DNA from: a virus
Taxonomy: Duplodnaviria > Heunggongvirae > Uroviricota > Caudoviricetes
DNA length: 64,000 nt
Direction: 5' to 3' (one strand)
IMG/VR virus record: IMGVR_UViG_3300031867_000016
Location: 27,293 to 91,292 of that record
How positions within the stretch are numbered: position 1 is the stretch's first letter; each line of letters begins with the position of its first letter. The notes under the pieces were generated by a model. The model did not search any database. It was given only the letters and a program-made list of their open reading frames with translations, and was not told where the DNA came from. The translations under genes were made by a program, and so were the position numbers. This document shows, piece after piece, positions 1 through 64,000 of the stretch.

Positions 1-5
1 ACATT

Positions 6-347
6 ATGCGTATGGCAAAGATGCCGCCAAGTATTGTTGAAGATAACGAAGGCTTTGACTGGGATGAGCTTGGTGAATCATTGAAGCTTGAAGTTGAAAT
101 GTATAACAATGAAAGTAATGATCTGGTTGTCCTTGCCAAACAGATCAGAGAATTCCTGCAGGAAGAAGTATCTCCTGTGGTTGCTCAGGAGCAGAATGAA
201 TTGTTTAAGAATATGGTTGAATATCTTAAAGCAAATAACGAACAGGCAAAAGAAAAGCCTAAGACATTAGGTGAAACAAAAGAAGAACAGATGGGACAGA
301 TTCATTATCTGTTTCCAAATCTTAACTTCGATGAAAAGAAGCATTGA
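6..347 (+). CDS. acidic hypothetical protein, putative tail assembly chaperone (lies immediately upstream of the tape-measure gene)
   Basis: 113-aa ORF, acidic and helical-looking. Position directly 5' of the TMP is typical of gpG-like chaperones. No motif recognised. The 5' end may be truncated by the window edge. Confidence 0.4.
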   Translation: MRMAKMPPSIVEDNEGFDWDELGESLKLEVEMYNNESNDLVVLAKQIREFLQEEVSPVVAQEQNELFKNMVEYLKANNEQAKEKPKTLGETKEEQMGQIHYLFPNLNFDEKKH

Positions 348-352
348 CTTAC

Positions 353-387
353 GGGCTGTCGCATTAAGTGCGACAGCCCTCTTTTAC
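353..387 (+). terminator. stem-loop (11-bp stem gggctgtcgca/tgcgacagccc) followed by a T-run; putative attenuator/terminator between chaperone and TMP
   Basis: Perfect inverted repeat at 353-363 and 369-379, followed by tcttttac. Confidence 0.5.
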
Positions 388-456
388 ATGCAGAATGCGT
401 CAGGCAGTTGCTGCGTGCAAGTCGTGGCTTCTGCATAATAATGGAGTGTGATACTT

Positions 457-3400
457 ATGTCTGAAATGAAAAAGACAATTGGTTTAGAAATTGATGCAAC
501 ATTAAAAGGCGGAGAACTTGATACCAAGCTTGAACAAATGTTTCAAAGTGTGCAACGAGCAAGGGAAGGCATACAGGGTATGCGAGATGACCTTGCCGAA
601 ATGCCAATGCTTGGAGATATGTTAAATGCAAAGCTCCAGACAACCGGTTCTCTTGCTGAAACAATGGAAAGAAAAATAACATCGCTGCGTGAGTCTCAGG
701 ATAAGATGGATGATGATACACGTGCACAGGCGGTTGAAAATTTAAATAATACATATCGAGAGTTTTCAACTCTCAGAGAAATGCAGAATGATGCAAGTCA
801 GACGTATGGAATTGGTTATGCAAAACAGTTTGCAGCAAATTTATCAAAGGATCTTTCTGGAGCATTTGATAGAATTATGCCACAAGTTGTCAACATGATC
901 AGGACAAAAATGAACAGCGGTCGCGATATTGATGCAAGCTATGCAAACGCTCATACAATAGAAGGAATACAAATAGCTATGAGCAAAGACAAAGGTTTGC
1001 TTAATTTGTTGAGAAATGGTTTGCCGACAGAAGCATTTACAAACGGCAAAGTGATGGATCAATTCTTTGGGATCGCCGCCTCACAAGCTGCCGATTATCA
1101 CAGACTCAATGCGTTTACGCAAAAGATGTTTGGTGTGAATGCTTCGAGAGTTGAAAAACGCTCTGTTATTCGGTCTACGCCGGCAGAATATATACCAGAA
1201 AGTTTTAAACCATCTTTTGAATCTCGCGGTTATGTAGGCAAAGAAAAATTTAGATCTTCGGACAAAGTAATAAGCAATGACATCAGAAGTCAAATTGTAG
1301 AAGCACTGAACAATAATCCTGTATTATTGAAAGCTGCTAATGATGCTAAGCTTATTCAAAAAGATGCACAGTATGGGAATCAGCATCTTATTGAAAATAT
1401 TACAGACAGTCAGATGGATGAGTTCAGAAGACAGGCTTATAGACAACTTGAAATTCGTGGACGTGGGACAGGAAAATATGAACTTGCAAGAGGAATTTAT
1501 TCCGGTGAAGCAAGCGATGACAAAGGTCCAAGCGAGCAATTACAGAGCACCATAGCAAACCGCTTTCAAACTGGCACTACCCGTCAGGCTGTAGAAGGTC
1601 TTGTTTTTCTTGACAGACTTGGCGACAAAGATGAGAACTATGTAACTGCAACACGAGGTGGACATGGACAGGGCAGTATTATAAGACCACAGAGGCAGTT
1701 GCTTGATATGTATCAGATAGGTCGTGCCACACCTTTTGTCGGCGGCAAACCCAGCATTGGAAGATATGATTACGTATCGGTAAACGAATCTGATATCACA
1801 AGAATACTTGGCCTTGATAAAAGGGGAGACAGATCTAAAGCGTATCGAGAGATGTCAACTATATCGCTGAATGGATACGATCCTAAGAATAAAGAACATG
1901 TCGATCTCATGAAGCGGATTTATGAGAATGGTATATGGGTTGATCAGAATACCGGCGCCTGGCGACTTGACAGACCGATGACTGACGATGGTCAGTATGA
2001 CAGCAACTATGTACAGCATAAATTCCACGCTGCACACAGAGGTGAAGATGGTGCAGTTCTTCGAATGCTCAATGCTGACATGATGGAACAGATTGCCAAA
2101 ACAACAGGCGAAAGAGCGAAAGAACTTGGTCTCAGCGGAAACTTCTTGAATATGTATTCAGCAAATGACGCAAAAGAATTTGGTCAGATGCTTGAAGACG
2201 GAACGTATCTTGCAAACGATGCAAGCAAATATTTTGATGCTATCAATAAAATGTATTCTCCTTCCAGAAAAATTGAAAACAATTTGACTGGCAAGAATGT
2301 TGCTGTTGTTGACTTTGCTGCAAATGGCTTCAAGTATGCAGACGGTGTAGGCTGGGTGTCATCTGACTATCTTTCTCATGCTATTCAGGCTAGAGGAGCT
2401 TCTGGTTTTAAAGGGCAGCTTATGCCATTCCAGGGTGGAACGATTCGCGACTACCTTGTTAAAACAGGACTTGCTTCTACGCAGATGCTCAATGAAAATG
2501 GAGAATATGTAGAAGATCCAACAGGCAAACTTCACTATTATATGAAGAGTATCAATGGCACAGACATGATTGATGTCATGGATGCTCAGATACTTACTGA
2601 TGCTTCGTTGTGGAAGAATGCAGCAAGGCAGTTTAAATATCAAGATGAGAATGGAAATTGGCAGTGGCATTCAGGAGAAAAGATAAATCAGCTTGCAAGC
2701 AAATTGATTGGTGAAGTTGGTTTATCAGAGATGGTAGATCTTGACCGCGAAAGCGGAGCTGCTTCTCTCGGCACTCAGCTTACATCATATCTTACGTTGA
2801 ATCCGATGATGAGAAAGCTGCAGACCGAAGGTCTGAAGAAAAGACTTGCCGAACTTGATACATATGAAGGCATGAAGAAATATGTATTCTCAAATCCAGA
2901 AGCAGACGAGATGTCGGCTGTTCTTCAGGATCCAGCGAATGAATGGCTGCTTAACACAAAGGCATACCGTGATCGTGTGGATCTTTACAGACAGTCCTTA
3001 ATTCACGATGTATCAACACATAAGTTTGTAGACTTTGACAATGGCTCTGACTATTATGGATATATTGCAGATGAACTCTTTGGACAGGACTGGAGAAACG
3101 GTAAGACAGATCTCAATAAAGCACAGTCTGTATTAAACAGATGGCGTGAAAGTGGATATCATTACGAGAGAGATCTTCGTGAATCTGGAATATCAGGCGT
3201 ACCTGAACTGTTTGATATGATCGATAAAAACGCCAATGGTGAAAAAGTCGATCCAGCTGCTTACCTCGGACAGCTTGCCCAAAATATAAATGGTCAAAAC
3301 GGGAGCGGTTCATTTACAAATGTTACAAACTCTGTTGGCTTATTCTCTGCTTTGTTACAGAACAAAGGCGAAATACCTGCGGCAATTATGGATACTGCCA

Positions 3401-6400
3401 GAAAAGCACTTAATGAAAAGTATGGAGAGGGACAGTATTCAGACGAAGATATAAAAGATATCTTGCTTTTGAGAAAAAAGAAGTACACAGATGAAAATGG
3501 AAAAGAACGCGAACTGAGTAATGTTATAGACTTTGGTACTGACGAAAGACACGTTGCGTATGCAAGATCTCCATCTGCTTTTGGAGCTTTCATTCATGGC
3601 GTAAACAGAGCAGAAGAAATGCGCGTTATTCAAAATGCGATGCTTGCAAATGGAACAAGCAATCCATTATTCAACGAGTTATTCAGTGCTGGTGGAGATC
3701 CGTTTCTCAGACAGAGCGGTGTTTATCTTGGGCAGGATGACTGGAAAGATCTTTCTGGCGCCGATGCTGACGGCGACAGAATCAAGAGAATAACTGGTGT
3801 ATACGCTCAGATGATTCAAGCCAGCCGTGAAAGAGCTGACGATCTTGAAGAGTTTGCTAATCAGGTACTTCCTGGAGAAGCAAAGCGAATTGGTGAACTC
3901 AAGCTTGCTGATTTAAAAACTCTCGACAAGATACCAAATAATGTTCAGGCTTTTCTTAATGATATTGAACGTCTTTCAAGCGAAGGACGGGAGATGGGTC
4001 TTGCCAATGCTACTGCATTGAATCCGATGCAGATGAGCCTTGATGACTTTACCGCAAATGGAGCGAAGTTTGTTCTCTCAGCAAAATATGGTAACAAAAT
4101 ATACGATGAATATGCTTCGACTTTTAGAAAGAATCCGAAGAACCCGATCATTCATGGTGATGAATGGTACAGAGCACAGACTCTTGGACAAAACTTTGAT
4201 GCCTATTTATCTCATGAGGACAGACTTTTTCAGTTTAATGATGACCAGAAAGATACTGTTGAAAAATATCGGGATAATATAAAAGCATTAAGAAGCGGCA
4301 ATTTCTCAGATAAAACGAAAGAAGCAATAGAAGAAGAACAAAAAGCATTAAAAAGCGAATTTGATAAACTTGGCATATTTGAAAGTTCTTATGGAGAACT
4401 GATCAATCTAAAGCAATTTGAAGGACCGGATGGTAGAACATGGGGCATGAATATCAATATGCCTTCTGTGAATATGGACGGTCACATCTCTGGTATTGCC
4501 GCTGCACAAACGGCATATAGGATGGGACGTGTTGATCTATCAAAAGCAGAGAGTGTTTCTGAAGCTATTGCTTATATGATAGAACATAGTCCTAAATATG
4601 CAGAAGCAACAGATGAAGTTAAAGACTATCATCAGGCATATCTTCAGATGTTTCCACAGTTTTCTTCTGGCGCACGTGGTCGAGTAAGCGAAGCAGAGCT
4701 TGCAGACCTTCAGTCCAAGAGACTGGCAGCTCAAGCGTCTATCAGAAATATGGTAACAGCAAGAAAACAAAAAGACATGGCAGAAAACGGACTGGATAAA
4801 TATTCAGCCGTTTTTTCTGATGGTACCAATATTGCTGATTACGAAAAAGAATTGCTAAAGAAGTATCATGTTAGTGATAACGGAATCGACGTTGTAAGCA
4901 ATTTGGGTCTTTTTGGTTTTACTTCCAGGAATTTAAGAGAGTCTCTCAATGATCAGGGCTACAGCTTCTTCTTTAATGATCCGAATACTAGACTTGTAAA
5001 GCGCAACCAGACAATGATGCAGCAGATGCAGGAAGCTGAACAAGTAAGAGAAGATGAATTATCTGAAAGAGAAAGAATAATTCAGGAAGGTCTGAATTCT
5101 TTTGAGGCTGATGCAAATGGAAAACAGGATACTCAAGCTGCTGCGAAAGCAAATCAGGAAGCAAACAACGCAGAAGCAAAAGCCAGTCAAGCTGAAATAG
5201 ATGCAGCCAATGCAAGAAAAGACGCTGCTGAAGCAAGAACGGCTGCTGCCAATAGTGTTCAATCAGAAGCGCAGGCACAGCAAGCTCAGGTTCAAAAGAG
5301 TCAGGCTAAACAAAAGCATGCTCTTGATTACGCAGAATATACTGTAACAAGAACGATGCAATGGATGAAAACTGATACTGTTGATGACAGGAATCATCCA
5401 GCAATAAGTCTTGATAACGTTTATCATGTTGATAAAGACGGAAAAGCAACAAAAGGCGATCTTGCCATAAGTATGAAGCCTTACGAAGGCAATACTATGG
5501 CAGAAGGAAGGCTGCATCAGGCTAGAACTGAAAAAGCTGGTCATAGTGAATCTGGTGCAGATGCTATTATAGGAAGCCTTATTAGTCATGTCATGGATGA
5601 TCTTGGAGCCAATCATGCAAAGAATGGCAAAGGAATTGCTATTAATAACATTCGCAGTCAAGCAACAACATCAATGAAGAAGTTTTATGCCGATCACGAA
5701 AACGAAATAAAAGCGCTTGGAATTACTTTTGATAATGATGACCTTTTTTCCAATACTGGTCTGAGTCATTTTCATTATTCTGGAACAGATGACAGGCTTG
5801 GAAAAAAGATCGGCATGTTATCTGCTGATAATATGGCATCTTATTTCGTTGATGATATCCTTGGAATCAAAGCAATAAAAACTAAGAATGATGAAGCAAG
5901 ACGTATTGTATCAACAGAAGGAAAAATATATGGCAAACGTGGGAAAGTATTAAATGAAAGTACCATGGTTGCCGGTCCTTCTGGTGGAGAAAAAGAAATA
6001 GCTTATACACTTCCTGGAATCAAGAATTCCAAAGGCGAAGATGTTGTCACACGTTTTGCTCCAGACTATGTTGTACAGAATAAAGAAGACAAACTTATTA
6101 TTGGTGACCATAAATCCAGCGACTCAGGTACCAAAAAAGGTTTACTTCAGACGTTAATATATGCTTCGTGGTTAGACGATCTCGCTGAACAATATCACAG
6201 ATCTTATAACGCTACAACAAAGACGTATGAAAGAAAAGATCTTGAAGCATACGGACAGTTTGGTAGTATTGATGGAAACGGAAAATATGTAACCAATATT
6301 GCTGGCGTTGAGACACGAGACTTTTTCTCACGTGCTGGATATATGCGTAGATATAGCCCAGAAGATAGAACTCGTTTCAAGACACTTATTCGTGATGCAC

Positions 6401-9400
6401 AGGATAGTAAATATTTAGAAGCATTAGATGACTACGCTGCTTATGGATTACAGTCAATACCTGAACCGACTGCGGAAAATAATCCAACTGTTGCAAAAAT
6501 GAGCGACCGTCAAAGAAATGCGCTAATGCAGCAGTATCAAATGCTTAGTCAGAGATATGCTGGCTATGAAGATTTCGCCAGAAGTTTTCATTCTGGTATG
6601 ATGCAGGAAGTCTATAGAGATAGAGAAGGCACATATGCCGACAACTATTTTTCTCAGAAAACAGGTATGCGTAATGCTGTCGTAAGACAGTCAGAAGAAC
6701 TTCAGAAGGCATATCAGAACTTCTTGGATCAATCTGGTATGAAAGATGACTCTGGTTTATTGGGCAAATTGAATCAGGATATTCTTGATGCCAACGAAGC
6801 CTTTTCTGCTGGCACACGGGCATGGAGCGAAAACAGATCAATCAAACTGCTTGAAAATGCCGAAAACTTCAGTCTTCGTAAAACAGATCCATTCTATAAA
6901 CAGAGAGAAGAAATAGATAAGCAGAGAAATAATGTTACCGAAATGGAATCTGCTATCGATAATTTTATTCTCTCGAGAATAAATAGATCGAACTATGTGA
7001 CTGATGAGAATGGAAAAGTAATAGGCATAAATGAAAACGGCAACACAGTTAATATAAGAGATGCGAAGCTTGTTAGTCAGGAAGACACTGACACTGTATC
7101 CTCAATGAAAACAAGACTCGAATCTTTGAAAACTACAGCCGATGAAAATATTCAGCTTATCAACGATCAGATAGAGCGTGATGTTGACAAACAAATTGCA
7201 GACATGCAGGAAGCAAGCGATTCTGTTACAAAAACGCATCAGACTTCTGGTCAGCAAAGAAAGAATTATTGGGATAAAAGAAAAAGAAAACTGAATGATT
7301 CAGTAAAAGATATGACTCTTGCTCGTGATGCTATAGACAAAATGCTTGAAGATACTGAAACATATAAAGAAGACGATCCTAAGAGGAAACAGCTTGAACG
7401 TCTGCGTGATCAGTATAACAAGTCTATAGGTCAGGAATCTGAATATCTCAATAACGGCGGCTTTGACAAAGATCGTCAGGATGATCTTGAGGCTCAGAGA
7501 ATAAGCAGGTTCAATAAATTACGTCATTATTTCTCAGGGACCAGAGAGAGTGCAGTAGCTCAAATGGTTTCAACTGGTATGCTTGCAATGAAAGATCTTG
7601 ATAATAGAGGCGACACATTTAATGTCGGTAATCAGTTCTATCAGGGCATGACAAGAATGCTCGATGAATCAATTGGTACTGAAAGAACTAAGTACGCTAA
7701 TTTTGTTGATGATCTTTCAAGAGCCGGTAATATGTCTGCCGAAGAAAGAATAAACAGGAATTATCAGAATAAACGCATACAGTCTCTTGCATCTATAAGA
7801 CAAATGCAGCAGGAAGCTATTGATCTTGATAGAATGCTTGATACTGGAAAAGATCTTGAAGGCAGAGAAATATTTAGCCCAGATGACAATAGTGCTACAA
7901 CTCAAGGCATAAAAGACAGGATCAAAGAATACAGAGACTTTCTTAAGGATGTTTCAAAACAGGCTCAGGAAGCTCTTGATAAAACTCTTCCTGATCAAAA
8001 AGACAGAGATGTTGCAAGAGCACTCGAAGACATAAAAGCTCAAAATGAGATGCAGGCTGATAGATATCAGTATGGCGCTAACCAGATCCAAAGATCCGAA
8101 GCTGCTCGCAGGCGTCAGCTTGATATGCATTTAAGTGGCTCTCATAGTGTATTCCGTCAGGAGTTAGAATGGAGAAGAAGCCAATACGATAACGCTACAT
8201 CTCGAAGAGAAAGTTATTCGTTAAGACAAAAGCAACTAGATGCCGAAAGGACTAAACTTCAGAGACAGCTTGATGATGACAATGCAAATGGAAAAAAGTT
8301 GAGTGCTGAAAAGAGAACAGGTATTGAAAACCAACTTAATGCTGCAACTGCAGAATACAATGCGCTTGGTGACGCAATTGACAGAGCCAAGCAAGAGCAA
8401 GAAGAGTTTGGAGCATCAGGGCAGGAAGCTGCTGCTGCATTAACAGTAATCGGCACAAAAATATCTGCTGTTGCAAAACAATTCGGTGCTCGTATATGGC
8501 GTAAAGCAATACAGGAAACGATGCAGTTTGTACAACAGTATGACGCAGCAATGACCGAGATTCAAATGGTTACGCTCAAGTCTGACAGTGAAATAGCCAA
8601 TATTGGCAAAGGTCTTATTAACTCTGCTGTTGAAATGAAAGCACCTATTGCTGATGTGACATCAGCTGCTACAGCTCTTTATCGTCAGGGCCTTGGAGAT
8701 GAAGAGGTTCAGACTCGTCTTGAAGATGTTATTAAATTCTCTACAACAGCAGGAGTTAAAGCTGCAGACGCAGTAAAGCTTATTACCGTTTCTCTCAGTT
8801 CTGGTCTTGTTGAAAGTTCAACGGAAGCAATGGATGTTATATCAGCGCTTGGTGACTCAGCTGCCACCACAGCAGCTGAGATCACCAAAGGTCTTCAGAA
8901 ATCTGTGTATGCTGCAAAAGATGTTGGCGTCACTTATCAAGAACTTGTATCGATGCTTACGGCAATTACTGCTGGTACTCAGCTTGGCGGTAACGTTGCT
9001 GGCACTGCAATGCAGACATTTATGAGCCGCTTTGCAAGAATCGGTACAAATGAAATTACCTACGATGAAGATGGCAATGAGATAAGTGGTTCTAATCTTG
9101 CAACTGCTCTCAGAGCTGTAGGTATTGAAACATATAAAAATGGATCTCGGAGAGACTTTACTGAAGTATTGAGAGAGCTTTCTAGTCAATGGGGAAGTCT
9201 TTCCGATGCAAGAAGAAGTCAGATCTCTTATGCTTTTGGTGGCACGAGACAGTATTCGAACCTCAATGCATTGCTTACTGCATTCGGTGAAAAAGATGAA
9301 AATGGCCAGACTGCTATTGATAAATATCTCGACATTACAGGAAAATCTGCTGGTGTTACAGATGAAAAGTATACACATTATACAGAGAGTCTTGCTGCAT

Positions 9401-12400
9401 CAGTGACAAATTTAAAAAATAGTTTTGATGGCCTTATTGAATCATTAACAAACACCGGTGTTCTTACTGGTTTTCTTGACTTTATTTCAAGCGCCATTCA
9501 AGGAGCAACACAATTATCTGAAAGTCTTGGTAGCCTTGGTGGCGTTATTTCGAGTCTGTCTATATTAGCTATTCCTATAATATCTTTACTTATAGGCGGA
9601 GTGCCTGGGCTGGTTGCTGGTGGTTTGGCTGCAGCAGGTTTATCTACGATATATGCTTCTATAAATGCCGCAAACAATAAGCCTTCTTTATCAAATTATG
9701 CTGCTGCAAAAAGCAAAGTGTCTTCAGAACAAACATTAATCGATGAAAAAGTACAGAGAGCTAAAGAGCTTAATGGTTTGAGAGATAAAGATGGAAATCT
9801 TTCAGAAGAAAACAACATACAGCTTAAAAAGACATTAGCTGAATTGAGCGACATGGGAGCTCTTTCATTGGATGCCTCTACAAGTATTGAATCACTTGCT
9901 TCGAGTGCAGCCAATACAGCAAAAGCACTTGACAGTGTTTCTGCTTCTTCGAAAACATTAAGCGATAAACAAAAGCAAGAATTGTGGAATGGGCTTGTTG
10001 CTGATATTAAGAATGATAAAGATAAATTCAGCGAGATTCAGCAGGAGACAATAATATCTGACGAAGAAAAAACGAAAGCAAGAGAAGCGATTAATAGTTT
10101 TTCCCCAGAAAAAGGTCTTGCTGCTCTTTCAATTATGAAAGATATAACTCCAGTTATCGGCGCGATTGATTGGACTGGTTTTGGCAATGTTGTTCAAAAA
10201 GTTGGTTCAAATGAATACACGACTGTAAGTCAAATGAGCAACGACGAAATTGCTAGAGCATTCACGCAATATTTACGTTATCATAGAAGTCCAAATGAAA
10301 AAGAAAGACTTTCGGTTGAACAGTATGCTGGAATATACGATAAAATAAGTGGAGTTATTGGCGGAGCAAAGACTGATACAAAAGATGAAGTTAAATTCGG
10401 AGACTATTATAAGGATAAAATATCGGCTGCTGTAAAAGATATGCTGACTGGATCTTTAGAAGACGATGAAATACAGCAAGTTGTTGGCGCAATTGTAAAA
10501 GATCTTAACGAAGGTAAATCCATAGATGATGTAAATGTGTTGGACTATGCTTCTAGTGTAATACGAAATGCTGGAAAGAAAACCTCTTCAACCAATTTAA
10601 AAGCTATTGCAGATCTTACGTATTCTATGTCAGAAGAAGGAAAAAAGAAAACACAAGGGCAACGTTTTGATAGACTGTATAAAGCTTTAGCTATCTCTGG
10701 AGCGCCAGTGCAAACATGGTTGAATTCAATGAAGCTCGATGCAAATAGCGCATTGTTTAATTCTTATATGAGTGATCCAAATGTTGCAAAGGCATTTTCG
10801 GAGATGGTAGATGAAAGCGGGAATTATAACGGCAATCAAAAAGCCTATCAGAATTTCTTAAACACAATAGCTGCTGCAAGTAATTATTATGGATCATCGG
10901 TCTATACAAGCAACAAACAGATGTCATCAAACGCATTCGGAGCTTTTACAAAACGCCGCAGAGGTATAAATGTTTCTGAACTTGGTCCAGAATATTCTGA
11001 ATCAGAGATGAAAACAATTCTTGGTGATGAATTGTTTTCCGAATTTGTATCTGGCAACTGGGCGCATGCTGGAGAAATGCGTCGGCGTATAGAAGCATAT
11101 GGTGTTGGTCTGCCAGCATATACAGATTATCAAAATGCAACAGCTGCTACTCGTGTATTGAACAACGGTGCGGCTGACTTTTCTAATACTAGACTTCAGG
11201 AAATATATCAAACAATTCCAGAGTTACAGGAATATCTTGCAGTGCAAGGTTATTCTGAACAAAAAAGATCCAACCTTGGTTATTCTGACAATTGGCTTGA
11301 GAATCAAAGAAGTATAATAGAAAAAAGAATAAACGAAATAGAGACAAGTTCCAAAATACTTGAGTCAGCGTATTCAGATATTTCAACAAACGTTGCAAAT
11401 GGTTTTTCAATGACAGCATATGCCCCAGATGCATTGTCTACATATGGTGATCTTATTTCTCAGTATGATAATTTTGCTGAAACCCAGAGATCTCTGAATC
11501 GCCTTAAAAGCAATTCTTATAATGAAGAAGATCTTCAGCGTCTTGCAAGCCAGACAGGTGTTAATATTCGTGCATCAAATGCTTCGAACGAATCTATAAA
11601 AAAGAACGTAGAAGCTGCATTTAATGTTCAGCTGGATAATTATGTAAATGGAATCACAGAGGGATTGGAAACATTAATTCCGCAGAGCGCTCTAGATACA
11701 CTTACTGAAGGAATGAATGCTGATGATATTGTTTCTGCGTTACAGGATGCTGGCGTAAAGCTTAATGACTGGGCTATTAATGCAATAAAAGATCTTGGTC
11801 TTGTATTCCAGAATGGTAAGTTTGTTCCTAATGCAGATGGCTTAACTGATGCTTTTGGTGATGCAATTAAAGGAATGCTTGAAGGCGTATCTAATTCTAA
11901 CACTGCTTCTTCTACAGCATTAAATGCAGTAAAGCAGGCTGTTCTTATGGGCGGAGGTGTTGCTGGATATAAAGACTATCTCAACACCAATTATAAAAAT
12001 GTTGATATCTCTGCTCTTTCTTCGAACGCTCAAAATATTCTTGGAATGTATGAAAACGGTTTGTCTTCTGCAAATACATCAACACTTCTTGAATATGAAT
12101 CTAGCCCATACAGAACAAAAGGTTCGGATTACTACAAAGCATATCTCGACTTCTATAACGCCAACAAAAACAATGATGATATGTTGAATTCAACATATAT
12201 GCAGAATGCTCAGAGTATTCTCAGTTCTCTTGATGGTTGGCAGGAATATGTGGATACAGGTAATATGGACAAACTCAATGCAGCTATTGAGCTTGCCGGT
12301 TCAAATAAATACACAGATGCATATTCTCAGTTTGCTACATATCTTACTCAGTTTTACGGTACACAGAGTCAGCAAAACGAATTAATGACATCAATGTTTG

Positions 12401-15400
12401 CTCGTGGCAAATCGCTTAGATATAACAATTATCTTTCAAACATGCTGGAAGGTGGAGCATCTGGAGATGCATTCTTTGGCGAAGTTGCTTCTGCTCTTGG
12501 TGGGAGTTGGACTGCTGATCTCGTTAAAGAAAACAAAGGCGAAGCAAAGAAGCAGCTAGATAATATGAAAGATACTTCGAAAGAAGCTATTAATACTCTT
12601 ATTTCTAGTGTAATTGGTGAAATAGCAGAGCTCAAAGGTGTTAAGCTTGATATTGATACAGAAAACATTGTTGAAATATTAAGAAATACCGGAAACGAAT
12701 TAGCTTCAAAGCTTGCTAATTACATCGAAGCTATGGGTAATGTTGATATTGGAGCTCCAGAAAAAACTCTGGGTAACATTGCTCAGGAAACCAGAGATAG
12801 AGCTATGCAAGGATCGAACTATTATAAATATGGTCTTGCTTCGGAATTGCATAAGGCTGGTATAAGCATATATGATGAAACTGGTGTAGGAAAGTTTATT
12901 ACAGACAATCCAGAGTATTCAAAAGATGCTGTAGAAAGCCTGCTTGGTGATAGTGACTTTGTTCATATTACTGATGCTGCTTCTCGTGGTGTTATAAGCG
13001 GAGAAATGTATGATAAATATTTGTCGACCATGCAAAGCGGTCACGGTAATATGAATGATGTATATATGAATGCATTAGATCATATTTTCGGAGTTGGCGA
13101 ACAGGGTACATTCCTACGGAATTTTGAATCTGCGTCTCCAAAAGAGGCAATGTCAATGATTAATGAACTCCAAGTTCCAGATTACAGCTGGATTATGGAT
13201 TGGATTAACTCTCTCAATGGAGGCAAAGATGCGCTAGATAATATTGCGGCTGGAGGAGAACAAGCAGCAGAAGGCATAAAGCAACTTACAGCAGCTATGA
13301 AATTAGATGCAGCCGAAGCTGGAAGCGCAAAAAATGAACTAGTCGAAATAACTAATATTATTAATGATCTTAAAAAAGGTGGTCAAGATGCCGGTAAAGC
13401 AGTAGGCCAGCTTTCAAAAAAAGTTAATGATGCATACGACAAAGTTCTTGCTTCAGGTAAAATTCGCGGTAAATCAGGTAAAGAAGTTGACAAGACAACA
13501 AGGGGCATCATTGGAGAATTTCTTGGGGTATCTGATGATAAACAGATTCAAAAAATGACAAAAGAACAAATGAATCATGTTGCAGATCTTATGGAAGCTT
13601 CTGGAAAAGATGCGATTGACAATGGTTTTGTAAAAACTTTTGAAGATGAATTGATGTCAGCTCTTAATTCGCTTGATCCTGGATCAAAACAGTATGAATT
13701 GGTTAACAGTATTTTGTTAAAAGCTGTTGCCGATGGACAGATTGATACATCTGAACTTGAACAGGTTATTGCTGCTCTTCAGAATGATGTTCTTAGTACA
13801 ATGTATGCTGCAGCTGGACCAATAGGTTCACTTATGTTAAGCATTTTTGCTTCAACAAATTCTATTACAGCTGCACTACAGGCAGGTGGAAGACTTGGTT
13901 CTGCGCTTCTCAGTGGAGCAAAAGCCAATGTGAAACTTAACACTGGTAAAAACGCTAAGTATCAAAGTCATGGCGGCGGTGGCGGCGGAGGTGGCGGAGG
14001 AAAAGAGGAATCCGCCGCACAGAAGCTTGTCAAGCGTGTAAACAAAGGTGATGAACTCTTTGAATATCAGCGCAAAATGATTCAGTATAACCAGACAAGA
14101 TATGAAAATCGTGGCGAATTACAGAGATACGGTGCCGAACTTCAGAACGAGATTGATCTCGAAAAAGCTTATCTACCTGTTCTCAAACAGAACATTGATG
14201 CAATGATGACTCAACTCAAAAGTACCAGCAAAGGTTCAGAAGACTGGTATACTCTTCGTGAAGCAATCTTTAAAGTCAGAGAAGAGTATTCTGATATTAC
14301 TAATACCATTGAAGAGAACACCAAGAAACTCAAAGAGAATGAGGATGCAATTAGACAGACTCGTACTAATCTTGAGGATATGGTTAAAGGAGTAATTGAG
14401 GAGCGTATCCAAAAACAAAGAGACATGCTCGCCGGTACTGTTGATATTCAGGGCTTAATACTTGACGCTATAAAGCAGAGATATCAGGATGAATGGGATC
14501 TCATTAAGAAAGACATTGAGAAGAAGAAAGAAGCTCTTGAACAAGAGAAGTCTCTCATAGACGAACGTCTTAACAAGCGCAAGTCTGCAGCTGATGAGGC
14601 TAAGAAATATGAAGAGCTTGCTGAGATGAAAGATCAGCTTTCAAGAATTTCAATGGACAGTACCAGGACAAAGGACGCTGCAGCTCTACGTGAACGCATT
14701 TCTGAACTCGAGCAAGAGATTGGTTGGGACATTGCTGATAAGCAGGCTGAAGCCGAAAAGCAAGGCATTGACGACCAAATCAAAGCTTACGATGAGCAGA
14801 TCTCTGAAGGCGACGAAGATCTTGCAGCATTCCTTGAGGATGCAAACAACTTCAGCGAAGAGATTACAAAAATTCTTGAGATGAATCATGACGATCTCTT
14901 TGCGTGGCTGAGAAATAATGTTGATGAATTCAAAGATAGTCTTGATGAAGCACAGCAGCAAATGATCGACAGCTGGAATGATACCTACAAACAAATGTAT
15001 GGCATCACTGACACGTATTGGGATGAAATCGATGCTATTCTCAAAAGTAAAGATACATTTATTGCTGAAATGATGAACAGTGAAGAGTACAAGAATGCTT
15101 CTGATACAGAAAAGGAATCTCTTCTTTACAAATATGATCAAGACTGGGAAAGTTACTACAATGCATATTTTAAAAAGCCAGGAGATGTTTGGGGTTGGAG
15201 CTCTGATCAATTTGGTGACTGGTCTGGTTCAGAATATGCCGGCGCTGGTGGCGGCGGTGGTAGCGGAGGAGCAGCTAGTTCTGGCGGTGGGCCTGGCAAT
15301 AAGAAACCTGAAGATGAATTATTGTATTATGCTGTCGATGAGCGCGGTAATTTAATATCTTATGGTTATAAAACAAAAGCAGAGGCGCAAGCTATAGCAA

Positions 15401-16026
15401 ATAGAGATCAGAGTGCAAAAGTAATGCAGTTGCATAAATCAAATGCGGCTGCAGAAGCTAAAGCAAATACAGCTGTTGGAAGTATTGTCAAAAAAACAAA
15501 GAAAGCAGCAAGTAATATAGCAAACTCTGCAGTTGGAAAAACTGTGACAAGCGCCGTACAGGGTGCTGCTTCAACAATTTCTTCAGCTGCATCAAAAGTA
15601 GCTAGTTCAATAGCGGATGCATTCAAAAAAATACTGCCATTTGATACTGGCGGATACACTGGAGATCAGGAAGGCATTGCTTACATTCACAAAAAAGAAC
15701 GCATTCTGAATCCGCAGCAGACTGAGTCTTTTGAAAAGCTGTCTCAAATTGCTGACAGTATGAACAGAACAAATATGCTTAGTAATCTGTTGAACAGAAT
15801 GGACAGCTTCTCAAGCTCCGTATCTATTCCAAAGATCATTCCAGACTTTTCACCTGCTGACTTCAAGCAGTCTACTACAACTACCATTGGTGACATTATC
15901 ATTACACTCAACGAGGCAAGACTTGAAAACGATGCTGACTACGAAATGGTTGCACAGCGTGTTGGAGAGAACTTTGTCAAAGAACTTACAAAGCAAGGAC
16001 TTGGAGTCTCTGTTTTTGGTTTTTAA
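457..16026 (+). CDS. tail tape-measure protein, ~5190 aa
   Basis: Giant ORF. The ORF track begins at GTG 448; the ATG at 457 is preceded by GGAG. A TP901/PhageMin_Tail-type tape-measure core lies at about aa 2700-3050 (…AVAKQFG…QMVTLKSDSE…ALYRQGLG…VISALGDSAATT…MQTFMSRFARIG…SQISYAFGGTRQYSN…). It is followed by a hydrophobic GGxxG segment (LSILAIPIISLLIGGVPGLVAGGLAAAGL). The rest is mostly coiled-coil/charged sequence with Gly-only linkers (G11 at ~nt 13960-14000; GGGGGSGG at ~15240). The gene lies between a chaperone-like gene and a Dit-like gene. Confidence 0.85.
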   Translation: MSEMKKTIGLEIDATLKGGELDTKLEQMFQSVQRAREGIQGMRDDLAEMPMLGDMLNAKLQTTGSLAETMERKITSLRESQDKMDDDTRAQAVENLNNTYREFSTLREMQNDASQTYGIGYAKQFAANLSKDLSGAFDRIMPQVVNMIRTKMNSGRDIDASYANAHTIEGIQIAMSKDKGLLNLLRNGLPTEAFTNGKVMDQFFGIAASQAADYHRLNAFTQKMFGVNASRVEKRSVIRSTPAEYIPESFKPSFESRGYVGKEKFRSSDKVISNDIRSQIVEALNNNPVLLKAANDAKLIQKDAQYGNQHLIENITDSQMDEFRRQAYRQLEIRGRGTGKYELARGIYSGEASDDKGPSEQLQSTIANRFQTGTTRQAVEGLVFLDRLGDKDENYVTATRGGHGQGSIIRPQRQLLDMYQIGRATPFVGGKPSIGRYDYVSVNESDITRILGLDKRGDRSKAYREMSTISLNGYDPKNKEHVDLMKRIYENGIWVDQNTGAWRLDRPMTDDGQYDSNYVQHKFHAAHRGEDGAVLRMLNADMMEQIAKTTGERAKELGLSGNFLNMYSANDAKEFGQMLEDGTYLANDASKYFDAINKMYSPSRKIENNLTGKNVAVVDFAANGFKYADGVGWVSSDYLSHAIQARGASGFKGQLMPFQGGTIRDYLVKTGLASTQMLNENGEYVEDPTGKLHYYMKSINGTDMIDVMDAQILTDASLWKNAARQFKYQDENGNWQWHSGEKINQLASKLIGEVGLSEMVDLDRESGAASLGTQLTSYLTLNPMMRKLQTEGLKKRLAELDTYEGMKKYVFSNPEADEMSAVLQDPANEWLLNTKAYRDRVDLYRQSLIHDVSTHKFVDFDNGSDYYGYIADELFGQDWRNGKTDLNKAQSVLNRWRESGYHYERDLRESGISGVPELFDMIDKNANGEKVDPAAYLGQLAQNINGQNGSGSFTNVTNSVGLFSALLQNKGEIPAAIMDTARKALNEKYGEGQYSDEDIKDILLLRKKKYTDENGKERELSNVIDFGTDERHVAYARSPSAFGAFIHGVNRAEEMRVIQNAMLANGTSNPLFNELFSAGGDPFLRQSGVYLGQDDWKDLSGADADGDRIKRITGVYAQMIQASRERADDLEEFANQVLPGEAKRIGELKLADLKTLDKIPNNVQAFLNDIERLSSEGREMGLANATALNPMQMSLDDFTANGAKFVLSAKYGNKIYDEYASTFRKNPKNPIIHGDEWYRAQTLGQNFDAYLSHEDRLFQFNDDQKDTVEKYRDNIKALRSGNFSDKTKEAIEEEQKALKSEFDKLGIFESSYGELINLKQFEGPDGRTWGMNINMPSVNMDGHISGIAAAQTAYRMGRVDLSKAESVSEAIAYMIEHSPKYAEATDEVKDYHQAYLQMFPQFSSGARGRVSEAELADLQSKRLAAQASIRNMVTARKQKDMAENGLDKYSAVFSDGTNIADYEKELLKKYHVSDNGIDVVSNLGLFGFTSRNLRESLNDQGYSFFFNDPNTRLVKRNQTMMQQMQEAEQVREDELSERERIIQEGLNSFEADANGKQDTQAAAKANQEANNAEAKASQAEIDAANARKDAAEARTAAANSVQSEAQAQQAQVQKSQAKQKHALDYAEYTVTRTMQWMKTDTVDDRNHPAISLDNVYHVDKDGKATKGDLAISMKPYEGNTMAEGRLHQARTEKAGHSESGADAIIGSLISHVMDDLGANHAKNGKGIAINNIRSQATTSMKKFYADHENEIKALGITFDNDDLFSNTGLSHFHYSGTDDRLGKKIGMLSADNMASYFVDDILGIKAIKTKNDEARRIVSTEGKIYGKRGKVLNESTMVAGPSGGEKEIAYTLPGIKNSKGEDVVTRFAPDYVVQNKEDKLIIGDHKSSDSGTKKGLLQTLIYASWLDDLAEQYHRSYNATTKTYERKDLEAYGQFGSIDGNGKYVTNIAGVETRDFFSRAGYMRRYSPEDRTRFKTLIRDAQDSKYLEALDDYAAYGLQSIPEPTAENNPTVAKMSDRQRNALMQQYQMLSQRYAGYEDFARSFHSGMMQEVYRDREGTYADNYFSQKTGMRNAVVRQSEELQKAYQNFLDQSGMKDDSGLLGKLNQDILDANEAFSAGTRAWSENRSIKLLENAENFSLRKTDPFYKQREEIDKQRNNVTEMESAIDNFILSRINRSNYVTDENGKVIGINENGNTVNIRDAKLVSQEDTDTVSSMKTRLESLKTTADENIQLINDQIERDVDKQIADMQEASDSVTKTHQTSGQQRKNYWDKRKRKLNDSVKDMTLARDAIDKMLEDTETYKEDDPKRKQLERLRDQYNKSIGQESEYLNNGGFDKDRQDDLEAQRISRFNKLRHYFSGTRESAVAQMVSTGMLAMKDLDNRGDTFNVGNQFYQGMTRMLDESIGTERTKYANFVDDLSRAGNMSAEERINRNYQNKRIQSLASIRQMQQEAIDLDRMLDTGKDLEGREIFSPDDNSATTQGIKDRIKEYRDFLKDVSKQAQEALDKTLPDQKDRDVARALEDIKAQNEMQADRYQYGANQIQRSEAARRRQLDMHLSGSHSVFRQELEWRRSQYDNATSRRESYSLRQKQLDAERTKLQRQLDDDNANGKKLSAEKRTGIENQLNAATAEYNALGDAIDRAKQEQEEFGASGQEAAAALTVIGTKISAVAKQFGARIWRKAIQETMQFVQQYDAAMTEIQMVTLKSDSEIANIGKGLINSAVEMKAPIADVTSAATALYRQGLGDEEVQTRLEDVIKFSTTAGVKAADAVKLITVSLSSGLVESSTEAMDVISALGDSAATTAAEITKGLQKSVYAAKDVGVTYQELVSMLTAITAGTQLGGNVAGTAMQTFMSRFARIGTNEITYDEDGNEISGSNLATALRAVGIETYKNGSRRDFTEVLRELSSQWGSLSDARRSQISYAFGGTRQYSNLNALLTAFGEKDENGQTAIDKYLDITGKSAGVTDEKYTHYTESLAASVTNLKNSFDGLIESLTNTGVLTGFLDFISSAIQGATQLSESLGSLGGVISSLSILAIPIISLLIGGVPGLVAGGLAAAGLSTIYASINAANNKPSLSNYAAAKSKVSSEQTLIDEKVQRAKELNGLRDKDGNLSEENNIQLKKTLAELSDMGALSLDASTSIESLASSAANTAKALDSVSASSKTLSDKQKQELWNGLVADIKNDKDKFSEIQQETIISDEEKTKAREAINSFSPEKGLAALSIMKDITPVIGAIDWTGFGNVVQKVGSNEYTTVSQMSNDEIARAFTQYLRYHRSPNEKERLSVEQYAGIYDKISGVIGGAKTDTKDEVKFGDYYKDKISAAVKDMLTGSLEDDEIQQVVGAIVKDLNEGKSIDDVNVLDYASSVIRNAGKKTSSTNLKAIADLTYSMSEEGKKKTQGQRFDRLYKALAISGAPVQTWLNSMKLDANSALFNSYMSDPNVAKAFSEMVDESGNYNGNQKAYQNFLNTIAAASNYYGSSVYTSNKQMSSNAFGAFTKRRRGINVSELGPEYSESEMKTILGDELFSEFVSGNWAHAGEMRRRIEAYGVGLPAYTDYQNATAATRVLNNGAADFSNTRLQEIYQTIPELQEYLAVQGYSEQKRSNLGYSDNWLENQRSIIEKRINEIETSSKILESAYSDISTNVANGFSMTAYAPDALSTYGDLISQYDNFAETQRSLNRLKSNSYNEEDLQRLASQTGVNIRASNASNESIKKNVEAAFNVQLDNYVNGITEGLETLIPQSALDTLTEGMNADDIVSALQDAGVKLNDWAINAIKDLGLVFQNGKFVPNADGLTDAFGDAIKGMLEGVSNSNTASSTALNAVKQAVLMGGGVAGYKDYLNTNYKNVDISALSSNAQNILGMYENGLSSANTSTLLEYESSPYRTKGSDYYKAYLDFYNANKNNDDMLNSTYMQNAQSILSSLDGWQEYVDTGNMDKLNAAIELAGSNKYTDAYSQFATYLTQFYGTQSQQNELMTSMFARGKSLRYNNYLSNMLEGGASGDAFFGEVASALGGSWTADLVKENKGEAKKQLDNMKDTSKEAINTLISSVIGEIAELKGVKLDIDTENIVEILRNTGNELASKLANYIEAMGNVDIGAPEKTLGNIAQETRDRAMQGSNYYKYGLASELHKAGISIYDETGVGKFITDNPEYSKDAVESLLGDSDFVHITDAASRGVISGEMYDKYLSTMQSGHGNMNDVYMNALDHIFGVGEQGTFLRNFESASPKEAMSMINELQVPDYSWIMDWINSLNGGKDALDNIAAGGEQAAEGIKQLTAAMKLDAAEAGSAKNELVEITNIINDLKKGGQDAGKAVGQLSKKVNDAYDKVLASGKIRGKSGKEVDKTTRGIIGEFLGVSDDKQIQKMTKEQMNHVADLMEASGKDAIDNGFVKTFEDELMSALNSLDPGSKQYELVNSILLKAVADGQIDTSELEQVIAALQNDVLSTMYAAAGPIGSLMLSIFASTNSITAALQAGGRLGSALLSGAKANVKLNTGKNAKYQSHGGGGGGGGGGKEESAAQKLVKRVNKGDELFEYQRKMIQYNQTRYENRGELQRYGAELQNEIDLEKAYLPVLKQNIDAMMTQLKSTSKGSEDWYTLREAIFKVREEYSDITNTIEENTKKLKENEDAIRQTRTNLEDMVKGVIEERIQKQRDMLAGTVDIQGLILDAIKQRYQDEWDLIKKDIEKKKEALEQEKSLIDERLNKRKSAADEAKKYEELAEMKDQLSRISMDSTRTKDAAALRERISELEQEIGWDIADKQAEAEKQGIDDQIKAYDEQISEGDEDLAAFLEDANNFSEEITKILEMNHDDLFAWLRNNVDEFKDSLDEAQQQMIDSWNDTYKQMYGITDTYWDEIDAILKSKDTFIAEMMNSEEYKNASDTEKESLLYKYDQDWESYYNAYFKKPGDVWGWSSDQFGDWSGSEYAGAGGGGGSGGAASSGGGPGNKKPEDELLYYAVDERGNLISYGYKTKAEAQAIANRDQSAKVMQLHKSNAAAEAKANTAVGSIVKKTKKAASNIANSAVGKTVTSAVQGAASTISSAASKVASSIADAFKKILPFDTGGYTGDQEGIAYIHKKERILNPQQTESFEKLSQIADSMNRTNMLSNLLNRMDSFSSSVSIPKIIPDFSPADFKQSTTTTIGDIIITLNEARLENDADYEMVAQRVGENFVKELTKQGLGVSVFGF

Positions 16027-16032
16027 TTTACA

Positions 16033-16072
16033 GCCACGTGGGCCGCTTTCAGCGCGGCCCACGTGCTTTTAT
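16033..16072 (+). terminator. rho-independent terminator after the TMP gene
   Basis: 12-bp GC-rich stem ccacgtgggccgc / gcggcccacgtg with loop tttcag, then cttttat. Confidence 0.6.
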
Positions 16073-16086
16073 AAGGCGGTGACTTT

Positions 16087-17154
16087 ATGCAAGGTGGCTT
16101 TAGCTTTTGCGGTGTTGACATTGCAGAGTTTGGCATGGAATATGTGCCGCCATTGCAGTCAACATATGTATTTGGTAACGGTGGCTACCAGATAAACGAA
16201 CAGACCTATGAAGGCCATCACGGCGGCTATTACTATGGAGCAACAGTGCCGCCAAAAACTTTCAGCTTGCGATGTATGTTTGAAGACAGCGAAATAATAC
16301 GCGGTAATTTGACTCGCCTCGAAGGCTTCTTTAATATCGGAAGAACTGGAAGACTCATATTCGACAATAGAGACTGGCTTTACTATACCGCAACTGTTGT
16401 TTCGGTATCAAAGCCAGAGCTTACTAACAGAAGAAACGGTTTCGTAACGATAGGGTTTAAGGCATATTATCCGTTTGGCAGATGCGACAAAATGTATCTG
16501 ACTCATGACGGTATGTATGATTACTGGTTAGCGGATAACAGCGGCATTATGGAAGAGGATCTGACCCCTGTGATGTCGTTTGCAAATGTTACAAAGGAAC
16601 AGAATATTCTTCTGTATAATGGCGGCACAGCGCCAGCTTCAGTGGCTGTCGCTGTTGCCGGCAATGCTGGTGAAGGCATTACAATTACCAACAACACCAA
16701 CAAAACAAAGATGAAGCTTATCGCATTTGACCGTTCAGTTACGACTGATAAAAACGGTACAGTTATATGCGATGGACTCAGTCATAAGACTATATTAAAA
16801 AATGATGATAAGACAGAAATGAAGTTTATATATCATGACTACGGCTTCATTACTCTCGAACCATCATGTCCAATACGAAGAGATGTATACATAGATACCA
16901 AGCTGAATTCAGCTGAGGTGTACGGCTTTAACCTGTTTAATCCAAGTATGGTTGGCTACTATATACATCTCGAAGGTGAATGGAAAAAGATTAAGGCTAT
17001 CAAAGACAACAGCACTGCTGTTTTGGAAAAACCTCTGCAGCTTACAGACTCTGTAGTTACAAACATCGTAAAGATGAATGAGATAACTATAAGCCCTGAT
17101 GTAGGCTGCGAGCTTGATAAACTTGAATTTATATATAAGCCTACGTTCATATAA
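16087..17154 (+). CDS. distal tail protein (Dit, siphovirus tail-family protein)
   Basis: 355 aa. The N-terminus (FSFCGVDIAEFGMEYV…) fits the Sipho_tail/Dit pattern. It lies immediately downstream of the TMP. RBS is aaggcgg. Confidence 0.6.
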   Translation: MQGGFSFCGVDIAEFGMEYVPPLQSTYVFGNGGYQINEQTYEGHHGGYYYGATVPPKTFSLRCMFEDSEIIRGNLTRLEGFFNIGRTGRLIFDNRDWLYYTATVVSVSKPELTNRRNGFVTIGFKAYYPFGRCDKMYLTHDGMYDYWLADNSGIMEEDLTPVMSFANVTKEQNILLYNGGTAPASVAVAVAGNAGEGITITNNTNKTKMKLIAFDRSVTTDKNGTVICDGLSHKTILKNDDKTEMKFIYHDYGFITLEPSCPIRRDVYIDTKLNSAEVYGFNLFNPSMVGYYIHLEGEWKKIKAIKDNSTAVLEKPLQLTDSVVTNIVKMNEITISPDVGCELDKLEFIYKPTFI

Positions 17155-17175
17155 GGCGACCAAAGGAGGAACGTT

Positions 17176-20100
17176 ATGGCTCTCAGCAGAGTATTGCATT
17201 TAAACCTATATGACTATTCGGGCAATAAGCTTTGCCCACTATATGACAGTTATTCTTCTGCTCCCGGCGACGCCGTTAACGTCATCATCCAGGATGAACG
17301 TAACGGCTGGCGGGAGCTTTATTTTGATCTTCCTACCGTTGTTCAAACGCAATATGGAACGATAGATAATTTCAGAATTGATTTCCTGAAAGCAGAATAT
17401 CTTATTGAAGCAATTGAAGAAAAGGGTACTGACTGGTTCTTTATCTCTCAGCCTAAAATTGTACACAATGCTTTTTCAAAGACACTGTCCGTTACATCTC
17501 CTCACATTTCTCAGTGGCTCAAGTATAAAAACCTTGGGCTGGAATTCTCTGACAATGAAGGTAACAATGTTGGAACAGCTAAAGAACTTCTTACTACTAT
17601 TCTTGAAGGCACAGGCTGGGAAGTTGGAGAGGTGTATAACTTCGCCGAGAAAGACGGTTCTACAAAATACAGATCTCTTAAAGCTTCATCCAAGACAGGT
17701 GCATTCAAACTTATCACAACGATGTGCGAACTCTTTGATGCAAGACCTGTATTCCATGGCGATACAAGAAAGGTAGACATCGTTCCGCTCAACCCGTTCT
17801 CTGAAGCAGAGCCTGGAGAAATTCAGAAGTATGCAGAAAAGAATGGAGTGCTGGAACTTCATTACGGATCGGCTCTCAAGAATATTACGCGTCTTGTCAA
17901 TACAGAAAACATAGTGACAAAACTCTATGCCTACGGAGCATACGGTGACAAAACATCAGGCTACTGTGCCATAGATGAATGTACTCACAATGAGTACACT
18001 TTTACTACAAATTCCGCGCTTGAATCTGGACATGAGTATTTCTTCGAGGTTAATGATACAGCTGGCAAACCAGTGAATTATTCCTTCACAGTTACAGAGA
18101 ATTTGGAAGCTGGAACAGTATTTATCTTCTCGCAGCTGGATCCGTGTTCCATGTCGTACATCTGGAGAGATACAGTTCTCGAAGGAGAGGGGCATGGCAA
18201 GGCTTACTTCGTTAAGAAAGGTAAGTCAGGCGAAGCTCTTGATGTAGAGATAACATCTGAACCCGAAGTACCGAACTGGTTTGGTTTTCTTCTGGACTTT
18301 GATTACTACATCGAAGTCGGTCTGTTCAGTGATGACATGCTGCAGAAGGTGGCTCTCTATCAGAGAGAGGCACCGCAGTATTACAAAGCAATATCTGAAG
18401 CATCCAAGACAATGTCTGACGCTGTGACTGAACTCAGCAAGACAGCCGGCGTATTTCCATACGCACGTCTTGCTGTCAAGAGAAAAGAACCTCTTCTTGG
18501 TGACGGCTATCTGACTCTTGTTCTGGACTATGAGAATTATGATCAGGGTGTATTGTATCGCTCTGACTTTGATGCCAATGTTGATACACGTTTCAAATGG
18601 ATTGTCACAGATGAACTTATGCCGAATGGTGATCCAGTGAATTCTGGCTGCTCAAGACTTTACATTGTTCATCCTGCTGACACAGGCAAGCCTATGACAT
18701 GGGATGTTCTCTGTCTCAAGAAAGTCATGGACGATCTTGTGAATCCGAAAGCTATTACACTGTGGGCTGACAAGGATGAGATAGAGATAGATGTAAGCAG
18801 AGATAAATTTTATCTCATGCAGAGTCTCAGCACAGCTGGTTATCTCGGCTACCTCGAAGCAAGAGACGAAGCAATTATGCAGGCTCTTGAAGACACAACA
18901 ACGATTGCAACCAATACGCATGAGGTTGTCTTCACAGACAAGAGTCCAAACAGCATTACTCCGCCAGTATCTGGCTCCAATGATGATCTGCCTTTTCCTT
19001 CTCCAAGAACAAATTCATATGGCTGGCTGTGGAGATACTATCCTATAAAGAATGAGGAAGGGAAATACCGCGAGTCAGACTTCTACTTCTGCAACACATC
19101 TTATGATGGCAACGAATGGAAGAAGGTTCACTTCTCCGATACAATGCCAGAAGATGCAAGCATCCAGTACTGGTACAACTGGAGAAAGAATACATTATCC
19201 AGAGCAGAGTTCAATACAGAAACTCAGGATCTCAACTGGAACATACTTACTGGGTACACAGACGAAAAGATCGCAAGCTACTTTGGTACAGTGTATTACT
19301 TTGGCAAAGCAAGAGACCGTGTATATCAGGGAGTAAACCGCAAGCAGATCTATGAGCTTGATGTAAACGAAACTCTGCCTGCCGGCAATTATTATTTTGA
19401 AGATGGTTATGGCAGCTATTGGGTATTCACAATTAAAGCTCCGTTGACTGGTCCAAATGCTTCCTTATCGTATGACGCATACGATAACTGGCTTACAATT
19501 AACAGAGATGGGATTACAGAATCTATCAAAGGCAAATCATACAGATTCGATTCGGTGAAGTATCATCCAGACAACATCATCAAGTCTCTTGCAAATACAC
19601 AGGGTTATATCAGCGAGAAGAACGGTGACATCGAAACCAGCTATAACATAACCAAGTATGAAAACTGCTGCTACACAAACGGCTTTACTCAGGTGTATCC
19701 AGATACAAAATACACGCTGTCCGAAGTTCCAAGCAATTCCTATATTCATTTCTACAATGACAAGAAGAGATGGATAGGCATGAAGCAGATAACAGACAAT
19801 ACGTTTGAGACTTCTGCTGACTGCTTCTATATCAGATTCAGTGCTGTGATCTACAAGAATTCTGAAGATCAAACTTCTTTGTTCAACTTGGACAATCTAG
19901 TTATAACCGTGACTCAGCCATTCGGTTCGTATATCGGAACATACGATAACACAATTGTTATCAGTGATATGACATATCTGAAGCTCAATGTGAATAAACA
20001 TGAAGGCGAAGTTATTGGTCTTATTGACGCAATGGAAAAATTCACAACTGGTTCAGATCATGTGTATCAGGAATTATATGTACAACTAAAGGAAGCACAG

Positions 20101-22740
20101 GATGCTGTCAAGGATCTTGAAAACAGAATGACATCTTCAGTTGGGGATATCTACAGGGAAGGCTACTGGCAGGATGCAAGTTATGTTGACGGTGATGAGA
20201 AGAGACTGTATGACGATGCAATTGAAAACATCGAAGAGATCTCAAAGCCAGACATAACATACAGCATAGGTTTCCTTGATCCATATTCTTCCAACGAAGA
20301 GAACATGGATTACGGTGCATCGGAAGAAAGTATTAAAGTTCCGTACACAGATGTAGATATTTCAACTGCTGTGCATCTGGTAGATCCAGAACTCAACATC
20401 AACTGCTGGGCTTATATTGACAAGCTTAGAAAATGTTACGACAAACCATGGCAGGATACTATTGAAGTCAATACAAAGCTTTCCACCATTGGTCAGCACA
20501 GCTTCACTGATGTCATGGCAAATATTGCCGATGTTGCCAGCGAAATGAAAGGCAAGAGCAGCAAGTACGATAACGCTGCAAACAAAGCTATTGCCGGTGT
20601 TGCTGTCAACATTGTCTCTCCGAACATCTCAGTAACTGAGCAATCCTTATCGTCCATCTATCAGCGCATTGAAAACATCGACAACAAAATTATTACCCAT
20701 GAAACCAGCATTACTCAGAATGCTGATGAGATAAGCAGTGAAGCAAGACGATCCATTGAATCAGAAGCTGAACTGTCTACGAAAATTACTCAGACAGCTG
20801 ATGATATCAAGACTGAACTCTTCGGTGTAAACGGTGATGGCAAGATCATACAGAGTTCTGAGGAATTCTCTTCGGTTTATCAGAACAACTACAACTATAA
20901 AGTTAATAAAGATCTGATTGAAACTGCACAGGACTTAAATGAAAAGAGAGTCGCATCAATACTTAATGATGCAAAGACAATCAATGATAAGAGAATTTAT
21001 AAATTAAAAGACAGAGCTATAGAGCTTAACCTTTCGAGAGATGAAGAAGGTAAGTTGTCTGAGAAAGACTCTAAAGAGTTAATTGATATTCTCAACCAGT
21101 TCAATGCATTCGGCCTTATTGACAGCGCTCTCTTGACTATTCAGGTTCCTGTTGTAGTAGAAGAACCGGGTACAGATGAGACTGGGGAATCTGGCAGCGG
21201 AGAAGGTACAGGCACTGGCGATAATCCTGGCGACGAAGAACCTGTTCCAGAAGAACCTGAACCTGTTCCTGAAGATCCAGATCCGTCAGGAGGATCTGAT
21301 GAACCAGATCCGAGTGAGGACGATCCAGCACCAATCGAAATCAGACAGCTTAACATTGAAGAAGCAGTCGAGTACAAAGACGTAGTTGCTGCAGTGCTTG
21401 ACAGTATAGACGAGAATGTATGGCTCGACGTTAGTGACGAAGGATTGCTTATTGCACGTCTTGAACAGCTTAAAACTGCAGGACTGATAGACGAAAGCGT
21501 TGATCTTACACAGCTTGTTAAGGTAATGAACGATGTTACCAATGCTATCAAAGATATAAGCAATGATGCTTTCGAAGATCCGCTTAAACGAGCAGAGCTT
21601 ATCGATACATTAACACAGCTTAAAGATGCAAAGGTTATCAGCGACGAAGTAGTTATCGAGGATATTGTTGATAGCAAAGAAGCTGTTGTGTCAGTTTTGA
21701 ATAAGATCCCTGTTTCTGAATACGAATATTTGATGAGCTCAATGAAGCAGACAATGTATGGCTTGTACTTGAACATCTATGGAACTGATGCTGAAGGTCA
21801 TATCATCACAACAGCTGACGAATTCAGATCTGTTTTCGAATCTGCAGACAGAGACCAGCGAACTAAAATGACGCAGACTATCTATGGTATGACAAACATT
21901 GTTGAGTCGAGTAACGGTATGACAATGATTGATCAGGACGACAGGTCTATTTCTGCTATTGTCAGAGGTATAAACTCCGATCCAAATGGTAAAAACAACT
22001 TCAATACTAGTGCAATCAGCATAAGCGATAAATCAATAAGCGTTTCAAGTACTGGAGAAATAAATATATCCGCAGGCGGAGCGTTCACTGTTGATACTGA
22101 AAACTTTGACTTAACAAAGGATGGCAGGCTTACTACGAACGAAGCTGTTCTTACCAATGCAAAGATTTATGGCGATATCTATAAGAATGGTTTCCCTGTA
22201 ATTGCGCTTGGAGAAGATATTATTGTTTCGCAGACACAGCCAGAAGGTGTGTATGGTCGAATCTGGATTAAACCAAATCCAAATTCTGGTTCTGGATCTG
22301 GTAGCGGATCTGGCAGCGGAACAGACACAACAAAGACTGGTACGGTAAAGTATACTGGTTCTTATTCCTTTGGTATAAGATCTTATGACAATCTTAATAC
22401 TCTTAACGTAACTCTTTCCGGTACAGGCTTCGCTTCTAATTCAACTAACTGTACATACAATGTAAGGTTTGACTTCTTTATGCCTTCGTCGGAAGGAAAG
22501 AAAACTCCAGGTGGCGGTAAACTTATTGTTACATTGGCTGGTGCCATCTCTGAAGAAACTGAACTGTATACTGGCGCTGGAAGTAAGAGTGTCAATCTTA
22601 CATTCAATTCTTCAAAATGGATTGGCACAGGCAGCACTATGAATTTCAGAGTAAGTGTATCTGGTGTTCGTGGTTATAACTGTACGTTCCTGAATAATGC
22701 ATTCTCTTCCAACATTACTGTCACATGTACCGCTAAATAA
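17176..22740 (+). CDS. tail-tip protein (Tal, prophage-tail N-terminal domain) with long C-terminal extension
   Basis: 1854 aa. The N-terminus (LYDYSGNKLCPLYDS…) resembles the Tal/prophage endopeptidase tail N-domain. Strong RBS aaaggagga. The C-terminal part has an acidic Pro/Glu linker (EEPVPEEPEPVPEDPDPS) and a (GS)n linker. Confidence 0.65.
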   Translation: MALSRVLHLNLYDYSGNKLCPLYDSYSSAPGDAVNVIIQDERNGWRELYFDLPTVVQTQYGTIDNFRIDFLKAEYLIEAIEEKGTDWFFISQPKIVHNAFSKTLSVTSPHISQWLKYKNLGLEFSDNEGNNVGTAKELLTTILEGTGWEVGEVYNFAEKDGSTKYRSLKASSKTGAFKLITTMCELFDARPVFHGDTRKVDIVPLNPFSEAEPGEIQKYAEKNGVLELHYGSALKNITRLVNTENIVTKLYAYGAYGDKTSGYCAIDECTHNEYTFTTNSALESGHEYFFEVNDTAGKPVNYSFTVTENLEAGTVFIFSQLDPCSMSYIWRDTVLEGEGHGKAYFVKKGKSGEALDVEITSEPEVPNWFGFLLDFDYYIEVGLFSDDMLQKVALYQREAPQYYKAISEASKTMSDAVTELSKTAGVFPYARLAVKRKEPLLGDGYLTLVLDYENYDQGVLYRSDFDANVDTRFKWIVTDELMPNGDPVNSGCSRLYIVHPADTGKPMTWDVLCLKKVMDDLVNPKAITLWADKDEIEIDVSRDKFYLMQSLSTAGYLGYLEARDEAIMQALEDTTTIATNTHEVVFTDKSPNSITPPVSGSNDDLPFPSPRTNSYGWLWRYYPIKNEEGKYRESDFYFCNTSYDGNEWKKVHFSDTMPEDASIQYWYNWRKNTLSRAEFNTETQDLNWNILTGYTDEKIASYFGTVYYFGKARDRVYQGVNRKQIYELDVNETLPAGNYYFEDGYGSYWVFTIKAPLTGPNASLSYDAYDNWLTINRDGITESIKGKSYRFDSVKYHPDNIIKSLANTQGYISEKNGDIETSYNITKYENCCYTNGFTQVYPDTKYTLSEVPSNSYIHFYNDKKRWIGMKQITDNTFETSADCFYIRFSAVIYKNSEDQTSLFNLDNLVITVTQPFGSYIGTYDNTIVISDMTYLKLNVNKHEGEVIGLIDAMEKFTTGSDHVYQELYVQLKEAQDAVKDLENRMTSSVGDIYREGYWQDASYVDGDEKRLYDDAIENIEEISKPDITYSIGFLDPYSSNEENMDYGASEESIKVPYTDVDISTAVHLVDPELNINCWAYIDKLRKCYDKPWQDTIEVNTKLSTIGQHSFTDVMANIADVASEMKGKSSKYDNAANKAIAGVAVNIVSPNISVTEQSLSSIYQRIENIDNKIITHETSITQNADEISSEARRSIESEAELSTKITQTADDIKTELFGVNGDGKIIQSSEEFSSVYQNNYNYKVNKDLIETAQDLNEKRVASILNDAKTINDKRIYKLKDRAIELNLSRDEEGKLSEKDSKELIDILNQFNAFGLIDSALLTIQVPVVVEEPGTDETGESGSGEGTGTGDNPGDEEPVPEEPEPVPEDPDPSGGSDEPDPSEDDPAPIEIRQLNIEEAVEYKDVVAAVLDSIDENVWLDVSDEGLLIARLEQLKTAGLIDESVDLTQLVKVMNDVTNAIKDISNDAFEDPLKRAELIDTLTQLKDAKVISDEVVIEDIVDSKEAVVSVLNKIPVSEYEYLMSSMKQTMYGLYLNIYGTDAEGHIITTADEFRSVFESADRDQRTKMTQTIYGMTNIVESSNGMTMIDQDDRSISAIVRGINSDPNGKNNFNTSAISISDKSISVSSTGEINISAGGAFTVDTENFDLTKDGRLTTNEAVLTNAKIYGDIYKNGFPVIALGEDIIVSQTQPEGVYGRIWIKPNPNSGSGSGSGSGSGTDTTKTGTVKYTGSYSFGIRSYDNLNTLNVTLSGTGFASNSTNCTYNVRFDFFMPSSEGKKTPGGGKLIVTLAGAISEETELYTGAGSKSVNLTFNSSKWIGTGSTMNFRVSVSGVRGYNCTFLNNAFSSNITVTCTAK

Positions 22741-22755
22741 TAGAGGTGTTTTATT

Positions 22756-23178
22756 ATGGATATTTATCAGATAGTTTTTATCAGCATTATCGCTGTTATT
22801 CTTGTTCTTTCTTTGATTGACGTGTTTACAAAGCATGCTATTGTTCGCAAAGTATTCCAGTGGAAGCCTGTTCTTGCCGCTGCGACTGCTCTTGCTGGCG
22901 CAGTCGCAGCTGTACTTCCGTCTTCCAAGTTTGGTATAGCTGCTACTGTTCTCAATGCAGCCAGTGAAGCTACACAGAAAGCTGAGATGCTTTATAAAGA
23001 AGCTCTCATTGACAAGGAAGATCGTAACAGATATGCGAAAGAGTTAATCAAAGTCGCGCTCGACAATGCAAAGATTGAAATGACTCCTCAGATTCAGGAA
23101 GTTATAGATGGATGCATTGCTGTAGTATGCATGCTTATGCCGCATGATGTAATAGTAAATGAAATGACAAATGAGTAA
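22756..23178 (+). CDS. small membrane protein (N-terminal TM helix plus a second hydrophobic/Ala-rich segment); function unknown (holin-like, superinfection-exclusion or lysogenic-conversion candidate)
   Basis: 140 aa. RBS is agaggtg. It is the last gene of the + strand operon, before the bidirectional terminator. Confidence 0.45.
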   Translation: MDIYQIVFISIIAVILVLSLIDVFTKHAIVRKVFQWKPVLAAATALAGAVAAVLPSSKFGIAATVLNAASEATQKAEMLYKEALIDKEDRNRYAKELIKVALDNAKIEMTPQIQEVIDGCIAVVCMLMPHDVIVNEMTNE

Positions 23179-23218
23179 TGCACTTTGTCACTTTTTTAAA
23201 AAAGTACCAATATGCATA

Positions 23219-23262
23219 TAAAAAAAATGGGGTCTGCCTTTTTCGGCAGACCCCATTTTTAT
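23219..23262. terminator. bidirectional intrinsic terminator at the convergence of the + strand tail operon and the minus-strand ardC gene
   Basis: Stem atggggtctgcc / ggcagaccccat (12 bp), flanked by an A-run on the left and a T-run on the right. Confidence 0.7.
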
Positions 23263-24110
23263 TCTTCATCCTGTTCGTTAAGTATCAGCTTAACAGCTTT
23301 CTCTGCTCTGCCGGCTGCAGTAACGATCAGTTTCTTGTCTTTCTTCAAAGCATTAAGCCAGCCAGAGATATAGGCGGCATTATTATTGAAGCTGCTCTCA
23401 GTTTCCAAGCCGACATGATTGACAAGCATTGCTGCTCCAAGTTCAGCAACGAGTTCTTCTTTGCTGTAAACTTCGTTGCCAAAGTGAGCGTCTTTATCAA
23501 GCCTATTGAGTCTGGATACGTGACCAGTGGAATGCGTGAGTTCATGAAACGCAGTGCTGTAAAACTCCGCTGTATTCTCGAACTGTGTGATAAGAGGTAT
23601 CACTACAGTGTCAGTAGAAGGGGAGTAGTATGCATCTCTGCTTTCACACTTGATTAGCGTAACTCCTGAATTTGTGATGTAATTTTCTATTACTTTCTCG
23701 GCTTCTTCATCGGGTGAAGCAGAACCCACTTGTACATCTAGATCGCTAAATCGAGGTTTAATTCCTTCACATTGTAAGAGATTGAAAACATTATAGTAGC
23801 GAAGGAAAGGAATGTATTTTATTTCGCCAGTTTCTTTGTCTACTTCTTCGAGGAATTTCCAGAAGATAACGATCTTACTCTTTTCTCCTTTGCGAACATG
23901 ACCGCCTTCTTCTACGCACTGTTTAAATGTTACGTATTCTCCGGGCTGTCCATCCAGACACATCTGATTCAGAAGACTGTATGGTTTTCCAGTAACATGA
24001 GAGATTGCAAGATTGCTCCCGCCTTTCCATGGCTTGTGCCACGGCACAACGCCGGTTTCCATAGTTGCAATAATTCTATCTGCAACCATACTGTAGACAT
24101 CCACACCCAT
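23259..24110 (-). CDS. ardC: ArdC-like antirestriction protein (N-terminal ssDNA-binding domain plus C-terminal zincin-like HExxH metallopeptidase)
   Basis: N-terminal region VVPWHKPW…GKPYS…N fits the ArdC N-terminal/DUF1738 pattern. C-terminal region contains FHELTHSTGH. The start was moved to the internal ATG (MGVDVY…), which is preceded by aaggat. The ORF track extends to 24158. Confidence 0.75.
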   Translation of the reverse strand: MGVDVYSMVADRIIATMETGVVPWHKPWKGGSNLAISHVTGKPYSLLNQMCLDGQPGEYVTFKQCVEEGGHVRKGEKSKIVIFWKFLEEVDKETGEIKYIPFLRYYNVFNLLQCEGIKPRFSDLDVQVGSASPDEEAEKVIENYITNSGVTLIKCESRDAYYSPSTDTVVIPLITQFENTAEFYSTAFHELTHSTGHVSRLNRLDKDAHFGNEVYSKEELVAELGAAMLVNHVGLETESSFNNNAAYISGWLNALKKDKKLIVTAAGRAEKAVKLILNEQDEE

Positions 24111-24141
24111 AATAAGTATCCTTTCTATAATATATTTGCGA

Positions 24142-24176
24142 TAAAAAAAGGCTAGCATTTTCGTGCTAGCCTTTTC
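24142..24176. terminator. hairpin terminator (probably bidirectional) between attP/int and ardC
   Basis: A-run, stem aggctagca / tgctagcct with loop ttttcg, then T-run. Confidence 0.55.
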
Positions 24177-24259
24177 AGCTGCTTATGAAAAAATTCTATC
24201 AAAAAAGTTCTTTCGTAAACAGCTGAGTGAATGCAATGGGGTTTCGTATTTTTTATTCA

Positions 24260-24306
24260 AGGTCTGCAAAACCTTCACTCCCCAGTTCAAATCTGGGTGG
24301 CACCTC
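24260..24306 (+). other. 3' half of tRNA-Cys(GCA): anticodon arm, variable loop, T-arm, 3' acceptor strand and U discriminator, with no 5' half. Predicted attP core.
   Basis: aaggt-ctGCAaa-acctt forms the anticodon stem-loop, with U33, GCA and A37. cccag-ttcaaat-ctggg forms the T-arm. tggcacc plus t gives the acceptor 3' strand and U73, the Cys discriminator. The sequence is close to Bacillus-type tRNA-Cys. The upstream 60 nt contain no D-arm or 5' acceptor. The integrase gene ends 72 nt away. Confidence 0.6.
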
Positions 24307-24377
24307 GAATCCATTGGTATATCTGCGTTTGCGGACAGGCATGGCGCAGATTTTTTAGTGCAGACCTTTACCCTGAA

Positions 24378-25367
24378 TTAAAAGCATAACGCCGCATACA
24401 TGGCGTCAAATCCATCGCCGTACAGATGAATGTATGTATTGTATGTGACCTGTACAGAACTGTGTCCCATCAATCGGCTAAGGATCTTTACGTCAATGCC
24501 TTTATAATAACAGTTGGTTGCAAACGTGTGTCTGAAGACATGTTCTCCGTAGTAGGGGATATTGTTTTCCTGACACAGTTTTTTAGTTTGATACACAAGC
24601 TTCTTGTAAGTGTAGCGCTCTCCGTCCTGCTCAAACACCCATTCGGTTGTACGCTTAAGCTGCAGTGTTTTCAGCAGCAGCAAAGCTTTTGGTGTGAGAG
24701 GAATGGTTCTATTGCTCGCCTTACTTTTGGGTGAATCCTGATAAGTGCTCTTATTTGTCGCATGTGGATTGATGATCGTGGCATGTATTCGCAGCCGGCA
24801 TCTTGATATATTTACATCGGACCATTTGAGAGCAAGCAGTTCTCCGCTTCGAATACCTGTTTCGATCATGAACAGCATCGCAACATACCCGGCATTATCC
24901 ATGTTTTCTTTTACGGCCTTGGTAATGATTGCCTGCTCCTCTTCAGTGTACGCAATTATTTCTTTTGTCTGCTTCTCAAGTATCTCTACCTTTGGATACT
25001 CTATCCCTATAGATGGATCAGCCGGTATGAGCTTCATAGAAGCTGCTCTCTTCAAAGGTGCTGTCACGATCTCAACTTGTTTCTTGATCGTGCTCATACT
25101 GTAATTCTGTTCAACCAGCCAGTTCAAATAAGCTTGAACATCGAACAGATTGATATCACGGATAGGTACCTTTGCCAGAGGATGGCTTGCGAATGTATTG
25201 CGACTCTGAACAAGCCTTGCGAATGTTGCCTTCTTAACAGAATTCTTTTTAAACAGTTCAAGCCATGTATCAATAAAGTCAATCAATACTGTATTTGAAT
25301 CCACTCTGAGTTCCTCCAATCGAGAAACCCCATTGCGGACATCAGTGTACATATTTAATTCAGACAT
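24378..25367 (-). CDS. int: tyrosine site-specific integrase (phage integrase family)
   Basis: 329 aa. The C-terminal catalytic region contains HVFRHTFATNCYYKGIDVKILSRLMGHSSVQVTYNTYIHL (R…H-x-x-R…Y). The N-terminal part resembles a SAM-like core-binding domain. RBS is gaggaa. Confidence 0.9.
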   Translation of the reverse strand: MSELNMYTDVRNGVSRLEELRVDSNTVLIDFIDTWLELFKKNSVKKATFARLVQSRNTFASHPLAKVPIRDINLFDVQAYLNWLVEQNYSMSTIKKQVEIVTAPLKRAASMKLIPADPSIGIEYPKVEILEKQTKEIIAYTEEEQAIITKAVKENMDNAGYVAMLFMIETGIRSGELLALKWSDVNISRCRLRIHATIINPHATNKSTYQDSPKSKASNRTIPLTPKALLLLKTLQLKRTTEWVFEQDGERYTYKKLVYQTKKLCQENNIPYYGEHVFRHTFATNCYYKGIDVKILSRLMGHSSVQVTYNTYIHLYGDGFDAMYAALCF

Positions 25368-25385
25368 GTCAATTCCTCATTGCAT

Positions 25386-25428
25386 TAAATGGGAGCTGCC
25401 TTTGTTTCGGCAGCTCCCATTTTTTTAT
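25386..25428. terminator. strong hairpin (14-bp stem) upstream of int; likely terminator/insulator between the early genes and int
   Basis: aaatgggagctgcc / ggcagctcccattt with a T-run on the + strand. Confidence 0.5.
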
Positions 25429-25561
25429 TTGTCTATACTGTCGACGCTTTCAATTGCATCGTACAAATTATCCATTACCAATTCTTTGGAAACGTAATCA
25501 TTAGAATTTTCTTCGAGATATCTCGCGAAGGTATTTAATAATTCTGTAGCATTTACATACT

Positions 25562-25849
25562 TCATATCTCTTTCATCCTTCTTCCACAATTTGGACAATA
25601 GGTTGTAGCCCTGTTATTTGTTTTGTAACAGGCGCTGCATTCGAATCTTTCCATATCATACTTATATATGTTTACAATCCATTTTGCAGAAGGAACCGTG
25701 TTCACATATACTTCGGACCATCCAGCTTCTTCGAGATCCTGCTCAACCAAATAACGAATGGTTTCTTCTGTCACTTCATAATCATCAAACTCACCGACAA
25801 CCTTTATCAAAAGGTTAGCCGATACTTTATTTACATATTCATCAACCAT
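25562..25849 (-). CDS. small protein with C-terminal zinc ribbon (CxxC…CxxC)
   Basis: 95 aa; contains CSACY…CPNCG. Confidence 0.5.
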   Translation of the reverse strand: MVDEYVNKVSANLLIKVVGEFDDYEVTEETIRYLVEQDLEEAGWSEVYVNTVPSAKWIVNIYKYDMERFECSACYKTNNRATTYCPNCGRRMKEI

Positions 25850-26199
25850 TATTCTTCCTCATCATAAGTTTTTTCCCACGGATAAACATTGATCTGACCG
25901 CAGTCTTTGCATACAACTCTGCGTTGTGGATATTCAACACCATGCAAATGCTCTGATCCACCACATTTTGGACACACAAACAGCGGTGTACCTCCGGGCG
26001 TAATATATCCATGCAGCTGCTTCCATTTGCCAATCGTAACATCTTTAAGAGGGCACCAGTCAGGTCTTGTTCCATCATCCGATACTTCCTCTCCTATAGC
26101 ATAGCAGACGTTAATTGTTTCACTTCCGTTAAATGCATCATGTTTCATTGGACATTCATAACAACCATGTGCAGGAATATCCATATTTATCATTATCAT
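25849..26199 (-). CDS. small zinc-ribbon protein
   Basis: 116 aa; contains CPKCGG…CKDCG. ATGA start/stop overlap with the downstream gene. Confidence 0.5.
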   Translation of the reverse strand: MIMINMDIPAHGCYECPMKHDAFNGSETINVCYAIGEEVSDDGTRPDWCPLKDVTIGKWKQLHGYITPGGTPLFVCPKCGGSEHLHGVEYPQRRVVCKDCGQINVYPWEKTYDEEE

Positions 26200-26208
26200 A
26201 GAACTACC

Positions 26209-26433
26209 TCATGTTTCTACGATCTCAAACTTTGTCGTGTAATGTGATCCGCACATTTCACATGTGCCTTCACCATATTTTAAATACAAAGGATGACCGC
26301 AGTTCTTGCATTTGAGCTCTTTCACTTCAACGATGCTTGCCTGCAGCCCATACGTCTTGCCATTAGGAAGTGTTATTCGATTTATAAAAGAGTCAACATA
26401 TACTTCGCCTTTATCTGTTTTTATATATGGCAT
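26209..26433 (-). CDS. small zinc-ribbon protein
   Basis: 74 aa; contains CKNCGH…CEMCG. Confidence 0.5.
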   Translation of the reverse strand: MPYIKTDKGEVYVDSFINRITLPNGKTYGLQASIVEVKELKCKNCGHPLYLKYGEGTCEMCGSHYTTKFEIVET

Positions 26434-26525
26434 AAATTCTCCTTTTAAACTTGGAAAATATTACCGTATTTTTCCAAGTTAAAGTGTATACTCGATTGTT
26501 GTTTGGAAAATTTTCCATCTTATTT

Positions 26526-26906
26526 CTAAGCCCAGTCTATTAACACTCCGCATACAGGGCAGTATTTATAACCGGTCATGAGATCAATATTACAGTTGCC
26601 GCATTTGATGAAATGGTTTTTTCTTCCGTCAACTCTTTTTGGTTTGGCTGAAGGAATGCAACGTGTAACATTGTCTGCAAGCTTGAAGTTTGTCTTGCTG
26701 AAGCCGCATGTGTTGCATGGCTCTTTGTAAATTGCCGTGCCTCTGTGTTCACAGAGCGTACAGTTTCTCTCTACTTTACCGTGGCTGTTCAGTGTATTAA
26801 CAATTCTTATTGCATCAATGGCTCGCTGCAGAGCAGCATTTGTGCTGCTCGTAGCATCGTCTGTTTTGAGTGTACTCAGAATTTGTATCGCATCATCATT
26901 AAACAT
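26526..26906 (-). CDS. hypothetical protein with two CxxC pairs
   Basis: 126 aa; contains CTLCEH…CNTCG and CGNC…CPVCG. Confidence 0.5.
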   Translation of the reverse strand: MFNDDAIQILSTLKTDDATSSTNAALQRAIDAIRIVNTLNSHGKVERNCTLCEHRGTAIYKEPCNTCGFSKTNFKLADNVTRCIPSAKPKRVDGRKNHFIKCGNCNIDLMTGYKYCPVCGVLIDWA

Positions 26907-27111
26907 TTGGACTTAATACCTCGACAATTTCCATTTTATATTGTGTTCCATTGCAGTTGAACTTGAATCCTTTTCTATTTGAAAGCAGATACTGTGCAAC
27001 GGCTGCAACAGCTTCGTCTGTTACTTCAGACTTCTCTTTCCATTCGCCTTCCTGCTTGAATGTGCCGGCGTAGATACCGGCGATGCCGCAGCCTACATGA
27101 TATTTTTTCAT
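26899..27111 (-). CDS. hypothetical small protein
   Basis: Start placed at the internal ATG (MKKYHVGCG…). It has RBS gaggaag and a TAAGATG junction with the upstream gene. The ORF track extends to 27252, overlapping the upstream gene. Confidence 0.4.
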   Translation of the reverse strand: MKKYHVGCGIAGIYAGTFKQEGEWKEKSEVTDEAVAAVAQYLLSNRKGFKFNCNGTQYKMEIVEVLSPNV

Positions 27112-27112
27112 C

Positions 27113-27370
27113 TTACGCTTCCTCATCATATGGCGGTAACTCAGGAGGTTCAGCCCAGTATGATATATATGTTTCGTAGTATCCATATTCATCGTCCCAT
27201 ACATACCAGCCTGGTCGTTTCTCATCTCGAAATTCATATGGATCAACTTCACTTAAATCCAAAGCAAAACTTATAACACGAAGACTTTGGTAGCCGTGAC
27301 TGTTTCTTACAGTAAGATATTGTTTGCTCTCAGTTGGTTGATGCTCACTTGCTTTTTTCCATTCAAACAT
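27113..27370 (-). CDS. hypothetical protein
   Basis: 85-aa ORF with aromatic/acidic composition. Confidence 0.45.
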   Translation of the reverse strand: MFEWKKASEHQPTESKQYLTVRNSHGYQSLRVISFALDLSEVDPYEFRDEKRPGWYVWDDEYGYYETYISYWAEPPELPPYDEEA

Positions 27371-27497
27371 TTTGTTCTCCTTAAATGTACGGTTACCTGG
27401 ATAAGTTAACGCAGCGGACAGTCATGGACTCGAACCAAACCACCGTAAGTCACCTGAACACCGCCCAGCTGCATCCAGCTTATCCCAGCTTTTTCTT

Positions 27498-27707
27498 TTA
27501 GAATACAATACAGTTAGGGTTTTCACCGTATCTGAATACGATCTTTACTTTGTTTGCCTCAGAGCCTGGCTTGTAAGAAGCAAGCACTGGGTTGTTAACA
27601 AGTTCTCCATCCCACCACGTCATTGCGTCTCCGGGATAAGCAACAATAACATCAAGATCTTCAGCATTGTTATGCCTGATCCATTTAATTAAGTCTTTGC
27701 CAGTCAT
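27498..27707 (-). CDS. hypothetical protein
   Basis: 69-aa ORF. Confidence 0.4.
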   Translation of the reverse strand: MTGKDLIKWIRHNNAEDLDVIVAYPGDAMTWWDGELVNNPVLASYKPGSEANKVKIVFRYGENPNCIVF

Positions 27708-27844
27708 CGTTTATCTCTCCAAGCAGCTTAATTGCTTTGGTAATGTAGTAACCAGCAAGCTCTTCTTCTGCCTGAGGCTGATCATTCTCCTGCCAGTTTT
27801 CACCAAAGCCAAATCTGTCTCTGTGAAGTATCCATTTAAGACCT

Positions 27845-28123
27845 TCAATTGTCGACTCTATCCTGTTCAATATCTTCTTCTCCTGCCACAACAGGCTCCT
27901 GTTCCATCTGATGTTCAAAGCTGCGCAGAGCATTCATCTTTGAATTGAGCTTTGCTCTGTTGTCATCTCTGTACATCTGGCAGTTATACAGCCTCTGAAG
28001 AATATCGATCATGTCATTCTGTGCGTAGATGACATTGTTGTTCGCTTCTTCTACTTCATCCAACAGTTTTGCATATCTCTCCAATTCGTTGGGAGTCATA
28101 CGTTTCAGAGTTTCTGCGTTCAT
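27845..28123 (-). CDS. hypothetical protein (helical, charged)
   Basis: 92-aa ORF. Confidence 0.45.
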   Translation of the reverse strand: MNAETLKRMTPNELERYAKLLDEVEEANNNVIYAQNDMIDILQRLYNCQMYRDDNRAKLNSKMNALRSFEHQMEQEPVVAGEEDIEQDRVDN

Positions 28124-28152
28124 TTTAACACCTCATTAATTGCGATGGATAA

Positions 28153-28506
28153 TTACCATCTCATGTATATACATTCGAGTGGAATGTCTTCGTCCCAGTC
28201 GTAATGGAACCAATCAATAATAGACTGTAAACAGTGCAGTACTGTTTCGGTGTTGCCCCAGCCATTCTCCGGTTCGTACTGTATATAGATTCCAGAGTTA
28301 AATCTTATTTCATGAAGACCGTGCTCAATCTTGGGCAGAACTTCCTTCATGTTGTACCATTCACCCTGTTCGAAATCCCAGTCCATACACTTTCTGAACA
28401 TGATCCCAACATTATATGTTGGGCTGGAGTATTCCGGTTCTCCTATTTTTGCAAATACATCTTCAGTGCCAGCTACCTTTACTCCAAACATAATATCGTA
28501 ACTCAT
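28153..28506 (-). CDS. hypothetical protein
   Basis: Start moved to the ATG (MSYDIMFG…), which is preceded by aggtga. The ORF track begins at an upstream GTG. Confidence 0.5.
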   Translation of the reverse strand: MSYDIMFGVKVAGTEDVFAKIGEPEYSSPTYNVGIMFRKCMDWDFEQGEWYNMKEVLPKIEHGLHEIRFNSGIYIQYEPENGWGNTETVLHCLQSIIDWFHYDWDEDIPLECIYMRW

Positions 28507-28764
28507 ACAATCACCTGAAAAGCCCACATGTTCGCCGCACTCCTGATTGGTGAGTGCGGCTACTTACTGTGGGCGGATTAAAGAAGTATTCTGCAAAGGA
28601 AACCAAAGATGATGCAGGCATCTCCTCTGGCGAGCATGCTCTGATAAAAGGCAGAATACTTTTGGTTTGCCCAAACCCTCTCCCAACAGGCAAACCGTGC
28701 TTCGCGCCTACTCACTATTTACAGCGGTGAGTTTACGCTTTGGCTGGGCGAAGCGTCCCGAATT

Positions 28765-29004
28765 TTATTTTCGTTTTGCAATAGTCAGACATGCAGCATT
28801 ATGTAAAGAATAACCACATGGACATGCGTCCATATAAATACAGTCTTTGCATTCAACTATGCTTTGTATTATTTCATCAGCGACACATCTGTCGCAAAGC
28901 ATTTTGCCGTTGACGGATCTGCAAACAACAAGTCTGCCGCAATACTCACACTCGCAATATTCAACTGTTGTGTTATTCATACCATACACATCCATAGCAA
29001 TCAT
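28765..29004 (-). CDS. Cys-rich small protein (multiple CxxC)
   Basis: 79 aa; contains CECEYCG…CDRC…CKDC…CPCG. Confidence 0.5.
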   Translation of the reverse strand: MIAMDVYGMNNTTVEYCECEYCGRLVVCRSVNGKMLCDRCVADEIIQSIVECKDCIYMDACPCGYSLHNAACLTIAKRK

Positions 29005-29449
29005 GCGTACAGCAAGGTTTCTTATTTTTCATCATCAACCTCTAAAAGTTCTTCGGCAATTTTTTTTAAATCATCAAGGCAATCAAGATATCCAACATCA
29101 CGTGCATCCTCGCATGGTGATGTATTACTTCTTGCGTTAGCAACCCAATCCATCAAAGCATCATAATCAATATATCTGTTCAAGTTTGTATTCCTTTCTG
29201 AGTGTCAGCCATGAGTATTAAATAAAAAATGCGGGTGAGGATTTGCACCTCACATAACCACGAAGCAGTTTATCCCGGGTCAGCACCTCGTAATCTGTCC
29301 TTTGCATAGCGTCTACCTATTCCGCCACCGCATGTTGCCGATCTCATTCTTCTTGATACAGTATGATGTTGTACCTGGATTCAAATTGCGCTTTCTCTTC
29401 TTCAGTGCAGACAATGAAATACAGACATCCGTTGAGTGTATAGCTATAC

Positions 29450-29620
29450 TTATGCATGCTTTACCTCATCTTTCAGAACTTCAAAGGCATCCATTAACAG
29501 CTGATCACGACACGCAAAGCCTTCTCCAGGTTCATAGTACGGGCATTCGCCACACCGATCAAACATTGAACCTTCACAGTGCTGCGTCAGCCCCTTTATG
29601 ACTTTATTTTTTTTGGTCAT
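29450..29620 (-). CDS. small Cys-rich protein, 56 aa (not in the ORF track)
   Basis: MTKKNKVIKGLTQHCEGSMFDRCGECPYY… The start overlaps the stop of the upstream gene (ATGA). Confidence 0.35.
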   Translation of the reverse strand: MTKKNKVIKGLTQHCEGSMFDRCGECPYYEPGEGFACRDQLLMDAFEVLKDEVKHA

Positions 29621-29787
29621 TTTTGCTGCTTCCTTTTTCGTTTGCTTTCTGCTTTACTGCAAAAGTCATCGTCTTTCCATCCGTAACCGTAATCTATATT
29701 GTCACAGTACGGTATTTTATCTTTGTCATAGTGGTGATGAACACAGTTCTTACATCTGATAATTTTTGTTGTTTCATTTTTATCCAT
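29617..29787 (-). CDS. small Cys/His-rich protein
   Basis: Start placed at the internal ATG (MDKNETTKIIRCKNCVHHH…), which has RBS aggaaac. The ORF track extends to 29934, overlapping the upstream gene. Confidence 0.4.
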   Translation of the reverse strand: MDKNETTKIIRCKNCVHHHYDKDKIPYCDNIDYGYGWKDDDFCSKAESKRKRKQQK

Positions 29788-29800
29788 AACTGTTTCCTGC

Positions 29801-30103
29801 TTAATACCAGAGCAATCGCTGCCCACAGTTAGGGCAGCGAAGCGTCTGGATAGCCCTATTGTAGTAACCATCGTCACATTCTTCTTCAAAGTCACCGCCG
29901 CATCTTGGACATTTTGACGGGTTCCATTTTTCAATGATTACTTGTTTTGGTGTGTTGATATCAAGCAATGCCTGCTGATATCCTTTTTCATATTCAGTCA
30001 TCTTTAAGTTCACCGCTGCAGCGTCCAGATTCAAAACTGTATCTGTAGCATTCTCCATTAAGATAATATTCGCACAGACTGCCATCGACTTCTCTGCATT
30101 CAT
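29801..30103 (-). CDS. zinc-ribbon protein
   Basis: 100 aa; contains CPRCGG…CPNCG. Confidence 0.5.
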   Translation of the reverse strand: MNAEKSMAVCANIILMENATDTVLNLDAAAVNLKMTEYEKGYQQALLDINTPKQVIIEKWNPSKCPRCGGDFEEECDDGYYNRAIQTLRCPNCGQRLLWY

Positions 30104-30148
30104 AGCTTAGTATGCGGAGAACGTATTTTCTAAAGCGTGTCTTTAATT

Positions 30149-30316
30149 TCAGAATAATGAACACTCCTGACACATCAATCTTTTTTGAATCTCCCGCTGC
30201 TGATCATTTGTTAAAGTATCGTAGTCAAGTTTGAATGAATCGCATAGACGATCATCCGATACCTTAAAGTCATCGCAGTCCCATGAGTTTCTATAAATAC
30301 AATGATCACATCTCAT
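30149..30316 (-). CDS. small Cys-rich protein, ~55 aa (not in the ORF track)
   Basis: MRCDHCIYRNSWDCDDF…MCQECS. ATGA overlap with the upstream ORF. Confidence 0.3.
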   Translation of the reverse strand: MRCDHCIYRNSWDCDDFKVSDDRLCDSFKLDYDTLTNDQQREIQKRLMCQECSLF

Positions 30317-30483
30317 TTTAAACTCCCATCCAGAAGAGTACTGGTGTAATTACCTAAAAAACTTCTGTAACTTTTTTCACCTAAAATTGCTAGCTTTGTA
30401 AGCTTTTGTTGTTCACTGTAATAGAAGTCTGTCACGAGATCGACATTGATATATATGTCATCGATCTTTACGAATCTGCTCAT
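30313..30483 (-). CDS. small hypothetical protein, ~56 aa (not in the ORF track)
   Basis: MSRFVKIDDIYINVDLVTDFYY… The stop overlaps the next start (ATGA). Confidence 0.3.
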   Translation of the reverse strand: MSRFVKIDDIYINVDLVTDFYYSEQQKLTKLAILGEKSYRSFLGNYTSTLLDGSLK

Positions 30484-30697
30484 TTTTCTTCTCCAGTTTT
30501 CCGCAGTTTACACAGCGTCCGTCTTTGTATTTATGCCCCTTTATGGCACCACATTTGAAATACTTGAATCCTCGTACAAACCAGCCGTTGTAATCATCTG
30601 GTTCTATATCGACGACAGCCCACATAACTGCCAAGATAGATATAGCCATTGATGAAACTATAAAAATATATGCACCAGCTACCATCATAAACCTCAT
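30458..30697 (-). CDS. small membrane-anchored protein with C-terminal zinc ribbon
   Basis: 79 aa; N-terminal TM segment, then CGAIKGH…CVNCG. Confidence 0.45.
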   Translation of the reverse strand: MRFMMVAGAYIFIVSSMAISILAVMWAVVDIEPDDYNGWFVRGFKYFKCGAIKGHKYKDGRCVNCGKLEKKNEQIRKDR

Positions 30698-30865
30698 TCA
30701 TCGTAGTCGCCGAGAGCTTCAGGATGTTCATTTATATACTGTGCGATAAGGTTTTTCACGAACTGCTGTCTGCTCTTCTTGCACGGCTTGTGACAATAGG
30801 ACTGGCGGCGACACTTATTGCAGTCGCCGCCGCCCTTCCACTGTTCATTCTCTTTAATTTCCATA
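30698..30865 (-). CDS. small Cys-rich basic protein, ~55 aa (not in the ORF track)
   Basis: MEIKENEQWKGGGDCNKCRRQSYCHKPC… The stop overlaps the start of the downstream gene (ATGA). Confidence 0.35.
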
Positions 30866-30879
30866 ATGTATCACCATCA

Positions 30880-31275
30880 TTACGAGAACCTCATTTTTAT
30901 CGTGTACTTCTTGGCTTTGCCGCTGTGATCGTAACGATAATGAGATCTCCCGATATAAACTTCTACCCATGCATGGTACTGCCTGTCGGCATAACCTATG
31001 CATACGTATGATCTGATTCCAACAGCCTTCAGCATATTGTGCGCCAAGGCTGCAACATCCATACAGATCCCCATATGCTTGGACCAGCATCCATCTATAT
31101 CTGGACGCTGGCTCTTAAGCTTTGCAATATTTGCTGCTCTGACATAGTCATAGCAGACTGTACGGGAAATATAACTTGTAATGAGTCTATATTTCTCAAG
31201 CTGTGATCTTGTATCTTTACACAACTGCCTAGCAAACTTTGCTGACTCTTCATGATATGGCGTGTAAAAACTCAT
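30880..31275 (-). CDS. transglutaminase-like cysteine peptidase-fold protein
   Basis: GICMDVAALAHNMLKAVGIRSYVCIGY…YHAWVEVYI matches the transglutaminase-like core (G-x-C-x-D-F-A…GIPAR…HAWVEVY pattern). Cys, His and Asp candidates are present. Confidence 0.7.
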   Translation of the reverse strand: MSFYTPYHEESAKFARQLCKDTRSQLEKYRLITSYISRTVCYDYVRAANIAKLKSQRPDIDGCWSKHMGICMDVAALAHNMLKAVGIRSYVCIGYADRQYHAWVEVYIGRSHYRYDHSGKAKKYTIKMRFS

Positions 31276-31292
31276 ATCAATCGCCCATTTGT

Positions 31293-31529
31293 TTAACTAT
31301 TTATGTACAGTATGATCGCACCTGACACAGCAAACAGCAGTGTCGATACGATAAATAAAGGAAAGATCACAGAAAAATTCACAATGTTAAATAACGGTAT
31401 GCATACCAGTGCAACACAGGCACAGAAGTATTCTTCTATTTTCAACAGCGTATAGATCATTACTTGCTGCTGTGTCCACGTTGTCTGGTACCGCATATCG
31501 TTAAGAGTATTCATAATATGTTTCATCAT
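31293..31529 (-). CDS. small two-TM membrane protein (NfeD-like partner position downstream of the SPFH gene)
   Basis: 78 aa with two hydrophobic helices. ATGA overlap with the SPFH gene. Confidence 0.5.
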   Translation of the reverse strand: MMKHIMNTLNDMRYQTTWTQQQVMIYTLLKIEEYFCACVALVCIPLFNIVNFSVIFPLFIVSTLLFAVSGAIILYINS

Positions 31530-32467
31530 TTCAATACATCACTCAGATGAAGCTGCATGTCGCTGCTGAGAACTTCAGGAAGCTTACCATCCCATCTCTG
31601 AACCAGTTCATATTTAAGCATCGTGTCGTTAATAGTTTCTGCAAGCTTCTTCTTTGCTTCAGCCTCCGCCTCCGCTGTGATGCGGATGCGTTCGGCTTCA
31701 GCTTCTGCAGCAATCTTCATTTTGTCTGCTGCGGTCTGAGCCTTGATCTTTTCAAGTTCTGCGTCAGCTTCAGTCTGCTTGCGTTTTACTTCAATTTCAC
31801 GATCAGCTTCGATAGATGCAATCTTTCTCTCTGTCTCTGCTTTCTCAATCGCAACCTGATTGGCAATCTGTGCCTGCTGTGCCTGCTGTGATGCAATAGA
31901 CTTCGCCTGAATTGCATCATTATATGCCTGCTCAAAGTCCATCTGCTGAATGGTTACTTTCTTTACAAGCACAACGCCTTCACCGTACTTGTCGTTGAGT
32001 GCTTCGGTAAGTTTCTTTTCAAGAAGCGGTTCAATCTTTGCACGGTTTGTTACATCCTTAGGGGAGAGCTCAACGAGTGCTGCTTTTGTAGCGGAAGCAA
32101 CGACACTCTCACTGACAAGGTTCTTCGAATAGTCACTTACGTTCATGTAGATCCAGACAGACTTCTCTGGAGGAATCTGATACGTTACTGTAATACCTGA
32201 TGCATAAACTGGAGTCGCATCATTTGTTTCGCCCCAGACCTGATCGTTGACAGTAACATCCTGCTGCTTGTTATTAACAATAGCAACGTCATCAGCAAGG
32301 ATCTGATGGAAGATCAGATGACCACTTTCAACAGGTTCAGGCTTTACCTGACCATAGTGAATCATGATTCCAGTGTGTCCAGTTGGAACAATGTCAACAC
32401 AGAATATTCCAACTACAAGGATCGTGAGTACAAGTGCGCCGGCAACAATAGCTGCTATCTTTCCCAT
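31526..32467 (-). CDS. SPFH/band-7 (stomatin/prohibitin/flotillin/HflK-C) domain membrane protein
   Basis: N-terminal TM helix, then the SPFH fold (…HTGIMIHYGQVKPEPV…). A long Ala/Glu/Lys-rich coiled coil follows (QAQIANQVAIEKAETERKIASIEADREIEVKRKQTEADAELEKIKAQTAAD…). Confidence 0.8.
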   Translation of the reverse strand: MGKIAAIVAGALVLTILVVGIFCVDIVPTGHTGIMIHYGQVKPEPVESGHLIFHQILADDVAIVNNKQQDVTVNDQVWGETNDATPVYASGITVTYQIPPEKSVWIYMNVSDYSKNLVSESVVASATKAALVELSPKDVTNRAKIEPLLEKKLTEALNDKYGEGVVLVKKVTIQQMDFEQAYNDAIQAKSIASQQAQQAQIANQVAIEKAETERKIASIEADREIEVKRKQTEADAELEKIKAQTAADKMKIAAEAEAERIRITAEAEAEAKKKLAETINDTMLKYELVQRWDGKLPEVLSSDMQLHLSDVLK

Positions 32468-32473
32468 AGTTAA

Positions 32474-32824
32474 TCACCTCAAATGCCCGCAATTAATCAG
32501 GCGTATTATCTCTTTTGCCAGTTGAGCATATGTAAAACGTTCAACGGTCGTCATATCATCTGCGTAAAATTTTACACTGGCACCCTTTGCGTTATAGTCC
32601 ACAAAGCCCTGTTTGCCATCATATGTTATAGAGTGACCGCCGATGCCTTTCTCATCTCTGAGAAACTTAGCCATCTCAACTGGATCTTTGTTTTCGGCAT
32701 ATAAAGCCTCTGCTCTTTCCCTGGTTCTGCCATAAGGAAAGTCAGACTTAGCCAGCACGGTAAGAAGGTTTTCTTTTTCCAGTGCCGGCTCCAAGTCAAA
32801 CATACTTATCTGTTGTATCTGCAT
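32474..32824 (-). CDS. hypothetical protein
   Basis: 116-aa ORF. Confidence 0.5.
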   Translation of the reverse strand: MQIQQISMFDLEPALEKENLLTVLAKSDFPYGRTRERAEALYAENKDPVEMAKFLRDEKGIGGHSITYDGKQGFVDYNAKGASVKFYADDMTTVERFTYAQLAKEIIRLINCGHLR

Positions 32825-32826
32825 GC

Positions 32827-33228
32827 TTAACCCTTCTTGCAGATCTTATCAATGTTGGCGAGAAGCTCTTTGATTGAATTCATGATATCAATGTAGCTGT
32901 CAACTGGAACGAATTCACACTCGTTGTTATATTCTTCATCTGCAAATACAAAAACTGAATGCGGCTTGATTTCCCGTGGCTTTACATATAAACCTGTGTA
33001 ATCATTCACTGCATCGAGAGCATCTTCAATTGCTTCTGTGTTATCTGAATCGCAATAGATGTACTTGACATAGTCATATCTACCGAAATCGGTAACAGGC
33101 GAAAGATCCTCTGCATAGAACTTGATATTTGCATCTTTGATCTTTATTTCAGTCTCATGAGCAATTGCTTCGTCTTCGTCATCAAATGACAAACCATCGC
33201 AAGTCACATACTTAATCGTTTCTTTCAT
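32827..33228 (-). CDS. hypothetical acidic protein (paralog of 34671..35120)
   Basis: Start placed at MKETIKYVTCDGLSFDDEDEAIAHETEIKI… The ORF track extends to 33339, overlapping the upstream gene. It shares the N-terminal motif T-x-DG-x-F-x-x-EDEA-x-x-HET with 34671..35120. Confidence 0.5.
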   Translation of the reverse strand: MKETIKYVTCDGLSFDDEDEAIAHETEIKIKDANIKFYAEDLSPVTDFGRYDYVKYIYCDSDNTEAIEDALDAVNDYTGLYVKPREIKPHSVFVFADEEYNNECEFVPVDSYIDIMNSIKELLANIDKICKKG

Positions 33229-33232
33229 CGTC

Positions 33233-33556
33233 TTACTCCGTAAACATTGATTTATTTTCTGCGATAATTTGATAAAGGCTGCGTGAAAACATTTCACACA
33301 GCTCTTCTTCGCTCTTTGGTGTTCTGCAGTCATAGCCAAGGTTCTTCACATCATTCTCATACAGAATGGCATGAATCATTTCGTGCAGCAATGTTCTGCA
33401 CTGGCCTGCATGTGTCTGGTTATTTGTGTTGATTCGAATCTCCATGTCATTCTCATCAAAGATTCCATAGAGAACAGACTCTCCATCATTCAAACCAGAC
33501 ACAAGTTTGACTGCGTAGTCTACACCATTGATCTTTATGCTCTTTGGTATATTCAT
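33233..33556 (-). CDS. small HExxH metallopeptidase-like protein (ImmA/IrrE-like)
   Basis: 107 aa; contains TLLHEMIHAILYENDV. Confidence 0.5.
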   Translation of the reverse strand: MNIPKSIKINGVDYAVKLVSGLNDGESVLYGIFDENDMEIRINTNNQTHAGQCRTLLHEMIHAILYENDVKNLGYDCRTPKSEEELCEMFSRSLYQIIAENKSMFTE

Positions 33557-33564
33557 TTTTGCAC

Positions 33565-33786
33565 CTACTCAGTCAGCATATAAAATGTTGACCAGTTTCC
33601 AAAGTCAAAATGATAGTCGCCGTTATCACAAGGTCCGATAATTCTGATGATAACACGTTCACCAGGCTCGAATTCTCTATCGTTGATAATGTCAAATGCT
33701 TCATCAGTATCTCTTACATTGTCATCGATCAGTTCTTCTTCGCATACGAGATCTATAATGACGCCATGATACTTATACAGCTTCAT
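33565..33786 (-). CDS. hypothetical protein
   Basis: Start placed at the internal ATG (MKLYKYHGVIIDLV…) to avoid a long overlap with the upstream gene. Confidence 0.4.
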   Translation of the reverse strand: MKLYKYHGVIIDLVCEEELIDDNVRDTDEAFDIINDREFEPGERVIIRIIGPCDNGDYHFDFGNWSTFYMLTE

Positions 33787-34045
33787 TTCTTTTCTCCCTC
33801 GCGGACCGCAGCGCTTCGGACAGCGCTGCTTTTCGCTCGTCGCTGATCGTCTTTGGCGGTTTAATTCGAATCCATGAAACTGGAATCTGCATGTACAGAC
33901 ATCCATCATTTTCTTCAGGGAGTCTGACAATTTTTACAGAAGATGGATTCAGTTCGGCATACTTGAGAAGCTTGTTCTTCAGGCCGCGCTCATCAGTAGA
34001 CAGCCATGCTTTGTTTCGATCTGTATATTCAATAGTTGTTTCCAT
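33773..34045 (-). CDS. hypothetical protein
   Basis: 90-aa ORF. Confidence 0.45.
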   Translation of the reverse strand: METTIEYTDRNKAWLSTDERGLKNKLLKYAELNPSSVKIVRLPEENDGCLYMQIPVSWIRIKPPKTISDERKAALSEALRSAREKRNEAV

Positions 34046-34248
34046 TATCTGGTACCAACCTTATTCTTAAAGATGTTCAATGCGATGCTCAAAGCAGCGT
34101 TGCACTGCGGACAAACGATGTAATAAGTGTCTTCACCTGAATACTGCCAGTGTTCAGATATTACATCGTTTCTTTCAAAGCTGAATCTGCATCCGCACTT
34201 CTCGCATACTTTAATCGCGGTAGGTCCGCGCTCAATGATCTGTATCAT
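34045..34248 (-). CDS. small zinc-ribbon protein
   Basis: 67 aa; contains CEKCGC…CPQC. Confidence 0.5.
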   Translation of the reverse strand: MIQIIERGPTAIKVCEKCGCRFSFERNDVISEHWQYSGEDTYYIVCPQCNAALSIALNIFKNKVGTR

Positions 34249-34711
34249 TGTTTTCTCCTTGGTTTAGATATGGAGTACTGAATTTATAAAACGGCGTGAC
34301 ATCAACCATATAGCCGGTTTTGTTCTGCCATTCAGCAGTCTCCTGATGTTTCTCGAAATAAAACCTGACATTGTCGCTTGTATGAAGTACAAGCTTGTAA
34401 TTCAATAGGTTTCTGAATACTGCTGAATTGTTACACAGTCTCTTATACTGCTGCTTTATTTCGCGTCTGAAACCTTCGATTGACTTCGCCTTTTTCCAGT
34501 AATTACAGGGTGCACAGCTTGGCATATAATTCGATACGTCGTCTGGATCAACTACGCTGCCAAATCTTTTCCATCTGGCAACAGGTATGTAGTGATCAAC
34601 AACCATATCTTTCTTGTCAAGCTTGCACCCACAGTAGGCGCAGTGTCCGTCATATCTCGAATACACGACATCACGAACAGAGCTGTTGATATACTTTCTT
34701 TTGTGTCGCAT
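34232..34711 (-). CDS. HNH endonuclease
   Basis: CAYCGCKLDKKDMVVDHYIPVARW…NYMPSCAPCNYWK shows the HNH ββα-metal motif with a zinc-binding Cys quartet. Start placed at MRHKRKY…, which has a perfect aaggag RBS. Confidence 0.75.
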   Translation of the reverse strand: MRHKRKYINSSVRDVVYSRYDGHCAYCGCKLDKKDMVVDHYIPVARWKRFGSVVDPDDVSNYMPSCAPCNYWKKAKSIEGFRREIKQQYKRLCNNSAVFRNLLNYKLVLHTSDNVRFYFEKHQETAEWQNKTGYMVDVTPFYKFSTPYLNQGENNDTDH

Positions 34712-35120
34712 ATTTGCTCCTTGCTTCGAGCGTGTCGAGCAGCTTGATCTTATCCAGATACGATCCAACACGTTCTTTGTATTCGTCTTTTGTCATCCAT
34801 TCGCACATATCACCATCGTACATAATGCTTGTGTTGGCTTTGATCTTGTCATGCGAACAGCCTTCAATATTGATATTCCAATCAAACAGAGCTTCAGCAA
34901 CATCTTCAATCTGTTCTTCTGTTGCATCGCCTATTGTAATGTAGAATACATCGGCATTTTGAATGTGCGGATCATCAAAGTCGATCAGCGATCCATCGAT
35001 ATCAAAGCAGGAAGCGTGAGCTGCATCGAGCACAAGTTTTGTTTCATGATACAAGGCTTCATCTTCATACTCGAATGTATTGCCATCACTTGTCTTATAG
35101 AGAGTTACTGCTTGAATCAT
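34671..35120 (-). CDS. hypothetical acidic protein (paralog of 32827..33228)
   Basis: 149-aa ORF. It shares the N-terminal motif YKTSDGNTFEYEDEALYHETKL with 32827..33228. Confidence 0.5.
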   Translation of the reverse strand: MIQAVTLYKTSDGNTFEYEDEALYHETKLVLDAAHASCFDIDGSLIDFDDPHIQNADVFYITIGDATEEQIEDVAEALFDWNINIEGCSHDKIKANTSIMYDGDMCEWMTKDEYKERVGSYLDKIKLLDTLEARSKYATQKKVYQQLCS

Positions 35121-35290
35121 TATTTATTTCTCCATTCATTTATCCCATAATTAATCAAGTCTTCCTTTGTAGCCCATGATTCAACTCGAACCTGGAGCTC
35201 AAAGAATTCACCTTTGCTGGATTTCTTGCGTATAATAATTGACTCATCAACAGGCGGCATTATTTCTTTTACCTTTGTCCATTGTGTCAT
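35120..35290 (-). CDS. small hypothetical protein, ~56 aa (not in the ORF track)
   Basis: MTQWTKVKEIMPPVDESIIIRKK… TAATG overlap with the downstream gene. Confidence 0.3.
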   Translation of the reverse strand: MTQWTKVKEIMPPVDESIIIRKKSSKGEFFELQVRVESWATKEDLINYGINEWRNK

Positions 35291-35343
35291 TTAATAACTC
35301 CATAAAGGGCCAGCGCTTTGTTTTGCGCTGGCCCGTATTAGCT

Positions 35344-35538
35344 TCACATACCGAGACCGATTCGTTCGTTATCGAGAAGCATTGCTGGATCCACAGGTTC
35401 GCTTGATACGATCATGCCTTCCTGCGTGTACGGATCTCCCGGAATTGTCTCCGGGACTGGTTCAGTGAAAAAGTCGTTGATCGTTTCATTAGTGTTAGTC
35501 ATAGTGGTACCCCTCCAAATTTTATTTATCAACTGCAT
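35344..35538 (-). CDS. hypothetical protein
   Basis: 64-aa ORF. Confidence 0.35.
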   Translation of the reverse strand: MQLINKIWRGTTMTNTNETINDFFTEPVPETIPGDPYTQEGMIVSSEPVDPAMLLDNERIGLGM

Positions 35539-35556
35539 TTGCAGATGATATCTTTA

Positions 35557-35904
35557 TTAAGCCATCTTTTTATTAGCCATACATGCTGTATCATACGCAA
35601 ACATTGTGCGTAGAATAGCATGAGCAAGATGGTCGTCTGACTGATCTCCAGCCAGATACGCATAGAGATGCGTAATTGCGTGATTAATGTGTTCTTCAGG
35701 ACTGATCTTTGTATAATTCCTGTTGTCAAAACTTTCGCCGTACTTATCAGCACCATACTTTGCAGTCTCTGCTGCAGCAAATAAAGAACTGATAGGTAAG
35801 AGGTGGAAAGCATACGGAGAAGATGACTGCTTTCCACCAAGTTCATTCTCTTCAACAGGCTGATCAGGTGCTACACCTTTTACCAAATACAAATCTGTAC
35901 TCAT
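35557..35904 (-). CDS. hypothetical protein, possibly phage nucleotide pyrophosphohydrolase-like (KYG…DHLAHA pattern)
   Basis: 115-aa ORF. Preferred over the alternative-frame ORF 35529..35855 because its composition looks more protein-like. Confidence 0.4.
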   Translation of the reverse strand: MSTDLYLVKGVAPDQPVEENELGGKQSSSPYAFHLLPISSLFAAAETAKYGADKYGESFDNRNYTKISPEEHINHAITHLYAYLAGDQSDDHLAHAILRTMFAYDTACMANKKMA

Positions 35905-35914
35905 AATTTACCTC

Positions 35915-36607
35915 TTAGATATGACAATCAATTGAAATAATGCGGTCATACGGATCTGAATTCTTAATGATGTCATCGAACTCTTTCATCCATGTATCTG
36001 TATCTTTATCGTCGTCAGATATTCCAAACCATCCCATGGTTCCGACACTGTGCCATTCTCCGTCTGGAGTAACGACGGCATATGGAATATCTCTGGAATT
36101 GTATTCTGCAAAACGTTCTCTTGTACCGTAACGTTCTTTGAAATATTCTGGTTTGTAGATCGACTCAAAGTCAACTGCGTCTTCATTTTCCTTGAGCGGA
36201 GCGCCTTCAACAGCGATATCCCAGAACCTCAGACGCCAGTTATATTCATCCATATCTATCGTGTTCTTGAAGTCTTTGACCATGATCTCTTCTTCGTTTT
36301 CATCGATCAAGCCAAACCGACCTCCAATACAATACCAGTCCCACTTAGACTGTGGGTTGTATGTGCTGTAGATGTTTCCATCTTTATCCACACAGTCTTC
36401 AGGGTAATCTTCTGCTACCAGCTGAAAGCATGCTTCATCGTCTTTGCCTTCAGACAAATTTGGATAAGCTTTGCGAGCATATACAATTGCCTGTTCGCGG
36501 GTATATTCGAGATATGGTTCGACTTCAAGGTTTTCATCATACGGAGCAAGAAGATCTTCATAGTTCTGATCTGGCTTATGAATTACAAACACTCTGTAGT
36601 GGCTCAT
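35915..36607 (-). CDS. hypothetical protein
   Basis: 230-aa ORF, acidic, with no recognised motif. Confidence 0.5.
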   Translation of the reverse strand: MSHYRVFVIHKPDQNYEDLLAPYDENLEVEPYLEYTREQAIVYARKAYPNLSEGKDDEACFQLVAEDYPEDCVDKDGNIYSTYNPQSKWDWYCIGGRFGLIDENEEEIMVKDFKNTIDMDEYNWRLRFWDIAVEGAPLKENEDAVDFESIYKPEYFKERYGTRERFAEYNSRDIPYAVVTPDGEWHSVGTMGWFGISDDDKDTDTWMKEFDDIIKNSDPYDRIISIDCHI

Positions 36608-37100
36608 CTTTGTATTTCCTTTCGGTAAATTTGTATGTTATGTTGTTAACAAGAATGCCATCGCTTTCCTGTACACTGAACATCTGTTGATTTGTATCTG
36701 GACTGTCGAGTCCACCAAGGTCTGCTATGTATGGGCCGACCTTGAAATAGTTAAAGCTTTTTATTACATGATCAAACCAGAATTCTGACAGTTCAATGAG
36801 AGTCATGCCAGTGTACAAGGCTGTCTTCAGATGATGTGTGTCTCTGATATACCTTGCAAACTTACATGTCTCTTCCATGCTTTCACCTTCACCCATAAAG
36901 CACACGCACGAGATAGCATCCGTGTACTGCTTTACGAGATCATCAATAAAGTTTGTTGTCAGCACTTCTCCAGTTTTATCCCATAGTTCTGGTGAATGAC
37001 AGCCAGCACATTTATGTTGGCAGTCAGAAATAAGAAGTACCAGACTTACTTCATCTGGTACTTCCTGAAATGAAACTGTATAACCAGCACAATAGATCAT
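36576..37100 (-). CDS. nrdG: anaerobic ribonucleotide reductase activating protein (radical-SAM, NrdG)
   Basis: Contains CQHKCAGC (CxxxCxxC) near the N-terminus. Size of 174 aa and position downstream of nrdD are consistent. Confidence 0.8.
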   Translation of the reverse strand: MIYCAGYTVSFQEVPDEVSLVLLISDCQHKCAGCHSPELWDKTGEVLTTNFIDDLVKQYTDAISCVCFMGEGESMEETCKFARYIRDTHHLKTALYTGMTLIELSEFWFDHVIKSFNYFKVGPYIADLGGLDSPDTNQQMFSVQESDGILVNNITYKFTERKYKDEPLQSVCNS

Positions 37101-37119
37101 TTATTATAACCTTCTGTTT

Positions 37120-37770
37120 TTATTCGTAATAATAACGTTTAATTATCTTAACATTTTTAGCACAAGCATACGCAAATTCTGTTGCTTTGTAATCAATCGG
37201 ACCGCAATCTGGTTGTTCTAATATACCCCAATCTGTTATTGTAGGTTCAGGCATAGAGAGATAATATGATAAGTCATCTCCAAATATTTCGAATTTCCCG
37301 TTTTTATTTACGCCTGGAAATGCACCAAAATGATCTCCATCAATATGTTCAAAGTTAAACTCATAAATTTTGCCAAAATAACTTTCGTCAACCACCGGCA
37401 CATATGCTCTATAACTTACATCTTCAATGTACTCTGTGAGAGATTCACCGAATGGTAATTCTGTAACATATAGCGTTGGAGCAGGTGTAATACAGCTTTC
37501 ATTTGATAATCTTACAATATGTTTTACTGTTTTTTCTGTAATGACTTCGATATTCAATGTATTACCAGCACGACCAGCAACATTATTAACAACAAAAATA
37601 TAATGAAAGTCTTCTAGTCCGTCATCATTTGTATAGCATTCTCTAAATTTTGTATATTTAGCACCGCTCATTCTCAAGAATATATCCCATCTCAGTTCAA
37701 GCGGATCACAGAATAAATCATTATCACTTATCATTGTGCACATGTTGCTTGTATATCTTGTTTTGTACAT
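37120..37770 (-). CDS. hypothetical protein
   Basis: 216-aa ORF. Confidence 0.5.
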   Translation of the reverse strand: MYKTRYTSNMCTMISDNDLFCDPLELRWDIFLRMSGAKYTKFRECYTNDDGLEDFHYIFVVNNVAGRAGNTLNIEVITEKTVKHIVRLSNESCITPAPTLYVTELPFGESLTEYIEDVSYRAYVPVVDESYFGKIYEFNFEHIDGDHFGAFPGVNKNGKFEIFGDDLSYYLSMPEPTITDWGILEQPDCGPIDYKATEFAYACAKNVKIIKRYYYE

Positions 37771-37790
37771 ATTTTCTCCAGTAATTGTTG

Positions 37791-39068
37791 TTATGCAACA
37801 TTTCGCGGTGCGTAGAAGCGTCTTTTGTGTTCAGCCTGTCTGTCTTCAGACCATTTCGACACACGAGTCAGATAGCCGATAACCCTTGTTGCATAGTCCA
37901 GGTTATCAGAACCGCACTCAGGACACTCATTCAGCTTATGCTTGCTGATATGCCCACAATTGTTACAGACTGTGTTGGGAATATTGAATGTAAAGTAGTT
38001 GCAACCAGTCTTAATAGCATATTTAAGCAGTTGCTCGTACTGTGCTTTGCTTAAATGCTCTTCGAGATTGCAGTGCAGAGCAGAACCACCATCGAGATAC
38101 TGAGTAAACTCTTTGCCATGCAGCTGGAACTTATCTATCGGGTTTGTCTTTTCATCTTCTACAACATAGAAATAAGAGTTGTAGCATGGACGAGGTACAA
38201 CATAACCATCAGCTTTATCCCACTTAGCATTCTTTACGCCAAGGTTTTCTGCCGGCACAAATTCTGTATTAAACATAGCATCCTTTGTCTTGTCTGCTTT
38301 GTTTAATTCATAGATCGGCTTAAGAATAGAATTGATGTATGCTTTGTAATGATCATTATTTGAGATCTCGATGCCAAGATATTCAGCGCCTTCGACTGCA
38401 CCATTGATTCCAACAGTCAAATACTCTTTTTCAGGGCTGATAAAGCCAGCATCATAGATCGAAATCATATGTTTGCGAGTCATATCGAGAAGTATCTCAT
38501 TATATGCTGTGAGATACATATGAATAAGTTTTGTCTGTTCTGCTACAGCATATGAGATATCTTCAAGGTTCTGATCAAAATTGCTTTCGCTTCTGATTTC
38601 ACTTATGTCTTCTTCTCCATGCTGACATCCCATCAGATCACACATTCTATTCTGCACAAGACGATTTACATTTATCGTCATAACACATTTGCTGCCAGTA
38701 GCGATACCGCCAGCGCCGAGCGTATAACTGAACTGGTTCTCTGTAATGCCGTTGCGAAGTCTGCAGCATGATGCAAGACTGTCAACACTGTCACTAACGT
38801 AGGTGAAAAAACTGTGACCTTCCGCATACATTTCAGCTGCGAAGTCTGCCCATTCCTTATCGGCAAAGTCATCACCATGACTCAGCAGAGACAGAGTTTC
38901 AACAGGGAAGGTGAGAATGCACCTGAGTCTTTCGGCATTGAACCATTTCATAAACTTCTTCTGAAGCCAGCTTACAGATTCCCACTGCATGGTGGTGCCA
39001 TCTGGAAATACAAAGTCTTCGAACAGACTATTGAAATAGTACTTGTCGAAGTAGGCTACATTCCAAAA
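37791..39068 (-). CDS. nrdD: anaerobic ribonucleoside-triphosphate reductase NrdD, 3' exon (C-terminal part with Zn ribbon and glycyl-radical region)
   Basis: The C-terminus contains CNNCGH…CPECG followed by RVIGYLTRV (glycyl-radical loop). The reading frame is open upstream of the annotated ATG, up to a TAA at 39072-39074 (…KFWNVAYFDKYYFNSLFEDFVFPDGTTMQW…). The exon boundary is approximate. Confidence 0.6.
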   Translation of the reverse strand, partial: FWNVAYFDKYYFNSLFEDFVFPDGTTMQWESVSWLQKKFMKWFNAERLRCILTFPVETLSLLSHGDDFADKEWADFAAEMYAEGHSFFTYVSDSVDSLASCCRLRNGITENQFSYTLGAGGIATGSKCVMTINVNRLVQNRMCDLMGCQHGEEDISEIRSESNFDQNLEDISYAVAEQTKLIHMYLTAYNEILLDMTRKHMISIYDAGFISPEKEYLTVGINGAVEGAEYLGIEISNNDHYKAYINSILKPIYELNKADKTKDAMFNTEFVPAENLGVKNAKWDKADGYVVPRPCYNSYFYVVEDEKTNPIDKFQLHGKEFTQYLDGGSALHCNLEEHLSKAQYEQLLKYAIKTGCNYFTFNIPNTVCNNCGHISKHKLNECPECGSDNLDYATRVIGYLTRVSKWSEDRQAEHKRRFYAPRNVA

Positions 39069-39360
39069 CTTTTAATGTTCAGTACAGCTCGCTACACTGT
39101 ACCCGTTTATATAAAAACAGCCATACATTTCTGTATGGAACAGACTATATCACAACCTTAAATAAGGTTCTCCCCATTTCCATCGCCAATCGCTTGCGAT
39201 GTACTCCCTTTCGGGATAGTCGTTGAGCCTTCATCTTTTCTTAGATGCTTGGCTGCTAGTTGTCTTTTTATATCCATTATTTAATGGATATAACGAAGAG
39301 TTTCCAGCAATTAAAGGAGTTTGCTTCAATCATCACTGATTAAAGGCGCGTTTTGTTCAC
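39069..39360 (-). ncRNA. ~290-nt structured insert interrupting nrdD; putative self-splicing group I intron
   Basis: No long ORF on either strand. Two GAAA (GNRA) tetraloop hairpins (ccataca-gaaa-tgtatgg; tccc-gaaa-ggga) and a perfect 8-bp hairpin (tatccatt-aaat-aatggata) are present. The NrdD reading frame resumes on the far side. Confidence 0.4.
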
Positions 39361-40020
39361 GCTCTGGGATCCACGGGCAGCAGCAGGCTGATTCATACTG
39401 TATACGACCTGTTGAAAATGATCAGTAATAATATCATTGATGGTGCGGCGCCTCTTTGAGTAGTCAACAACATAGTCTGGCATCTCATAGTAGTTGTCAC
39501 CGTATTCTTTGCGAAGGAAGTAGTCCATATACGCAAGGAACTCAGGTGTCGCAACAGCTCCCTTGAGCTGTGCTGACACCGCAAACACCAGGTTGATGAA
39601 TGAACCACAGAATGAATCAAGGTTCTTTGGTGCTACGGTTGTACCGCTTAGCTTTGTCATGCCGTCAAACAGCAGTGGATACAGCGTAATGGATGCACAG
39701 TAGGGGACACCAGCAAATGGAAAAGTACTCTCATCGTGTGTATAAATTTCATGCTTCTCAAGCTGTTCAATATACTTGTCGGCTATTTCTTCACCGTATA
39801 ATTCGAGAAGCTTATCGTGCATCATAAGTCTGTTAGTATAAATGTTTTCCTTCTTGTGTACCTCAGGTGCCATTGTTGCGATATTCTTGCCAGACACATT
39901 GCTGTTTGCATCAACCTCACTGCCAGACGCTGAGTTCTGTGCACCAATGTATTTATTGACAAAGTTGATGTTCTTTCTGCGAAGCTCGTATTTTCCTGCT
40001 ATCGCCATATCAGTCACCAC
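39361..40020 (-). CDS. nrdD: anaerobic ribonucleoside-triphosphate reductase NrdD, 5' exon (N-terminal part)
   Basis: The 226-aa ORF ends …NQPAAARGSQS|VNKTRL*. Its N-terminal region resembles the class III RNR ATP-cone/core. The exon end is approximate. The ORF track runs on to a stop at 39340 inside the insert. Confidence 0.6.
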
Positions 40021-40225
40021 CGCTTTCTATAGAATTGATATATCCTATGGCGGCAGGCATATTCATGAGCAGACCATCAACACCGAGTACAGGTACATGA
40101 GTAATGTCAAGTTCCACCATCTTATCCATATCCATGCATACTTCGTATTCAATTTTTGCACTGTCTAAACGCTGCTTCAGCATCTTGCACATCGGACAGT
40201 TTTCAGTCGAATATAATACAAGCAT
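40010..40225 (-). CDS. glutaredoxin/NrdH-like redoxin
   Basis: 71 aa; contains the CPMC active-site motif near the N-terminus, consistent with a thioredoxin fold. Confidence 0.7.
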   Translation of the reverse strand: MLVLYSTENCPMCKMLKQRLDSAKIEYEVCMDMDKMVELDITHVPVLGVDGLLMNMPAAIGYINSIESGGD

Positions 40226-40410
40226 TATTCATTCTCCTTTATGTACATTCCGCATGGGCAACTATCCATGTTGCGACAGCGCTTGTCACATTTGTCTTGT
40301 TTGTTTCCTTTGGTTTCGACATATATACAATAGCCTCCGTTGTCTTTAACGGAGGCTTTGACATATGATACATATTCATCTATTGGATTCAATACATATC
40401 CCGGCTTCAT
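40225..40410 (-). CDS. small Cys-rich protein
   Basis: 61 aa; contains CDKRCRNMDSCPCG. Confidence 0.4.
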   Translation of the reverse strand: MKPGYVLNPIDEYVSYVKASVKDNGGYCIYVETKGNKQDKCDKRCRNMDSCPCGMYIKENE

Positions 40411-40429
40411 ATTTACACATCCTTAGACA

Positions 40430-41047
40430 TTACATTTCCTCGAATAGTTCTGGAAACAGCTTTTCAAATTCATGCTGTATCATTTCGGCAAGCTTATGCA
40501 TCTCTGGATAAGCTGCATTACTGTTTCTGAGTTTGAGAATATGAAGCCATTCTCTGATGTTTGCCTTCATCACGATGACGCACGCGGTGCTGTTAGGCAG
40601 CACCTTGCGTGCATCCTGATTCGGCAAACCATATTCATTTTTCAGTGTGTTGTAATTCTTTTCTGCTTCACGCATGCATACAAGCCATGCTCCGTATGCT
40701 TCGTCATTACTTTCTGCAAAGAGCGGAGCAATGAATGCGATGCCGTCCTTGCTGACATCGATGTATCTCTGGCTTTGAATGCAGAAATTTGCAAGCCTGT
40801 GTCTTGTCAGTTCAGCCATGACATCTCTGCTTGTTGTCAGTTCTACTGTCACATCGAAAAATTCAAGCGGAGAACCGTGACCACGCTTTATCATGTCACG
40901 AATAAATTTCTTATAGCTGTCATCTGTCGCTTTGTTATGAGATGCATAACAGTTTCTTCCTGCATACTCAATATTTTTAAGCCCCTGTACAGCTTCATCT
41001 CTGGTACGGGGAGTAATAATTTCTACGCTCTGATTTATTATACGCAT
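40430..41047 (-). CDS. thyX: flavin-dependent thymidylate synthase ThyX
   Basis: Contains the ThyX signature ELTRHRLANFCIQSQRY (RHRx7S). Size is 205 aa. Confidence 0.85.
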   Translation of the reverse strand: MRIINQSVEIITPRTRDEAVQGLKNIEYAGRNCYASHNKATDDSYKKFIRDMIKRGHGSPLEFFDVTVELTTSRDVMAELTRHRLANFCIQSQRYIDVSKDGIAFIAPLFAESNDEAYGAWLVCMREAEKNYNTLKNEYGLPNQDARKVLPNSTACVIVMKANIREWLHILKLRNSNAAYPEMHKLAEMIQHEFEKLFPELFEEM

Positions 41048-41219
41048 GAGTTAATCTAATCCTTTCACGCAACGATGCATATGGCATATCATAAATGTAA
41101 TTTACATCACCGCATCGTTTACAGATATACTGCAGCGAATTCTTACCACGAAACAGATGGCTTCTTGATAAGCAGTTGCAGTTTATACAGTAGCAATAAT
41201 TGTTTAATGTTGCTTCCAT
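40995..41219 (-). CDS. small Cys-rich protein
   Basis: 74 aa; contains CYCINCNC…CKRCG. It overlaps the thyX start by ~50 nt, so the real start may be internal. Confidence 0.35.
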   Translation of the reverse strand: MEATLNNYCYCINCNCLSRSHLFRGKNSLQYICKRCGDVNYIYDMPYASLRERIRLTHAYNKSERRNYYSPYQR

Positions 41220-41389
41220 TATTAATCGTCCTCAAAAAGCGAATAAAATAGGCCCAGCAAACAACTGAGCCTATTCAAAAAGAAGGATAGTAAAAATGTC
41301 CAGAAAGATGTTCTGCGAAAAATAAACAAGCGGAACATCCTCCACTGCCTATGACCCTCGCCCCGCGAGGGGACGATGAAGCAGAACGA

Positions 41390-41911
41390 TTACGATCCAG
41401 TGGAACCAAATCCGCCACTTCTCTTATTGGTAATCTCGTCTTCATCAGCAATTCCATAAGGCAGGAAAATACCCTGAACAAATCTATCGTTATGATGTAT
41501 GCATAAAGGCTCTTTAACGCTTACGTATACCATGATATGACCCTCGTTGTCGGCATTATAATAATCCGAATCAACAACACCAACAGTATTTGCCAACCGC
41601 ATGCCATATTTGCAGCCGTAACTTGATCTTGGAAACAGCATAAGCACATATGATGGATCAATTTTGCATCGAATACCTGTAGGAATTATTATTTCCTTTT
41701 CTTCTTCAATAACAAACAGAGAAGGAGCATAGAAGTCGTAGCCAGCTGCTCCAGTTGTAGATCTTTTTGGGAGCTGAATTTCTTCCCATATGCTTTCATA
41801 TGTTTCACTAGCTGTATTCAAATACAGTGTACCAATCTTGTCGTTGAGTTTCATGCAGTCGTTAACAAATTGTTCTTTGCTTACCTTTTCGAAAGTTGCA
41901 ATTGGGTTCAT
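41390..41911 (-). CDS. dut: dUTP diphosphatase (trimeric dUTPase)
   Basis: dUTPase motifs are present: AAGYDFY, PTGI, RSSYG, GVVDSDYY and C-terminal RSGGFGSTG. Confidence 0.85.
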   Translation of the reverse strand: MNPIATFEKVSKEQFVNDCMKLNDKIGTLYLNTASETYESIWEEIQLPKRSTTGAAGYDFYAPSLFVIEEEKEIIIPTGIRCKIDPSYVLMLFPRSSYGCKYGMRLANTVGVVDSDYYNADNEGHIMVYVSVKEPLCIHHNDRFVQGIFLPYGIADEDEITNKRSGGFGSTGS

Positions 41912-41914
41912 CTT

Positions 41915-42511
41915 TTATTCCTCTTTTTCTTTTATCTTATGATCGATACAGCCGTTAGAGATCAGCCAGGCCAATGCTACTGCAGCTGCATCGGATTCAT
42001 CATCATTATGGAATTCAATATCGCCAAGGTATTCTTTTACATATTCAGTGACGGTTTCTTTCTCAGCTTTGCCGCTGCCTGTGATCAGTTTCTTGATCGT
42101 GGTAGGGTAGAGTTCATTCCATTCACTGTCTGCCTTTTTCCAAAGAGTGTAATCCATTACACCGACTACTTCTGAAATACCGCTTCGTGCCCTGCCGCTT
42201 GTTCTGCCACCTGTATACATATTGTTGACAGATGTTTCGCGAACAAAGAACAACTGTGTCGGTGTACCGATATAGTCAGATATAAAGTCACTGAAACCTT
42301 CAGCGATATCATTCAGCTTTTCTCCTCTGACCTTGGATGCGTTCTTTGCTTTTGACTTATTGTCAATACTTATCACATTGACAGAGTTTATTTTGTATTT
42401 GTCAGCCTCTTTTGAAAGCTGAATACGACAAAAGCCGGGCCTGTTAAGACTCAAATCCGCACCAAAAACTATCACATTGTCAGAGAATTCTATTAATCTT
42501 TCGTCTCCCAT
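41915..42511 (-). CDS. RuvC-like Holliday-junction resolvase
   Basis: VIVFGADLSLNRPGF is an N-terminal catalytic Asp motif. The C-terminal ESDAAAVALAWLISNG resembles the RuvC DAADALAIA motif. Start placed at the internal ATG (MGDERLIEF…). The ORF track extends to 42607. Confidence 0.65.
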   Translation of the reverse strand: MGDERLIEFSDNVIVFGADLSLNRPGFCRIQLSKEADKYKINSVNVISIDNKSKAKNASKVRGEKLNDIAEGFSDFISDYIGTPTQLFFVRETSVNNMYTGGRTSGRARSGISEVVGVMDYTLWKKADSEWNELYPTTIKKLITGSGKAEKETVTEYVKEYLGDIEFHNDDESDAAAVALAWLISNGCIDHKIKEKEE

Positions 42512-42768
42512 AGGACGGTCACCATCGTTTTCAAGTAATAGCATAAGCTGACGATCATAACTACAGGAACGGCAGCGATAGCCAACAGGGTTATCGCTGC
42601 CTTCCATATAGTCGAGCTGAGCTGTATGCTGTCTATAAGAATAATTTTCTTGTATGGTTTACTGTAACTGTTGAATCCATGAATATCCACGCCATAGTCG
42701 GCATGTACTCTTTCCATTACCATACAAACCATAATAAGTGTTGCCAGTAATGACACCATCAGTATCAT
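42493..42768 (-). CDS. small membrane protein (2 TM), lysis-cassette associated
   Basis: 91 aa and hydrophobic. Lies downstream of the endolysin/holin-like genes. Confidence 0.45.
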   Translation of the reverse strand: MILMVSLLATLIMVCMVMERVHADYGVDIHGFNSYSKPYKKIILIDSIQLSSTIWKAAITLLAIAAVPVVMIVSLCYYLKTMVTVLWETKD

Positions 42769-43127
42769 CCGTTTTCAACTCCAGTGTCTTCTTCTTCGTT
42801 TTCTGTTTCTTTTTCGTCTTTGTCAGATAGAGCAAGCTCTACTTTTTTCTTTAGCTTTTCATCGTAAGCTGAATGAGCATAATAGCCGCTTGATGTGGCT
42901 ATAGCTATAGCGGATGAATTTACAATTATGTTATTTGCTAAGGACATTAAAGTCTCTGTCAAATTGTTTTCAGTGCTGCCCATAACCCATACGAAAACAA
43001 TACAGACAGCAGCAATAATGGCCCACTGTACAATGCCGAAGACAGCAATGCGTTTGCTGTACCGCATATAAGTGCGGAGAATGTTATGCTGTTGTATGTT
43101 TGACATCGATCTTTGTGGGCAGCGCAT
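42765..43127 (-). CDS. membrane protein (holin/antiholin-like) with an acidic C-terminal tail
   Basis: 120 aa with two hydrophobic helices. ATGA overlap with the downstream gene. Confidence 0.45.
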   Translation of the reverse strand: MRCPQRSMSNIQQHNILRTYMRYSKRIAVFGIVQWAIIAAVCIVFVWVMGSTENNLTETLMSLANNIIVNSSAIAIATSSGYYAHSAYDEKLKKKVELALSDKDEKETENEEEDTGVENG

Positions 43128-43422
43128 CTATTTCACGCTTCAGCAGCTTCACGGGTCCGTTTCCGCCGAGAGCGAAGTATTCATCAAATAGCTCATCAAG
43201 GACGTGTCTGTCGTCCAGTGTTATGTATCCGTTATCAATATGTACCTTCGCTTCTGTTTTAATCTGCATGCGAAGGTTGCCTCTGACTCCTCCGATGATG
43301 GCATGCATCTGTTTAAGAACGCTCTTTACCTGTCTCCAGAGGAGGCCAAGCAGACCGATAATGATAACGAACAGTTCCTGCGTCCAGTATTTGACTGCAG
43401 TATCAATAATAATCTGAAACAT
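43084..43422 (-). CDS. single-TM small protein, holin-like, immediately downstream of the endolysin
   Basis: 112 aa with an N-terminal TM helix (VIIIGLLGLLW). Confidence 0.45.
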   Translation of the reverse strand: MFQIIIDTAVKYWTQELFVIIIGLLGLLWRQVKSVLKQMHAIIGGVRGNLRMQIKTEAKVHIDNGYITLDDRHVLDELFDEYFALGGNGPVKLLKREIDALPTKIDVKHTTA

Positions 43423-43423
43423 C

Positions 43424-44773
43424 TTAACTCACCGCCTTGTACGTAGGTGAGCCACCTGCTTTTTTAATAGCATCGATAACGCTGTCGCGGATAGACTCGT
43501 CTACTACAACGGTGATCGTGTATTTTGTGTTTGGGATATTGCCGAGAGTTACAAATTCGGCTTTGGCATAAACTGTTTTGCCGGCATATCTGACTTTGTA
43601 CCAGCCATTGAGAACTTCAAGTATCTCAACCTTTGTTCCGCTTTCTGCACGGTCAATAATTGGAGAACTTGTGCTTGCTTCTTTGCGAAGGTTCAATTTG
43701 CCGCTAGTTGTATGAACTGTACCATACACTTTGCCTGTTTCTTCTTCGCCTTCTTCAACATCATAGATCGTATTCTTGAGTCTGCTTGCATAAGCCCATG
43801 TTGAAATGTCGCTTTCTACAATGCCAGACTTTGTACCTTTTGCTTCGATACATTTGCCGTTGCCAATATATAAGCCAACGTGTTTGAAATTGCCGAGGCC
43901 GTCGTTTACGTATGCCGTTGGCATTTCTCCATGTTTTGCCGGCTTCCATCTGTAGACAGCCATACCTGGAACAAGCTTTATTTCTCCAATTTTACCCTTC
44001 TGTGTGGAGTATTGCCGATACATAGTGTTGCTGCCGTGATACATATAACTGCCAGCCTGTTTATACCAGAAGGTAAAGGCGCCAGAGCAGTCTACTTTGC
44101 CGAATTCAGCAGCATTTGCTACGTATTTCCAGTTATTCTCTTTCATCATTTTAAACTTATCAATGAGATAACTAGCTTTCACATCAGCCATAACGTCATC
44201 CCCTTTGATAAACTCTATATGTGTGCCAGGATAATAAAAAGACAGTATCTCTTTGTAGGTCTTGCCAATCTTGGCTGCATGTATTGCACCTTTCTGGCTC
44301 ATGCCTACGCCGTGTCCTGTCTTCTTACCATTTGTTTCAGCAAAGTCCCACGGATCTTTCTGCTTTATAAGCCATGCACGATGACCGCCCCATCTCTCTT
44401 CAGATGAAGTAGTTGTGCCGCCGTTGGAATCGGAGAACGAACATGGAGAACAGATCGAATTCTGATAGTACAAGACCTGTCCAGCTGTCTGCTCAGCTCC
44501 AAGGTTTGCATTCTTATAATTTATTCGGTCAGCATTAAACGCCTGAGCCGATGATCCGCTGTCTGATATTGCTTTATTTTTCTGCATATACAAACAGGCA
44601 GTCGTCCTGGCGGCGACTGCCTGTGCTTTACATGCTTCTACCGGTGCGTTGCCTATCTCTGAGGCAACGACACCGGCAATATACTGTTCAAGCTCAACAT
44701 CTATTGTGTCTCCGATTGAACAGTTATAGTATGAAGCATTTTTACTCTTTGAGATCTTTACCTGAATGATCAT
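43424..44773 (-). CDS. endolysin: SpoIID/LytB-like domain + NlpC/P60 peptidase + C-terminal SH3b cell-wall binding domain
   Basis: N-terminal SpoIID-like region (…ARTTACLYMQ…GHGVGMSQKGA…). Middle NlpC/P60 region with catalytic Cys (VDCSGAFTFW) and His (HVGLYIG). C-terminal SH3b-like region (GKLNLRKEASTSSPII…GWYKV). Confidence 0.8.
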   Translation of the reverse strand: MIIQVKISKSKNASYYNCSIGDTIDVELEQYIAGVVASEIGNAPVEACKAQAVAARTTACLYMQKNKAISDSGSSAQAFNADRINYKNANLGAEQTAGQVLYYQNSICSPCSFSDSNGGTTTSSEERWGGHRAWLIKQKDPWDFAETNGKKTGHGVGMSQKGAIHAAKIGKTYKEILSFYYPGTHIEFIKGDDVMADVKASYLIDKFKMMKENNWKYVANAAEFGKVDCSGAFTFWYKQAGSYMYHGSNTMYRQYSTQKGKIGEIKLVPGMAVYRWKPAKHGEMPTAYVNDGLGNFKHVGLYIGNGKCIEAKGTKSGIVESDISTWAYASRLKNTIYDVEEGEEETGKVYGTVHTTSGKLNLRKEASTSSPIIDRAESGTKVEILEVLNGWYKVRYAGKTVYAKAEFVTLGNIPNTKYTITVVVDESIRDSVIDAIKKAGGSPTYKAVS

Positions 44774-45039
44774 TCTTCAGTAGCTGCAGCTTCAACTGGA
44801 TGTACATAACACTGACTCGTAATCATTCTGCCATCAGATAGGAGCAGAGTTGCTGAGTGCTGAGGAAGCTTGGATACTGCGGCAGCAGCAAGTACTTCGT
44901 GGTACTTGGCTTCCGCTTTGAGACGAGCCCATTCAGGGTCATCATCGTAGGCAAAATGTACAATATGACCATATTCACCATTGTCATATTTTTGAATTTC
45001 GAAAATATAATACTGAGTAAAGTTTTCCACATGGATCAC
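44770..45039 (-). CDS. hypothetical protein
   Basis: 89-aa ORF. ATGA overlap with the endolysin gene. Confidence 0.4.
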   Translation of the reverse strand: MIHVENFTQYYIFEIQKYDNGEYGHIVHFAYDDDPEWARLKAEAKYHEVLAAAAVSKLPQHSATLLLSDGRMITSQCYVHPVEAAATEE

Positions 45040-45045
45040 TCCTTG

Positions 45046-46509
45046 TTAAGATAATAATGCGAGTAATTGTTTTAACTGAGCTGCTGTCACTGTCGTCTGA
45101 TTAGCTGTTCCTAAACCAAGCGTTAAACTGCCTGCAAGTTGTTCGCTGCCATACCAGTCGAGAGTACGTCCGTTTTTACGATAGGTATCGTTTGTACCAA
45201 TGCCGACAATTTCAACGTAAGTATTATTGAGATCTTCAATATTTGCTTTGCCAAAAACATGCTGGCATAAGCCTGATGCTTTAGTATAATAGCCTTCAGC
45301 ATGCGAATAATGGCTTGATGTTGTAGTGTAATAGCCTTCAGCATGCGAATAATCCCCTGATGCTGTAGTGTAATAGCCTTCAGCATGCGAATAATCCTCT
45401 GATGCAATAGTTTTAAAACCCTCTGCATGTGAATATGGCCCATTAGCTTCAGAACTCCCTTCAGCATGTGATTTTTCACCAATAGCAGATGAAATACTCT
45501 CAGCATGTGATGCGTCACCAATAGCAAATGAACTACCTTCGGCATGTGAACGATTTCCAATAGCAGCAGAACTATTCCCCTCAGCATGTGAGTATGACCC
45601 ATAGGCAGATGTTTCACTACCTTCGGCGTGTGACCCTATACCTGCTGCTACTGTGTTACGTGCAATAGTGCAATTTGTGCTATTCAAGCTGCCTAAACTA
45701 TCAGAAAGAGTAATAGTTTTATCTTTTATTGATATTGCTTTAATAATAGCTTTTTTATTGTTTGCTTTTATTTCTTTACCTATATAATAATAATATAAAT
45801 TAGAAGTAGATGTATATACAGAGGTGCTGCCATTACCAGTAAGTGATATGACATCACTATTAGAACTGTCACCTTCCCCTTCAACATGGGAATAATCTCC
45901 TGATGCGATATTATAATTGCCTTCAGCATGTGAAGAATTCCCTGATGCGATAGTATATTTGCCTTCTGCATGTGAACTATCACTTGACGCTGTAGTACCT
46001 AACCCTTCTGCATGCGAAGAATATCTTGACGCTGTAGTACTTGACCCTTCTGCATGTGAACTATCACTTAACGCTGTAGTACCAAACCCTTCGGCATGCG
46101 AAGAATGTCCTGACGCTGTAGTATTGCTACCTTCGGCATGTGAACGATCTCCTAACGCATTAGCACTTGACCCTTCGGCATGCGAATATTCTCCTGACGC
46201 TCTACTAGCTGACCCTTCTGCATGTGAAGAATGTCCCGATGCATTAGTATTATCACCTTCAGCATGTGAAGAATCACTTGATGCGGTAGTACTGTAACCT
46301 TCAGCAAAGCTCGAATAACCAGCTGCTGTACAGCCTTCTCCAATGGCGCAAGAATAATCTCCAGATGCTATGTTATTAACATCATTTTTAGCAATAATGG
46401 AATACTTTCCTGTTCCAGAAGAAAATATATCATTCGGTTTAGCAATGTATTTATCGCTTATTTTTGTGTATTTTTTTTGATAAGCCATTATTTCAATACT
46501 GTTAGCCAT
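45046..46509 (-). CDS. tail fibre/adhesin-like protein with ~25 tandem 14-aa YadA-head-like repeats (S-H-A-E-G-x-x-T-x-A-S-x-x-S)
   Basis: 487 aa. Periodic YSHAEG…TTASG units resemble left-handed parallel β-roll trimeric adhesin/fibre repeats. Underlying 42-nt DNA tandem repeats span 45150-46330. Confidence 0.6.
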   Translation of the reverse strand: MANSIEIMAYQKKYTKISDKYIAKPNDIFSSGTGKYSIIAKNDVNNIASGDYSCAIGEGCTAAGYSSFAEGYSTTASSDSSHAEGDNTNASGHSSHAEGSASRASGEYSHAEGSSANALGDRSHAEGSNTTASGHSSHAEGFGTTALSDSSHAEGSSTTASRYSSHAEGLGTTASSDSSHAEGKYTIASGNSSHAEGNYNIASGDYSHVEGEGDSSNSDVISLTGNGSTSVYTSTSNLYYYYIGKEIKANNKKAIIKAISIKDKTITLSDSLGSLNSTNCTIARNTVAAGIGSHAEGSETSAYGSYSHAEGNSSAAIGNRSHAEGSSFAIGDASHAESISSAIGEKSHAEGSSEANGPYSHAEGFKTIASEDYSHAEGYYTTASGDYSHAEGYYTTTSSHYSHAEGYYTKASGLCQHVFGKANIEDLNNTYVEIVGIGTNDTYRKNGRTLDWYGSEQLAGSLTLGLGTANQTTVTAAQLKQLLALLS

Positions 46510-46527
46510 TATTACTCCCCCCCTTTT

Positions 46528-46851
46528 TTACATTGGTGTATTAGAATAAGAAGAAAGATCTTTGGTGGAATATAAACGGCACTCATAGCTGGATGTTTCA
46601 TAATCAGTAATAATAACAATACAATAATCTTCATTCGTATTTGAAAAACCAGAGCTGTATAAAGATCCATTTCCAAATACATCTTCCCTTCGTGAGTTTA
46701 AAAAACCTGTAAAAGCTTTATTTAATACAATATCGCATGATTCATCACCAGTTAATACGAGACGTAAACTATCTATATTTTCAGGATCTTCCTGAAAATT
46801 GTCGGTGAAAGGTATCTCAAGATATAAATTTGAGGCTGCCATTTTTATCAC
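46528..46851 (-). CDS. hypothetical structural protein
   Basis: 107-aa ORF. Confidence 0.4.
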   Translation of the reverse strand: MIKMAASNLYLEIPFTDNFQEDPENIDSLRLVLTGDESCDIVLNKAFTGFLNSRREDVFGNGSLYSSGFSNTNEDYCIVIITDYETSSYECRLYSTKDLSSYSNTPM

Positions 46852-46852
46852 C

Positions 46853-47047
46853 TCAATTTACAATTGGTAATGGAATATCAATTGTTGTTTCATTTTTTGC
46901 AATAGTATCCCAACCAATTTCGTAATATCCATAATCTTGCTGTTCTTGGTATTCACCATTAACATTTATATAAGCAGTTCCACTTGGTTCGTTTGTATTT
47001 TTAGAAAGTTTTGCATTAATTAATTGTTGATAATTTATTTGTCTCAC
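46853..47047 (-). CDS. hypothetical protein
   Basis: 64-aa ORF. Confidence 0.35.
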   Translation of the reverse strand: MRQINYQQLINAKLSKNTNEPSGTAYINVNGEYQEQQDYGYYEIGWDTIAKNETTIDIPLPIVN

Positions 47048-47721
47048 AGAAGACCGCCTCCTCCGCTACCTGTATTCTTTATTAAAATATAAGTATCTTG
47101 CACAACTGGCTGCCCTGAATATAATTCCATAGTATTGTCATCAGTTATGATATAGTAATCATAAGTATTTGTACTATACGATGATAACGTTTCAATAACA
47201 CCGCCATATTCTACTTGCTTCTGTTCGACTTGTTCGTTAGCAGCCCAATATGTTACCGTATACGTCCTTACTGTTTCATTCCATACGGCATACAGGTTCC
47301 TGTCAGCAGTAATATTTTTCTTTGCATTAGCATCAACTGCTCCACCATTAGTTCTCGACCAGCCAGCAAATGTATAAGTTTTATCTACTGTTGGTTCCTT
47401 TGTAGGCGTCTCATTCCATGTAGCGTTCTGTCCGCTGGTCCATATCGACTCCGTATGAAGCCATTCATCGCCGTCGTAGTAGTCAACATCAAACCAGGTG
47501 TCACCTTTTTTAACAATTAGAGAACCTTCATCATCAATATATAATTTGAAATATTTATTACTGTTTGGTGTACATGACTTTACTGTTAAGAAGTCAACCG
47601 TATCTGAGCCAACAGACCAGTTGCGGAATATCTTGTCTTTAAAATAATGCAATACGGTATTGGAACCATTCTGTATTGCAACATGATCGTAATCATTTCC
47701 AGTTGTAACAGCCATCATCAA
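47044..47721 (-). CDS. Listeria-Bacteroides repeat (Flg_new-like) domain protein
   Basis: 225 aa; contains YTFAGWSRTNGG…YAVW. ATGA overlap with the upstream gene. Confidence 0.5.
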   Translation of the reverse strand: MMMAVTTGNDYDHVAIQNGSNTVLHYFKDKIFRNWSVGSDTVDFLTVKSCTPNSNKYFKLYIDDEGSLIVKKGDTWFDVDYYDGDEWLHTESIWTSGQNATWNETPTKEPTVDKTYTFAGWSRTNGGAVDANAKKNITADRNLYAVWNETVRTYTVTYWAANEQVEQKQVEYGGVIETLSSYSTNTYDYYIITDDNTMELYSGQPVVQDTYILIKNTGSGGGGLL

Positions 47722-50105
47722 CCACCACCTTTTATATAATTTGCGCTTGTGCTGAAAAGGTTTGCCAGATCTGTCTGTTCAACCCATGCACCATTCACTT
47801 TTTTGTATACAGCAGTACAAGCCTGCCACGAACCTCCGACTTTGAGGAACAGCTGATCACTCGGATCTCCAGCACTGGCAAACGCATAAACAGTATGTGC
47901 AGATGTGATGTTTTCAATTGTATAAACATAGTTTACTATCTGGTTTCCCTGTTTATCTGTTCCTTCTACAAGCTGCAGTGAGCTTGTTTTATCTGTACTG
48001 TTATCTGTCAGAGTAACAGTTGCGTTCACATCATCTGGAATAATTGTTACACTGTAGTTCTGTCCCGGCAGCTTAACAACTTGACCGTCTGGATAAATCT
48101 TGCCGCCGCTGATCGATGATGTCACAAAATAGTACTCAACATCGCCAAAGATAAAGATCAGACTGTGCTTCTGATTGATATTGGAGAGTGTATATGTGTA
48201 GTCTCCGCCAGCGGACGTTGCTTCTATAGATGCAACCTTCCACTGTAGACTGTCATTGTTACCGTTAGATGCGTCATCTTTGCCGTACTTGATATCAATG
48301 AAGTGTTCGCCAGCCGGCACATTGTAGCTTATCGTCTGAGCACTGGAACTGTTGGATGCCATGGCAAGTTCGTAATTGCTTGTGCTGTCGGATGGAGCAG
48401 AACGATTTTGGCCTGCTGTAAGTCCGTCTGTTGCAACTTCCACATCAAGCTTGCCAAACAAACCGTAGTCGTAGCTTGCTTCTGCATAGTTGATATACTG
48501 TATTGTAACAATACAGCTGCTTTCAAAGTTCATATTCAGTCTTGCAACAGAAGCTGTTTTGCTTACGCCATTATTCGATGACACGTAATAACCAGTCGAA
48601 GAGTTTAGATTAAAACCGTAGCTGGCTCCATCGACTTTTGTTGTCACGGTATAGGTATTAGTCGGTGTACCACCTACAAGCTGGCTTGTAATATCAACAC
48701 CATTGTCAAGAGCAAGTGTAAGCTGCGGATCAGTAGGGGAGATCGTAATTGTTTTGTTTGTTCCTTCCTGAACACGCGTTGTTCCATTCTTTGGATCAGT
48801 CGTAGCGTTTATGCTTGACACAGTAACCGAATAATAATTATATGTCGGATCTTCGTCTGGCGGCACGAATGCGCCAGCCTGCTCAACTGTAACAGCATGG
48901 TCGGTAGAAACATTATTCAACGTATAAAGCCAGTAATAATTGCTGCCATGGTTTGGAATAGTATAAGTTACTGTCCACGTAATACCTGTAACAAGACCGC
49001 CGTAATAGCCAATTGTAAAACCAATACATGGATCATCCTTTAATTCTTCGACCGTCCATGTACCTGGAGATATTGTCAGTATGCTGCTCGAACTTGAAGT
49101 AAAAGATTTCTCAGATCCTTTTGATACTGTGCCTGAATATGTATTGACTTTTGCGACCTCGCTTGACTGTGACGCATTTTCAAGATGACCGAGTACCTTA
49201 ACTGTCATACTGCTGATGACGGCATCATCAGGTATTTCACTGAAGTTAAAGTGATAAAAGATCGTTGCAGTTGAACCGCTTGAACCGCAATAGTCATTGC
49301 CTGTCTGAGATGAAGGGTTGTCAACAGTACATCCAACAGTACTTCTGTATCTCGTACCACTGACTGAACCAGATACGGTATATGATTCAGCTGCTTTTGA
49401 CAGCGTTCCGCCGCTTGGTATTTCATGTCTTGTAAGTTCACTCGTAACATCAGCATCATTGTCTTTGACAACGACATCATCTAATGTATTTGTGTAGACT
49501 TTTACCGATACGTTTTCGCCTTCCATCGGTTCCTGTGCAATCGGCTCCACTGTTACACCATCGACTTCCGATGTTGCAGTTACTGTGTACTGCATACCCT
49601 GAATTGCATAGGTTATTGAAAGAGTTGCGCCGTAGAAATACATATAAGCGGCACGAGATGTGTTGCTCGTGCCGCGATGCGCAGTGTATCGAATCTGAAT
49701 ATCATCAATTTCAGAACGAGTCCAGGAACCTGGAGTCAGCGTATAAGAAGACGCACTCGTTGTTCTTGCACTTGTTGCACTGCCTTTGGCTGTAGAGTCA
49801 GAATATAGCTGAACATTCGCGCTTGATATGTACGACGTTGAACTGACTCGTACTTTTGCAGTACATGCAACAGCAGTTATTGTTGCGTTATGTGGAATCT
49901 CAGATGTATCGAATGTATATGAGATATACGACGTTGCATTCGAACCAGTATTACAGGCAATATATGCAAACGAAGTAGAAGAAGCATCAGTATAACCGTT
50001 TGATATAGGATAGCTGCTGTTTACCGAAGAGTAAGAGGAGTTAACAGAACTGTACCCGGAAGGAACCAGTCTGAGAGTATCCGATACATTAATTTCCTGA
50101 GCCAT
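47718..50105 (-). CDS. large β-rich structural protein (tail fibre/receptor-binding candidate)
   Basis: 795 aa, Ser/Thr/Gly/Tyr-rich, with no catalytic motif recognised. Confidence 0.5.
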   Translation of the reverse strand: MAQEINVSDTLRLVPSGYSSVNSSYSSVNSSYPISNGYTDASSTSFAYIACNTGSNATSYISYTFDTSEIPHNATITAVACTAKVRVSSTSYISSANVQLYSDSTAKGSATSARTTSASSYTLTPGSWTRSEIDDIQIRYTAHRGTSNTSRAAYMYFYGATLSITYAIQGMQYTVTATSEVDGVTVEPIAQEPMEGENVSVKVYTNTLDDVVVKDNDADVTSELTRHEIPSGGTLSKAAESYTVSGSVSGTRYRSTVGCTVDNPSSQTGNDYCGSSGSTATIFYHFNFSEIPDDAVISSMTVKVLGHLENASQSSEVAKVNTYSGTVSKGSEKSFTSSSSSILTISPGTWTVEELKDDPCIGFTIGYYGGLVTGITWTVTYTIPNHGSNYYWLYTLNNVSTDHAVTVEQAGAFVPPDEDPTYNYYSVTVSSINATTDPKNGTTRVQEGTNKTITISPTDPQLTLALDNGVDITSQLVGGTPTNTYTVTTKVDGASYGFNLNSSTGYYVSSNNGVSKTASVARLNMNFESSCIVTIQYINYAEASYDYGLFGKLDVEVATDGLTAGQNRSAPSDSTSNYELAMASNSSSAQTISYNVPAGEHFIDIKYGKDDASNGNNDSLQWKVASIEATSAGGDYTYTLSNINQKHSLIFIFGDVEYYFVTSSISGGKIYPDGQVVKLPGQNYSVTIIPDDVNATVTLTDNSTDKTSSLQLVEGTDKQGNQIVNYVYTIENITSAHTVYAFASAGDPSDQLFLKVGGSWQACTAVYKKVNGAWVEQTDLANLFSTSANYIKGGG

Positions 50106-50117
50106 CTGTTATCCCCC

Positions 50118-51203
50118 TTATCTGATCTGTAAATAGATGTCTCCGTTATTTCCAAGCGTGCTTGCCGGCACGGAAGAACCTGTATAATACTTCTGTACAA
50201 CGAGAGAACCTGTTACTTTTGAACCGTTCACATAGGCTGTCTTACCGCTGACCACATCAGCGGCAGCAGCCGTAGCATCGCTTGTGTAAGTGCCGGTCAC
50301 ATTAAAGATGTTGACACCTTTCTTAATGTTTGCAGCAGTCAGATCTGCATCACCGGCAATTGTCTGTGCTCCAGTAAGATATGTCCCGGCTGCAATTGTC
50401 TGGTTGCTTGTGCCAGGCGTAATCGTAGCCGCAGCCTTTGTTGTCACTGACGCTGTCAGAGAAACATTACTGTTGCCGGCTGTGCCTGCACTGATATAAC
50501 CAGCAGTCGAAACATTCGGTGTAACTGAAATACTCTTTGTCAAGGTAAGCGTATTTGTTCCAGTGGTAACAGAAGCAGACGTTCCAGAGATGGATGACGG
50601 AGCTGTCACTTTTCCATTGGGAGTCGCGCTTATTGTGTAATGTGCTTTTGTAGAATTGTACCCTGTCGGGATATTGATATATTGAGCAGATGTACTTCTG
50701 CTAATAGTTGCTTTCGAAGTGGAACCAGAAGCAGCACTGGTTGCTGCTGCCGTTGGCAAAGTCATTGAAGACATTGCATTAATCTGTACAGAACTCAGGC
50801 CGTCATAACCACTGTCTGGTCTGATCGTCTGAGAAGAAGTCGAAGGTGAAATTCCAGTCTTTGCCTGAAGCTTTGGAGTACTTGATGTGTTTACGTTGAC
50901 TGTCACAGAACTGTAACCATCATATCCATCGCTTGACGCATTGTAAGTTCCATTTGCTGTGACAGTTTTTGCTCCAAGCACTGCGCTGCTTCCGCCACTG
51001 CCACCACCAGATTCACCTGTTGTTATCGTCATATAAGTAGAGTTGTCGACAACTTCAACTGGATCTGGCAGATTGGCTGAGGGGTCTGCCCATGCCCCAT
51101 CTGCTCTTAAAAAAGTGCTTGTATTATTTGTTAATGCAGGAATGCGATCATCTTTCAAATTGTATGTCGTATTATTTACATGGATCTTTTTAATATCAGC
51201 CAT
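50118..51203 (-). CDS. tail-fibre cassette protein with shared N-terminal module (MADIKKIHVNNTTYNLKDDRIPALTN…FLR.DG.W)
   Basis: 361 aa. The N-terminal ~45 aa are shared with 51344..51544, 51556..51744 and 51744..52907. Confidence 0.55.
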   Translation of the reverse strand: MADIKKIHVNNTTYNLKDDRIPALTNNTSTFLRADGAWADPSANLPDPVEVVDNSTYMTITTGESGGGSGGSSAVLGAKTVTANGTYNASSDGYDGYSSVTVNVNTSSTPKLQAKTGISPSTSSQTIRPDSGYDGLSSVQINAMSSMTLPTAAATSAASGSTSKATISRSTSAQYINIPTGYNSTKAHYTISATPNGKVTAPSSISGTSASVTTGTNTLTLTKSISVTPNVSTAGYISAGTAGNSNVSLTASVTTKAAATITPGTSNQTIAAGTYLTGAQTIAGDADLTAANIKKGVNIFNVTGTYTSDATAAAADVVSGKTAYVNGSKVTGSLVVQKYYTGSSVPASTLGNNGDIYLQIR

Positions 51204-51343
51204 ATGATCACACCTTATTTAGGAATAATAACAAGCAGATGATCATAGTCATTTCCAGATGTAATAGCCATCATCAACCACCACCTTTGTATAATGTTAT
51301 ATTTGCCGGCTCAACCATAAGCTGCTGCGTCATAACCGCAACC

Positions 51344-51544
51344 TCAACTTGGTTTGTTTATTGTTATTGTCAAGTATGTAGAATTATCCACAACTTCAAC
51401 AGGAGAGGGTTGTCCTTCCATTGGATTTGCCCATGTGCCATCATCTCTGAGGAAGGTATTTCCTTCATTCGTCAGAGCCGGAATGCGATCATCTTTTAAA
51501 TTGTATGTTATATCATTTACTTGAATCTTTTTTATATCAGCCAT
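51344..51544 (-). CDS. truncated duplicate of the 50118..51203 fibre gene (N-terminal module plus ~20 aa, then stop)
   Basis: 66 aa, near-identical to the N-terminus of the 50118..51203 protein through VEVVDNSTY. It is flanked by ~55-nt direct repeats. Confidence 0.4.
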   Translation of the reverse strand: MADIKKIQVNDITYNLKDDRIPALTNEGNTFLRDDGTWANPMEGQPSPVEVVDNSTYLTITINKPS

Positions 51545-51555
51545 ATGATCACACC

Positions 51556-51744
51556 TTATCCAGGCATAATAACAAGCAAATGATCATCGTTGTCGACAAA
51601 TTGAACGCCTTCGTCAAAAGTGGGGACAGACCATTGTCCGTCCCCACGTAAAAACGCAGTTGTTGAGTTCGTCATGTTCGGAACTCTGTAGTCTTTGATG
51701 TCATAAGTTGTATTATTTACCTTAATATGAGAGATATCTGCCAT
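51556..51744 (-). CDS. stand-alone copy of the fibre N-terminal module (62 aa)
   Basis: MADISHIKVNNTTYDIKDYRVPNMTN…FLRGDGQWS… The C-terminal DDHLLVIMPG* is repeated as a remnant peptide at ~51240-51300. Confidence 0.4.
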   Translation of the reverse strand: MADISHIKVNNTTYDIKDYRVPNMTNSTTAFLRGDGQWSVPTFDEGVQFVDNDDHLLVIMPG

Positions 51745-52907
51745 TAGGATACAGTAATGGTGGCAGAAGTACCGGTAAATGTTGGCTGAGAAACAGTACC
51801 GGCTGGAGTGCCAGACACGCTGACGTTAACTTCGTCACCAGTAAATTCAGGCTGAGATACATTGCCGACAGGAGTGAACTTGCCGGTAGAATTGAGAGCA
51901 GTACCAGCAAACTTGAGGTTGACTCCAGTACCAGAGAAGGTGGGCTGAGAAACAGTACCAGCTGGGGTACCAGAGACGCTCACATTGCCCTCGCTGCCAT
52001 TGAATTCAAGATCAACACCTGTGCCAGTAAAGCTTGGCTGACTGGAAGTTGCGCTCTTAATGCCGGTAGTAATAACCTGGCTTGCGAATGTAGGCATGGT
52101 AACCTTCGTAGGAACGTTCGCTGTGAAAGCTCCTTCGTCCCATGTGATGGTCAGTACTTCGTTTTCAACTGTCGTATGCAGTTCAGGAAGTGTGCATGCT
52201 GCAGGCGTACCGGCTGTAGCAGAACCACCACCAGTCGTAGAAGCTGCGACATACTTGGTAGCAGTGTTTGGTGTAACGGTGATCGTAGGAACGCTAACTG
52301 TTCCAGCAGGAGTATAATTCTTGGTGCCAGATCCAACAGTGATGCCGCCAGCAGGAGTGAAGCTGCCCGTGGAAGTCAGAGCTGTACCGCTGAACGTGGG
52401 CTGAGAGATCGTGCCAGCAGGAGTATAGTTGGCAGTGCCTGTGCCAACAGAGATCGTACCGGCAGGAGTACCAGAAACATTCACATTGCCTTCAGTACCT
52501 GTAAAGGTTGGCTTGGAAACAGTACCAGTTGCTGTCACCGCGCCAGTGGAAGTCATTGCTTTGCCGGTGAACGTAGGCTGAGAAACAGTACCAGCAGGCT
52601 TATAAGAAGCAGAAGCGGTGTCCTTGTAGGCAAGTGCACCAAGAGTTGTGGTGTCACCGATCTCATGCCACTTATTGTCAGTCGTGGAATAAATGAATTC
52701 CTTGTTACCGTTGATGACGATACCGCCATTGACAGCATTCTTTTCTGTTCCGCTGATGGTAACCTTGCCAGTCGTTGCGCCATCGCTAAGCGTTGTAGAA
52801 GTCACGCCAAGGAATGTAGTACCGCCAGCAATAAGTTCTCGTGCTACCGCGTCCTTAATGTCATATGTAGTACCAGAGGGTAATGTAATTTTGCTAATTT
52901 CTGCCAT
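51744..52907 (-). CDS. tail-fibre cassette protein with the shared N-terminal module and internal ~20-aa tandem repeats (GTPAGTVSQPTF(T/S)GT…)
   Basis: 387 aa, Thr/Gly/Ser-rich with a periodic PTFTG motif. Confidence 0.55.
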   Translation of the reverse strand: MAEISKITLPSGTTYDIKDAVARELIAGGTTFLGVTSTTLSDGATTGKVTISGTEKNAVNGGIVINGNKEFIYSTTDNKWHEIGDTTTLGALAYKDTASASYKPAGTVSQPTFTGKAMTSTGAVTATGTVSKPTFTGTEGNVNVSGTPAGTISVGTGTANYTPAGTISQPTFSGTALTSTGSFTPAGGITVGSGTKNYTPAGTVSVPTITVTPNTATKYVAASTTGGGSATAGTPAACTLPELHTTVENEVLTITWDEGAFTANVPTKVTMPTFASQVITTGIKSATSSQPSFTGTGVDLEFNGSEGNVSVSGTPAGTVSQPTFSGTGVNLKFAGTALNSTGKFTPVGNVSQPEFTGDEVNVSVSGTPAGTVSQPTFTGTSATITVS

Positions 52908-52924
52908 AATGAATCATCCCTTTT

Positions 52925-53296
52925 TTAATTTCGTGTAAATATAAGCTCTTCTCCGTTCGTATCGTAGTTGAGCTTTGCATTCCAAAATAAGCGATCAGCA
53001 CTTGAGACATGGACTTCTTTGTTGTTGATGTGATCATCCAGTCTTGCAGCCAGTGCTTGAACCTCGCTGTCTCTAATGAACGGGAGGTCCACGATAGGGA
53101 CGCTCCCGTCTCCAATTTTTAATGTGCTGGTGTCGGTGTACAAGCAGAATTCGCCCTTCTTCGGTACGTATCCTGGTTTGTCTGCCCAGCCGCTTGATGT
53201 ATTTTCAGATACGATGTCCGCCTTTTCCGAGAGCAATGCTTTTATCTTGCTCCATGTGTAAAGCAGGCCATCGGAATCAAGAAATCTAGCACTCAT
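52925..53296 (-). CDS. FLDSDGLLY-family fibre/adaptor protein, member 1
   Basis: 123 aa. The N-terminus (MSARFLDSDGLLYTWSKIKALLSEK) is shared with 53330..53896. Confidence 0.5.
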   Translation of the reverse strand: MSARFLDSDGLLYTWSKIKALLSEKADIVSENTSSGWADKPGYVPKKGEFCLYTDTSTLKIGDGSVPIVDLPFIRDSEVQALAARLDDHINNKEVHVSSADRLFWNAKLNYDTNGEELIFTRN

Positions 53297-53329
53297 GATA
53301 ACATCGCCTCGAAAAATAGTTTGGTTTTA

Positions 53330-53896
53330 TCAGGTGGCAAATATTGCATCGATCTCAGTATTCGTCATCGTTTCAACTGCAAACGAACCGCCGAGTGCAT
53401 CCCAGGCCGTACCGGTCCATGCATAGTTCATGCCGTCAGCTTCAACGTTATACACGTCACCGTTTTCGGCATTGGAAGGAAGCAGAGTCATATTAGCAAC
53501 GCTTCCCTTGTACACATATGCATTAACAACATCAGACTTCAGCACGTAATTGGATGCAGAAGAGAATGCATCAAGCTTTGCTTTATCAGTAGAACTCATA
53601 AGACCAGAATCGGAACTGGTAGCATCTTCATAAACAGGAACTCTAGCACTGAGTGTTCCGTCATTTGTGATAGAAAGGTTATCACCGACAATGATACCGC
53701 CAAGACTGCTGGAACTTGCAGGCACAAGCGTAAAGTCACCCTCACTGAGGTTGGCAAGCTTCTGCTTTTCAGCATCGGTGAAGTCGTTCGTAGAAAGCTG
53801 CTTACCTTCTACTGCGTCTACTTTCTTCGAAAGAGCCGTCTTAATTTTGTTCCACACATAGAGTAAACCATCTGAGTCAAGAAATTTTTTGCTCAT
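53330..53896 (-). CDS. FLDSDGLLY-family fibre/adaptor protein, member 2
   Basis: 188 aa; N-terminus MSKKFLDSDGLLYVWNKIKTALSKK. Confidence 0.5.
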   Translation of the reverse strand: MSKKFLDSDGLLYVWNKIKTALSKKVDAVEGKQLSTNDFTDAEKQKLANLSEGDFTLVPASSSSLGGIIVGDNLSITNDGTLSARVPVYEDATSSDSGLMSSTDKAKLDAFSSASNYVLKSDVVNAYVYKGSVANMTLLPSNAENGDVYNVEADGMNYAWTGTAWDALGGSFAVETMTNTEIDAIFAT

Positions 53897-54186
53897 GTTA
53901 ACATCTCCTCAAGTTCAAAATTGGTTAATGTGGGAAGTCCTGCTGGATCGCAGGAGCAGGAACCAGAAGAAGATGAAGATGAGTTCGCTTTTACTTCCTG
54001 CCAAACACAGTCTGTGTCCAGCACGTAGATCTTGCTTCTGTCCGCAGTATATGCAACAGAACCGCAAGAGTAATCTGAAACATCAAGCGAGTTTACATCC
54101 TCATTTTCTCCAAGCATAATTTCATACTGTCCGCTTGTAACAGGTCTTCCGTTTATTTTTATGACTTTCATAGGTATCACCACCAT
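53893..54186 (-). CDS. hypothetical protein
   Basis: 97-aa ORF. ATGA overlap with the downstream gene. Confidence 0.4.
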   Translation of the reverse strand: MVVIPMKVIKINGRPVTSGQYEIMLGENEDVNSLDVSDYSCGSVAYTADRSKIYVLDTDCVWQEVKANSSSSSSGSCSCDPAGLPTLTNFELEEMLT

Positions 54187-54662
54187 AATTTATAACGAGG
54201 CTCTTCTTCGTCAAACAGCCGCCATCTGAGCCAGTCGTCTAAATAGATAGCCGCCATAGATAAAGGCATCCATAGCAGTATAAACTGCGGACAGATTTGC
54301 CCTAATATGTTCATCGGTAAATGGGAGTAATCCCAGACATTGAGTCCAAGCCAGATGTTCAGTACGCATCCAGATATAAACTCAACCATGGTTATTATCG
54401 TCGTACCGATAAGTATCTGCAGCCAGACAGGCATATCCCAGTCGATATATTCATTAATGCCTCCGACTGCAAGGAATGCCGCACCGCCGACGAGCACCAT
54501 GAGAGGGCTCGCCGGCTTGTGCGAAACAAATAGTTTAAACAATAACTCACATAACATGTATGCAGAACCGCCAAATAAAAACAGTAGAATGTTTTTACGC
54601 ACTCTGCTGCTCCAGATAATACAGTACATCAGACTGATATTCTGCCGGTATTTCGTCACCAT
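54177..54662 (-). CDS. polytopic membrane protein (≈4 TM) inside the fibre block
   Basis: 161-aa ORF. The 5' end overlaps the upstream gene by ~70 nt, so the true start is probably an internal ATG. Confidence 0.4.
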   Translation of the reverse strand: MVTKYRQNISLMYCIIWSSRVRKNILLFLFGGSAYMLCELLFKLFVSHKPASPLMVLVGGAAFLAVGGINEYIDWDMPVWLQILIGTTIITMVEFISGCVLNIWLGLNVWDYSHLPMNILGQICPQFILLWMPLSMAAIYLDDWLRWRLFDEEEPRYKLWW

Positions 54663-55347
54663 AATTGACTGCCAGCAGTTCGGCTTTGGTCTGCATTGAT
54701 TTAATCCAGTTCTTTAAGCTGTTAAAGTAAGTCGTGTTATAGGTCTTATAGGCTGCAGCAGCCTGTAAAATAGTATTAATGTCACTGACCGAATAGTATG
54801 TGCAAAGTTCTCCGTCTGCGTGATAGGGGACAACTCCATCAGACTGGAAGTTCTGCAGAGAAATAAGATTGATCTGATCTTCAAGAGTCAAAGCGAAATG
54901 TTTCGTGCTGCCATCAGACAGCTTTACATCTACGCCTGATTCAATTGCTTTGTTACATGCCTTTGACATAGCTGATATAACAAACGTCCTGATCTCTTCG
55001 AGTTCATGATCATCTTCGATGACTTCTTCGACAGGTTCCTCATGAACAATGGCATTTTCAGCATCTACTGTACCGCCGAGATCCATGATCTTTCGAATCT
55101 CTTCTGCTTCTTCATCCTCAATCTTCGATACGATAACATCTTTATCGTATCTGTCTGCATCTTTTTTACCATTAATATGATATGTAAGAGTATCATCTGA
55201 AGACAGAATTCCAGTCGCCATGTTTGCACCGCATGAAACAATAAGATCGTTGTAAACATAAAGCCAGATCGGCTTGTCTATAAGATCAATGACAGTATTA
55301 TTTTCTACAATTTTGTACTTCATAATACGTCTTTCCTTTTTCGCCAA
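54595..55347 (-). CDS. hypothetical acidic protein
   Basis: 250-aa ORF. The true start is probably MKYKIVENN…. Confidence 0.45.
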   Translation of the reverse strand: MAKKERRIMKYKIVENNTVIDLIDKPIWLYVYNDLIVSCGANMATGILSSDDTLTYHINGKKDADRYDKDVIVSKIEDEEAEEIRKIMDLGGTVDAENAIVHEEPVEEVIEDDHELEEIRTFVISAMSKACNKAIESGVDVKLSDGSTKHFALTLEDQINLISLQNFQSDGVVPYHADGELCTYYSVSDINTILQAAAAYKTYNTTYFNSLKNWIKSMQTKAELLAVNYGDEIPAEYQSDVLYYLEQQSA

Positions 55348-55371
55348 GGCGGCTTTTACTGCCGCCTTGGC
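55343..55371. terminator. 11-bp GC-rich hairpin downstream of the giant fibre gene (putative terminator/RNA-stabilising stem)
   Basis: gccaaggcggc-ttttact-gccgccttggc. A T-run is present on the + strand only. Confidence 0.4.
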
Positions 55372-55377
55372 TTAATA

Positions 55378-58300
55378 TTAAATTGCAAAACCGAAACAGA
55401 AACCATTTGTTGTATTGTTTGCATGTGATGACCAGTTATTTCCTGCGTAACCATAATAATACACTTCAAGGAAGTCCGTAGATCTTCTGTCATCATTATT
55501 ATTTGATGTATTAATGTAAGTGCTTGGAGTTCTAAGCCACCAATATGCATTAGAGCTGTCACCAAGTTTTGTTTTTGTTCTCGAAGTATTGCCATTGAAA
55601 TAACTGATTCGTCCCTGACATTCCTGATTTGTCCAACTCATAGTTTCTGTAGAGCTTACCGATACAATTTCAGCATAAGAAGGTATGAACACATAGTCGG
55701 AACTTTCATAAACTGTATTTGTATTTCCAGAACCAGGACAGCTTTTTATCTGCACCTGTGACATAATGGCACGCCATGCTGGATCAAAGCAATAATAAAT
55801 TCTTTCATTTAGATACCGTCTCATTAACGTGTCTCTCCAGCCGCCAACGTTTGTGCTTGCTGCGTTCATCACGCAGCTGCTAGAGAACAGTTCTTTGGAA
55901 TACAAGTTAAGCCCGGCGTAATTAGTAGAGCCAGTCTTCTGATACATACGGAAATTAGTATTCGAATTACTGTCAACGAGGCCACTGGCAATGAATGTAT
56001 ATACTTCGTGAGGCCAGCATGCAAGCTTTTTGCAAGCTGTATCACCAAGATCGCCTTCCCAGTATTTCATTTTATACACTTTGCCAGCCGCGAGGTTGCC
56101 TTCATGACCATCTGAAACATAATATCTACAGCCAACAGCAAGCTCTGAGTTATTAATGATTGCAGCATCTCTCGATATACTGCCAGTTCGAATATCAAAA
56201 CTGCCGTTGGTCGTTATATCTCTTGTATCTGCAGAATAAATATATAAAGTTGGATCTCCAAGTATATGTCTTATTACTACAATATCTCTTCCTGTAAGGT
56301 TATTATTATTGGATTTCAGATTGAAAGAATCTCCACCAAATTCTATGCGTGGACCATTTATTGTCTGTACAAGGGCAAATCCGTCTGACTCGTTTGTACA
56401 AGACACAAGAGTTGCCTTGCCTGATGTATCAGTCTGATCGAAATTGTAATCGATCATAAGTGTAAACGGCTTGTCTTTATCAAACAGATTGATATCTGTT
56501 TTGATAATATTGGTAGTGTCATTGCCGTTAAACGTAACCGTATCAGCAACAATTTCATGACTTGTAACGTTTGCATAATCAAGATCGCAGCCCATAGATA
56601 TCTGTGTTGTGTCTCCGCTCTTTATCATTTCGTAATAAGCAGCAGAAGTTCTATCGGAGTTTCGACCACCGTTACTTGCAAGTATCCCGGCTTTACCCAT
56701 TGCATAGATCTGCATAGGAGTCATGTCGGCAAACGGAGTACCGCTGGCTGGAACCTTTCCTTCGTACCATGTCGGATACACGTCAATATTTTCTACAACA
56801 CTGCCGGTACTCTTATCCCAGTCTTTAAACAGGCGATATGTGCCAGTGGAATCTCCAGTAGTATTCGTAGGAATTTCTTTTTCATATATGGCTTCTTCGC
56901 CATAATCGTATTCGCCTTCCTGGAGAAGCGTAGTTCCGTTGAACCATCTTACTTTATACTTCTTTGCCTTTTGGCTATACACAGCTTTATACGATTCATT
57001 TTCGTTGCCTACGGCTGTTATCGGTCTATCCCAGCCTACAAATGTATATTCTGCTACGTTTGTTTCTGGTCTTGTCGGCGTATCAATAAGCTTATCTTTG
57101 ACAGGATCAAGAGGAGTATCTCCCTGGCTCAACGACTGTTCATTCAGCGTGCTGTCATCCCAGTCGAGGAACGTAACAAGACGTTCTTCTTCTGGTTCGT
57201 TACGATAATTAATAACAAGTTCGTCGCCATATGCTTCATGAAGCTTTGAGAGGAGAGTAGAACCAATACTGTCAACAGCGATTGTGCCAGTAATAATTGG
57301 ATAAGCAGTAGAACCCTGAGGCTTGTTGCCATTCTCGTCAACATATTTGCCTTTGAGTGTCAGCAGTTTCTTAAGGAAAGCTGTATCAGAACCAAGATCG
57401 GCATTAACACCAGTCAATCTGATATTTTCAAGCTGATCAATAAGCTGAGTACCATTTTCTTCGTCCACTACTGTTGTGAGAAGTCCGATGCTGTCAATGA
57501 TCGGAGTATTCTCTACGATAAATGTTTTTACGTTGTTGAGCGAAGCATATTTAAAGGTCTTGAGCTTCGTCATATTTTTAAAGACGATAGAGGACGGCGA
57601 AGTAATATCAAGTGTTTCAAGAATGCAGCCATCAGCAAAGTTGAAACCTGATATCTTTGGTGTGTTAGAAGCATACACTTCTTTGAGATATGGATTCTTA
57701 GTGAAGTCGATAACACCCTGAAGATTCACACATCCAGAAATATTAATCTTTTCAAGGAGAATGTTGTTCGTAACATTAACAGCTTCAAGAGATTCGTTCA
57801 TATATCCTTCTTCAGAAGAACCGATTGTAATAGTTTTCAGTCTTGTAGCTGCAGATATATCAAGGTTCCACGGATAGAACTTAGAGATATCACCAAGTTC
57901 AACAATATCAGACGCACCATGAATACTGACTGTATCAGAAGTACCAAGACCCTTATTATATCTGATGGTTGTTTTCTCGTTGGCATCGAGAATGTCGGAG
58001 CTTACAGTAACCTTTGAGTCGCCATAGCTTACAGACATACGCATTTTCTGCACGGGTCTTAATTCGATTGCAGTGTTCTTCATCGAAATATCTTTGCCAG
58101 GTCTGAAGAAGATATAGCTGTTTAAGAACTGATCGCAAAGATATTTGCTGTACAAAAGATGTGAACGCTTATACATAAACGATTCCTTCTGTTCAGTTCT
58201 TGAACCTCTCTGAAGATATTTATATTTTGATGTATAAACATAAGGCTTCTTTTCATCTGAGTAATCAATATATCCTTTTGTTATAGGATCTTCATACTTG

Positions 58301-61300
58301 TATTCCATGTCTCGGTTTATAACTGACGGACATACAAGATCTGCGTTATCTTCAATGTGAGTCTTATGAAGTGTTGCATAGCTCAAATAACCTATACCAT
58401 TTGACTGTCTGGTTAAAGTCTTTGCTCTTTCGGCGATTTCAGAAGCAAATGCTTCTTCAAACATCTTCCAAAACACACTGTCGTGACCAGAGAAAACATA
58501 GCTGTCTTCGCTTTCGCTCGTGTGGTAATCCCAGTCTGCATAATAAGGTATATTCAAACGACCTGTATTATTCACGCCAAAGCATGAGTCGAGGTCGTAT
58601 AGATCGGCGTACCATATAGCAAATGTAGAATTGTTCCAGTCAATAGCATCGACATTTAAACTGCCATCGTCTTTTCTGATTTCAGCAATAGATGTCGCAC
58701 CGTTTGTGAATTTAATATCCTCTACAGTAACATCCTTACAGCTCAGGAACATATTCTTTGCTCTGTTATCGCACAGACAAACAAATTCCATAAACAGATA
58801 ATACACAAGAGCATGTTCAAGGTTTAAATGCTTTGTAAATTCTTCCTTGAAGATCTTTTTCTTTGCTTCGCGTGTTGCGTTGTCTGTTGCTTCCCAGAAA
58901 TTAGCACGCTGGCATATCCACGTGTACAATACATGAATGTAATCATAATTCGGAGTAAGGTTATCGTCTTCAAGATCGCCTTCATCGGGGTAGCATGATT
59001 CCAGTCCGTGCTTTACATTAAGAATATTGTTACCTTTTTCATCCTTAATCATTTCATAGAATTTATCGGACTTGAATTTGCAGATATCACTGGAATTGGT
59101 TTTGAACTCCCATTTCTGCTGCTTGGTGACGTTGCCTTTGTCTCCTGCTGTTTTTAAACCAAAGCTTTCAACGTTGCCTTTATCATTGTTAAGACAGCCG
59201 TCGCCGGCAAAGGTAAAGTCACTGTCACTGTATGCTTCGTTAAGGAAGTCTTCGCCCTTGTATTTGCTCAGCGGCATATTGAATAACAGGCAGCGGAAAC
59301 CATACACCGTATTCTGAACAAGCGAACCTGGCTGTTTATCGTTGAACAGCGTATCAGCAATGTTTGCGTTGAAAGTATTTGCATGGTCTGTAGACATGTA
59401 GTCGATCTTGTAACAGAGAGTTGACTCTGGCACAGATTTCGCAGTACCGTCTGCATTAAGACCTTTCAGTGCATACTTTATTTTCTTTTTCACTTCGCTT
59501 GTTTTACCTTCATCATCAGTTACAGTCTTCACTTTGCCTTCTTCATCACGATCATACTTTGCAAGCTTGACTTTGTAATTCTTTCTGATGTACTGCTGCG
59601 AGCTTGTTCCTTGTACGTTATTGATGCAGGCAAATACATTGCTGTCATCCATATCAAGGCATGAGAATTCAGTTGTAAAGCCACCGTTATTATCTGGTTT
59701 TGTCAGTACAGCTCCGCATGGCTGTTCATCGCCCTTATAACCAGACAAATTACCGATGAGAAGCAGACATGGATACTTGTAAATTGCTTTCCGATAAGAG
59801 ACATCGTTGTTGACGATCATGTCATTGTAGGCGTTCTGCGCCAGTCTTTCCTTGATGTCAGTAGAAGAGTTCATGTAGTTCTGAAGAACTTCTTCATCTG
59901 TAAGATCACGGTTGTACATGCGTATATCATACAGCTTTGTAATACAGCCGTTGGAACCAATAACAATTGCAGCTTTTCCATCATAATCCATGCCAGTAGA
60001 CGGATACAGATAGGAGTTTGCATATTCACCATTCACAAAAACATTGACACACTGTGTTTCATGCTCTGCGCCTGGTATTATTTTCTGAACAACGAAGCTG
60101 ATTCTGAGTCTCTTTTCATCTTTGAGATAAGCGCATGGAATATCACTTTCGTTGTGGATGAAGCCATCTTCATCAAGTTCAAGTTCCTGTCCTTTTGCCA
60201 GCAGATAACATACCTGAGGATTGATAACAAACTGTGCACCATTATCGGAAATGTATTCAACGACATTTTCAGACTCGTCTGTTACGTTGTTCATCGACAG
60301 TTCGATTTCAATCGTTCTGCCTGTGGTTGTAACATGAGCATTCGTGCTGCTGTCAAGTGCAACAGTTTTTCCATCTTTATTCTCAAAAGAAGAATACAGA
60401 ATTGGAAGATCAATTGTCATACGTGCATCGCCTGAGAGTGTAAGAGCACCAGACTCAAGATAACCATCAGATGCCCAGTTAAAACCAGTCATGTCAGCAT
60501 ATATGTTTACAGCTTTTTCTGTACCTTTATTGAGAGTGTAGACATATGTTTCCTTGCCAACGCTGTCATTCTTAATACCAATCGGCTTATACGAATACAC
60601 GAGTCCTGTTTCAATCTGGTTTGTTTCATATTTCTGTGCTACAGCTTCAACATTGAAGTCCATATAGGCTGTACCGTTTTCATCGCTTGTAACAAGACGA
60701 ACAACTGCAGCACCAGATGCTGGATATGTGTCTTCTGAAAGCTCCAGCGTTTCCATTCTGTTGCATCTGATATTAGTAGATACATCACTGTAATACGTTG
60801 GTACAAACACGCCGTTGGCGTTGAGCTCGCCAACGGCGATGTTCAACTTGGACATTCTTTCTTTTCCCGGAGCGTAAACCACATAGTGAATGACCAGTTT
60901 ATCTCCATATTTGATATTGCTGTTTTCGAGATATGCACCAACCATTTCGTCTGTGTTGCCAGATTCATCATCGTAAAGGATAGGAAATACGACACGATTG
61001 GATTCAGTTGCATCATCTGAAACATAATACAGAGTCGCAGTATGTGCGCCATAAGACAGCTTCGATGAATCAATCAACAGCTGGTTATTTTTGTTATGAT
61101 CCTTACCGATGTTTGCAGAAATAACAGGAGTCTTATTATCATCGAGAAGCAAATACACAGTCTTATTAATGTCGTTTCCTATAGGAATATAAGGAATCGG
61201 AACATCGCCTCTGTACAAAGATGACGAATCAAAAGAAGTAGAGATGCTCATCTCTACACATGTCACATAATAGTCAATGTAAGCAGTCTTTGTTTTTGTC

Positions 61301-62472
61301 TTCCCGTCTTCATTGACTTCGGTATTTACTTCTACATGGAAAACCGTGATGTTACCGGGCGTAAGGTAATCAGATACATCGAGTGTCTGCTGTACTCCGC
61401 TTGCTATCTCTTCGTTATTGCTGATCATTTTATAATTGGCATCCTGCGAACCTTTATACGACACAGAGAGATAACCATTCTGGTTGATAACCGTAGAGCC
61501 GAAGTACAAATAATACGTATAAGACAGAGTGCATTTTGAATTCTGCGTTGTCTTTATTCTTGTCGATGAAGAATTGTTCTGCAGCATGACACTGTATACA
61601 GGAACGCCGCTTCCGCCGCCGCCAGTCAGTGTAATCGCTGCTGTTTCCTCATCATTTGCTTTCTTGAACTTCAACTCGTGCGTGCTCTCATTATATGTAT
61701 AGCTTACAAAACCATTTGCAGCATCAGACGCTGCCAGCTGTACAGCAACGTTAATGTCATCGATGGCATTGTTAATCTTCTGAATCGTATTTCTTGGTTC
61801 AGTAAGACCAATGTTGGAGTTTGTTGCAAGAGTAGAAAGATCAATATTCTGCCCACCGGTTGACGCATCCTCGATCATGTCTTCGACCTGAGTCGTGGTC
61901 ACATATGTATCCTGGGCTTCAGTCTTCGTAAGATAACCTTCGGCATCCGTCTTGGAAACATAGGTAGATTCAGCATCAGTCTTGGAGAGGTAGTTTGCAT
62001 CTGCATCGGTCTTGTTTATATAGGTTTCAGCAGCAGCTGTTGCCGTGAGGTAATCGTTGTCAGCAGATGCAACATTTTCAAGAGCAGTATCGATCTCTTC
62101 TTTTGTATAGTAATTCGTAAGGTTGACGTTATCCAGCGCCGTGGAAAGCTGATCCTTTGTGGCATAGCCTTCCAGAAGCTGATTCACTTCAGCCTTTGTA
62201 TAGTTATTATTCAAATCAATTGTAACGCTTGATCCTGTAATAGCAGTACCGTCAGACTTCACGAGCTGGAGTACGCCGGTTTCAGAGTTGAACGAGAAGC
62301 CAACGGCTGCTTCGTTGCATTTCGCCTCAAGCGTCTTCAGTTCTGCATCGATCATGTTCATGGCAGAGGTAGCCTCGGTGCCATTCACAAGCGTTCTCCA
62401 TTCGAGAAAAGTCATGACAGTCTCGTCTCTGGATACAAGCGGCAATCTATAATTAGTCGTAAATTGAGCCAT
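55378..62472 (-). CDS. giant tail fibre/host-specificity protein (2364 aa)
   Basis: N-terminal fibre-like heptad-type repeats (NYLSKTDAESTYVSKTDAEGYLTKTEAQDTYV). C-terminal Listeria-Bacteroides repeats (YTFVGWDRP…YKAVY; YRLFKDWDKS…YPTWY). Long β-rich central region. Confidence 0.65.
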   Translation of the reverse strand: MAQFTTNYRLPLVSRDETVMTFLEWRTLVNGTEATSAMNMIDAELKTLEAKCNEAAVGFSFNSETGVLQLVKSDGTAITGSSVTIDLNNNYTKAEVNQLLEGYATKDQLSTALDNVNLTNYYTKEEIDTALENVASADNDYLTATAAAETYINKTDADANYLSKTDAESTYVSKTDAEGYLTKTEAQDTYVTTTQVEDMIEDASTGGQNIDLSTLATNSNIGLTEPRNTIQKINNAIDDINVAVQLAASDAANGFVSYTYNESTHELKFKKANDEETAAITLTGGGGSGVPVYSVMLQNNSSSTRIKTTQNSKCTLSYTYYLYFGSTVINQNGYLSVSYKGSQDANYKMISNNEEIASGVQQTLDVSDYLTPGNITVFHVEVNTEVNEDGKTKTKTAYIDYYVTCVEMSISTSFDSSSLYRGDVPIPYIPIGNDINKTVYLLLDDNKTPVISANIGKDHNKNNQLLIDSSKLSYGAHTATLYYVSDDATESNRVVFPILYDDESGNTDEMVGAYLENSNIKYGDKLVIHYVVYAPGKERMSKLNIAVGELNANGVFVPTYYSDVSTNIRCNRMETLELSEDTYPASGAAVVRLVTSDENGTAYMDFNVEAVAQKYETNQIETGLVYSYKPIGIKNDSVGKETYVYTLNKGTEKAVNIYADMTGFNWASDGYLESGALTLSGDARMTIDLPILYSSFENKDGKTVALDSSTNAHVTTTGRTIEIELSMNNVTDESENVVEYISDNGAQFVINPQVCYLLAKGQELELDEDGFIHNESDIPCAYLKDEKRLRISFVVQKIIPGAEHETQCVNVFVNGEYANSYLYPSTGMDYDGKAAIVIGSNGCITKLYDIRMYNRDLTDEEVLQNYMNSSTDIKERLAQNAYNDMIVNNDVSYRKAIYKYPCLLLIGNLSGYKGDEQPCGAVLTKPDNNGGFTTEFSCLDMDDSNVFACINNVQGTSSQQYIRKNYKVKLAKYDRDEEGKVKTVTDDEGKTSEVKKKIKYALKGLNADGTAKSVPESTLCYKIDYMSTDHANTFNANIADTLFNDKQPGSLVQNTVYGFRCLLFNMPLSKYKGEDFLNEAYSDSDFTFAGDGCLNNDKGNVESFGLKTAGDKGNVTKQQKWEFKTNSSDICKFKSDKFYEMIKDEKGNNILNVKHGLESCYPDEGDLEDDNLTPNYDYIHVLYTWICQRANFWEATDNATREAKKKIFKEEFTKHLNLEHALVYYLFMEFVCLCDNRAKNMFLSCKDVTVEDIKFTNGATSIAEIRKDDGSLNVDAIDWNNSTFAIWYADLYDLDSCFGVNNTGRLNIPYYADWDYHTSESEDSYVFSGHDSVFWKMFEEAFASEIAERAKTLTRQSNGIGYLSYATLHKTHIEDNADLVCPSVINRDMEYKYEDPITKGYIDYSDEKKPYVYTSKYKYLQRGSRTEQKESFMYKRSHLLYSKYLCDQFLNSYIFFRPGKDISMKNTAIELRPVQKMRMSVSYGDSKVTVSSDILDANEKTTIRYNKGLGTSDTVSIHGASDIVELGDISKFYPWNLDISAATRLKTITIGSSEEGYMNESLEAVNVTNNILLEKINISGCVNLQGVIDFTKNPYLKEVYASNTPKISGFNFADGCILETLDITSPSSIVFKNMTKLKTFKYASLNNVKTFIVENTPIIDSIGLLTTVVDEENGTQLIDQLENIRLTGVNADLGSDTAFLKKLLTLKGKYVDENGNKPQGSTAYPIITGTIAVDSIGSTLLSKLHEAYGDELVINYRNEPEEERLVTFLDWDDSTLNEQSLSQGDTPLDPVKDKLIDTPTRPETNVAEYTFVGWDRPITAVGNENESYKAVYSQKAKKYKVRWFNGTTLLQEGEYDYGEEAIYEKEIPTNTTGDSTGTYRLFKDWDKSTGSVVENIDVYPTWYEGKVPASGTPFADMTPMQIYAMGKAGILASNGGRNSDRTSAAYYEMIKSGDTTQISMGCDLDYANVTSHEIVADTVTFNGNDTTNIIKTDINLFDKDKPFTLMIDYNFDQTDTSGKATLVSCTNESDGFALVQTINGPRIEFGGDSFNLKSNNNNLTGRDIVVIRHILGDPTLYIYSADTRDITTNGSFDIRTGSISRDAAIINNSELAVGCRYYVSDGHEGNLAAGKVYKMKYWEGDLGDTACKKLACWPHEVYTFIASGLVDSNSNTNFRMYQKTGSTNYAGLNLYSKELFSSSCVMNAASTNVGGWRDTLMRRYLNERIYYCFDPAWRAIMSQVQIKSCPGSGNTNTVYESSDYVFIPSYAEIVSVSSTETMSWTNQECQGRISYFNGNTSRTKTKLGDSSNAYWWLRTPSTYINTSNNNDDRRSTDFLEVYYYGYAGNNWSSHANNTTNGFCFGFAI

Positions 62473-62488
62473 ATGCGATTGCCCCTTT

Positions 62489-63346
62489 TTATGTCAGAAT
62501 ATAGTCTGACATGATCATTCCATCGAGATCCCCAATGGAATAGTCTTGATATGTGTGGACATCATATGTCCTGAAGTATTCGAGATAATAGTTGAATTCA
62601 TCCAATGTCATCTGGTCCAGACACGACTCAAACATAAACGACTGCATGTCATACCCATCAAATGTTTCCAGCACAATATCATCGTAGAGGTTTAATGAGT
62701 AACCGCCTATGCCGTTCAAGGCATAGTGGTCGTAATCACGCAGCGGATAAGATCTCTTGAGTTTGATCGTCGAACCAATTGGAGTATCCGTTGTCTGCAA
62801 TACCATCGCTGTAGCATACGTCAGCACATACTTACTGAGATCTGTGCTGTTGAAATGTCCAAGCGACAGGTAGTCCATGGAACCAAGTGTTCCATACCAG
62901 CCATCCATTCTTTCTGGATACGTGTAGATATAGCGCATCACTTTTTCCAGCTGTGTACTGATTGCAGTTGACGTATCGAATTCCACATGAACATCTTTCC
63001 TGACGCGATTGGAAAGCATATGCAGCTTGTATTCATCAATCTTCCATAACGGAAGTAGATCAAGGTCTGCCAGTCCATGAAACTCTCTGAGCCGCGAATG
63101 TAGGAGAATAGGCGAGACAAAGAGCTCGAAGAACCTGCTTGCCATGTAATTGTAGATTACCATGTTGAAGTGCTGATCATTGTGAGTAGGGAATAGGTAC
63201 TGCACATAATCAGGTACATTGGTAGACTGCGTTACAAGGAAAGGTATTTTCACAGGCTCAGTTTCAGCCTGTGTATTTTCATATAGAAAAGGAAATTTGA
63301 ATTCAGCATTGTCGTAATTAAATTTAGATCTGATCACGACACTCAC
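62489..63346 (-). CDS. hypothetical virion/baseplate-associated protein
   Basis: 285-aa ORF immediately upstream of the giant fibre gene. Confidence 0.45.
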   Translation of the reverse strand: MSVVIRSKFNYDNAEFKFPFLYENTQAETEPVKIPFLVTQSTNVPDYVQYLFPTHNDQHFNMVIYNYMASRFFELFVSPILLHSRLREFHGLADLDLLPLWKIDEYKLHMLSNRVRKDVHVEFDTSTAISTQLEKVMRYIYTYPERMDGWYGTLGSMDYLSLGHFNSTDLSKYVLTYATAMVLQTTDTPIGSTIKLKRSYPLRDYDHYALNGIGGYSLNLYDDIVLETFDGYDMQSFMFESCLDQMTLDEFNYYLEYFRTYDVHTYQDYSIGDLDGMIMSDYILT

Positions 63347-63350
63347 CTAC

Positions 63351-63776
63351 TTATGGGGAAGAGATTGAGTCGTAATCCATGATCGAAATGGCAAGCAAGC
63401 CTGCCGGTATAGTGATCACCGTATTTCGTTCTATGAAATGCGGTGTGTCCAGCGATCCTGCTGACAGAGCATGCGCTGTTTCATCCGGGCCGTCGAACAG
63501 CACCCAATACTGGGCTTTCTGTTCTCCATCCCACCATGAAGCAGTACTCTCGGAGAAGACAATGTCTTTCTCATTGACCAGAATTCCATTCTCTGCATAA
63601 GTAAAGTCTGTAATCCGGGTTCTGTTGTAGTTTGTGGCACCTCTCTCAGGCTCAAGGAAATTAAAGTTTCCTTCCTCGGTCTTTTCAAGAGTGGCAGACA
63701 GACCAATATAGAACTGCGCTTCAGGATCGTGGTATACCTTATTCATAATTGTATTCAGCCAGTACGTGGAATTCAT
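63351..63776 (-). CDS. hypothetical structural protein
   Basis: 141-aa ORF. Confidence 0.45.
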   Translation of the reverse strand: MNSTYWLNTIMNKVYHDPEAQFYIGLSATLEKTEEGNFNFLEPERGATNYNRTRITDFTYAENGILVNEKDIVFSESTASWWDGEQKAQYWVLFDGPDETAHALSAGSLDTPHFIERNTVITIPAGLLAISIMDYDSISSP

Positions 63777-63989
63777 TTACTCACCCCCGGCATTCAGGTT
63801 TTTAAATATTGTAAGTTCACCTTGCTGCGACTTGCAGTAAACCTCAGACTTCATTTCGATCTGATAAAGATAGTCGCCTTCAAGGTTGATCGTATCCGAA
63901 TACGTAAAGGAAAAACGTACTGTGCCGTCCTGTCCTTCGATCAGTGTGCCGGCTTTCGTAAGCACTGTTTCGTTTGTTTCTTTTGACAC
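63777..63989 (-). CDS. hypothetical protein (adjacent to window edge)
   Basis: 70-aa ORF. ATGA-type junction with the downstream gene. Confidence 0.35.
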   Translation of the reverse strand: MSKETNETVLTKAGTLIEGQDGTVRFSFTYSDTINLEGDYLYQIEMKSEVYCKSQQGELTIFKNLNAGGE

Positions 63990-64000
63990 AAGTGTCAGAG

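Follow-up and report, generated by a model that had tools for sequence, protein, structure and literature searches.

A predicted RNA polymerase at the N-terminus of a giant tape-measure protein in an SPbeta-like siphophage

The window, by which we mean the whole 64-kb stretch of phage DNA that was analysed, derives from an SPbeta-like phage of ~41% GC, the hosts of which are probably anaerobic Firmicutes. Close to its beginning lies one giant gene, framed by terminator-like hairpins and followed directly by two further tail genes:

353-379, + strand: terminator-like hairpin upstream of the giant gene (12-bp stem, then a T-run)
457-16026, + strand: giant tape-measure protein (TMP) gene, coding for a predicted 5,189-aa fusion of RNA polymerase (RNAP), nuclease and TMP
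16035-16065, + strand: terminator-like hairpin just 3' of the stop codon (12-bp stem with 10 G-C pairs, then a T-run)
16087-17154, + strand: distal tail protein, Dit (PHROG 33, Sipho_tail)
17176-22740, + strand: tail-associated lysin/hub, Tal, 1,854 aa and YomG-like at its N-terminus (Prophage_tail, YOMG_N)

PHROG and Pfam matches identify the two genes directly downstream as Dit and Tal, as the first-pass annotation of this DNA had proposed from the sequence alone. It had also described a chaperone-like gene upstream; an ORF of 113 aa (6-347) does occupy that position but has 0 family matches, so that 'chaperone-like' is a label of position only. The order TMP-Dit-Tal and the flanking stem-loops are shared with SPbeta YomI and the long TMPs of Bacillus and Clostridia siphophages, and at the locus of one relative of our gene the order is YonB capsid, YomU tube, giant TMP, Dit and Tal. 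A tyrosine integrase gene adjoins the tail genes, which suggests a temperate phage. When 24 kb of the window were searched by megablast in a collection of 50,697 phage records, 0 matches were returned.

The reading frame of the giant gene runs uninterrupted from the ATG at 457 to the stop codon at 16024-16026, with 0 internal stops and 5,189 aa counted from the ATG, in agreement with the single ORF of ~5190 aa, exceptional in its length, that had first been noted. The ATG is preceded by an in-frame GTG (448) and, 9 nt away, by a GGAG ribosome-binding site (444-447); because homologues begin with the same residues (MSEMKKTIGLEIDATLKG in this protein, MSEETKRISLEIDATLKG in the homologue L010), ATG 457 is supported as the start. 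A HMMER scan recovered 33 homologues, 22 of which, with lengths of 3,699-6,777 aa, match at the same N-terminal position; the family amounts to about 22 clusters of collinear giants at 50% identity, and the sources of the ten members that were looked up are metagenome assemblies only. A search with a 6-sequence alignment detected 2 IMG/VR loci and 0 in GTDB genomes, and a scan of IMG/VR with the single protein detected 0.

The extreme length of the ORF, together with the fact that the protein of the neighbouring Dit gene has no identical record, might be explained by a chimera of assembly or annotation that joined separate RNAP, nuclease and TMP genes. We regard this as barely credible: 22 independent giants from Logan, ENA and JGI assemblies share the N-terminal module, the TMP core and the C-terminal module, and the closest relative, P0001 (5,632 aa; an independent assembly), is collinear over almost its entire length. 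Further, at the IMG/VR locus L011 a frame containing the same motif stays open for at least 4,155 aa, the IMG/VR locus L092 has a called gene of 4,471 aa in the same gene context, and the composition along our ORF is uniform. Given the collinearity of P0001, the 22 giant relatives and the open frame of L011, the ORF is no assembly chimera. All parts are thus fused in one ORF in many independent assemblies.

The second half of the protein contains the features expected of a TMP:

8533-9543, + strand: tape-measure core (TIGR01760 at aa 2693-3029, PF10145 at aa 2730-2924), conserved in 22 of 22 giant relatives
9523-9645, + strand: hydrophobic Gly/Ala-rich segment, aa 3023-3063, the sole TM-like stretch in the protein
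9646-13653, + strand: variable middle region without any recognised domain, aa ~3064-4399
13972-14001, + strand: G10 run, aa 4506-4515, at the beginning of the conserved C-terminal module
14032-15912, + strand: conserved TMP C-terminal module, aa 4526-5152 (PHROG 4211 positions 2127-2599), kept in 19-22 giant relatives
15247-15270, + strand: GGGGGSGG run, aa 4931-4938, inside the C-terminal module

The canonical core predicted at aa ~2700-3050 is recovered well above the cut-offs by both Pfam PhageMin_Tail (PF10145, E 1.4e-20; 74.5 bits, cut-off 33.2) and NCBIfam TIGR01760 (E 5.7e-27; 94.6 bits, cut-off 28.8). PHROG 4211, a TMP family, aligns to the core and again to aa 4526-5152 in the C-terminal region (E 4e-24). 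In tblastn searches the core matched SPbeta YomI and other TMPs at 23-26% identity over ~400 aa, the best phage matches being of the YomI type. The Gly-rich hydrophobic segment reported at the end of the core is present at aa 3023-3063 and is likely to be a membrane-insertion or channel segment, while the variable region that follows presumably serves as ruler. The core HMMs, the hydrophobic segment and the downstream Dit and Tal genes together show the 5,189-aa protein to be a TMP. By analogy, its C-terminal module is expected to contact Tal/Dit; this module includes a stretch, 'DTGGYTG...HKKERILN', which we take to resemble a common C-terminal motif of TMPs. Of the glycine runs listed in the first-pass annotation, G5SGG was correctly given and G11 is in fact a G10. 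Runs of at least 5 Gly recur in 18 of the 22 giant relatives; in our protein and the three relatives nearest to it, their distance from the C-terminus is 630-683 aa, immediately preceding the conserved C-terminal module, and elsewhere in the family they lie at variable offsets of about 200-1,300 aa. Such a placement is compatible with linkers, in line with the hinges first proposed, and also with a processing site, but is proof of neither.

The features of the first ~1500 residues are of a different kind:

457-1743, + strand: N-terminal family-conserved region, aa 1-429, with no Pfam or PHROG match; tiles of aa 1-600 match 10-22 of 22 giant relatives
1744-4956, + strand: predicted single-subunit RNAP module with two double-psi beta-barrels (DPBBs), aa ~430-1500, of which aa 560-1260 were modelled
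2386-2415, + strand: basic motif of DPBB-B, Q644-A-R646-GASGF-K652-G653
2773-3468, + strand: predicted helical connector between the barrels, ~230 aa, in the position of the clamp (aa ~773-1004, residues 214-445 of the AF2 model, all-helical)
3565-3585, + strand: entry motif of DPBB-A, R1037-S-P1039-SAF-G1043
3763-3786, + strand: predicted catalytic metal-binding loop, D1103-A-D1105-G-D1107-RI-K1110 (DxDGD)

Searches of ten overlapping 700-aa tiles with Pfam, PHROGs and NCBIfam left aa 1-2500 blank and recognised the TMP core and the C-terminus only; likewise, among the family members Pfam recognised the TMP core alone. The YonO HMM did not match the ORF in a plain profile-to-sequence search, the family profile found nothing among PDB sequences, phmmer with aa 1-1600, 1601-2650 and 3061-5189 gave no meaningful match to PDB sequences, and tblastn with aa 1-2600 against the 50,697 phage records gave 0 matches. 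Since these profile searches were blank, the case for RNAP homology rests on profile-profile and fold comparison. In hhalign, alignments with YonO extended over ~300 columns (91.8%, E 7e-7, and 78%, E 1.8e-5), and brought the motifs DGxG..R..KG, RSP and DxDGD into register: the catalytic loop is aligned to the DNDGDK of YonO, the DPBB-A entry motif to its 'RSPHLF', and the basic motif of DPBB-B to its 'R..KG' (RLPWVKG). The last two presumably also resemble the 'RAPTLH' motif of the beta' subunit and the 'RHGxKG' motif of the beta subunit of RNAP, respectively. A confident AF2 model of aa 560-1260 contains the two DPBB domains that form the RNAP core fold; its significant Foldseek matches were to QDE-1 only, and 426 residues of the predicted structure superpose on gp66 of phage phi14:2 against 301 on gp96 of the Thermus phage P23-45. 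Identity to phi14:2 gp66, QDE-1 and RDR2 is 10-16%. The segment at aa ~430-1500 is accordingly shown by its fold to be a predicted two-barrel RNA polymerase of the YonO / QDE-1 / crAss-vRNAP clade.

The module is devoid of the zinc-ribbon cysteines of the YonO C-terminus, and one might picture it as a catalytically dead relic, its only task being to plug the head-proximal end of the tail or to serve there as an adaptor. We consider this very unlikely in view of the conservation pattern. Across 24 aligned sequences, which share as little as 23% and at most 61% identity with the 5,189-aa protein, the predicted catalytic residues are all invariant (24/24), namely D1103, D1105, D1107 and K1110 of the loop, N1050, P1039 and G1043 in and after the entry motif, and Q644, R646, K652 and G653 in DPBB-B, the basic residues R646 and K652 thus being conserved in the second barrel as well; R1037 is kept in 22/24. 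Dead enzymes, by comparison, usually lose their catalytic residues. The DxDGD/DxDxD signature occurs only once in the 5,189 aa, at D1103-D1107, and the filter [RK]xPx{20,100}DxDxD of Chaban et al. is satisfied by R1037-S-P1039, a 63-residue spacer and D1103.

The nearest relatives detectable by sequence are those of the YonO family, typified by YonO of the Bacillus prophage SPbeta, and the phage lineage is also the same, as YomG-, YomU- and YonB-like structural genes are found here. YonO is a proven RNAP that is not a virion component and transcribes late genes (Forrest et al. 2017, PMC5467207). It is a free-standing protein of ~840 aa with 14 Cys and a C-terminal CxxC..CxxC, whereas the module described here is fused, Cys-free and furnished with large insertions; the YonO trait of a free-standing protein of ~800-900 aa with a Cys-rich C-terminal tail is not encountered in it. 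We treat the predicted RNAP modules as a sister family of YonO and not as YonO orthologues. Of the other clade members, the crAss-like phi14:2 gp66 (PDB 6VR4) is a virion RNAP of a podovirus-like phage that lies outside any tape measure, and QDE-1 and RDR2 are cellular enzymes of eukaryotic RNA silencing. Neither the YonO HMM nor the family HMM detected a second RNAP gene in the 64-kb window. A 795-aa ORF (47718-50105), considered as a candidate, lacks DxDGD and instead resembles a tail or receptor-binding protein. Among relatives, the contig of L011 is absent from the best 80 YonO loci listed.

Between the RNAP module and the TMP core there are two helix-prone stretches and a further globular domain:

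4984-5316, + strand: low-complexity Ala/Gln/Glu-rich linker, probably helical, aa 1510-1620 (64% E/K/R/Q/D/A)
5494-6366, + strand: probable Cas4/RecB-like PD-(D/E)XK nuclease, aa ~1680-1970 (RFAPD1870Y, IIGD1884-H-K1886SS, GLLQ1898TLIY1902)
6454-8532, + strand: charged helix-prone spacer, aa ~2000-2692, of variable length and unconserved across the family

The PD-(D/E)XK core fold and its D...(D/E)xK and QxxxY motifs are present in a model of moderate confidence (pLDDT 62) built on three sequences, and the domain, which is limited to our protein, P0001 and P0003, is a probable nuclease. As the protein contains no cysteine, the four-Cys Fe-S cluster of the Cas4 / AddB / Dna2 subgroup is missing; a further difference from Cas4, RecB, AddAB, Dna2 and MGME1 is that this nuclease is housed in a predicted virion protein. 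Attack on host DNA and processing of the incoming DNA end are candidate roles for it. The ~2600 N-terminal residues had been described as coiled-coil and charged, which suits aa ~1500-1620 and ~2000-2690 but not aa ~430-1500 and ~1620-2000, where globular enzymes are predicted. The alternative put forward at the same time, that cargo or ejection domains are fused to the ruler in this half, was essentially right, with a predicted RNAP at aa ~430-1500 and a probable nuclease at aa ~1680-1970. Comparison with other TMPs, also proposed there, shows the N-terminal module in the giant relatives and its absence from YomI, which at 2,285 aa has no RNAP module and is annotated as a transglycosylase; our protein gave no sign of a muralytic domain, and its core is reached only after 2,600 aa.

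The composition of the protein is likewise distinctive. Among its 5,189 aa there are 0 Cys, whereas the neighbouring ORFs contain 1.15% (P about 1e-26 for zero at that frequency), and the family as a whole has 20 in 104,125 aa. The TMPs gp96 and YomI are Cys-free too, as opposed to the 14 Cys of free-standing YonO, and this composition argues for the character of a translocated protein.

On the reading of the protein as a ruler and nothing else, all 5,189 aa would only set the length of the tail (~0.75-0.8 um) and the N-terminal part would have no enzymatic role. The TMP core, the hydrophobic segment and the gene context agree with this, as does the case of P23-45, which has a gp96 of 5,002 aa, including the N-terminal RNAP, and a reported tail of 800 nm (bioRxiv 10.1101/2022.12.01.518664). 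Nevertheless, we attach very little weight to it: the invariant DxDxD, R/K and RxP residues and the two-barrel fold would be needless for a ruler, and what the family conserves is the enzyme module together with the core and C-terminus, while the spacers vary. With the whole chain counted, the P23-45 figures correspond to about 0.16 nm per residue, close to the ~0.15 nm per residue of the rule from which ~0.75 um had first been predicted; even an RNAP-bearing chain thus seems to count fully toward tail length, and by analogy a tail of ~0.75 um is plausible here. The roles of ruler and enzyme are mutually compatible.

The closest functional parallel is this same gp96, an active TMP-fused RNAP that virions contain as the full-length protein and that binds pre-early genes (PMC10770324), with structures in PDB 8H2M and 8H2N (Chaban et al., Nat Commun 2024, PMC10770324). 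As in gp96 and its homologues in P74-26, G20c and TSP4, the predicted RNAP is N-terminal to the TMP in one polypeptide. The differences are several. The connector of gp96 is disordered and only 67 aa long, in a flat, clamp-less architecture that, as Chaban et al. suggest, might be required for passage through the tail (PMC10770324), whereas the connector here is ~230 aa and helical in the predicted structure. A metallopeptidase domain is part of gp96 but was not detected here by Pfam or NCBIfam, and the additional nuclease domain is found here and not in gp96. The Thermus phages are thermophilic members of Oshimavirus, as against the SPbeta-like phage of the present study. In hhalign the probability of a match to gp96, tried as a single sequence and as a 3-sequence profile, was 1.8%, with only 28 columns at the catalytic loop aligned; with gp64 as a single sequence there was no similarity past that loop. 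Relatives of gp96 in the 50,697-record phage collection amount to 10 records, all of Thermus phages. As the RNAP lineage, the connector and the type of phage all differ from those of gp96, an independent fusion is suggested, and the RNAP-TMP fusion described here apparently evolved separately from that of the Thermus phages.

Taken together, we find it quite probable that the protein is an SPbeta-like siphophage TMP with an N-terminal RNAP of the YonO / QDE-1 / crAss-vRNAP clade that acts as an injected virion transcriptase; because its TMP carries an RNAP, the phage probably injects its own transcription enzyme. In the scheme we envisage, the tail tube would contain three TMP copies, as in other siphophages, with Tal/Dit holding the C-termini at the tip and with the N-termini at the neck by the DNA end. 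In 80alpha the TMP N-termini are located in the neck, beneath the DNA end, and the C-termini on Tal (PMC11661146), and by analogy the extreme N-terminus of our protein would sit at the neck beside the DNA end. During infection the C-terminus would lead as the TMP leaves the tail, the hydrophobic segment at aa 3023-3063 helping to form a membrane channel. Last to exit, just before the DNA, would be the Cys-free enzyme part at the N-terminus, which would fold once in the cytoplasm. The RNAP would then transcribe the first-entering phage genes with no need for host RNAP, and possibly help to pull the genome in. The same scheme has been proposed for P23-45 gp96 (PMC10770324).

Certain observations weigh against a virion RNAP, namely a helical connector of ~230 aa where gp96 is flat and clamp-less, the temperate lifestyle suggested by the integrase, and possible cleavage, for instance at the Gly runs, that would leave the RNAP outside the virion. 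A virion RNAP in a temperate phage is unusual. One may accordingly conceive of a module that is active but is no virion transcriptase: proteolysis in the infected cell could set it free to act like YonO on late genes, or it could be an RNA-dependent polymerase, a primase or chiefly a DNA-pulling motor. The nearest relatives in the YonO family are indeed non-virion late-gene RNAPs (PMC5467207), the RNA-dependent polymerases QDE-1 and RDR2 are among the structural neighbours, and the family-wide Gly runs are possible cleavage sites. Moreover, an early-promoter motif was not found in the intergenic gaps of the window: a search for direct repeats and for 10/12-mers common to 17 such gaps yielded only coding repeats and weak 10-mers, and no repeated promoter-like motifs. 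Even so, we hold this explanation to be unlikely, as the RNAP is at the N-terminus of a late-made structural protein, is Cys-free like translocated TMPs and unlike YonO, and has a counterpart in the P23-45 fusion that is full-length in virions (PMC10770324). The Gly runs, too, begin at aa 4506 and 4931, far downstream, with none separating the RNAP from the TMP core.

Virion RNAPs fused to a TMP have so far been documented in one small group of Thermus phages, and the present protein adds a second predicted RNAP-TMP family with no detectable similarity to the first past the catalytic loop. In the wider picture, for which and against which we see the case as evenly balanced, RNAP-TMP fusions would have arisen independently at least twice, as the gp64/gp96 type in Thermus phages and the YonO type in SPbeta-like phages, and the TMP would be a multi-enzyme effector injected ahead of the DNA, possibly by a temperate phage, with a clamp-like connector kept. 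If true, the retained connector implies that a flat clamp-less shape is not needed for passage through a siphophage tail. Should the enzyme prove active and packaged, tail-delivered early transcription that is independent of the host would be a strategy to which long-tailed phages have turned repeatedly, and no thermophile oddity. The phage would then offer a mesophilic, SPbeta-related system in which to study the storage and threading of a ~170 kDa enzyme through the tail tube, the share of the enzyme in tail length and transcription-aided genome entry. It would also provide an evolutionary link between the late-gene RNAP YonO and the virion RNAPs, and its embedded nuclease would be a new kind of injected cargo. 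Giant metagenomic ORFs annotated as tape measures are worth screening for the DxDxD/RxP signatures.

The tape-measure gene at 457..16026 (+) is one open frame of 5,189 codons counted from its ATG, with GGAG 9 nt 5' of the start and an in-frame GTG at 448, which bears out the long uninterrupted ORF of the first-pass annotation. Its tape-measure protein (TMP) core is likewise genuine, being matched by Pfam PhageMin_Tail (aa 2730-2924; 74.5 bits, cut-off 33.2), TIGR01760 (aa 2693-3029; E 5.7e-27) and the TMP family PHROG 4211, which matches in the core and again in the last 630 aa. The nearest TMPs among sequenced phages in tblastn searches are YomI of SPbeta and its relatives, which align in the core only (23-26% identity). 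The sole TM-like stretch is Gly/Ala-rich (aa 3023-3063), and a glycine run earlier read as G11 is G10. The proposed Dit and Tal neighbors do come next, with Dit at 16087-17154 followed by a 1,854-aa Tal whose N-terminus is YomG-like. The 113-aa upstream ORF called chaperone-like has no family match; hence, that label reflects position only. Strong terminator-like hairpins, each a 12-bp stem followed by a T-run, lie at both ends of the giant gene (353-379 and 16035-16065, +), comparable to the annotated stem-loops on both sides of SPbeta yomI, and may isolate or attenuate low-copy TMP expression.

The N-terminal third of the protein is a predicted two-barrel RNA polymerase (RNAP). The translation contains a single DxDGD (SGADADGDRIKR, aa 1103-1107), with ARGASGFKG 450 residues N-terminal to it. 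For aa 1-2600, no match was found in family libraries, in PDB sequences by sequence search or in phage records by tblastn, and a word-indexed protein search returned nothing, yet the collection searched does include homologs, at up to 59% identity, among its representatives; the word index may overlook giant proteins. A full HMMER scan of 1.84 billion cluster representatives with aa 330-1529 as the query matched 33 proteins. Of these, 22 are 3,699-6,777 aa long and align at an equivalent N-terminal position, the best match being P0001 (5,632 aa, 59% identity). An alignment of 24 N-termini has 111 columns with at least 80% identity, and Q644, R646, K652, G653, P1039, G1043, N1050, D1103, D1105, D1107 and K1110 are strictly invariant, while R1037 is present in 22 sequences. 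We take these motifs to resemble the 'RAPTLH...NADFDGD' of beta' and the 'RHGxKG' of beta in cellular RNAPs. They also pass the filter [RK]xPx{20,100}DxDxD, by which Chaban et al. recognized viral two-barrel RNAPs (PMC10770324).

Profile-profile comparison of our family alignment (23 sequences, aa 560-1260) with a YonO-family alignment gave 91.8% probability (E 7.4e-7, 309 columns), and with a 20-sequence YonO alignment 78% (E 1.8e-5); DGxG..R..KG, RSP and DxDGD are in register in both. Experiments have proven YonO of SPbeta to be a single-chain RNAP (PMC5467207). The AlphaFold2 model built from the family alignment is confident (mean pLDDT 82, pTM 0.82), with the following neighbors.

Structural neighbors of the modeled RNAP module, with scores
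6vr4_B, virion RNAP of crAss-like phage phi14:2: 12.6 (426 residues aligned)
8f5m_A, P74-26 gp62, homolog of the P23-45 non-virion RNAP: 11.4
8h2n / 8h2m, P23-45 gp96 TMP-RNAP: 11.3 / 10.5
7w84, RDR2: 9.6
7y7p, QDE-1: 9.4

Comparison of query tiles with the 22 giant relatives showed that the N-terminal module (aa 1-1500) and the TMP core (aa 2600-3100) are kept in all of them and the C-terminal ~700 aa in 19-22, with aa 3100-4200 being variable; aa 1500-2500 find matches almost only in P0001, and a few in P0003 and P0005. The domain identities, their fusion and their conservation are direct observations on this family. In two distant members PhageMin_Tail is the sole Pfam match, as it is in the precomputed annotation of the relative P0002. 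The locus of the latter (Logan SRR10912537, 1-33416) codes for a YonB capsid, YomX_C, a YomU tube, several small ORFs, the 4,471-aa RNAP-TMP, a 365-aa Dit, a 1,858-aa Tal and then proteins with Gp10_C and Mtd_N domains. As YonB-type capsid, YomU-type tube, giant TMP, Dit and Tal occur together there, we regard the family phages as SPbeta-like siphophages. Ten members were traced to their sources, which are metagenome assemblies only (Logan, ENA, JGI; contigs of at most 170 kb), and IMG/VR contains two relatives, one of which has DYDAD in a frame that stays open for at least 4,155 aa. Since the same fusion recurs in independent assemblies, an assembly chimera was ruled out.

The giant protein lacks cysteine throughout its 5,189 aa, against an average of 1.15% in 12 other ORFs of the window (P about 1e-26 at that frequency). 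Its family (P0001-P0024) has 20 cysteines in 104,125 aa, and other TMPs are also Cys-free (gp96, 0 in 5,002; YomI, 0 in 2,285). Free-standing YonO has 14 cysteines, whereas the RNAP module has none; therefore, the module matches translocated tail proteins in composition and departs from its cytoplasmic relatives. From its modeled fold, the second enzyme domain (aa ~1680-1970) is probably a nuclease, one that would be devoid of an Fe-S cluster because the protein has no cysteine.

Gp96, the TMP-fused virion RNAP of Thermus phage P23-45, is functionally the closest system, yet the giant protein falls outside its family in profile comparison, barrel connector, domain content and phyletic distribution. 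In hhalign, our family alignment matches gp96 alone or a 3-sequence gp96 profile with at most 2% probability, over just 28 columns at the catalytic loop. The connector is ~230 aa and helical in our model, whereas that of the 'flat' gp96 is disordered and has 67 residues (PMC10770324). Pfam and NCBIfam searches found no metallopeptidase domain in the giant protein, and in a 50,697-record phage collection all 10 records with gp96 relatives are Thermus phages. The module has its nearest sequence relative in YonO but is not an ortholog of it, as the YonO HMM misses it, it is fused, and the Cys-rich tail of YonO is absent. The simplest reading, to which we give about even credence, is that an SPbeta-like phage had its TMP fused, independently, to a YonO-clade RNAP.

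In 80alpha, three TMP N-termini lie at the neck, directly beneath the tail-completion protein capping the DNA end, the C-termini attach to Tal at the tip, and the TMP is thought to exit together with the DNA (PMC11661146). Residues 327-1124 of the 5,002-aa gp96 are an active RNAP; gp96 is full-length in virions and is on pre-early genes 5 min post infection, and its authors proposed transcription while tethered to the TMP pore (PMC10770324). For the giant protein, we infer packaging, topology, refolding, timing and promoter use: the tail tube would store it extended or unfolded; it would leave C-terminus first, with the hydrophobic segment going into the membrane; the N-terminal enzymes would enter the cell just before the DNA, and the RNAP would begin host-independent transcription of the leading genes. 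YonO and family HMMs detected no second RNAP gene in the 64-kb window, and its intergenic regions yielded no promoter-like repeated motif. The ~0.75 µm tail predicted earlier is plausible by analogy with P23-45, which is reported to have an 800 nm tail alongside its 5,002-residue TMP (bioRxiv 10.1101/2022.12.01.518664).

Elsewhere in the window, an NrdD-like anaerobic ribonucleotide reductase fragment (37791-38990, -) and a lysin with SpoIID, NlpC/P60 and SH3 domains (43424-44773, -) both point to an anaerobic Gram-positive host; taken with the ~41% GC, they suggest that this host is an anaerobic Firmicute. Directly past the tail module lies a tyrosine integrase (24378-25367, -; PHROG 1, E 5e-53), near which, at ~23.5 kb, gene orientation and GC skew flip; SPbeta similarly has the integrase-like yomM a few kb from yomI. 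As the integrase adjoins the tail genes, the phage may be temperate, which is unusual for a carrier of a virion RNAP. A 487-aa ORF (45046-46509, -), mostly 42-nt (14-aa) tandem repeats, matches YadA-head-like repeats and PHROG 25468 and is probably a fiber or adhesin. A 50-nt repeat (47683-47732 / 51239-51288, 92% identical) and a 168-nt repeat (51082-51249 / 51423-51590, 80%) lie close to where ORFs 47718-50105 and 50118-51203 begin, and 50-54 kb has internal repeats and raised GC (0.44-0.47); these have the look of receptor-binding gene modules that were duplicated or are recombining. The second giant ORF (55378-62472, -; 2,364 aa) has a C-terminal DUF6273 as its sole recognizable part.

The earlier interpretation is thus partly supported: the protein is a TMP, and beyond that it carries a predicted N-terminal RNAP and a probable nuclease. 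Searches of the full-text literature turned up no RNAP-TMP fusion described in phages other than those of Thermus, which provide the one earlier description of this kind of fusion. What is new is a TMP family, known from metagenomes only, with a predicted two-barrel RNAP, to which the present branch adds a probable nuclease.

Follow-up and report, generated by a model that had tools for sequence, protein, structure and literature searches.

Carrying a copy of tRNA-gene sequence at attP is a standard device that allows a phage to insert without destroying its target gene. Among the phages whose crossover lies in the anticodon loop are mycobacteriophage L5 (tRNA-Gly), Haemophilus HP1 (tRNA-Leu), and Salmonella P22 (tRNA-Thr), and the integrases of all three have an N-terminal arm-binding domain and use arm-type sites. 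In phage λ, the target is intergenic, the core is 15 bp, and Int is heterobivalent, with arm sites. For elements that target tRNA genes (tDNAs), integration splits the gene and the element restores it; a 3' fragment is displaced in the process. In the Islander collection of 3919 islands, 3760 have such a 3' tDNA fragment, and attP is anticodon-centred in 2083 (PMC4383910). Anticodon-centred sites constitute Islander class "A" (Williams 2002, as cited in PMC4383910). In Enterococcus phage phiEf11, the integrase gene ends ~74 nt from an attP core of 27 nt, and the target is ffs (4.5S RNA) (PMC12540744).

The site considered here lies within a window of 64,000 nt, which is the whole stretch of phage DNA that was analysed. 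As in Islander class A, a tyrosine integrase stands beside an attP whose tRNA-gene sequence starts at the anticodon stem and comprises the rest of the gene on the 3' side; there is no difference in kind, and the particulars here are a 112.8-kb phage of uncultured Clostridia and a predicted tRNA-Cys target. With L5, HP1, and P22, the present phage has in common a block of identity that stretches from the anticodon arm as far as the tRNA 3' end, an adjacent int gene, and a symmetric stem that would supply the core sites. It differs from them in having an integrase without a detected arm domain and, on the int-proximal arm, a further half-site that resembles the core. The likeness to phiEf11 extends to the distance from int (~74 versus 72 nt), to a core that is identical to part of a small structural RNA gene, and to a Firmicute host, whereas phiEf11 uses ffs with a 27-nt core and the window phage would use tRNA-Cys with a block of 47-49 nt. 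The likeness to λ lies in the kind of recombinase (tyrosine), in the position of attP next to int, and in a terminator past attP on the int strand (24138-24176). The features of the region are collected in Table 1. Very probably, the site is the attP of a temperate siphophage that integrates into the tRNA-Cys(GCA) gene of its host, most likely by an exchange in the anticodon loop.

Table 1. Features in and around the proposed attP, in window coordinates
Feature	Position	Strand	Remarks
Strong intrinsic terminator, int strand, beyond the core as seen from int	24138..24176	-	
GCAATGGGGTTTC, candidate regulatory or arm-type site, int-distal arm	24233..24245	+	13-nt perfect inverted repeat; with the third copy, repeats I7 and I14
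attP identity block, 3' 47 nt of tRNA-Cys(GCA)	24259..24305	+	Host identity to 24306, in one host to 24307
Predicted attP core: anticodon arm, inverted half-sites around the loop	24259..24275	+	Homology edge, L052/L053 split, common GGTCTNCAAAACCTT
Anticodon stem AAGGT/ACCTT	24259-24263 and 24271-24275	+	
Anticodon loop CTGCAAA	24264-24270	+	Anticodon GCA, U33, A37
Variable loop CACTC		+	
T stem CCCAG/CTGGG, T loop TTCAAAT		+	
3' acceptor strand TGGCACC		+	
Discriminator T (U73)	24305	+	
Hairpin with run of six U's, candidate intrinsic terminator	24321..24356	+ (tRNA-sense)	
Candidate accessory motif AGTGCAGACCTTTACCC	24356..24372	+	Inverted copy of core AAGGTCTGCA
Tyrosine integrase, 329 aa	24378..25367	-	PF00589 7.7e-25, PF13102 1.1e-5
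GCAATGGGGTTTC, inverted copy	25324-25336		Inside 5' end of int
AATGCAATGAGG, third copy, 92%	25375-25386		Just upstream of int start

The 47-mer at 24259-24305 (+), AAGGTCTGCAAAACCTTCACTCCCCAGTTCAAATCTGGGTGGCACCT, occurs once in the 64-kb window, and a control with 100 shuffles produced 0 matches when up to three mismatches were allowed. It corresponds to positions 27-73 of tRNA-Cys(GCA) and thus comprises the anticodon arm, the variable loop, the T arm, the 3' acceptor strand, and U73. A first-pass annotation, made from the letters of the sequence, had described the attP core as the 3' half of tRNA-Cys(GCA) lacking the D arm and the 5' acceptor strand. The 47/47 match to positions 27-73 of host genes upholds this description; of the coordinates, the 47-mer is correct, but its true start is at 24259, one base to the left of the 24260 that had been given. 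In the DNA 5' of the fragment (..GTATTTTTTATTC), which is unrelated to a D arm, neither that arm nor a 5' acceptor strand is present. Furthermore, ARAGORN, which the annotation had named as a check, with a complete tRNA-Cys as the result that would count against it, found 0 complete tRNAs in all 64 kb. Rfam gave no tRNA match in the window. A low-threshold Rfam scan of 24100-24500 returned matches at chance level, with no tRNA call, and is uninformative either way because half a tRNA scores too low. The minimum-free-energy fold of the fragment consists of its two hairpins, but its energy is ordinary (z = -0.72), so folding by itself is no evidence for a tRNA fragment. The decisive evidence for a tRNA origin is the 47/47 identity to tRNA-Cys(GCA) genes in 10 genome loci.

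These loci come from an exact-match scan of a collection that holds one genome for each of 185,579 species. The 47-mer was found on 10 contigs, each time inside a tRNA-Cys(GCA) gene, which is where the search proposed in the annotation had been expected to find attB. ARAGORN called a complete tRNA-Cys at eight of the loci; at the remaining two, the gene runs off the end of the contig. Every one of the contigs belongs to a MAG of the class Clostridia (Bacillota), several of them from a rumen series, and the labels that they carry are Oscillospiraceae, Ruminococcaceae, Aristaeellaceae, Faecalibacterium sp., or unclassified Clostridia/Clostridiales. The prediction of a Firmicute host thus holds, but the gene is not "Bacillus-like", as it had been called; the matching genes are of the Clostridia type. 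Most likely, to judge from the matching gene sequences, the host is an uncultured gut or rumen member of the Clostridia with the same tRNA-Cys variant, mostly of the kind represented by the Oscillospiraceae and Ruminococcaceae MAGs. Where the host cluster is complete, the tRNA genes are in the order Val-Asp-Phe-Gly-Cys, with tRNA-Cys last and an intrinsic terminator directly after it.

The identity between host and window spans 48-49 nt. Its left edge lies exactly at position 27, with 0 nt of extension to the left (host ..GGCA|AAGGT versus phage ..ATTC|AAGGT), and its right edge lies 1-2 nt past the discriminator. When 8-kb host loci were compared with the whole 64-kb window, this block was the sole similarity. 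The 10 genome matches are all plain attB, none of them (0/10) being an integration junction, and the exact 47-mer has 0 matches in IMG/VR viral contigs. A comparison of the 22-27 kb DNA with GenBank phages yielded a single match, to a tRNA-Cys gene on MT838312, an unverified 5.4-kb "bacteriophage" contig; it was rejected as a phage relative, since the contig is probably bacterial.

On the left of attP are genes for a tape-measure protein of 5192 aa in which a PhageMin_Tail domain is recognized, for Sipho_tail (Dit, the distal tail protein), and for a 1854-aa Prophage_tail protein (Tal, the tail-associated lysin), as well as an ArdC-like gene. On the right are int, many small early-type ORFs, NrdD, a SpoIID/NlpC-P60 lysin, and a 2364-aa protein, and past the right end of the window lie Pol III alpha, DnaB/primase, and a PD-(D/E)XK nuclease. 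Phage genes are therefore present on both sides of the site, tail genes to the left and early-type genes to the right, as had been reported. An independent assembly, contig k141_4588186 of ENA ERZ27256863 (112,917 nt), matches the window at 100% identity in the three stretches compared (L135, L136, and L138). Its last 141 nt are the same as its first 141 nt, and both of its ends map to adjacent window positions, 47097-47237. The contig closes as a circle of 112,776 bp with no host flank and with no host genes in the parts read. This closure indicates that the genome is in its unintegrated form, in agreement with the first-pass annotation. In a second sample (Logan SRR9036512), the gene order around attP is unchanged. 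The phage is most likely a temperate siphophage of ~113 kb with a circular genome, and deposited phage genomes include no close relative of it.

The integrase combines a PF00589 (Phage_integrase) domain with a SAM-like N-terminal domain (Pfam), and exactly 72 nt separate its stop codon (24378-24380) from the fragment, which is the spacing that had been noted. Its homologues number 913 at E <= 1e-40, and in an alignment of 16 of them, R173, H276, R279, H302, and Y312 are invariant. In a Pfam search at E <= 0.01, no arm-binding domain was detected, the SAM-like and catalytic domains being the only ones found, and just 27 residues precede the SAM-like (core-binding) domain. The protein thus lacks the N-terminal arm domain by which lambda-type heterobivalent integrases are recognized. 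The best match among deposited phage genomes, in Brevibacillus phage Emery, is 27% identical. No excisionase was identified for the phage. The integrase would be expected to catalyse recombination between attP and attB.

Related loci were sought in viral contigs, public assemblies, and metagenomes, a sampling biased towards viral contigs; their integrases are 38-80% identical to that of the window. In ~45 of them, a truncated 3' fragment of tRNA-Cys adjoins int. The first 28 loci all (28/28) have the fragment beside int and no full tRNA-Cys, and later ones are likewise; in essentially all loci of the tRNA-Cys type, a hairpin and T-run of different sequence follow the fragment at the equivalent place, on the tRNA-sense strand. 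This recurrence, which fits the Islander rule, supports the view that the arrangement is the classic one of an attP carrying a 3' tRNA half. The left edge of homology in the relatives falls at the anticodon stem, between approximately positions 24 and 31, whereas in the window it is exactly 27. The fragments vary from phage to phage as host tRNA-Cys genes do, for example with TTCGAAT or TCCGAAT as the T loop, and this parallel indicates that each phage probably tracks the tRNA-Cys variant of its own host. Two loci, L031 and L046, also carry tRNA-Ile and tRNA-Leu genes.

In a sample so biased towards viral contigs, the tRNA-Cys-type loci comprise ~45 unintegrated and one integrated. The integrated locus, L040 (integrase 42% identical), is at the start of a 74-kb viral contig, where tRNA-Gly(GCC), a complete tRNA-Cys, a terminator, and int on the opposite strand follow one another. 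The Gly-Cys order is that of the host MAGs, and the unintegrated loci L046-L048 have a tRNA 3' half identical to that of L040. Integrated relatives also exist for other targets. Four loci with integrases ~50% identical (L055, L057, L058, and L061) have a complete antisense tRNA-Trp(CCA) 57-60 nt from int, with non-phage-like DNA beyond it, while L053 and L062 have just a 3' fragment of tRNA-Trp. Relatives with integrases ~30% identical lie ~140 nt from complete tRNA-Glu(CTC) genes. In these sister clades, the distance to the complete tRNA is therefore 57-140 nt, in the same convergent geometry as in the Cys type, and the int-proximal junction with a complete tRNA is represented by L040 for Cys, by L055, L057, L058, and L061 for Trp, and by many loci for Glu.

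The sister pair L052 and L053 bears on where such junctions form. The two have a common int-proximal arm and split right after ...GGTTTTGGAGACC, the 5' edge of the anticodon stem; past the split, L052 continues into tRNA-Trp (attL) and L053 into phage DNA (attP). In addition, contigs L026 and L036 end exactly at ...TTTTGCAGACCT, the attP boundary, and the first bases of host contigs L019 and L015 lie 1 and 7 nt ahead of it. Such breaks suggest that attP and integrated forms coexist in a sample. The tRNA-Cys and tRNA-Trp arms share GGTCTNCAAAACCTT and are set apart by a single base, the first of the anticodon. A rough neighbour-joining tree of the integrases places Trp-type members among Cys-type members, a reading that extends only to this nesting, as the tree has no support values.

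The DNA between the fragment and int contains two elements of interest. The segment 24306-24362 folds at -19.9 kcal/mol (z = -2.8) and includes the hairpin at 24321-24356, which a simple terminator scan missed because of an internal loop and which was found by folding instead. Between this hairpin and int, at 24359-24368, is the accessory motif TGCAGACCTT (also AGACCTTTA), which forms with 24259-24268 of the core (AAGGTCTGCA) a 10-nt perfect inverted repeat (I16). In most Cys-type relatives the motif is ATAAAGGTCTT, and in one Trp-type locus it is ACAAAGGTCC. Its distance is fairly fixed, at 55-71 nt past the tRNA 3' end in most relatives, and the bases that flank it track those of the variable loop. 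In L130, where the cassette is inverted relative to int, the motif is still with the fragment. In sequence, the motif is akin to one half-site of the core and not to a separate arm-type site. As the integrase has no arm domain, an extra core-like half-site is a plausible accessory binding site, and the motif is a candidate for a second site bound by the integrase on the int-proximal arm.

Other repeats and a second terminator provide further leads. The GCAATGGGG repeats listed in Table 1 are candidates for arm-type sites, as a lead only. The terminator on the int strand (inverted repeat I10) has a 13-bp stem and a U7 run and folds at -18.5 kcal/mol (z = -4.5). Its geometry recalls λ sib, which is parted from int in the prophage, but this is a resemblance only. 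Because the terminator is not kept in relatives such as L034, a sib-like role in the regulation of int is a speculation retained as a lead.

Taken together, these findings suggest the following model. The 329-aa integrase would recombine attP with the tRNA-Cys(GCA) gene at the end of the host Val-Asp-Phe-Gly-Cys cluster. It would bind both inverted halves of the anticodon stem (AAGGT/ACCTT) and swap strands in the 7-nt loop CTGCAAA; the exchange is inferred to lie in this loop because the block begins at the anticodon stem, whose halves are natural inverted sites, and the arm sequence common to the Cys and Trp targets supports this placement. Since the phage would bring a perfect copy of everything from the anticodon stem to the discriminator, along with its own terminator, integration would rebuild an intact, terminated tRNA-Cys next to int from a host 5' part and a phage 3' part. 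The rebuilt gene would end at the phage hairpin 24321-24356, which would take over from the terminator of the host tRNA operon, and the accessory motif would serve the integrase as set out above. The original 3' fragment of the host would move to the far end of the prophage, and the terminator at 24138-24176 would part from int. The expected attL would be ...GGCCAAGTGGTAAGGCA followed by the 47-mer and CGAATCCATTGG, and the expected attR would be ...GTATTTTTTATTC followed by the 47-mer and the host terminator.

The annotation had also proposed a search for prophage copies flanked by the repeat. No prophage copy of the window phage was found among the 10 genome matches, the metagenome contigs, or the contigs with the exact integrase, of which there are only two, both unintegrated. 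An attL-specific 63-mer had 0 matches in metagenome contigs. No contig was found with both attL and attR repeats, relatives included, and no second (attR) copy of the repeat was found on the L040 contig or on contigs with the commonest fragment variant. The search thus gave nothing for the window phage itself; an integrated relative, L040, has a complete tRNA-Cys exactly at the predicted place. As for the claim that tRNA-Cys is the integration site, the 47-mer lies, in the genome collection, only inside tRNA-Cys genes, as predicted, but the window phage was not caught in the integrated state. From the match between phage and host sequences, integration of the window phage into tRNA-Cys is nonetheless strongly indicated.

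The small number of integrated loci bears on an improbable alternative, namely that the element exists mainly as a free or plasmid-like circle, that its integrase serves chiefly in Xer-like resolution of dimers, and that the fragment is an intact legacy of an integrating ancestor. Among the ~45 loci there is indeed no integrated copy of the phage or of a tRNA-Cys-clade relative at least 50% identical; the integrase is of Xer size and has no arm-binding domain; and the element has its own Pol III alpha and DnaB/primase, in addition to an ArdC-like gene such as plasmids and conjugative elements (ICEs) typically carry. However, perfect identity to the host and fragments that track host variants indicate continuing selection for integration, and integrated members do exist in the integrase family. 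The contigs that break off at the att edge point to the presence of both forms in samples, and the bias of the sampling towards viral contigs must also be considered. It is highly improbable, conversely, that the window is integrated after all, with the fragment being either a displaced attR or the attP-like junction of tandem prophages. A junction between tandem copies does look like attP over a short distance, the visible stretch is only 64 kb, and a tandem dimer is formally compatible with the assemblies, but the closure at 112,776 bp through terminal repeats of 141 nt, the lack of host genes wherever the sequence was read, the single copy of the fragment in 64 kb with tail genes directly to its left, and the same gene order in Logan SRR9036512 all argue for a free genome.

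Scarcely credible is the idea that the fragment is the decaying remnant of a tRNA-Cys gene of the phage, that it lies near int by chance, and that there is no attachment site here. Decay would not leave 47/47 identity to host genes, nor would it produce a truncation at one and the same tRNA position in ~45 loci with integrases as little as 38% identical. The fragment is always accompanied by int and the terminator, even in the inverted cassette of L130, and integrated relatives have a complete tRNA at exactly the equivalent place. These observations outweigh the facts that large phages often carry tRNA genes, as the relatives with tRNA-Ile and tRNA-Leu do, and that the fold energy of the fragment is unexceptional. 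The preferred reading is thus that of an attP used for integration into tRNA-Cys by exchange in the anticodon loop.

The att arrangement belongs to the commonest known class of attachment sites of phages and islands, and the general understanding of such sites is unchanged. What the finding provides is a host (Clostridia) and a temperate lifestyle for a large uncultured phage. Moreover, the exact attP and attB sequences are usable for detecting lysogens in metagenomic reads and for integration vectors in gut anaerobes that are hard to engineer. There is also a modest lead concerning integrase specificity, in that the Cys and Trp targets are one anticodon-loop base apart, the terminator is supplied by the phage, and a half-site is duplicated. 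It has been possible to combine these features in a tentative hypothesis, to which somewhat less than an even chance is given. In this hypothesis, an integrase family without an arm domain would read GGTCTNCAAAACCTT, would have switched repeatedly between Cys (N = G) and Trp (N = C), and would use a core-like half-site in place of arm sites. The carriers in that reading are ~113-kb temperate siphophages of rumen and gut Clostridia with a 5192-aa tape-measure protein. If the hypothesis is true, nature would offer in this family a compact system in which the choice of target by an integrase could be studied and perhaps reprogrammed.

The arm of attP distal to the integrase is directly adjoined by a gene for an ArdC-like protein, a type typical of conjugative plasmids; in the prophage state, this gene would lie at the far end of the element, beside the displaced tRNA fragment. 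The arms also carry a short repeat. One copy, GCAATGGGGTTTC, lies 14 nt left of the core, a perfect inverted copy lies within the first codons of int, and a third, nearly identical copy, AATGCAATGAGG, overlaps the ribosome-binding region of int. These repeats may be regulatory or arm-type sites.

Features of the window around attP, the tail genes, nrdD and the right-hand block
Feature	Position	Strand	Remarks
Tape-measure ORF	448-16026	+	Single ORF; PhageMin_Tail domain at ~residues 2730-2930
Dit	16087-17154		Sipho_tail; next after tape-measure ORF
Tal	17176-22740		1854 aa; Prophage_tail; after Dit
ArdC-like protein	23259-24158	-	ArdC N-terminal domain and zincin metallopeptidase
GCAATGGGGTTTC	24233-24245		
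Inverted copy of GCAATGGGGTTTC	25324-25336		Perfect
AATGCAATGAGG	25375-25386		Near-copy
nrdD ORF	37791-38990		Flanks group I intron
Group I intron	39121-39368	-	Rfam RF00028, 81.6 bits, E = 3.5e-19
nrdD ORF	39340-40020		Flanks group I intron
YadA-head-repeat protein	45046-46509		Same block as 2364-aa ORF
Large ORF	47718-50105		Same block; no family match
Large ORF	50118-51203		Same block; no family match
Large ORF	51744-52907		Same block; no family match
2364-aa ORF	55378-62472	-	DUF6273 domain at C-terminus

Several contigs of relatives and hosts break at or near one place. The ends of two attP-type contigs (L026 and L036), together with the start of one host contig bearing a tRNA-Cys gene (L019) and the end of another (L015), fall at the 5' edge of the block that is identical to tRNA-Cys, or no more than 7 nt from it. 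This looks like branching of the assembly graph, with attP and integrated junctions occurring together in one sample. In two other relatives, L130 (12163-13155) and L060 (~2100-2200), the cassette of tRNA fragment, terminator and motif is reversed relative to int, such that the tRNA fragment is on the strand of int; in L130, it is just 10 nt past the int stop codon. Given these two reversed cassettes, the att cassette behaves as a unit capable of inversion.

The target itself also varies. When loci L052-L062 were compared with the tRNA-Cys-type loci (L002-L011, L023-L039, L046-L051, L054, L130 and L131), the branches of a single integrase family were found to differ in target, some using tRNA-Cys and others tRNA-Trp, with the Trp-type integrases nested among the Cys-type ones. 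The anticodon arms of the two tRNAs differ solely in the first anticodon base. Remoter relatives of the integrase (~30% identity) adjoin tRNA-Glu(CTC).

Two further records carry tRNA-Cys sequence. The viral contig L042 (IMGVR_UViG_3300036800_000219, ~9053-9640) has, shortly after the gene of a distantly related integrase (23% identity), only the 5' part of a tRNA-Cys gene, up to and including the anticodon arm. It may represent the rarer kind of element that carries a 5' fragment. MT838312.1, an unverified 5.4-kb GenBank entry from human faeces named "Bacteriophage sp.", contains a complete tRNA-Cys (2432-2504) that differs from the window fragment at 3 of 49 positions. Because its match to the window is confined to this 49-nt tRNA segment, it is probably bacterial DNA.

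By assembly, the genome is a circle of 112,776 bp (141-nt terminal overlap, ENA contig k141_4588186), an unusually large size for a temperate siphophage. The phage has its own genes for Pol III alpha, DnaB/primase, ThyX, dUTPase, glutaredoxin, a RuvC-like protein and NrdD/NrdG-like proteins. A group I intron splits nrdD (anaerobic ribonucleotide reductase) into two ORFs that match profile positions 6-158 and 198-560; in phage T4, this gene is likewise interrupted by an intron. The large ORFs and the YadA-head-repeat protein of the right-hand block may form another module for structural or fibre proteins, read in the direction opposite to that of the tail genes. Finally, tails usually measure ~1.5 Å per tape-measure residue; by this rule, the 5192-aa tape measure would give a tail about 0.8 µm long, which, if so, would be exceptional.

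Follow-up and report, generated by a model that had tools for sequence, protein, structure and literature searches.

A predicted ORF-less, sunY-related group I intron in a phage nrdD gene with a 3' splice junction that is one nucleotide short

The stretch of viral DNA analyzed here, referred to as the window, comprises 64,000 nucleotides and contains the anaerobic ribonucleotide reductase gene nrdD of a gut or rumen phage. According to the ORF listing of the 64-kb window, the gene is present in two pieces that are both located on the minus strand, as the first-pass annotation of the sequence had stated. The upstream ORF (40008..39340, minus strand) specifies 222 amino acids counted from its ATG and has the C-terminal end ...AARGSQSVNKTRL; its reading frame passes the edge of the insert as ...RGSQSV-NKTRL and is terminated by the stop codon at 39342-39340. 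The second piece occupies a frame that is open from 39070, and hence right up to the insert as claimed before, to the stop codon at 37791. The first ATG of this frame is located at position 38990, no start closer to the junction being present in the ORF listing, and gene callers give nrdD as two ORFs of 222 and 399 amino acids. Both the zinc ribbon (CNNCGH...CPECG) and the glycyl-radical loop (RVIGYL) that had been assigned to the C-terminal piece were recovered there. The intervening sequence of 39069-39358, which had been described as ORF-less and about 290 nt long, indeed contains no ORF of more than 39 amino acids in the ORF listing. The neighbouring genes on the same strand encode ThyX, a glutaredoxin, a protein of 216 amino acids and an NrdG-like radical-SAM activase. 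The ORF for the 216-aa protein (37120..37770, minus strand) is located between nrdD and the gene of the NrdG-like activase, a position that is conserved in the identical contigs L081 and L082, and its product is without a Pfam or PHROG match.

Several large genes are located elsewhere in the window. An uninterrupted ORF of 5192 amino acids (448..16026, plus strand) matches tape-measure families with its C-terminal half (phrog_4211, E 2e-30) and is followed by genes for a Dit protein (16087..17154) and a minor tail protein of 1854 amino acids (17176..22740). For a contig of ~113 kb this tape measure is exceptionally long, and a very long tail is to be expected from it. Additionally, the presence of a tyrosine integrase (24378..25367, minus strand; phrog_1, E 5e-53) makes a temperate lifestyle probable; the intron patterns that were tried on the GTDB genome collection detected no matching prophage. 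For a further ORF of 2364 amino acids (55378..62472, minus strand), all matches are PHROGs without an assigned function (phrog_14959, E 8e-74).

When the two pieces of nrdD are joined as ...RGSQSV-FWNVAYFD..., the resulting sequence of 642 amino acids matches the Pfam family NRDD (PF13597) over residues 53-635 with an E value of 1.6e-92 and can be aligned without a break over the junction with the NrdD protein of Thermotoga maritima (PDB 4COI, E 4e-65). The join restores the sequence RGSQSVFWNVAYFD, and the motif RGSQSVFWN[IV]AYFD occurs in more than 100 uninterrupted homologues, comprising nearly all of the best 120 metagenomic ones, whose identity reaches 84%. The alignment of the joined protein, which the first-pass annotation had suggested as a check, thus places the join at ...RGSQSV/FWNV... 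(a slash denotes a junction), and the joined protein corresponds to a full-length NrdD. The join RGSQS/FWNV put forward earlier drops the conserved valine and is one codon off, because the insert lies inside the Val217 codon (GU/N) and not after Ser216; in nucleotide terms, ligation of AGC (39361) to UUU would in addition require that the splice site be formed by a C-G pair. Ligation of U39359 to G39063, with G39064 as the terminal guanosine, was likewise rejected, since the product ...SVNVAYFD lacks the conserved Phe-Trp. In practice, the two nrdD ORFs merit annotation as a single spliced gene. The coordinates of the exons and of the individual intron elements are compiled in Table 1.

Table 1. 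Exons of nrdD and predicted elements of the intron. Intron nucleotide 1 is G39358, and a window coordinate equals 39359 - i for intron nucleotide i.
Feature	Window coordinates	Intron nt	Strand	Remarks
nrdD exon 1	39359..40008		-	ATG 40008 to U39359; 216 codons and the first two nucleotides (GU) of Val217
Group I intron (predicted)	39069..39358		-	from G39358 to the terminal G39069, 290 nt if spliced canonically
nrdD exon 2	37791..39068		-	begins UUU UGG AAU; stop at 37791
P1	39362-39359 (exon GCGU) / 39349-39346 (GCGC)	exon GCGU + G1 / 9-13	-	GCGU pairs with GCGC; U39359.G39349 wobble
Internal guide sequence CAAAACGCGC	39346..39355		-	letters read straight from the sequence
P2 (AAUCA-GUGA-UGAUU)	39328..39341	18-22 / 27-31	-	5/5 pairs change on both sides
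P3	39319-39314 / 39175-39170	40-45 / 184-189	-	pseudoknot with P7
P4		50-55 / 100-105	-	mapped helix
P5		60-63 / 93-96	-	mapped helix
P5a	39268..39293	66-76 / 81-91	-	10-11 perfect bp; 4-nt loop AAAU
P6		106-108 / 130-132	-	mapped helix
P6a		112-116 / 123-127	-	compensatory changes
P7 (GACUAU / AUAGUC)	39221-39216 / 39148-39143	138-143 / 211-216	-	invariant in 6/6 sequences
P7.1 (CCC-GAAA-GGG)	39215-39206	144-146 / 151-153	-	compensatory changes
P7.2 (CAUCGC/GCGAUG)	39201-39181	158-163 / 173-178	-	compensatory changes
P8	39169-39154	190-195 / 200-205	-	compensatory changes
P9	39121..39138	221-227 / 232-238	-	7 bp, GAAA tetraloop; 5/7 pairs change on both sides
P9.2 (GUACAG-UGUAGCGAG-CUGUAC)	39082..39102	257-262 / 272-277	-	followed by UGAACA; 5/6 pairs compensatory
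3' terminus AAG	39069..39071		-	P9.0: A39071-A39070 with U39140-U39139 in J7/9

The insert had been proposed to be a group I intron on account of its hairpins, and this proposal is well supported. A scan of the entire 64-kb window at the Rfam gathering thresholds yielded a single match, namely to Intron_gpI (RF00028) at 39368..39121 on the minus strand, which covers the model positions 1-253 of 253 with a score of 81.6 bits (gathering score 50) and an E value of 3.5e-19. The predicted folding energy of the intron amounts to -84.6 kcal/mol compared with -59.1 +/- 4.6 kcal/mol in dinucleotide shuffles (z = -5.5). The Rfam score and the z-score together indicate that the insert is not a product of chance, and the sequence evidence supports its assignment as a group I intron. 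Since P7.1 and P7.2 are present, the core appears to be of the subgroup-IA type, whereas its tentative placement in IA2 is based on the resemblance to the sunY intron of phage T4 rather than on a subgroup-specific model. Both GAAA-capped hairpins recognized in the first-pass annotation correspond to elements of the predicted structure, P9 (39138-39121) and P7.1, as does the perfect hairpin, P5a, which nevertheless comprises 10-11 bp and not 8; its strands read UAUAUCCAUU and AAUGGAUAUA.

The predicted secondary structure is complete from P1 to P9.2, and all core helices are maintained in the window copy. U39359 represents the uridine at the 5' splice site, and its wobble pair with G39349 is invariant in 6/6 same-site introns, while C39350 of the guide pairs with the first intron nucleotide, G39358. 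The guide segment CAAAA (39355-39351) can additionally form P10 with UUUUG at the beginning of exon 2 (39068-39064). The P7 region (39143..39221, minus strand) encloses P7.1, P7.2 and P8, and the pair G39221-C39143 (G138-C216), which follows the bulged C39222 (C137), is the predicted guanosine-binding site. G39069 occupies the position expected for the terminal guanosine (omega-G) and is positioned by P9.0, whose pairs covary (UU/AA, AU/AU and AA/UU) among the same-site introns, with T4 sunY included. An alignment of six same-site sequences, from which the ORF-containing loop had been removed in silico, provided comparative evidence for this structure: 96.5% of the cells were paired, in contrast to 33-47% when the 3' partners were slid by one to three columns, changes on both sides occurred at 37/79 pairs, and the observed covariation was reached by none of 500 shuffles. 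Compensatory changes affect P2, P5a, P6a, P7.1, P7.2, P8, P9 and P9.2, so that every variable helix covaries, and intron nucleotide 1 covaries with guide position 9 (G-C or A-U, 3:3).

On this structural basis, splicing would be expected to proceed by the usual pathway. The exon 1 end GCGU and the guide segment GCGC would form P1 with its U39359.G39349 wobble, and an external guanosine held at the G-C pair of P7 would attack after U39359. The terminal G39069 would next take over the guanosine site, placed there by P9.0 (AA/UU) and P10 (UUUUG/CAAAA), and ligation of the exons would complete the reaction. Self-splicing is thus a predicted activity of the window copy. Group I introns in ribonucleotide reductase genes of phages are a textbook phenomenon, and the window intron in itself represents an ordinary kind of element. 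As an endonuclease gene is absent from it, only passive movement can be expected.

The complete core with every helix maintained also argues against the view that the remains of a dead intron or an unrelated insertion split nrdD, which would then give rise to two separate polypeptides or to no product. Gene callers list the two ORFs separately, and a ribonucleotide reductase encoded by genes in pieces is known from nrdA of Aeromonas phage Aeh1 (PMC3653736), but a start at the ATG at 38990 would cost 26 conserved residues (FWNVAYFD...DGTT), and we regard this view as highly improbable.

Relatives of the intron were identified by a protein search with exon 1 alone, which led from dozens of truncated N-terminal NrdD fragments to the corresponding contigs. 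Introns at the same site were found in L088, L089/L090, L091, L103 and L105-L107, and a DNA pattern search added L125; the junctions of these relatives are canonical (U/...G/) and in frame. The introns of L088, L089, L091, L103 and L105-L107, which are metagenomic contigs of uncultured rumen or gut phages, encode an HNH protein and share with the window copy the insertion point GCGU/, P1, the guide sequence and a core with 80-88% identity, and the respective phages are syntenic with the window with regard to ThyX, glutaredoxin, nrdD and the NrdG-like activase. They differ from the window copy in the P5a loop, which comprises 716-995 nt with an HNH gene of about 720-1000 nt in the relatives but only AAAU in the window; in pairwise alignments, the insert of the relatives falls between intron nucleotides ~75 and ~82. 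The deduced proteins carry a C-terminal Pfam HNH domain (PF01844, 28.6 bits with a cut-off of 21.4) along with repeated HTH domains. The last ~11 codons of the HNH genes (...GYKKT[IT]SSQAS) overlap the 3' strands of P5a, P5, P4 and P6 (39245..39280, minus strand), which shows that the ribozyme core of this family accommodates the 3' end of the endonuclease gene. In the window copy, which lacks the HNH gene, the reading frame of this HNH end persists as a small ORF at 39231..39329.

By this comparison, the window copy is an endonuclease-less derivative from which the ORF has been cleanly lost. The intron of L125 (IMGVR_UViG_3300031994_000305) is likewise ORF-less, with a length of 254 nt and the same site, core and 3' domain, but differs from the window copy by a minimal P5 hairpin (GUCU-UUCG-AGAC) without P5a and by canonical junctions that are in frame. 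The presence of only this minimal hairpin indicates that the ORF of L125 was lost independently of that in the window copy. Intron-less alleles are common (L001-L009 and L109) and read AGC, AGT or TCA followed by GTN-TTY-TGG, the intron-less target at the insertion site being ...CAGAGCGTGTTTTGGAAT... An HNH gene in the P5a loop would account for the spread of the element among the nrdD alleles of this phage clade by homing. At a single site, all stages in the life of a homing intron are thus represented: empty alleles, introns carrying an HNH gene and two independent ORF-less derivatives.

Other interruptions were observed in nrdD genes of the same clade. They recur after FWN[IV]A, with read-through tails such as LTNRAA, and after LTFPV, with the tails NLAA or SELAA, among the homologues P0121-P0240; L073 (~358-1421) provides an example of the FWN[IV]A site with weak intron similarity. 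The ORF-containing or different-site introns of L073 and L083 were not detected by Rfam at the gathering threshold. Moreover, NrdD versions of 970-1008 amino acids contain inteins (PF14890), as in P0234 with the sequence RGNQ/CVRADKT.... Accordingly, nrdD in this phage clade constitutes an insertion hot spot, with at least three intron sites as well as inteins in a stretch of ~70 codons.

A peculiarity of the window copy became apparent at its 3' end. All eight same-site relatives read GCGU/...G/N-UU(U or C)-UGG, where N completes the Val codon, whereas the window reads …AUUAAAAG-UUU-UGG (AAAAGTTTTGG) and has a single nucleotide in place of the terminal G and N of the relatives. In the alignment of six sequences the window is one column short precisely at the 3' junction. 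The terminal G39069 is present, but the canonical ligation of U39359 to U39068 is off frame, in contrast to 8/8 relatives, and results in AGC GUU UUU GGA AUG UAG, that is ...SVFGM with a stop three codons on. Canonical splicing would therefore shift the frame and truncate NrdD. For exon 2 to continue the frame of exon 1, G39069 has to be counted as exonic as well, and an in-frame mRNA thus needs the removal of 289 nt, either with A39070 as the last intron nucleotide or with a 5' cut after G39358. The junction obtained by removal of 290 nt (canonical) is AGCGUUUUUGG and that obtained by removal of 289 nt (in frame) is AGCGUGUUUUGG. The first-pass annotation had found that the junctions could not be fixed by eye and had thus sensed the difficulty, without diagnosing a 3' splice site that is 1 nt short. 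A frameshifted product is uncomfortable, because both exons, the adjoining activase gene and the ribozyme core, all intact apart from the deficit of 1 nt, look like parts of a functional gene.

The deficit is most likely due either to a real deletion of one nucleotide or to an error in the consensus. An error of consensus or assembly, with an ordinary intron in a genome that truly reads G/GUUUUGG or G/UUUUUGG, would be compatible with the presence of the extra base in every relative and with the location of the missing base in or beside short homopolymer runs (AAAA-G-TTTT-GG); the junction would then be AAAAGGTTTTGG or AAAAGTTTTTGG. However, runs of four to five bases are rarely miscalled in a short-read consensus, the platform being assumed here. 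The sequence of the window is identical in two assemblies from different assemblers, an ENA MEGAHIT contig (112,917 bp) and a Logan contig (SRR9036512), which may nevertheless share the sample, and the very long ORFs of 5192, 2364 and 1854 amino acids are uninterrupted. The identical assemblies and the intact long ORFs make a sloppy consensus unlikely, and we consider an artefact to be unlikely as well, although it ranks as the next most likely cause after a real deletion. A third copy of the junction was found neither by exact-protein look-up nor with junction patterns in viral, metagenome and genome collections. A looser guide-sequence pattern detected unrelated soil contigs only, and the 27-kb contig L109, whose NrdD belongs to the 90%-identity cluster of exon 2, is intron-less at the site and has a scaffold gap.

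If the deficit is real, NrdD might still be produced in frame by non-canonical splicing that removes 289 nt, with exon 2 beginning at G39069 or a 5' cut after G39358. Among the candidate products only this one matches the homologues, the exons and the ribozyme are otherwise intact, and it is suggestive that the guide can pair without a mismatch, one pair being U.G, with the in-frame product GCGU-GUUUUG. Against this speak the unchanged and invariant guanosine-binding G-C pair of P7, to which a terminal A should not bind, and the U.G wobble at U39359 in all relatives, with G39358 forming a covarying Watson-Crick pair on the intron side of P1. Moreover, in 8/8 relatives the 5' cut follows a U and the intron ends in G. 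We know of no natural precedent for such a non-canonical group I junction, and a literature search for one found none. In our estimation this type of splicing is very unlikely; if it does take place, the window would contain a natural group I intron that ends in A or is cut at a G-C pair on its 5' side.

Alternatively, the canonical product GUU-UUU-GG could be corrected during translation by a -1 slip of ribosomes on the U-run that restores ...SVFWNV.... If tRNA-Phe shifted from one UUU to the UUU that overlaps it, exactly the sequence of the homologues would result, and the zero frame stops three codons past the slip site. On the other hand, read in the incoming frame, the site is no X-XXY-YYZ heptamer. 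The 75 nt downstream have a folding energy of -15.8 kcal/mol versus -12.1 +/- 2.6 kcal/mol in homologues (rank 5/39), which is not exceptional. A -1 slip is needed by no relative, and there is very little to be expected of this route, which would make a recoding site dependent on splicing. Taken together, a real deficit from which functional NrdD is nevertheless made, by the non-canonical junction or by the -1 slip on the U5 run, appears quite improbable, and a true non-canonical rescue is a small residual possibility.

The locus is thus very probably to be read as an ORF-less, sunY-related group I intron whose canonical splicing shifts the frame of nrdD after a real and recent deletion of one nucleotide, and a new splicing mechanism is not the preferred explanation of the deficit. 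The loss of one base from a short run (GG to G, or T5 to T4) would have inactivated nrdD and left an intact ribozyme inside the now frameshifted gene. The window copy would provide either a clean natural test of the strictness of 3' splice-site selection or a gene caught just after its inactivation.

The locus can be compared with known systems at several levels. A megablast search of GenBank phages detected no close relative of the locus, and distant blastn matches were restricted to core similarity with introns of Lak, Enterocloster, Staphylococcus, E. coli and Campylobacter phages. Group I introns that split a phage nrdD gene have been described for T4, Lactococcus phage 949 and the Jug phages (PMC3653736, PMC12880540), in agreement with the earlier remark that phage nrdD genes such as that of T4 host introns, and splicing of the Jug phage nrdD intron is backed by metatranscriptome reads (PMC12880540). 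In the Jug jumbo phages and in phage 949, the interruptions of nrdD consist of small group I introns without an ORF, of endonuclease genes and of inteins; these phages belong to other lineages than the window phage, and they are likened to it by published description.

The sunY intron of T4 nrdD, which belongs to subgroup IA2 and carries I-TevII, shares with the window intron the host gene, the conserved NrdD region, a core with P7.1 and P7.2, an identical P7 (GAUAUAGUC) and the geometry of P9.0. Over their last 42 nt, which include AAACGGG, the hairpin with the GUAGCGA loop and UGAACA, the two introns are 86% identical. A sunY-like 3' domain (TCAACGACTAT ... GTGATATAGTCTG ... GUAGCGA-loop hairpin, GAACA) was also observed in 32 IMG/VR contigs (L110-L141), several of which form near-identical groups; the downstream sequences differ, except for L125 at the same nrdD site. 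The boundaries of the T4 intron (…UAUGAGU/UAACG…ACACAUUG/AUGAAG) were determined by enumerating in-frame splits and are confirmed by the spliced peptide, which equals residues 168-193 of the T4 NrdD crystal sequence (PDB 1H78). A tblastn search with the window NrdD gave no match to T4 nrdD, and the T4 site was placed on the window protein by a local motif alignment made by eye. By this placement T4 nrdD is interrupted at Tyr180, equivalent to Tyr203 here, whereas the window intron is inserted at Val217, ~14 codons downstream, and the guide sequences differ because of the different insertion sites. Furthermore, the T4 intron comprises 1033 nt in all with a GIY-YIG gene that separates P9 from the 3' domain, in contrast to 290 nt without such a gene in the window, and the same-site family of the window intron carries its HNH gene in the loop of P5a, unlike the placement of the GIY-YIG gene in T4.

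Follow-up and report, generated by a model that had tools for sequence, protein, structure and literature searches.

A putative tail-fiber gene array with repeated N-terminal modules and small stand-alone module genes in an uncultivated phage

Gene content and setting of the array

The window analyzed here is a stretch of 64,000 nucleotides from the genome of a tailed phage. It carries an array of minus-strand genes, which runs from G1 and G2 through A, B, C, a short chimeric scar, D and E to F (Table 1). The array reaches past the coordinates first assigned to it, taking in E and F and extending down to 47044. The start codon of B overlaps the stop of A (TAATG), and the ATG of F overlaps the stop of E (TGATG). 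No terminators were found within the array.

Table 1. Genes, repeats and segments of the array, with window coordinates.
Feature	Coordinates	Strand	Content
G1, 188 aa	53330..53896	-	Fiber-like; N-terminal module 2 (MSKKFLDSDGLLYVWNKIK...)
G2, 123 aa	52925..53296	-	Second module-2 gene; 'YVPKKGEFCLY...LKIGDG' motif
A, 387 aa	51744..52907	-	First hairpin of module 1 (MAEISKITLPSGTTYDIKD) at start
B, 62 aa	51556..51744	-	Complete module 1, stand-alone
C, 66 aa	51344..51544	-	Complete module 1, stand-alone
Scar, 19-codon chimeric ORF	51215..51274	-	MMAITSGNDYDH|LLVIIPK*, from three-way alignment
D, 361 aa	50118..51203	-	Module 1, GGS linker, repeat-rich body
E, 795 aa	47718..50105	-	Lacks module 1; D-E moves as one cassette
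F, ~224 aa	47044..47718	-	Leader MAVTTGNDYDH, degenerate module (VAIQNGSNTVLHYFKD..FRNW), body
Direct repeat, copy 1	51020..51249	.	B-like tail of the scar, stop, Shine-Dalgarno site, D module
Direct repeat, copy 2	51361..51590	.	B tail, stop, Shine-Dalgarno site, C module
50-nt direct repeat, left copy	51239..51288	.	Shine-Dalgarno AAAGGTGGTGG and first 13 codons of an F-type gene
50-nt direct repeat, right copy	47683..47732	.	E end, Shine-Dalgarno site, F start
3.5-kb segment	47733..51238	-	B-like tail, D and E, between the two 50-nt repeats

Several matches and neighbors place the locus in a tail or host-recognition setting. G1 matches PHROG tail and tail-fiber families (phrog_10588, E 1e-12) and contains the fiber motif 'GlmSstDKaKLD', with a weak FtbO match, while the F-type protein of the related phage L051 matches the PHROG 'tail fiber protein' family (E 5e-53). 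Among relatives, a Dit-like 'tail protein' gene lies upstream of the array in L051, and a SpoIID/NlpC-P60/SH3 endolysin gene lies downstream of it in L041. The host is probably Gram-positive. F itself has a weak Flg_new match; its leader is kept in six lineages, and F-type proteins share the invariant consensus MATTTGxxYDH. The body of A consists of 'GTVSQPTFTG' repeats (internal repeats D3 and D6-D8) and ends in ...SATITVS. No annotated homologues of D or E were found; their putative fiber or receptor-binding role is suggested by genomic context. G2 is also directly upstream of A in L040, L041, L051, L052 and L056, and A-like genes precede stand-alone modules in every lineage examined.

Two shared N-terminal modules

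Two N-terminal modules recur in the array. The preliminary description assigned the same ~45-aa module to four genes, which holds fully for B, C and D and only partly for A. Over the first ~62 residues, identity to D is 73% for C and 48% for B, and A retains only the first hairpin and 'TTFL' (HMM positions 1-32, i-E 1e-4). B spans positions 1-63 of the module HMM (E 2.5e-35) and has a single residue beyond the module. The second module, also noted earlier, is borne out by 20 of 29 N-terminal residues common to G1 and G2 (E 3e-11).

Module 1 is widespread, with 3,492 matching proteins at E<=1e-3. These include stand-alone proteins of 62-88 aa, N-terminal fusions of 190-425 aa in which the module is joined to many unrelated bodies, and giant proteins in which the central motif occurs in as many as 27 tandem copies. 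Conversely, the body of D belongs to a very large metagenomic family of more than 4,900 relatives, among which several kinds of N-terminus occur. A conserved N-terminal domain is thus combined with unrelated C-terminal bodies both within and between genomes, as had been proposed.

The module is predicted to be a ~62-aa unit of three beta-hairpins. An AlphaFold2 (AF2) monomer model of B shows the three hairpins at low confidence (pLDDT 58.5), and the corresponding model of D is also of low confidence (pLDDT 65). The structure prediction suggested earlier yielded a hairpin topology for B, and Foldseek searches with the AF2 models returned no fold match. The middle hairpin carries the motif IPx8[FY]LRxDGxW, and in giant fiber proteins it recurs as a shaft repeat. 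Module 1 is most likely a trimerizing and docking unit, a role that we infer.

Direct repeats, a chimeric joint and variable layouts

Two pairs of direct repeats lie in the array, both far above chance: ungapped scores (+1/-2) are 38-69, against a maximum of 16 in 30 shuffles of the region. In the first pair, a 168-nt core (51082-51249 and 51423-51590) is 80% identical at a spacing of 341 nt, and the full repeat extends to ~230 nt with 175 of 230 positions identical. In the second, 46 of 50 positions (92%) are identical. Both pairs had been recognized as shorter repeats, of ~55 and 42 nt. A remnant peptide, MMAITSGNDYDHLLVIIPK*, had likewise been noted; it exists, and it reads on the minus strand at the position given for the scar in Table 1 rather than at ~51240-51300. 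The left half of the scar corresponds to the Shine-Dalgarno site and head of an F gene, and the right half to the tail of B, its stop and the Shine-Dalgarno site of D, with the joint at GATCAT (51244..51239). This three-way alignment agrees with the earlier proposal of recombination junctions and supports such a reading of the short repeats. The same chimera occurs in L040, where six of seven substitutions are nonsynonymous. The 19-codon ORF is the sole true recombination scar, and it evolves neutrally.

Cassette content differs among close relatives, as the preliminary description anticipated, and at least four layouts are present in metagenomes. L040, from an independent sample (Logan SRR19524251), also has the B-C-scar-D layout at 83-91% nucleotide identity, with P0121 as the C orthologue and an unrelated 452-aa protein at the position of E. 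The hybrid layout has existed long enough for two lineages 10-17% apart in sequence to have it in common. Other sibling phages have C fused to F (C::F), another E or cassettes of other kinds. The fusion is found in L041-L049, L088, L091 and L093; C codon 44 and F codon 42 flank its breakpoint, the W-to-DFL spacing is equal in both partners, and the N-terminus of the fusion is orthologous to codons 1-44 of C. Genomes of the L041 type skip from window position 51412 to 47597. In nucleotides, B and its L041 counterpart are 95% identical, compared with 82% across the region.

Layouts of the A-B-D-E-F type (L053, L084, L085, L089, L090, L094 and L095) were seen only in a TAG-recoded lineage at ~68-77% nucleotide identity. 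D-like genes directly follow B in the L053/L084 lineage, and along its full length E shares 73% identity with E793 of L053. The A-B-C-F type (L051, L052 and L056) is seen in distant lineages only. These distant phages have A, then one or two stand-alone modules of 64-67 aa at the same position, then a MATTTGxxYDH fiber protein; C-like stand-alone genes are present in L051 and L052, and synonymous divergence is saturated. Compared with the A-B-C-F layout, the 3.5-kb segment between the 50-nt repeats is extra in the window.

Both putative parental layouts thus exist in metagenomes, and a single unequal crossover that brought together one genome of each kind, A-B-C-F and A-B-D-E-F, probably gave rise to the present one. 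In that event the F head (GNDYDH) would have been linked to the B tail (DNDDH) through the microhomology GATCAT, and the product, A-B-C-scar-D-E-F, would hold C plus the D-E cassette. One such event would explain both direct-repeat pairs. In-register crossovers between diverged modules may have produced other sibling layouts, such as the C::F fusion, and B-D-E-F could instead derive from the layout of the window through deletion between the 230-nt repeats. Both the direction of these events and any effect on host range are what we infer rather than observe; the actual parents were not found among metagenome relatives carrying either layout, and the direction cannot be proven. Cassette exchange is supported. 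More generally, the repeated N-terminal module supplies in-register homeologous targets inside one operon, which makes gene fusion and cassette gain possible.

Two other origins of the array fare poorly against this evidence. Short-read mis-joins across the repeated module might have created the duplications, given repeats of 50-230 nt at 76-92% identity and given that every available assembly is from short reads. With 8-24% mismatch, however, such repeats have diverged too far to be collapsed or wrongly joined. Identical sequence came from two assemblers, with the window 100% identical to contigs in Logan SRR9036512 and ENA ERZ27256863, and L040 has the same order and chimeric scar with its own substitutions. 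An assembly artefact, which would have undermined the preliminary description, is effectively refuted. It is also very improbable that the array reflects programmed switching, by a diversity-generating retroelement or an invertible fiber segment, rather than general recombination. Several alternative fiber tips adjoin one another, and residues 42-65 of G2 weakly match Pfam Mtd_N; this match (24.6 bits) is below the cut-off of 26.3 and spans only the common 'KIGDG' fiber motif. A retroelement of the Mtd type is disfavored on this count and because a search for repeats within 44-56 kb turned up no template/variable pair. An invertible segment of the Mu G, P1 C or shufflon type was rejected: every gene is on the same strand and has a ribosome site of its own, and the best inverted repeats are at most 31 nt at 74% identity.

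Stand-alone modules and known receptor-binding systems

B is under purifying selection. Its dN/dS is 0.19-0.25, beside 0.11-0.21 in neighboring genes and 0.11-0.15 in A, with an excess of synonymous changes (binomial P = 2e-4 and 3e-4). B orthologues are ORFs of 62-63 aa in every architecture class, and the frame is kept in all relatives found. Between L051 and L052, the B-like and C-like ORFs are intact, with pS of 0.68-0.87 against pN of 0.28-0.33; for C in close comparisons, the signal of purifying selection is not significant (P 0.10-0.25). Our best explanation, to which we give a probability of roughly 70% taken as a whole, is that the locus is part of a tail-fiber or receptor-binding gene cluster of an uncultivated ~113-kb phage and that B and C are conserved stand-alone modules, predicted to be expressed, rather than pseudogenes. 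Their role is probably structural, that of small adaptors or connectors linking A to the distal fiber proteins.

The preliminary description instead took C for a truncated copy of the 361-aa gene and spoke of truncated duplicates. On such a view, B and C would be decaying, functionless by-products of cassette exchange. C does resemble the N-terminus of D and ends a few codons past the similarity, and truncated receptor-binding proteins (RBPs) are known in Klebsiella phages, including a 69-aa second RBP (PMC6872550). The otherwise invariant DGxW is altered in the B orthologues P0123 (G>R), P0126 and P0129 (both W>L) and P0128, which hints at relaxed constraint, and in P0127 the stop codon of B is lost and the frame reads eight codons on; short-range selection on C is, as noted, not significant. 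Against decay, both genes stop precisely where the module does and retain strong Shine-Dalgarno sites, B persists in all architecture classes under selection, and stand-alone modules of 64-67 aa hold the same place in distant phages in spite of saturation at synonymous sites. A pseudogenized RBP would be sporadic and free of purifying selection, which fits neither B nor the B- and C-like genes of L051 and L052; of these ORFs only the adjoining 19-codon scar, evolving neutrally, behaves this way. Truncated duplicates are therefore not supported, and we consider decay quite unlikely.

A non-virion function is somewhat easier to entertain, and still unlikely. B and C might be assembly helpers that nucleate trimerization, or docking-site competitors that set the number of each fiber mounted. 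Phage fiber chaperones are often encoded between fiber genes, which is where B and C sit, and both consist of the putative trimerizing and docking module alone; purifying selection is compatible with any protein-level function. However, neither matches a chaperone family in Pfam or PHROGs, and the C::F fusion indicates that the C module can be the covalent N-terminus of a fiber body, which is more in keeping with a structural anchor than with a transient helper.

As structural adaptors, B and C would follow the anchor and adaptor logic already known for RBPs, of which this locus is a variant. In the anchor-branch RBP systems of Klebsiella podo- and myophages (the KP32, KP34, Menlow and phiK64-1 groups; Latka et al. 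2019, PMC6872550), as here, adjacent RBP genes combine conserved N-terminal anchors or short docking peptides with unrelated C-terminal bodies, cassette content varies among close relatives, and some genes are truncated or encode the anchor alone, in the Klebsiella phages for instance a 347-aa first RBP. Unlike those anchors, the module here is a different, uncharacterized ~62-aa unit, and the likely host is Gram-positive. A T4gp10-like branching domain, typical of the Klebsiella systems, gave no Pfam or PHROG match in the ten proteins scanned. The stand-alone copies here are kept across distant lineages and under purifying selection rather than being sporadic truncations.

Phages K1-5, K1E and SP6 use a separate adapter, gp37, on which tailspikes dock via N-terminal peptides of 7 or 11 residues (PMC6872550). 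The array shares with this system an attachment-only adaptor and distal proteins with short conserved N-terminal peptides, the MATTTGxxYDH leader of F-type proteins being comparable to the tailspike docking peptides, with docking here putative. However, gp37 is much larger and of a different fold family, while the array has one or two tandem adaptors of 62-67 aa that, unlike gp37, are homologous to the fiber N-termini themselves.

The middle hairpin also recalls the T4 fibritin foldon (PDB 1rfo), in which IP is followed by eight residues and [YF][VL]RxDGxW. In a profile search of PDB, the foldon aligns with profile positions 21-39 at the same motif spacing, a match that is not significant (E 1.4), and AF2 places a beta-hairpin at the foldon-like motif (pLDDT about 55-64). 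The foldon is a C-terminal trimer cap; the motif here is N-terminal (residues ~21-39) or internal and, unlike the foldon, can recur in tandem, as many as 27 times, in large proteins. In the T4 long tail fiber, gp34-gp35-gp36-gp37 assemble serially, consecutive genes encoding consecutive fiber pieces with small connectors. The likeness to the present array is one of analogy without homology. Finally, lambdoid and other tailed phages undergo mosaic recombination at gene boundaries or short conserved stretches between diverged genomes. Identity varies sharply along the region here as it does in those mosaics, but in this array the recombination targets are supplied by the N-terminal module repeated within one operon.

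Organization and assignment of the tail-fibre cluster

Open reading frame calls place every gene of the region on the minus strand. Gene junctions overlap or abut, as TAATG at A/B and TGATG at E/F, or are otherwise separated by gaps of ~11 nt with a strong Shine-Dalgarno site; no prominent terminator-like site was found within the array, and it reads as one operon. Upstream, the junction of the 2364-aa gene with the gene that follows it holds a GC-rich, near-perfect palindrome (22-nt arms separated by 7 nt), which was scored as a terminator-like hairpin. The 161-aa membrane protein, assigned to PF06541 (ABC_trans_CmpB), lies inside the fibre operon and is kept in relatives. Downstream, the 487-aa protein contains at least 12 copies of a 14-aa 'SHAEG' repeat with a 42-nt period, matches YadA-head repeats (E 3e-7) and phrog_25468 (E 3e-59), and has length variants of 572 and 710 aa in relatives; it is probably another fibre or adhesin. 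Two giant ORFs occupy the plus strand elsewhere in the window.

Features of the tail-fibre region and neighbouring sequence, in listed order on the minus strand, followed by the plus-strand ORFs
Feature	Length	Position	Strand
DUF6273 protein	2364 aa	62472..55378	-
Palindrome	22-nt arms	55332-55382	
Protein between 2364-aa gene and G1	250 aa		-
Membrane protein between 2364-aa gene and G1	161 aa	54177-54662	-
Protein between 2364-aa gene and G1	97 aa		-
G1	188 aa	53896..53330	-
G2	123 aa	53296..52925	-
A	387 aa	52907..51744	-
B	62 aa	51744..51556	-
C	66 aa	51544..51344	-
Spacer between C and D	140 nt		
Scar ORF in C/D spacer	19 codons	51274..51215	
D	361 aa	51203..50118	-
E	795 aa	50105..47718	-
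F	about 224 aa	47718..47044	-
Two small genes after F			-
'SHAEG' protein with YadA-head-like repeats	487 aa	45046-46509	-
Gene	89 aa		-
Endolysin			-
Giant ORF	5192 aa	448-16026	+
Giant ORF	1854 aa	17176-22740	+

Assignment to the tail fibre draws on several members of the cluster. G1 matches PHROG tail and tail-fibre families, a motif common in fibres gives G2 a weak Mtd_N match, and the F-type protein of a related locus, L051, encoded downstream of a Dit-like tail protein, matches the PHROG 'tail fiber protein' family (E 5e-53); the endolysin gene comes after the cluster, and its type suggests that the host belongs to the Bacillota of rumen or gut. D and E have no annotated relatives, and an AF2 model of D (pLDDT 65) gave no Foldseek match below E 8 in the PDB; their identification as receptor-binding proteins is contextual. 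A megablast of positions 46500-54700 against 50,697 phage records returned no match and no cultured relative, tblastn with the 2364-aa neighbour matched Bacteroides and faecal phages at no more than 23-26% identity, and a scan of viral contigs with the back-translated F leader recovered only 4 loci.

Conservation of the module and of the stand-alone genes B and C

The first ~62 residues of D, which constitute the module, are 73% identical to C and 48% identical to B, while A has only the first module hairpin plus 'TTFL' in common with the D-type module. G1 and G2 are identical at 20 of their first 29 residues. At the nucleotide level, 51361-51590 (B tail and C) and 51020-51249 (scar tail and D) match at 175 of 230 positions, with a 168-nt core at 80%, and a 50-nt pair (51239-51288 and 47683-47732) is 92% identical. 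These repeat pairs score 38-69, against a maximum of 16 in shuffled sequence on the same scale. The window is a 100% match to contigs from two different assemblers, and the same gene order, scar included, recurs at 83-91% identity in L040, an independent sample. The duplications are real.

An exhaustive profile search with the module (E<=1e-3) matched 3,492 proteins of three kinds: stand-alone forms of 62-88 aa, longer ones of 190-425 aa in which an N-terminal module and a GGS-type linker precede unrelated bodies, and giant proteins, such as P0145, with up to 27 central copies of LPxLxxxxxxFLRGDGTWxxP. Pfam does not recognise the module (six module-bearing proteins gave spurious matches only), and Pfam and PHROGs together gave no match for B, C, A or E. 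The module is thus a very widespread fibre unit without annotation. The preliminary description had proposed an array of cassettes carrying shared N-terminal adaptors and direct repeats, and this much stands: the repeats and shared N-termini exist, the module is fused to unrelated bodies, layouts vary among relatives, and the proposed cassette exchange is supported.

The same description also spoke of truncated duplicates, and here the evidence on B and C points the other way. B adjoins A downstream in all relatives examined, regardless of the next gene, and three pairwise comparisons put its dN/dS at 0.19-0.25 (0.11-0.21 for G1, G2 and A), with a synonymous excess (P = 2e-4 and 3e-4); selection on C alone was not significant in the close pair. 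Both genes end exactly where D's module gives way to the GGS linker, and stand-alone proteins of 62-70 aa were recovered from many contigs. L051, L052 and L056, which are much more distant phages, share a common plan with the window. L051 encodes a G2-like protein, an A-like protein, two 65-aa modules and an 816-aa protein starting (M)ATTTGNEYDHITIQSGNNQTVHYLKD; L052 follows this plan, its two modules measuring 66 and 64 aa and its final protein 657 aa. Between these two phages synonymous divergence is saturated (pS 0.68-0.87) and pN is 0.28-0.33, and both small ORFs are intact. In L056, an A-like gene and a 67-aa module are followed by a 2-kb insert and a 727-aa protein that bears the leader seen in L051. 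B and C are genes, not debris, although the motif W or G is missing from a few B orthologues.

Two local variants were also observed. In P0127 (L093 2589-2801) the B stop is lost, and the ORF reads on for 8 codons, through the ribosome site and into the beginning of the gene that follows. The L056 insert (6416-8151) separates the stand-alone module from the F-type fibre gene by ~2 kb of unrelated genes and encodes, among others, a Gly/Asn/Cys-rich 270-aa protein.

The C/D spacer and gene order in relatives

Three-way alignment identifies the 19-codon ORF of the C/D spacer, the scar, as a chimera. On the left, AAAGGTGGTGGTTGATGATGGCT...GAYTAYGATCAT aligns with the E/F junction, covering the F ribosome site and F's first 13 codons; on the right, GATCATYTGCTTGTTATTAT..TAAGGTGTGATCATATG aligns with the B/C junction, covering B's last 7 codons, the stop and the ribosome site that follows it. 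The two parts meet within GATCAT (51244..51239). L040 keeps the chimera with 6 of 7 substitutions nonsynonymous, so the scar peptide is not constrained. One unequal crossover probably joined the F head of an A-B-C-F genome to the B tail of an A-B-D-E-F genome, its product being A-B-C-(F head/B tail)-D-E-F. This single event explains both repeat pairs together.

Both orders occur in nature, A-B-C-F in L051, L052 and L056, and A-B-D-E-F in L053, L054, L084, L085, L089, L090, L094 and L095; L084 also has a window-type F (80% identity over the first 45 residues). The actual parental genomes were not found among the relatives, so the direction of the event is only proposed, and the B-D-E-F order could also be regenerated from the window type if the 230-nt repeats recombined and deleted what lies between them. 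Plain tandem duplication of a 341-nt unit is rejected, since an F-head fragment stands at the end of copy 2 but not of the other copy. Joining of A, B and C by read-through or recoding is out, as their stops are TAA, TAA and TGA, their frames differ and each has its own Shine-Dalgarno site. A -1 frameshift fusing E and F finds no slippery site, and 'KGGG*' is merely F's Shine-Dalgarno site. More broadly, with repeats compared across 44-56 kb, the cluster fits neither a diversity-generating retroelement nor an invertible segment, and read-through and frameshifting do not account for it either. Searches of JGI metagenomes gave 0 exact-pattern matches for the chimeric scar and 8 loci for the B-tail pattern, every one with a layout already known.

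Another rearrangement is found in sibling phages of the L041 type (also L042-L049, L088, L091 and L093). Between 55398 and 51412 they run collinear with the window (~82% identity), then jump to 47597. At the jump, C and F are joined in a single 245-256-aa gene, C::F, in which C codons 1-44 lead into the F body at about codon 42. F itself has a degenerate module after its leader (VAIQNGSNTVLHYFKD..FRNW), and the W-to-DFL distance is equal in F and in the fusion; C::F is therefore an in-register crossover of two diverged modules. The fusion is without C's last hairpin and F's leader, a loss that would fit these two elements normally forming a non-covalent joint. Other parts of the cluster vary as well: L040 has a D of 423 aa, longer by one repeat unit, a 54%-identical F and an unrelated 452-aa protein in the position of E, and the downstream cassettes differ among the L041, L043 and L045 types. 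Identity over the shared backbone ranges from 60% to 100% in blocks, with peaks over several gene starts and B (95%), a pattern expected from a recombining population. Within A, identity to relatives swings from ~62% to 92%, which indicates fine-scale mosaicism within single genes.

A TAG-rich A-B-D-E-F lineage (L053, L054, L055, L084, L085, L089, L090, L092, L094 and L095) contains 19 in-frame TAG codons in the E gene and 7 in the D gene. At 12 of 23 aligned positions the window has Q, encoded by CAG in 11 of the 12, so the lineage reads TAG as glutamine; the window itself uses the standard code. E is 73% identical to its counterpart in this lineage and A 51% at the amino-acid level. Despite this difference, nucleotide identity is alike for B and D-E (68-69%), and for this reason a horizontal transfer of D-E from the recoded lineage was dropped. 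The D-like gene of this lineage has a conserved TAG right after the N-terminal module (...GTYMTI*PTGSSSG), seen in L053 8001-9278 and in the same gene of L084, L085, L089, L090, L092, L094 and L095. Incomplete suppression at this site would yield a 63-aa stand-alone module alongside the full protein, but its placement may be chance, because the gene has 7 TAGs in 425 codons.

A possible fibre-segment role and comparison with known systems

The sole suggestive match to the module in a PDB search was the T4 fibritin foldon, which has identical spacing (IP, eight residues, [YF][VL]RxDGxW) at an E of only 1.4. AF2 models B as three beta-hairpins with low confidence (pLDDT 58.5), and a phmmer search with the repeat-bearing P0145 gave no relevant match in the PDB. 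A foldon-like trimerising hairpin is, on these models, a lead and not a finding.

We tentatively propose, at a probability of roughly 0.3, that B and C represent an undescribed class of ~7-kDa 'one-repeat' fibre segments. These would be stand-alone, foldon-like three-hairpin trimers that assemble non-covalently, in series or at a branch point, between A and distal proteins with a MATTTGxxYDH leader. Through gene fission and fusion, in-register module crossovers (C+F versus C::F, C versus D) would then add, drop or hard-wire receptor-binding bodies with the attachment site unchanged. If so, the natural C::F fusion would be a Rosetta-stone record of C-F contact. An adaptor role, if borne out, would make the mini-proteins compact plug-in handles with which to engineer the fibres of phages that infect Gram-positive bacteria of gut and rumen.

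Swapping tips on shared anchors is the accepted route of phage host-range change, and the general picture is in that sense ordinary. The case is unusually well resolved, in that one crossover joint is legible at base level and both parental orders occur in nature, and the tiny stand-alone module copies, often dismissed as truncations by annotation pipelines and readers, are conserved genes. The cluster shares the logic of the Klebsiella-phage anchor/branch and K1-5/SP6 adaptor systems, in which bodies are swapped on conserved N-terminal anchors or short docking peptides, adaptor proteins are encoded separately and truncated RBPs occasionally occur (PMC6872550). Unlike those systems, it is without a T4gp10-like domain, its unannotated module doubles as a shaft repeat, and one to two tandem stand-alone modules of 62-67 aa are kept across deep divergence.
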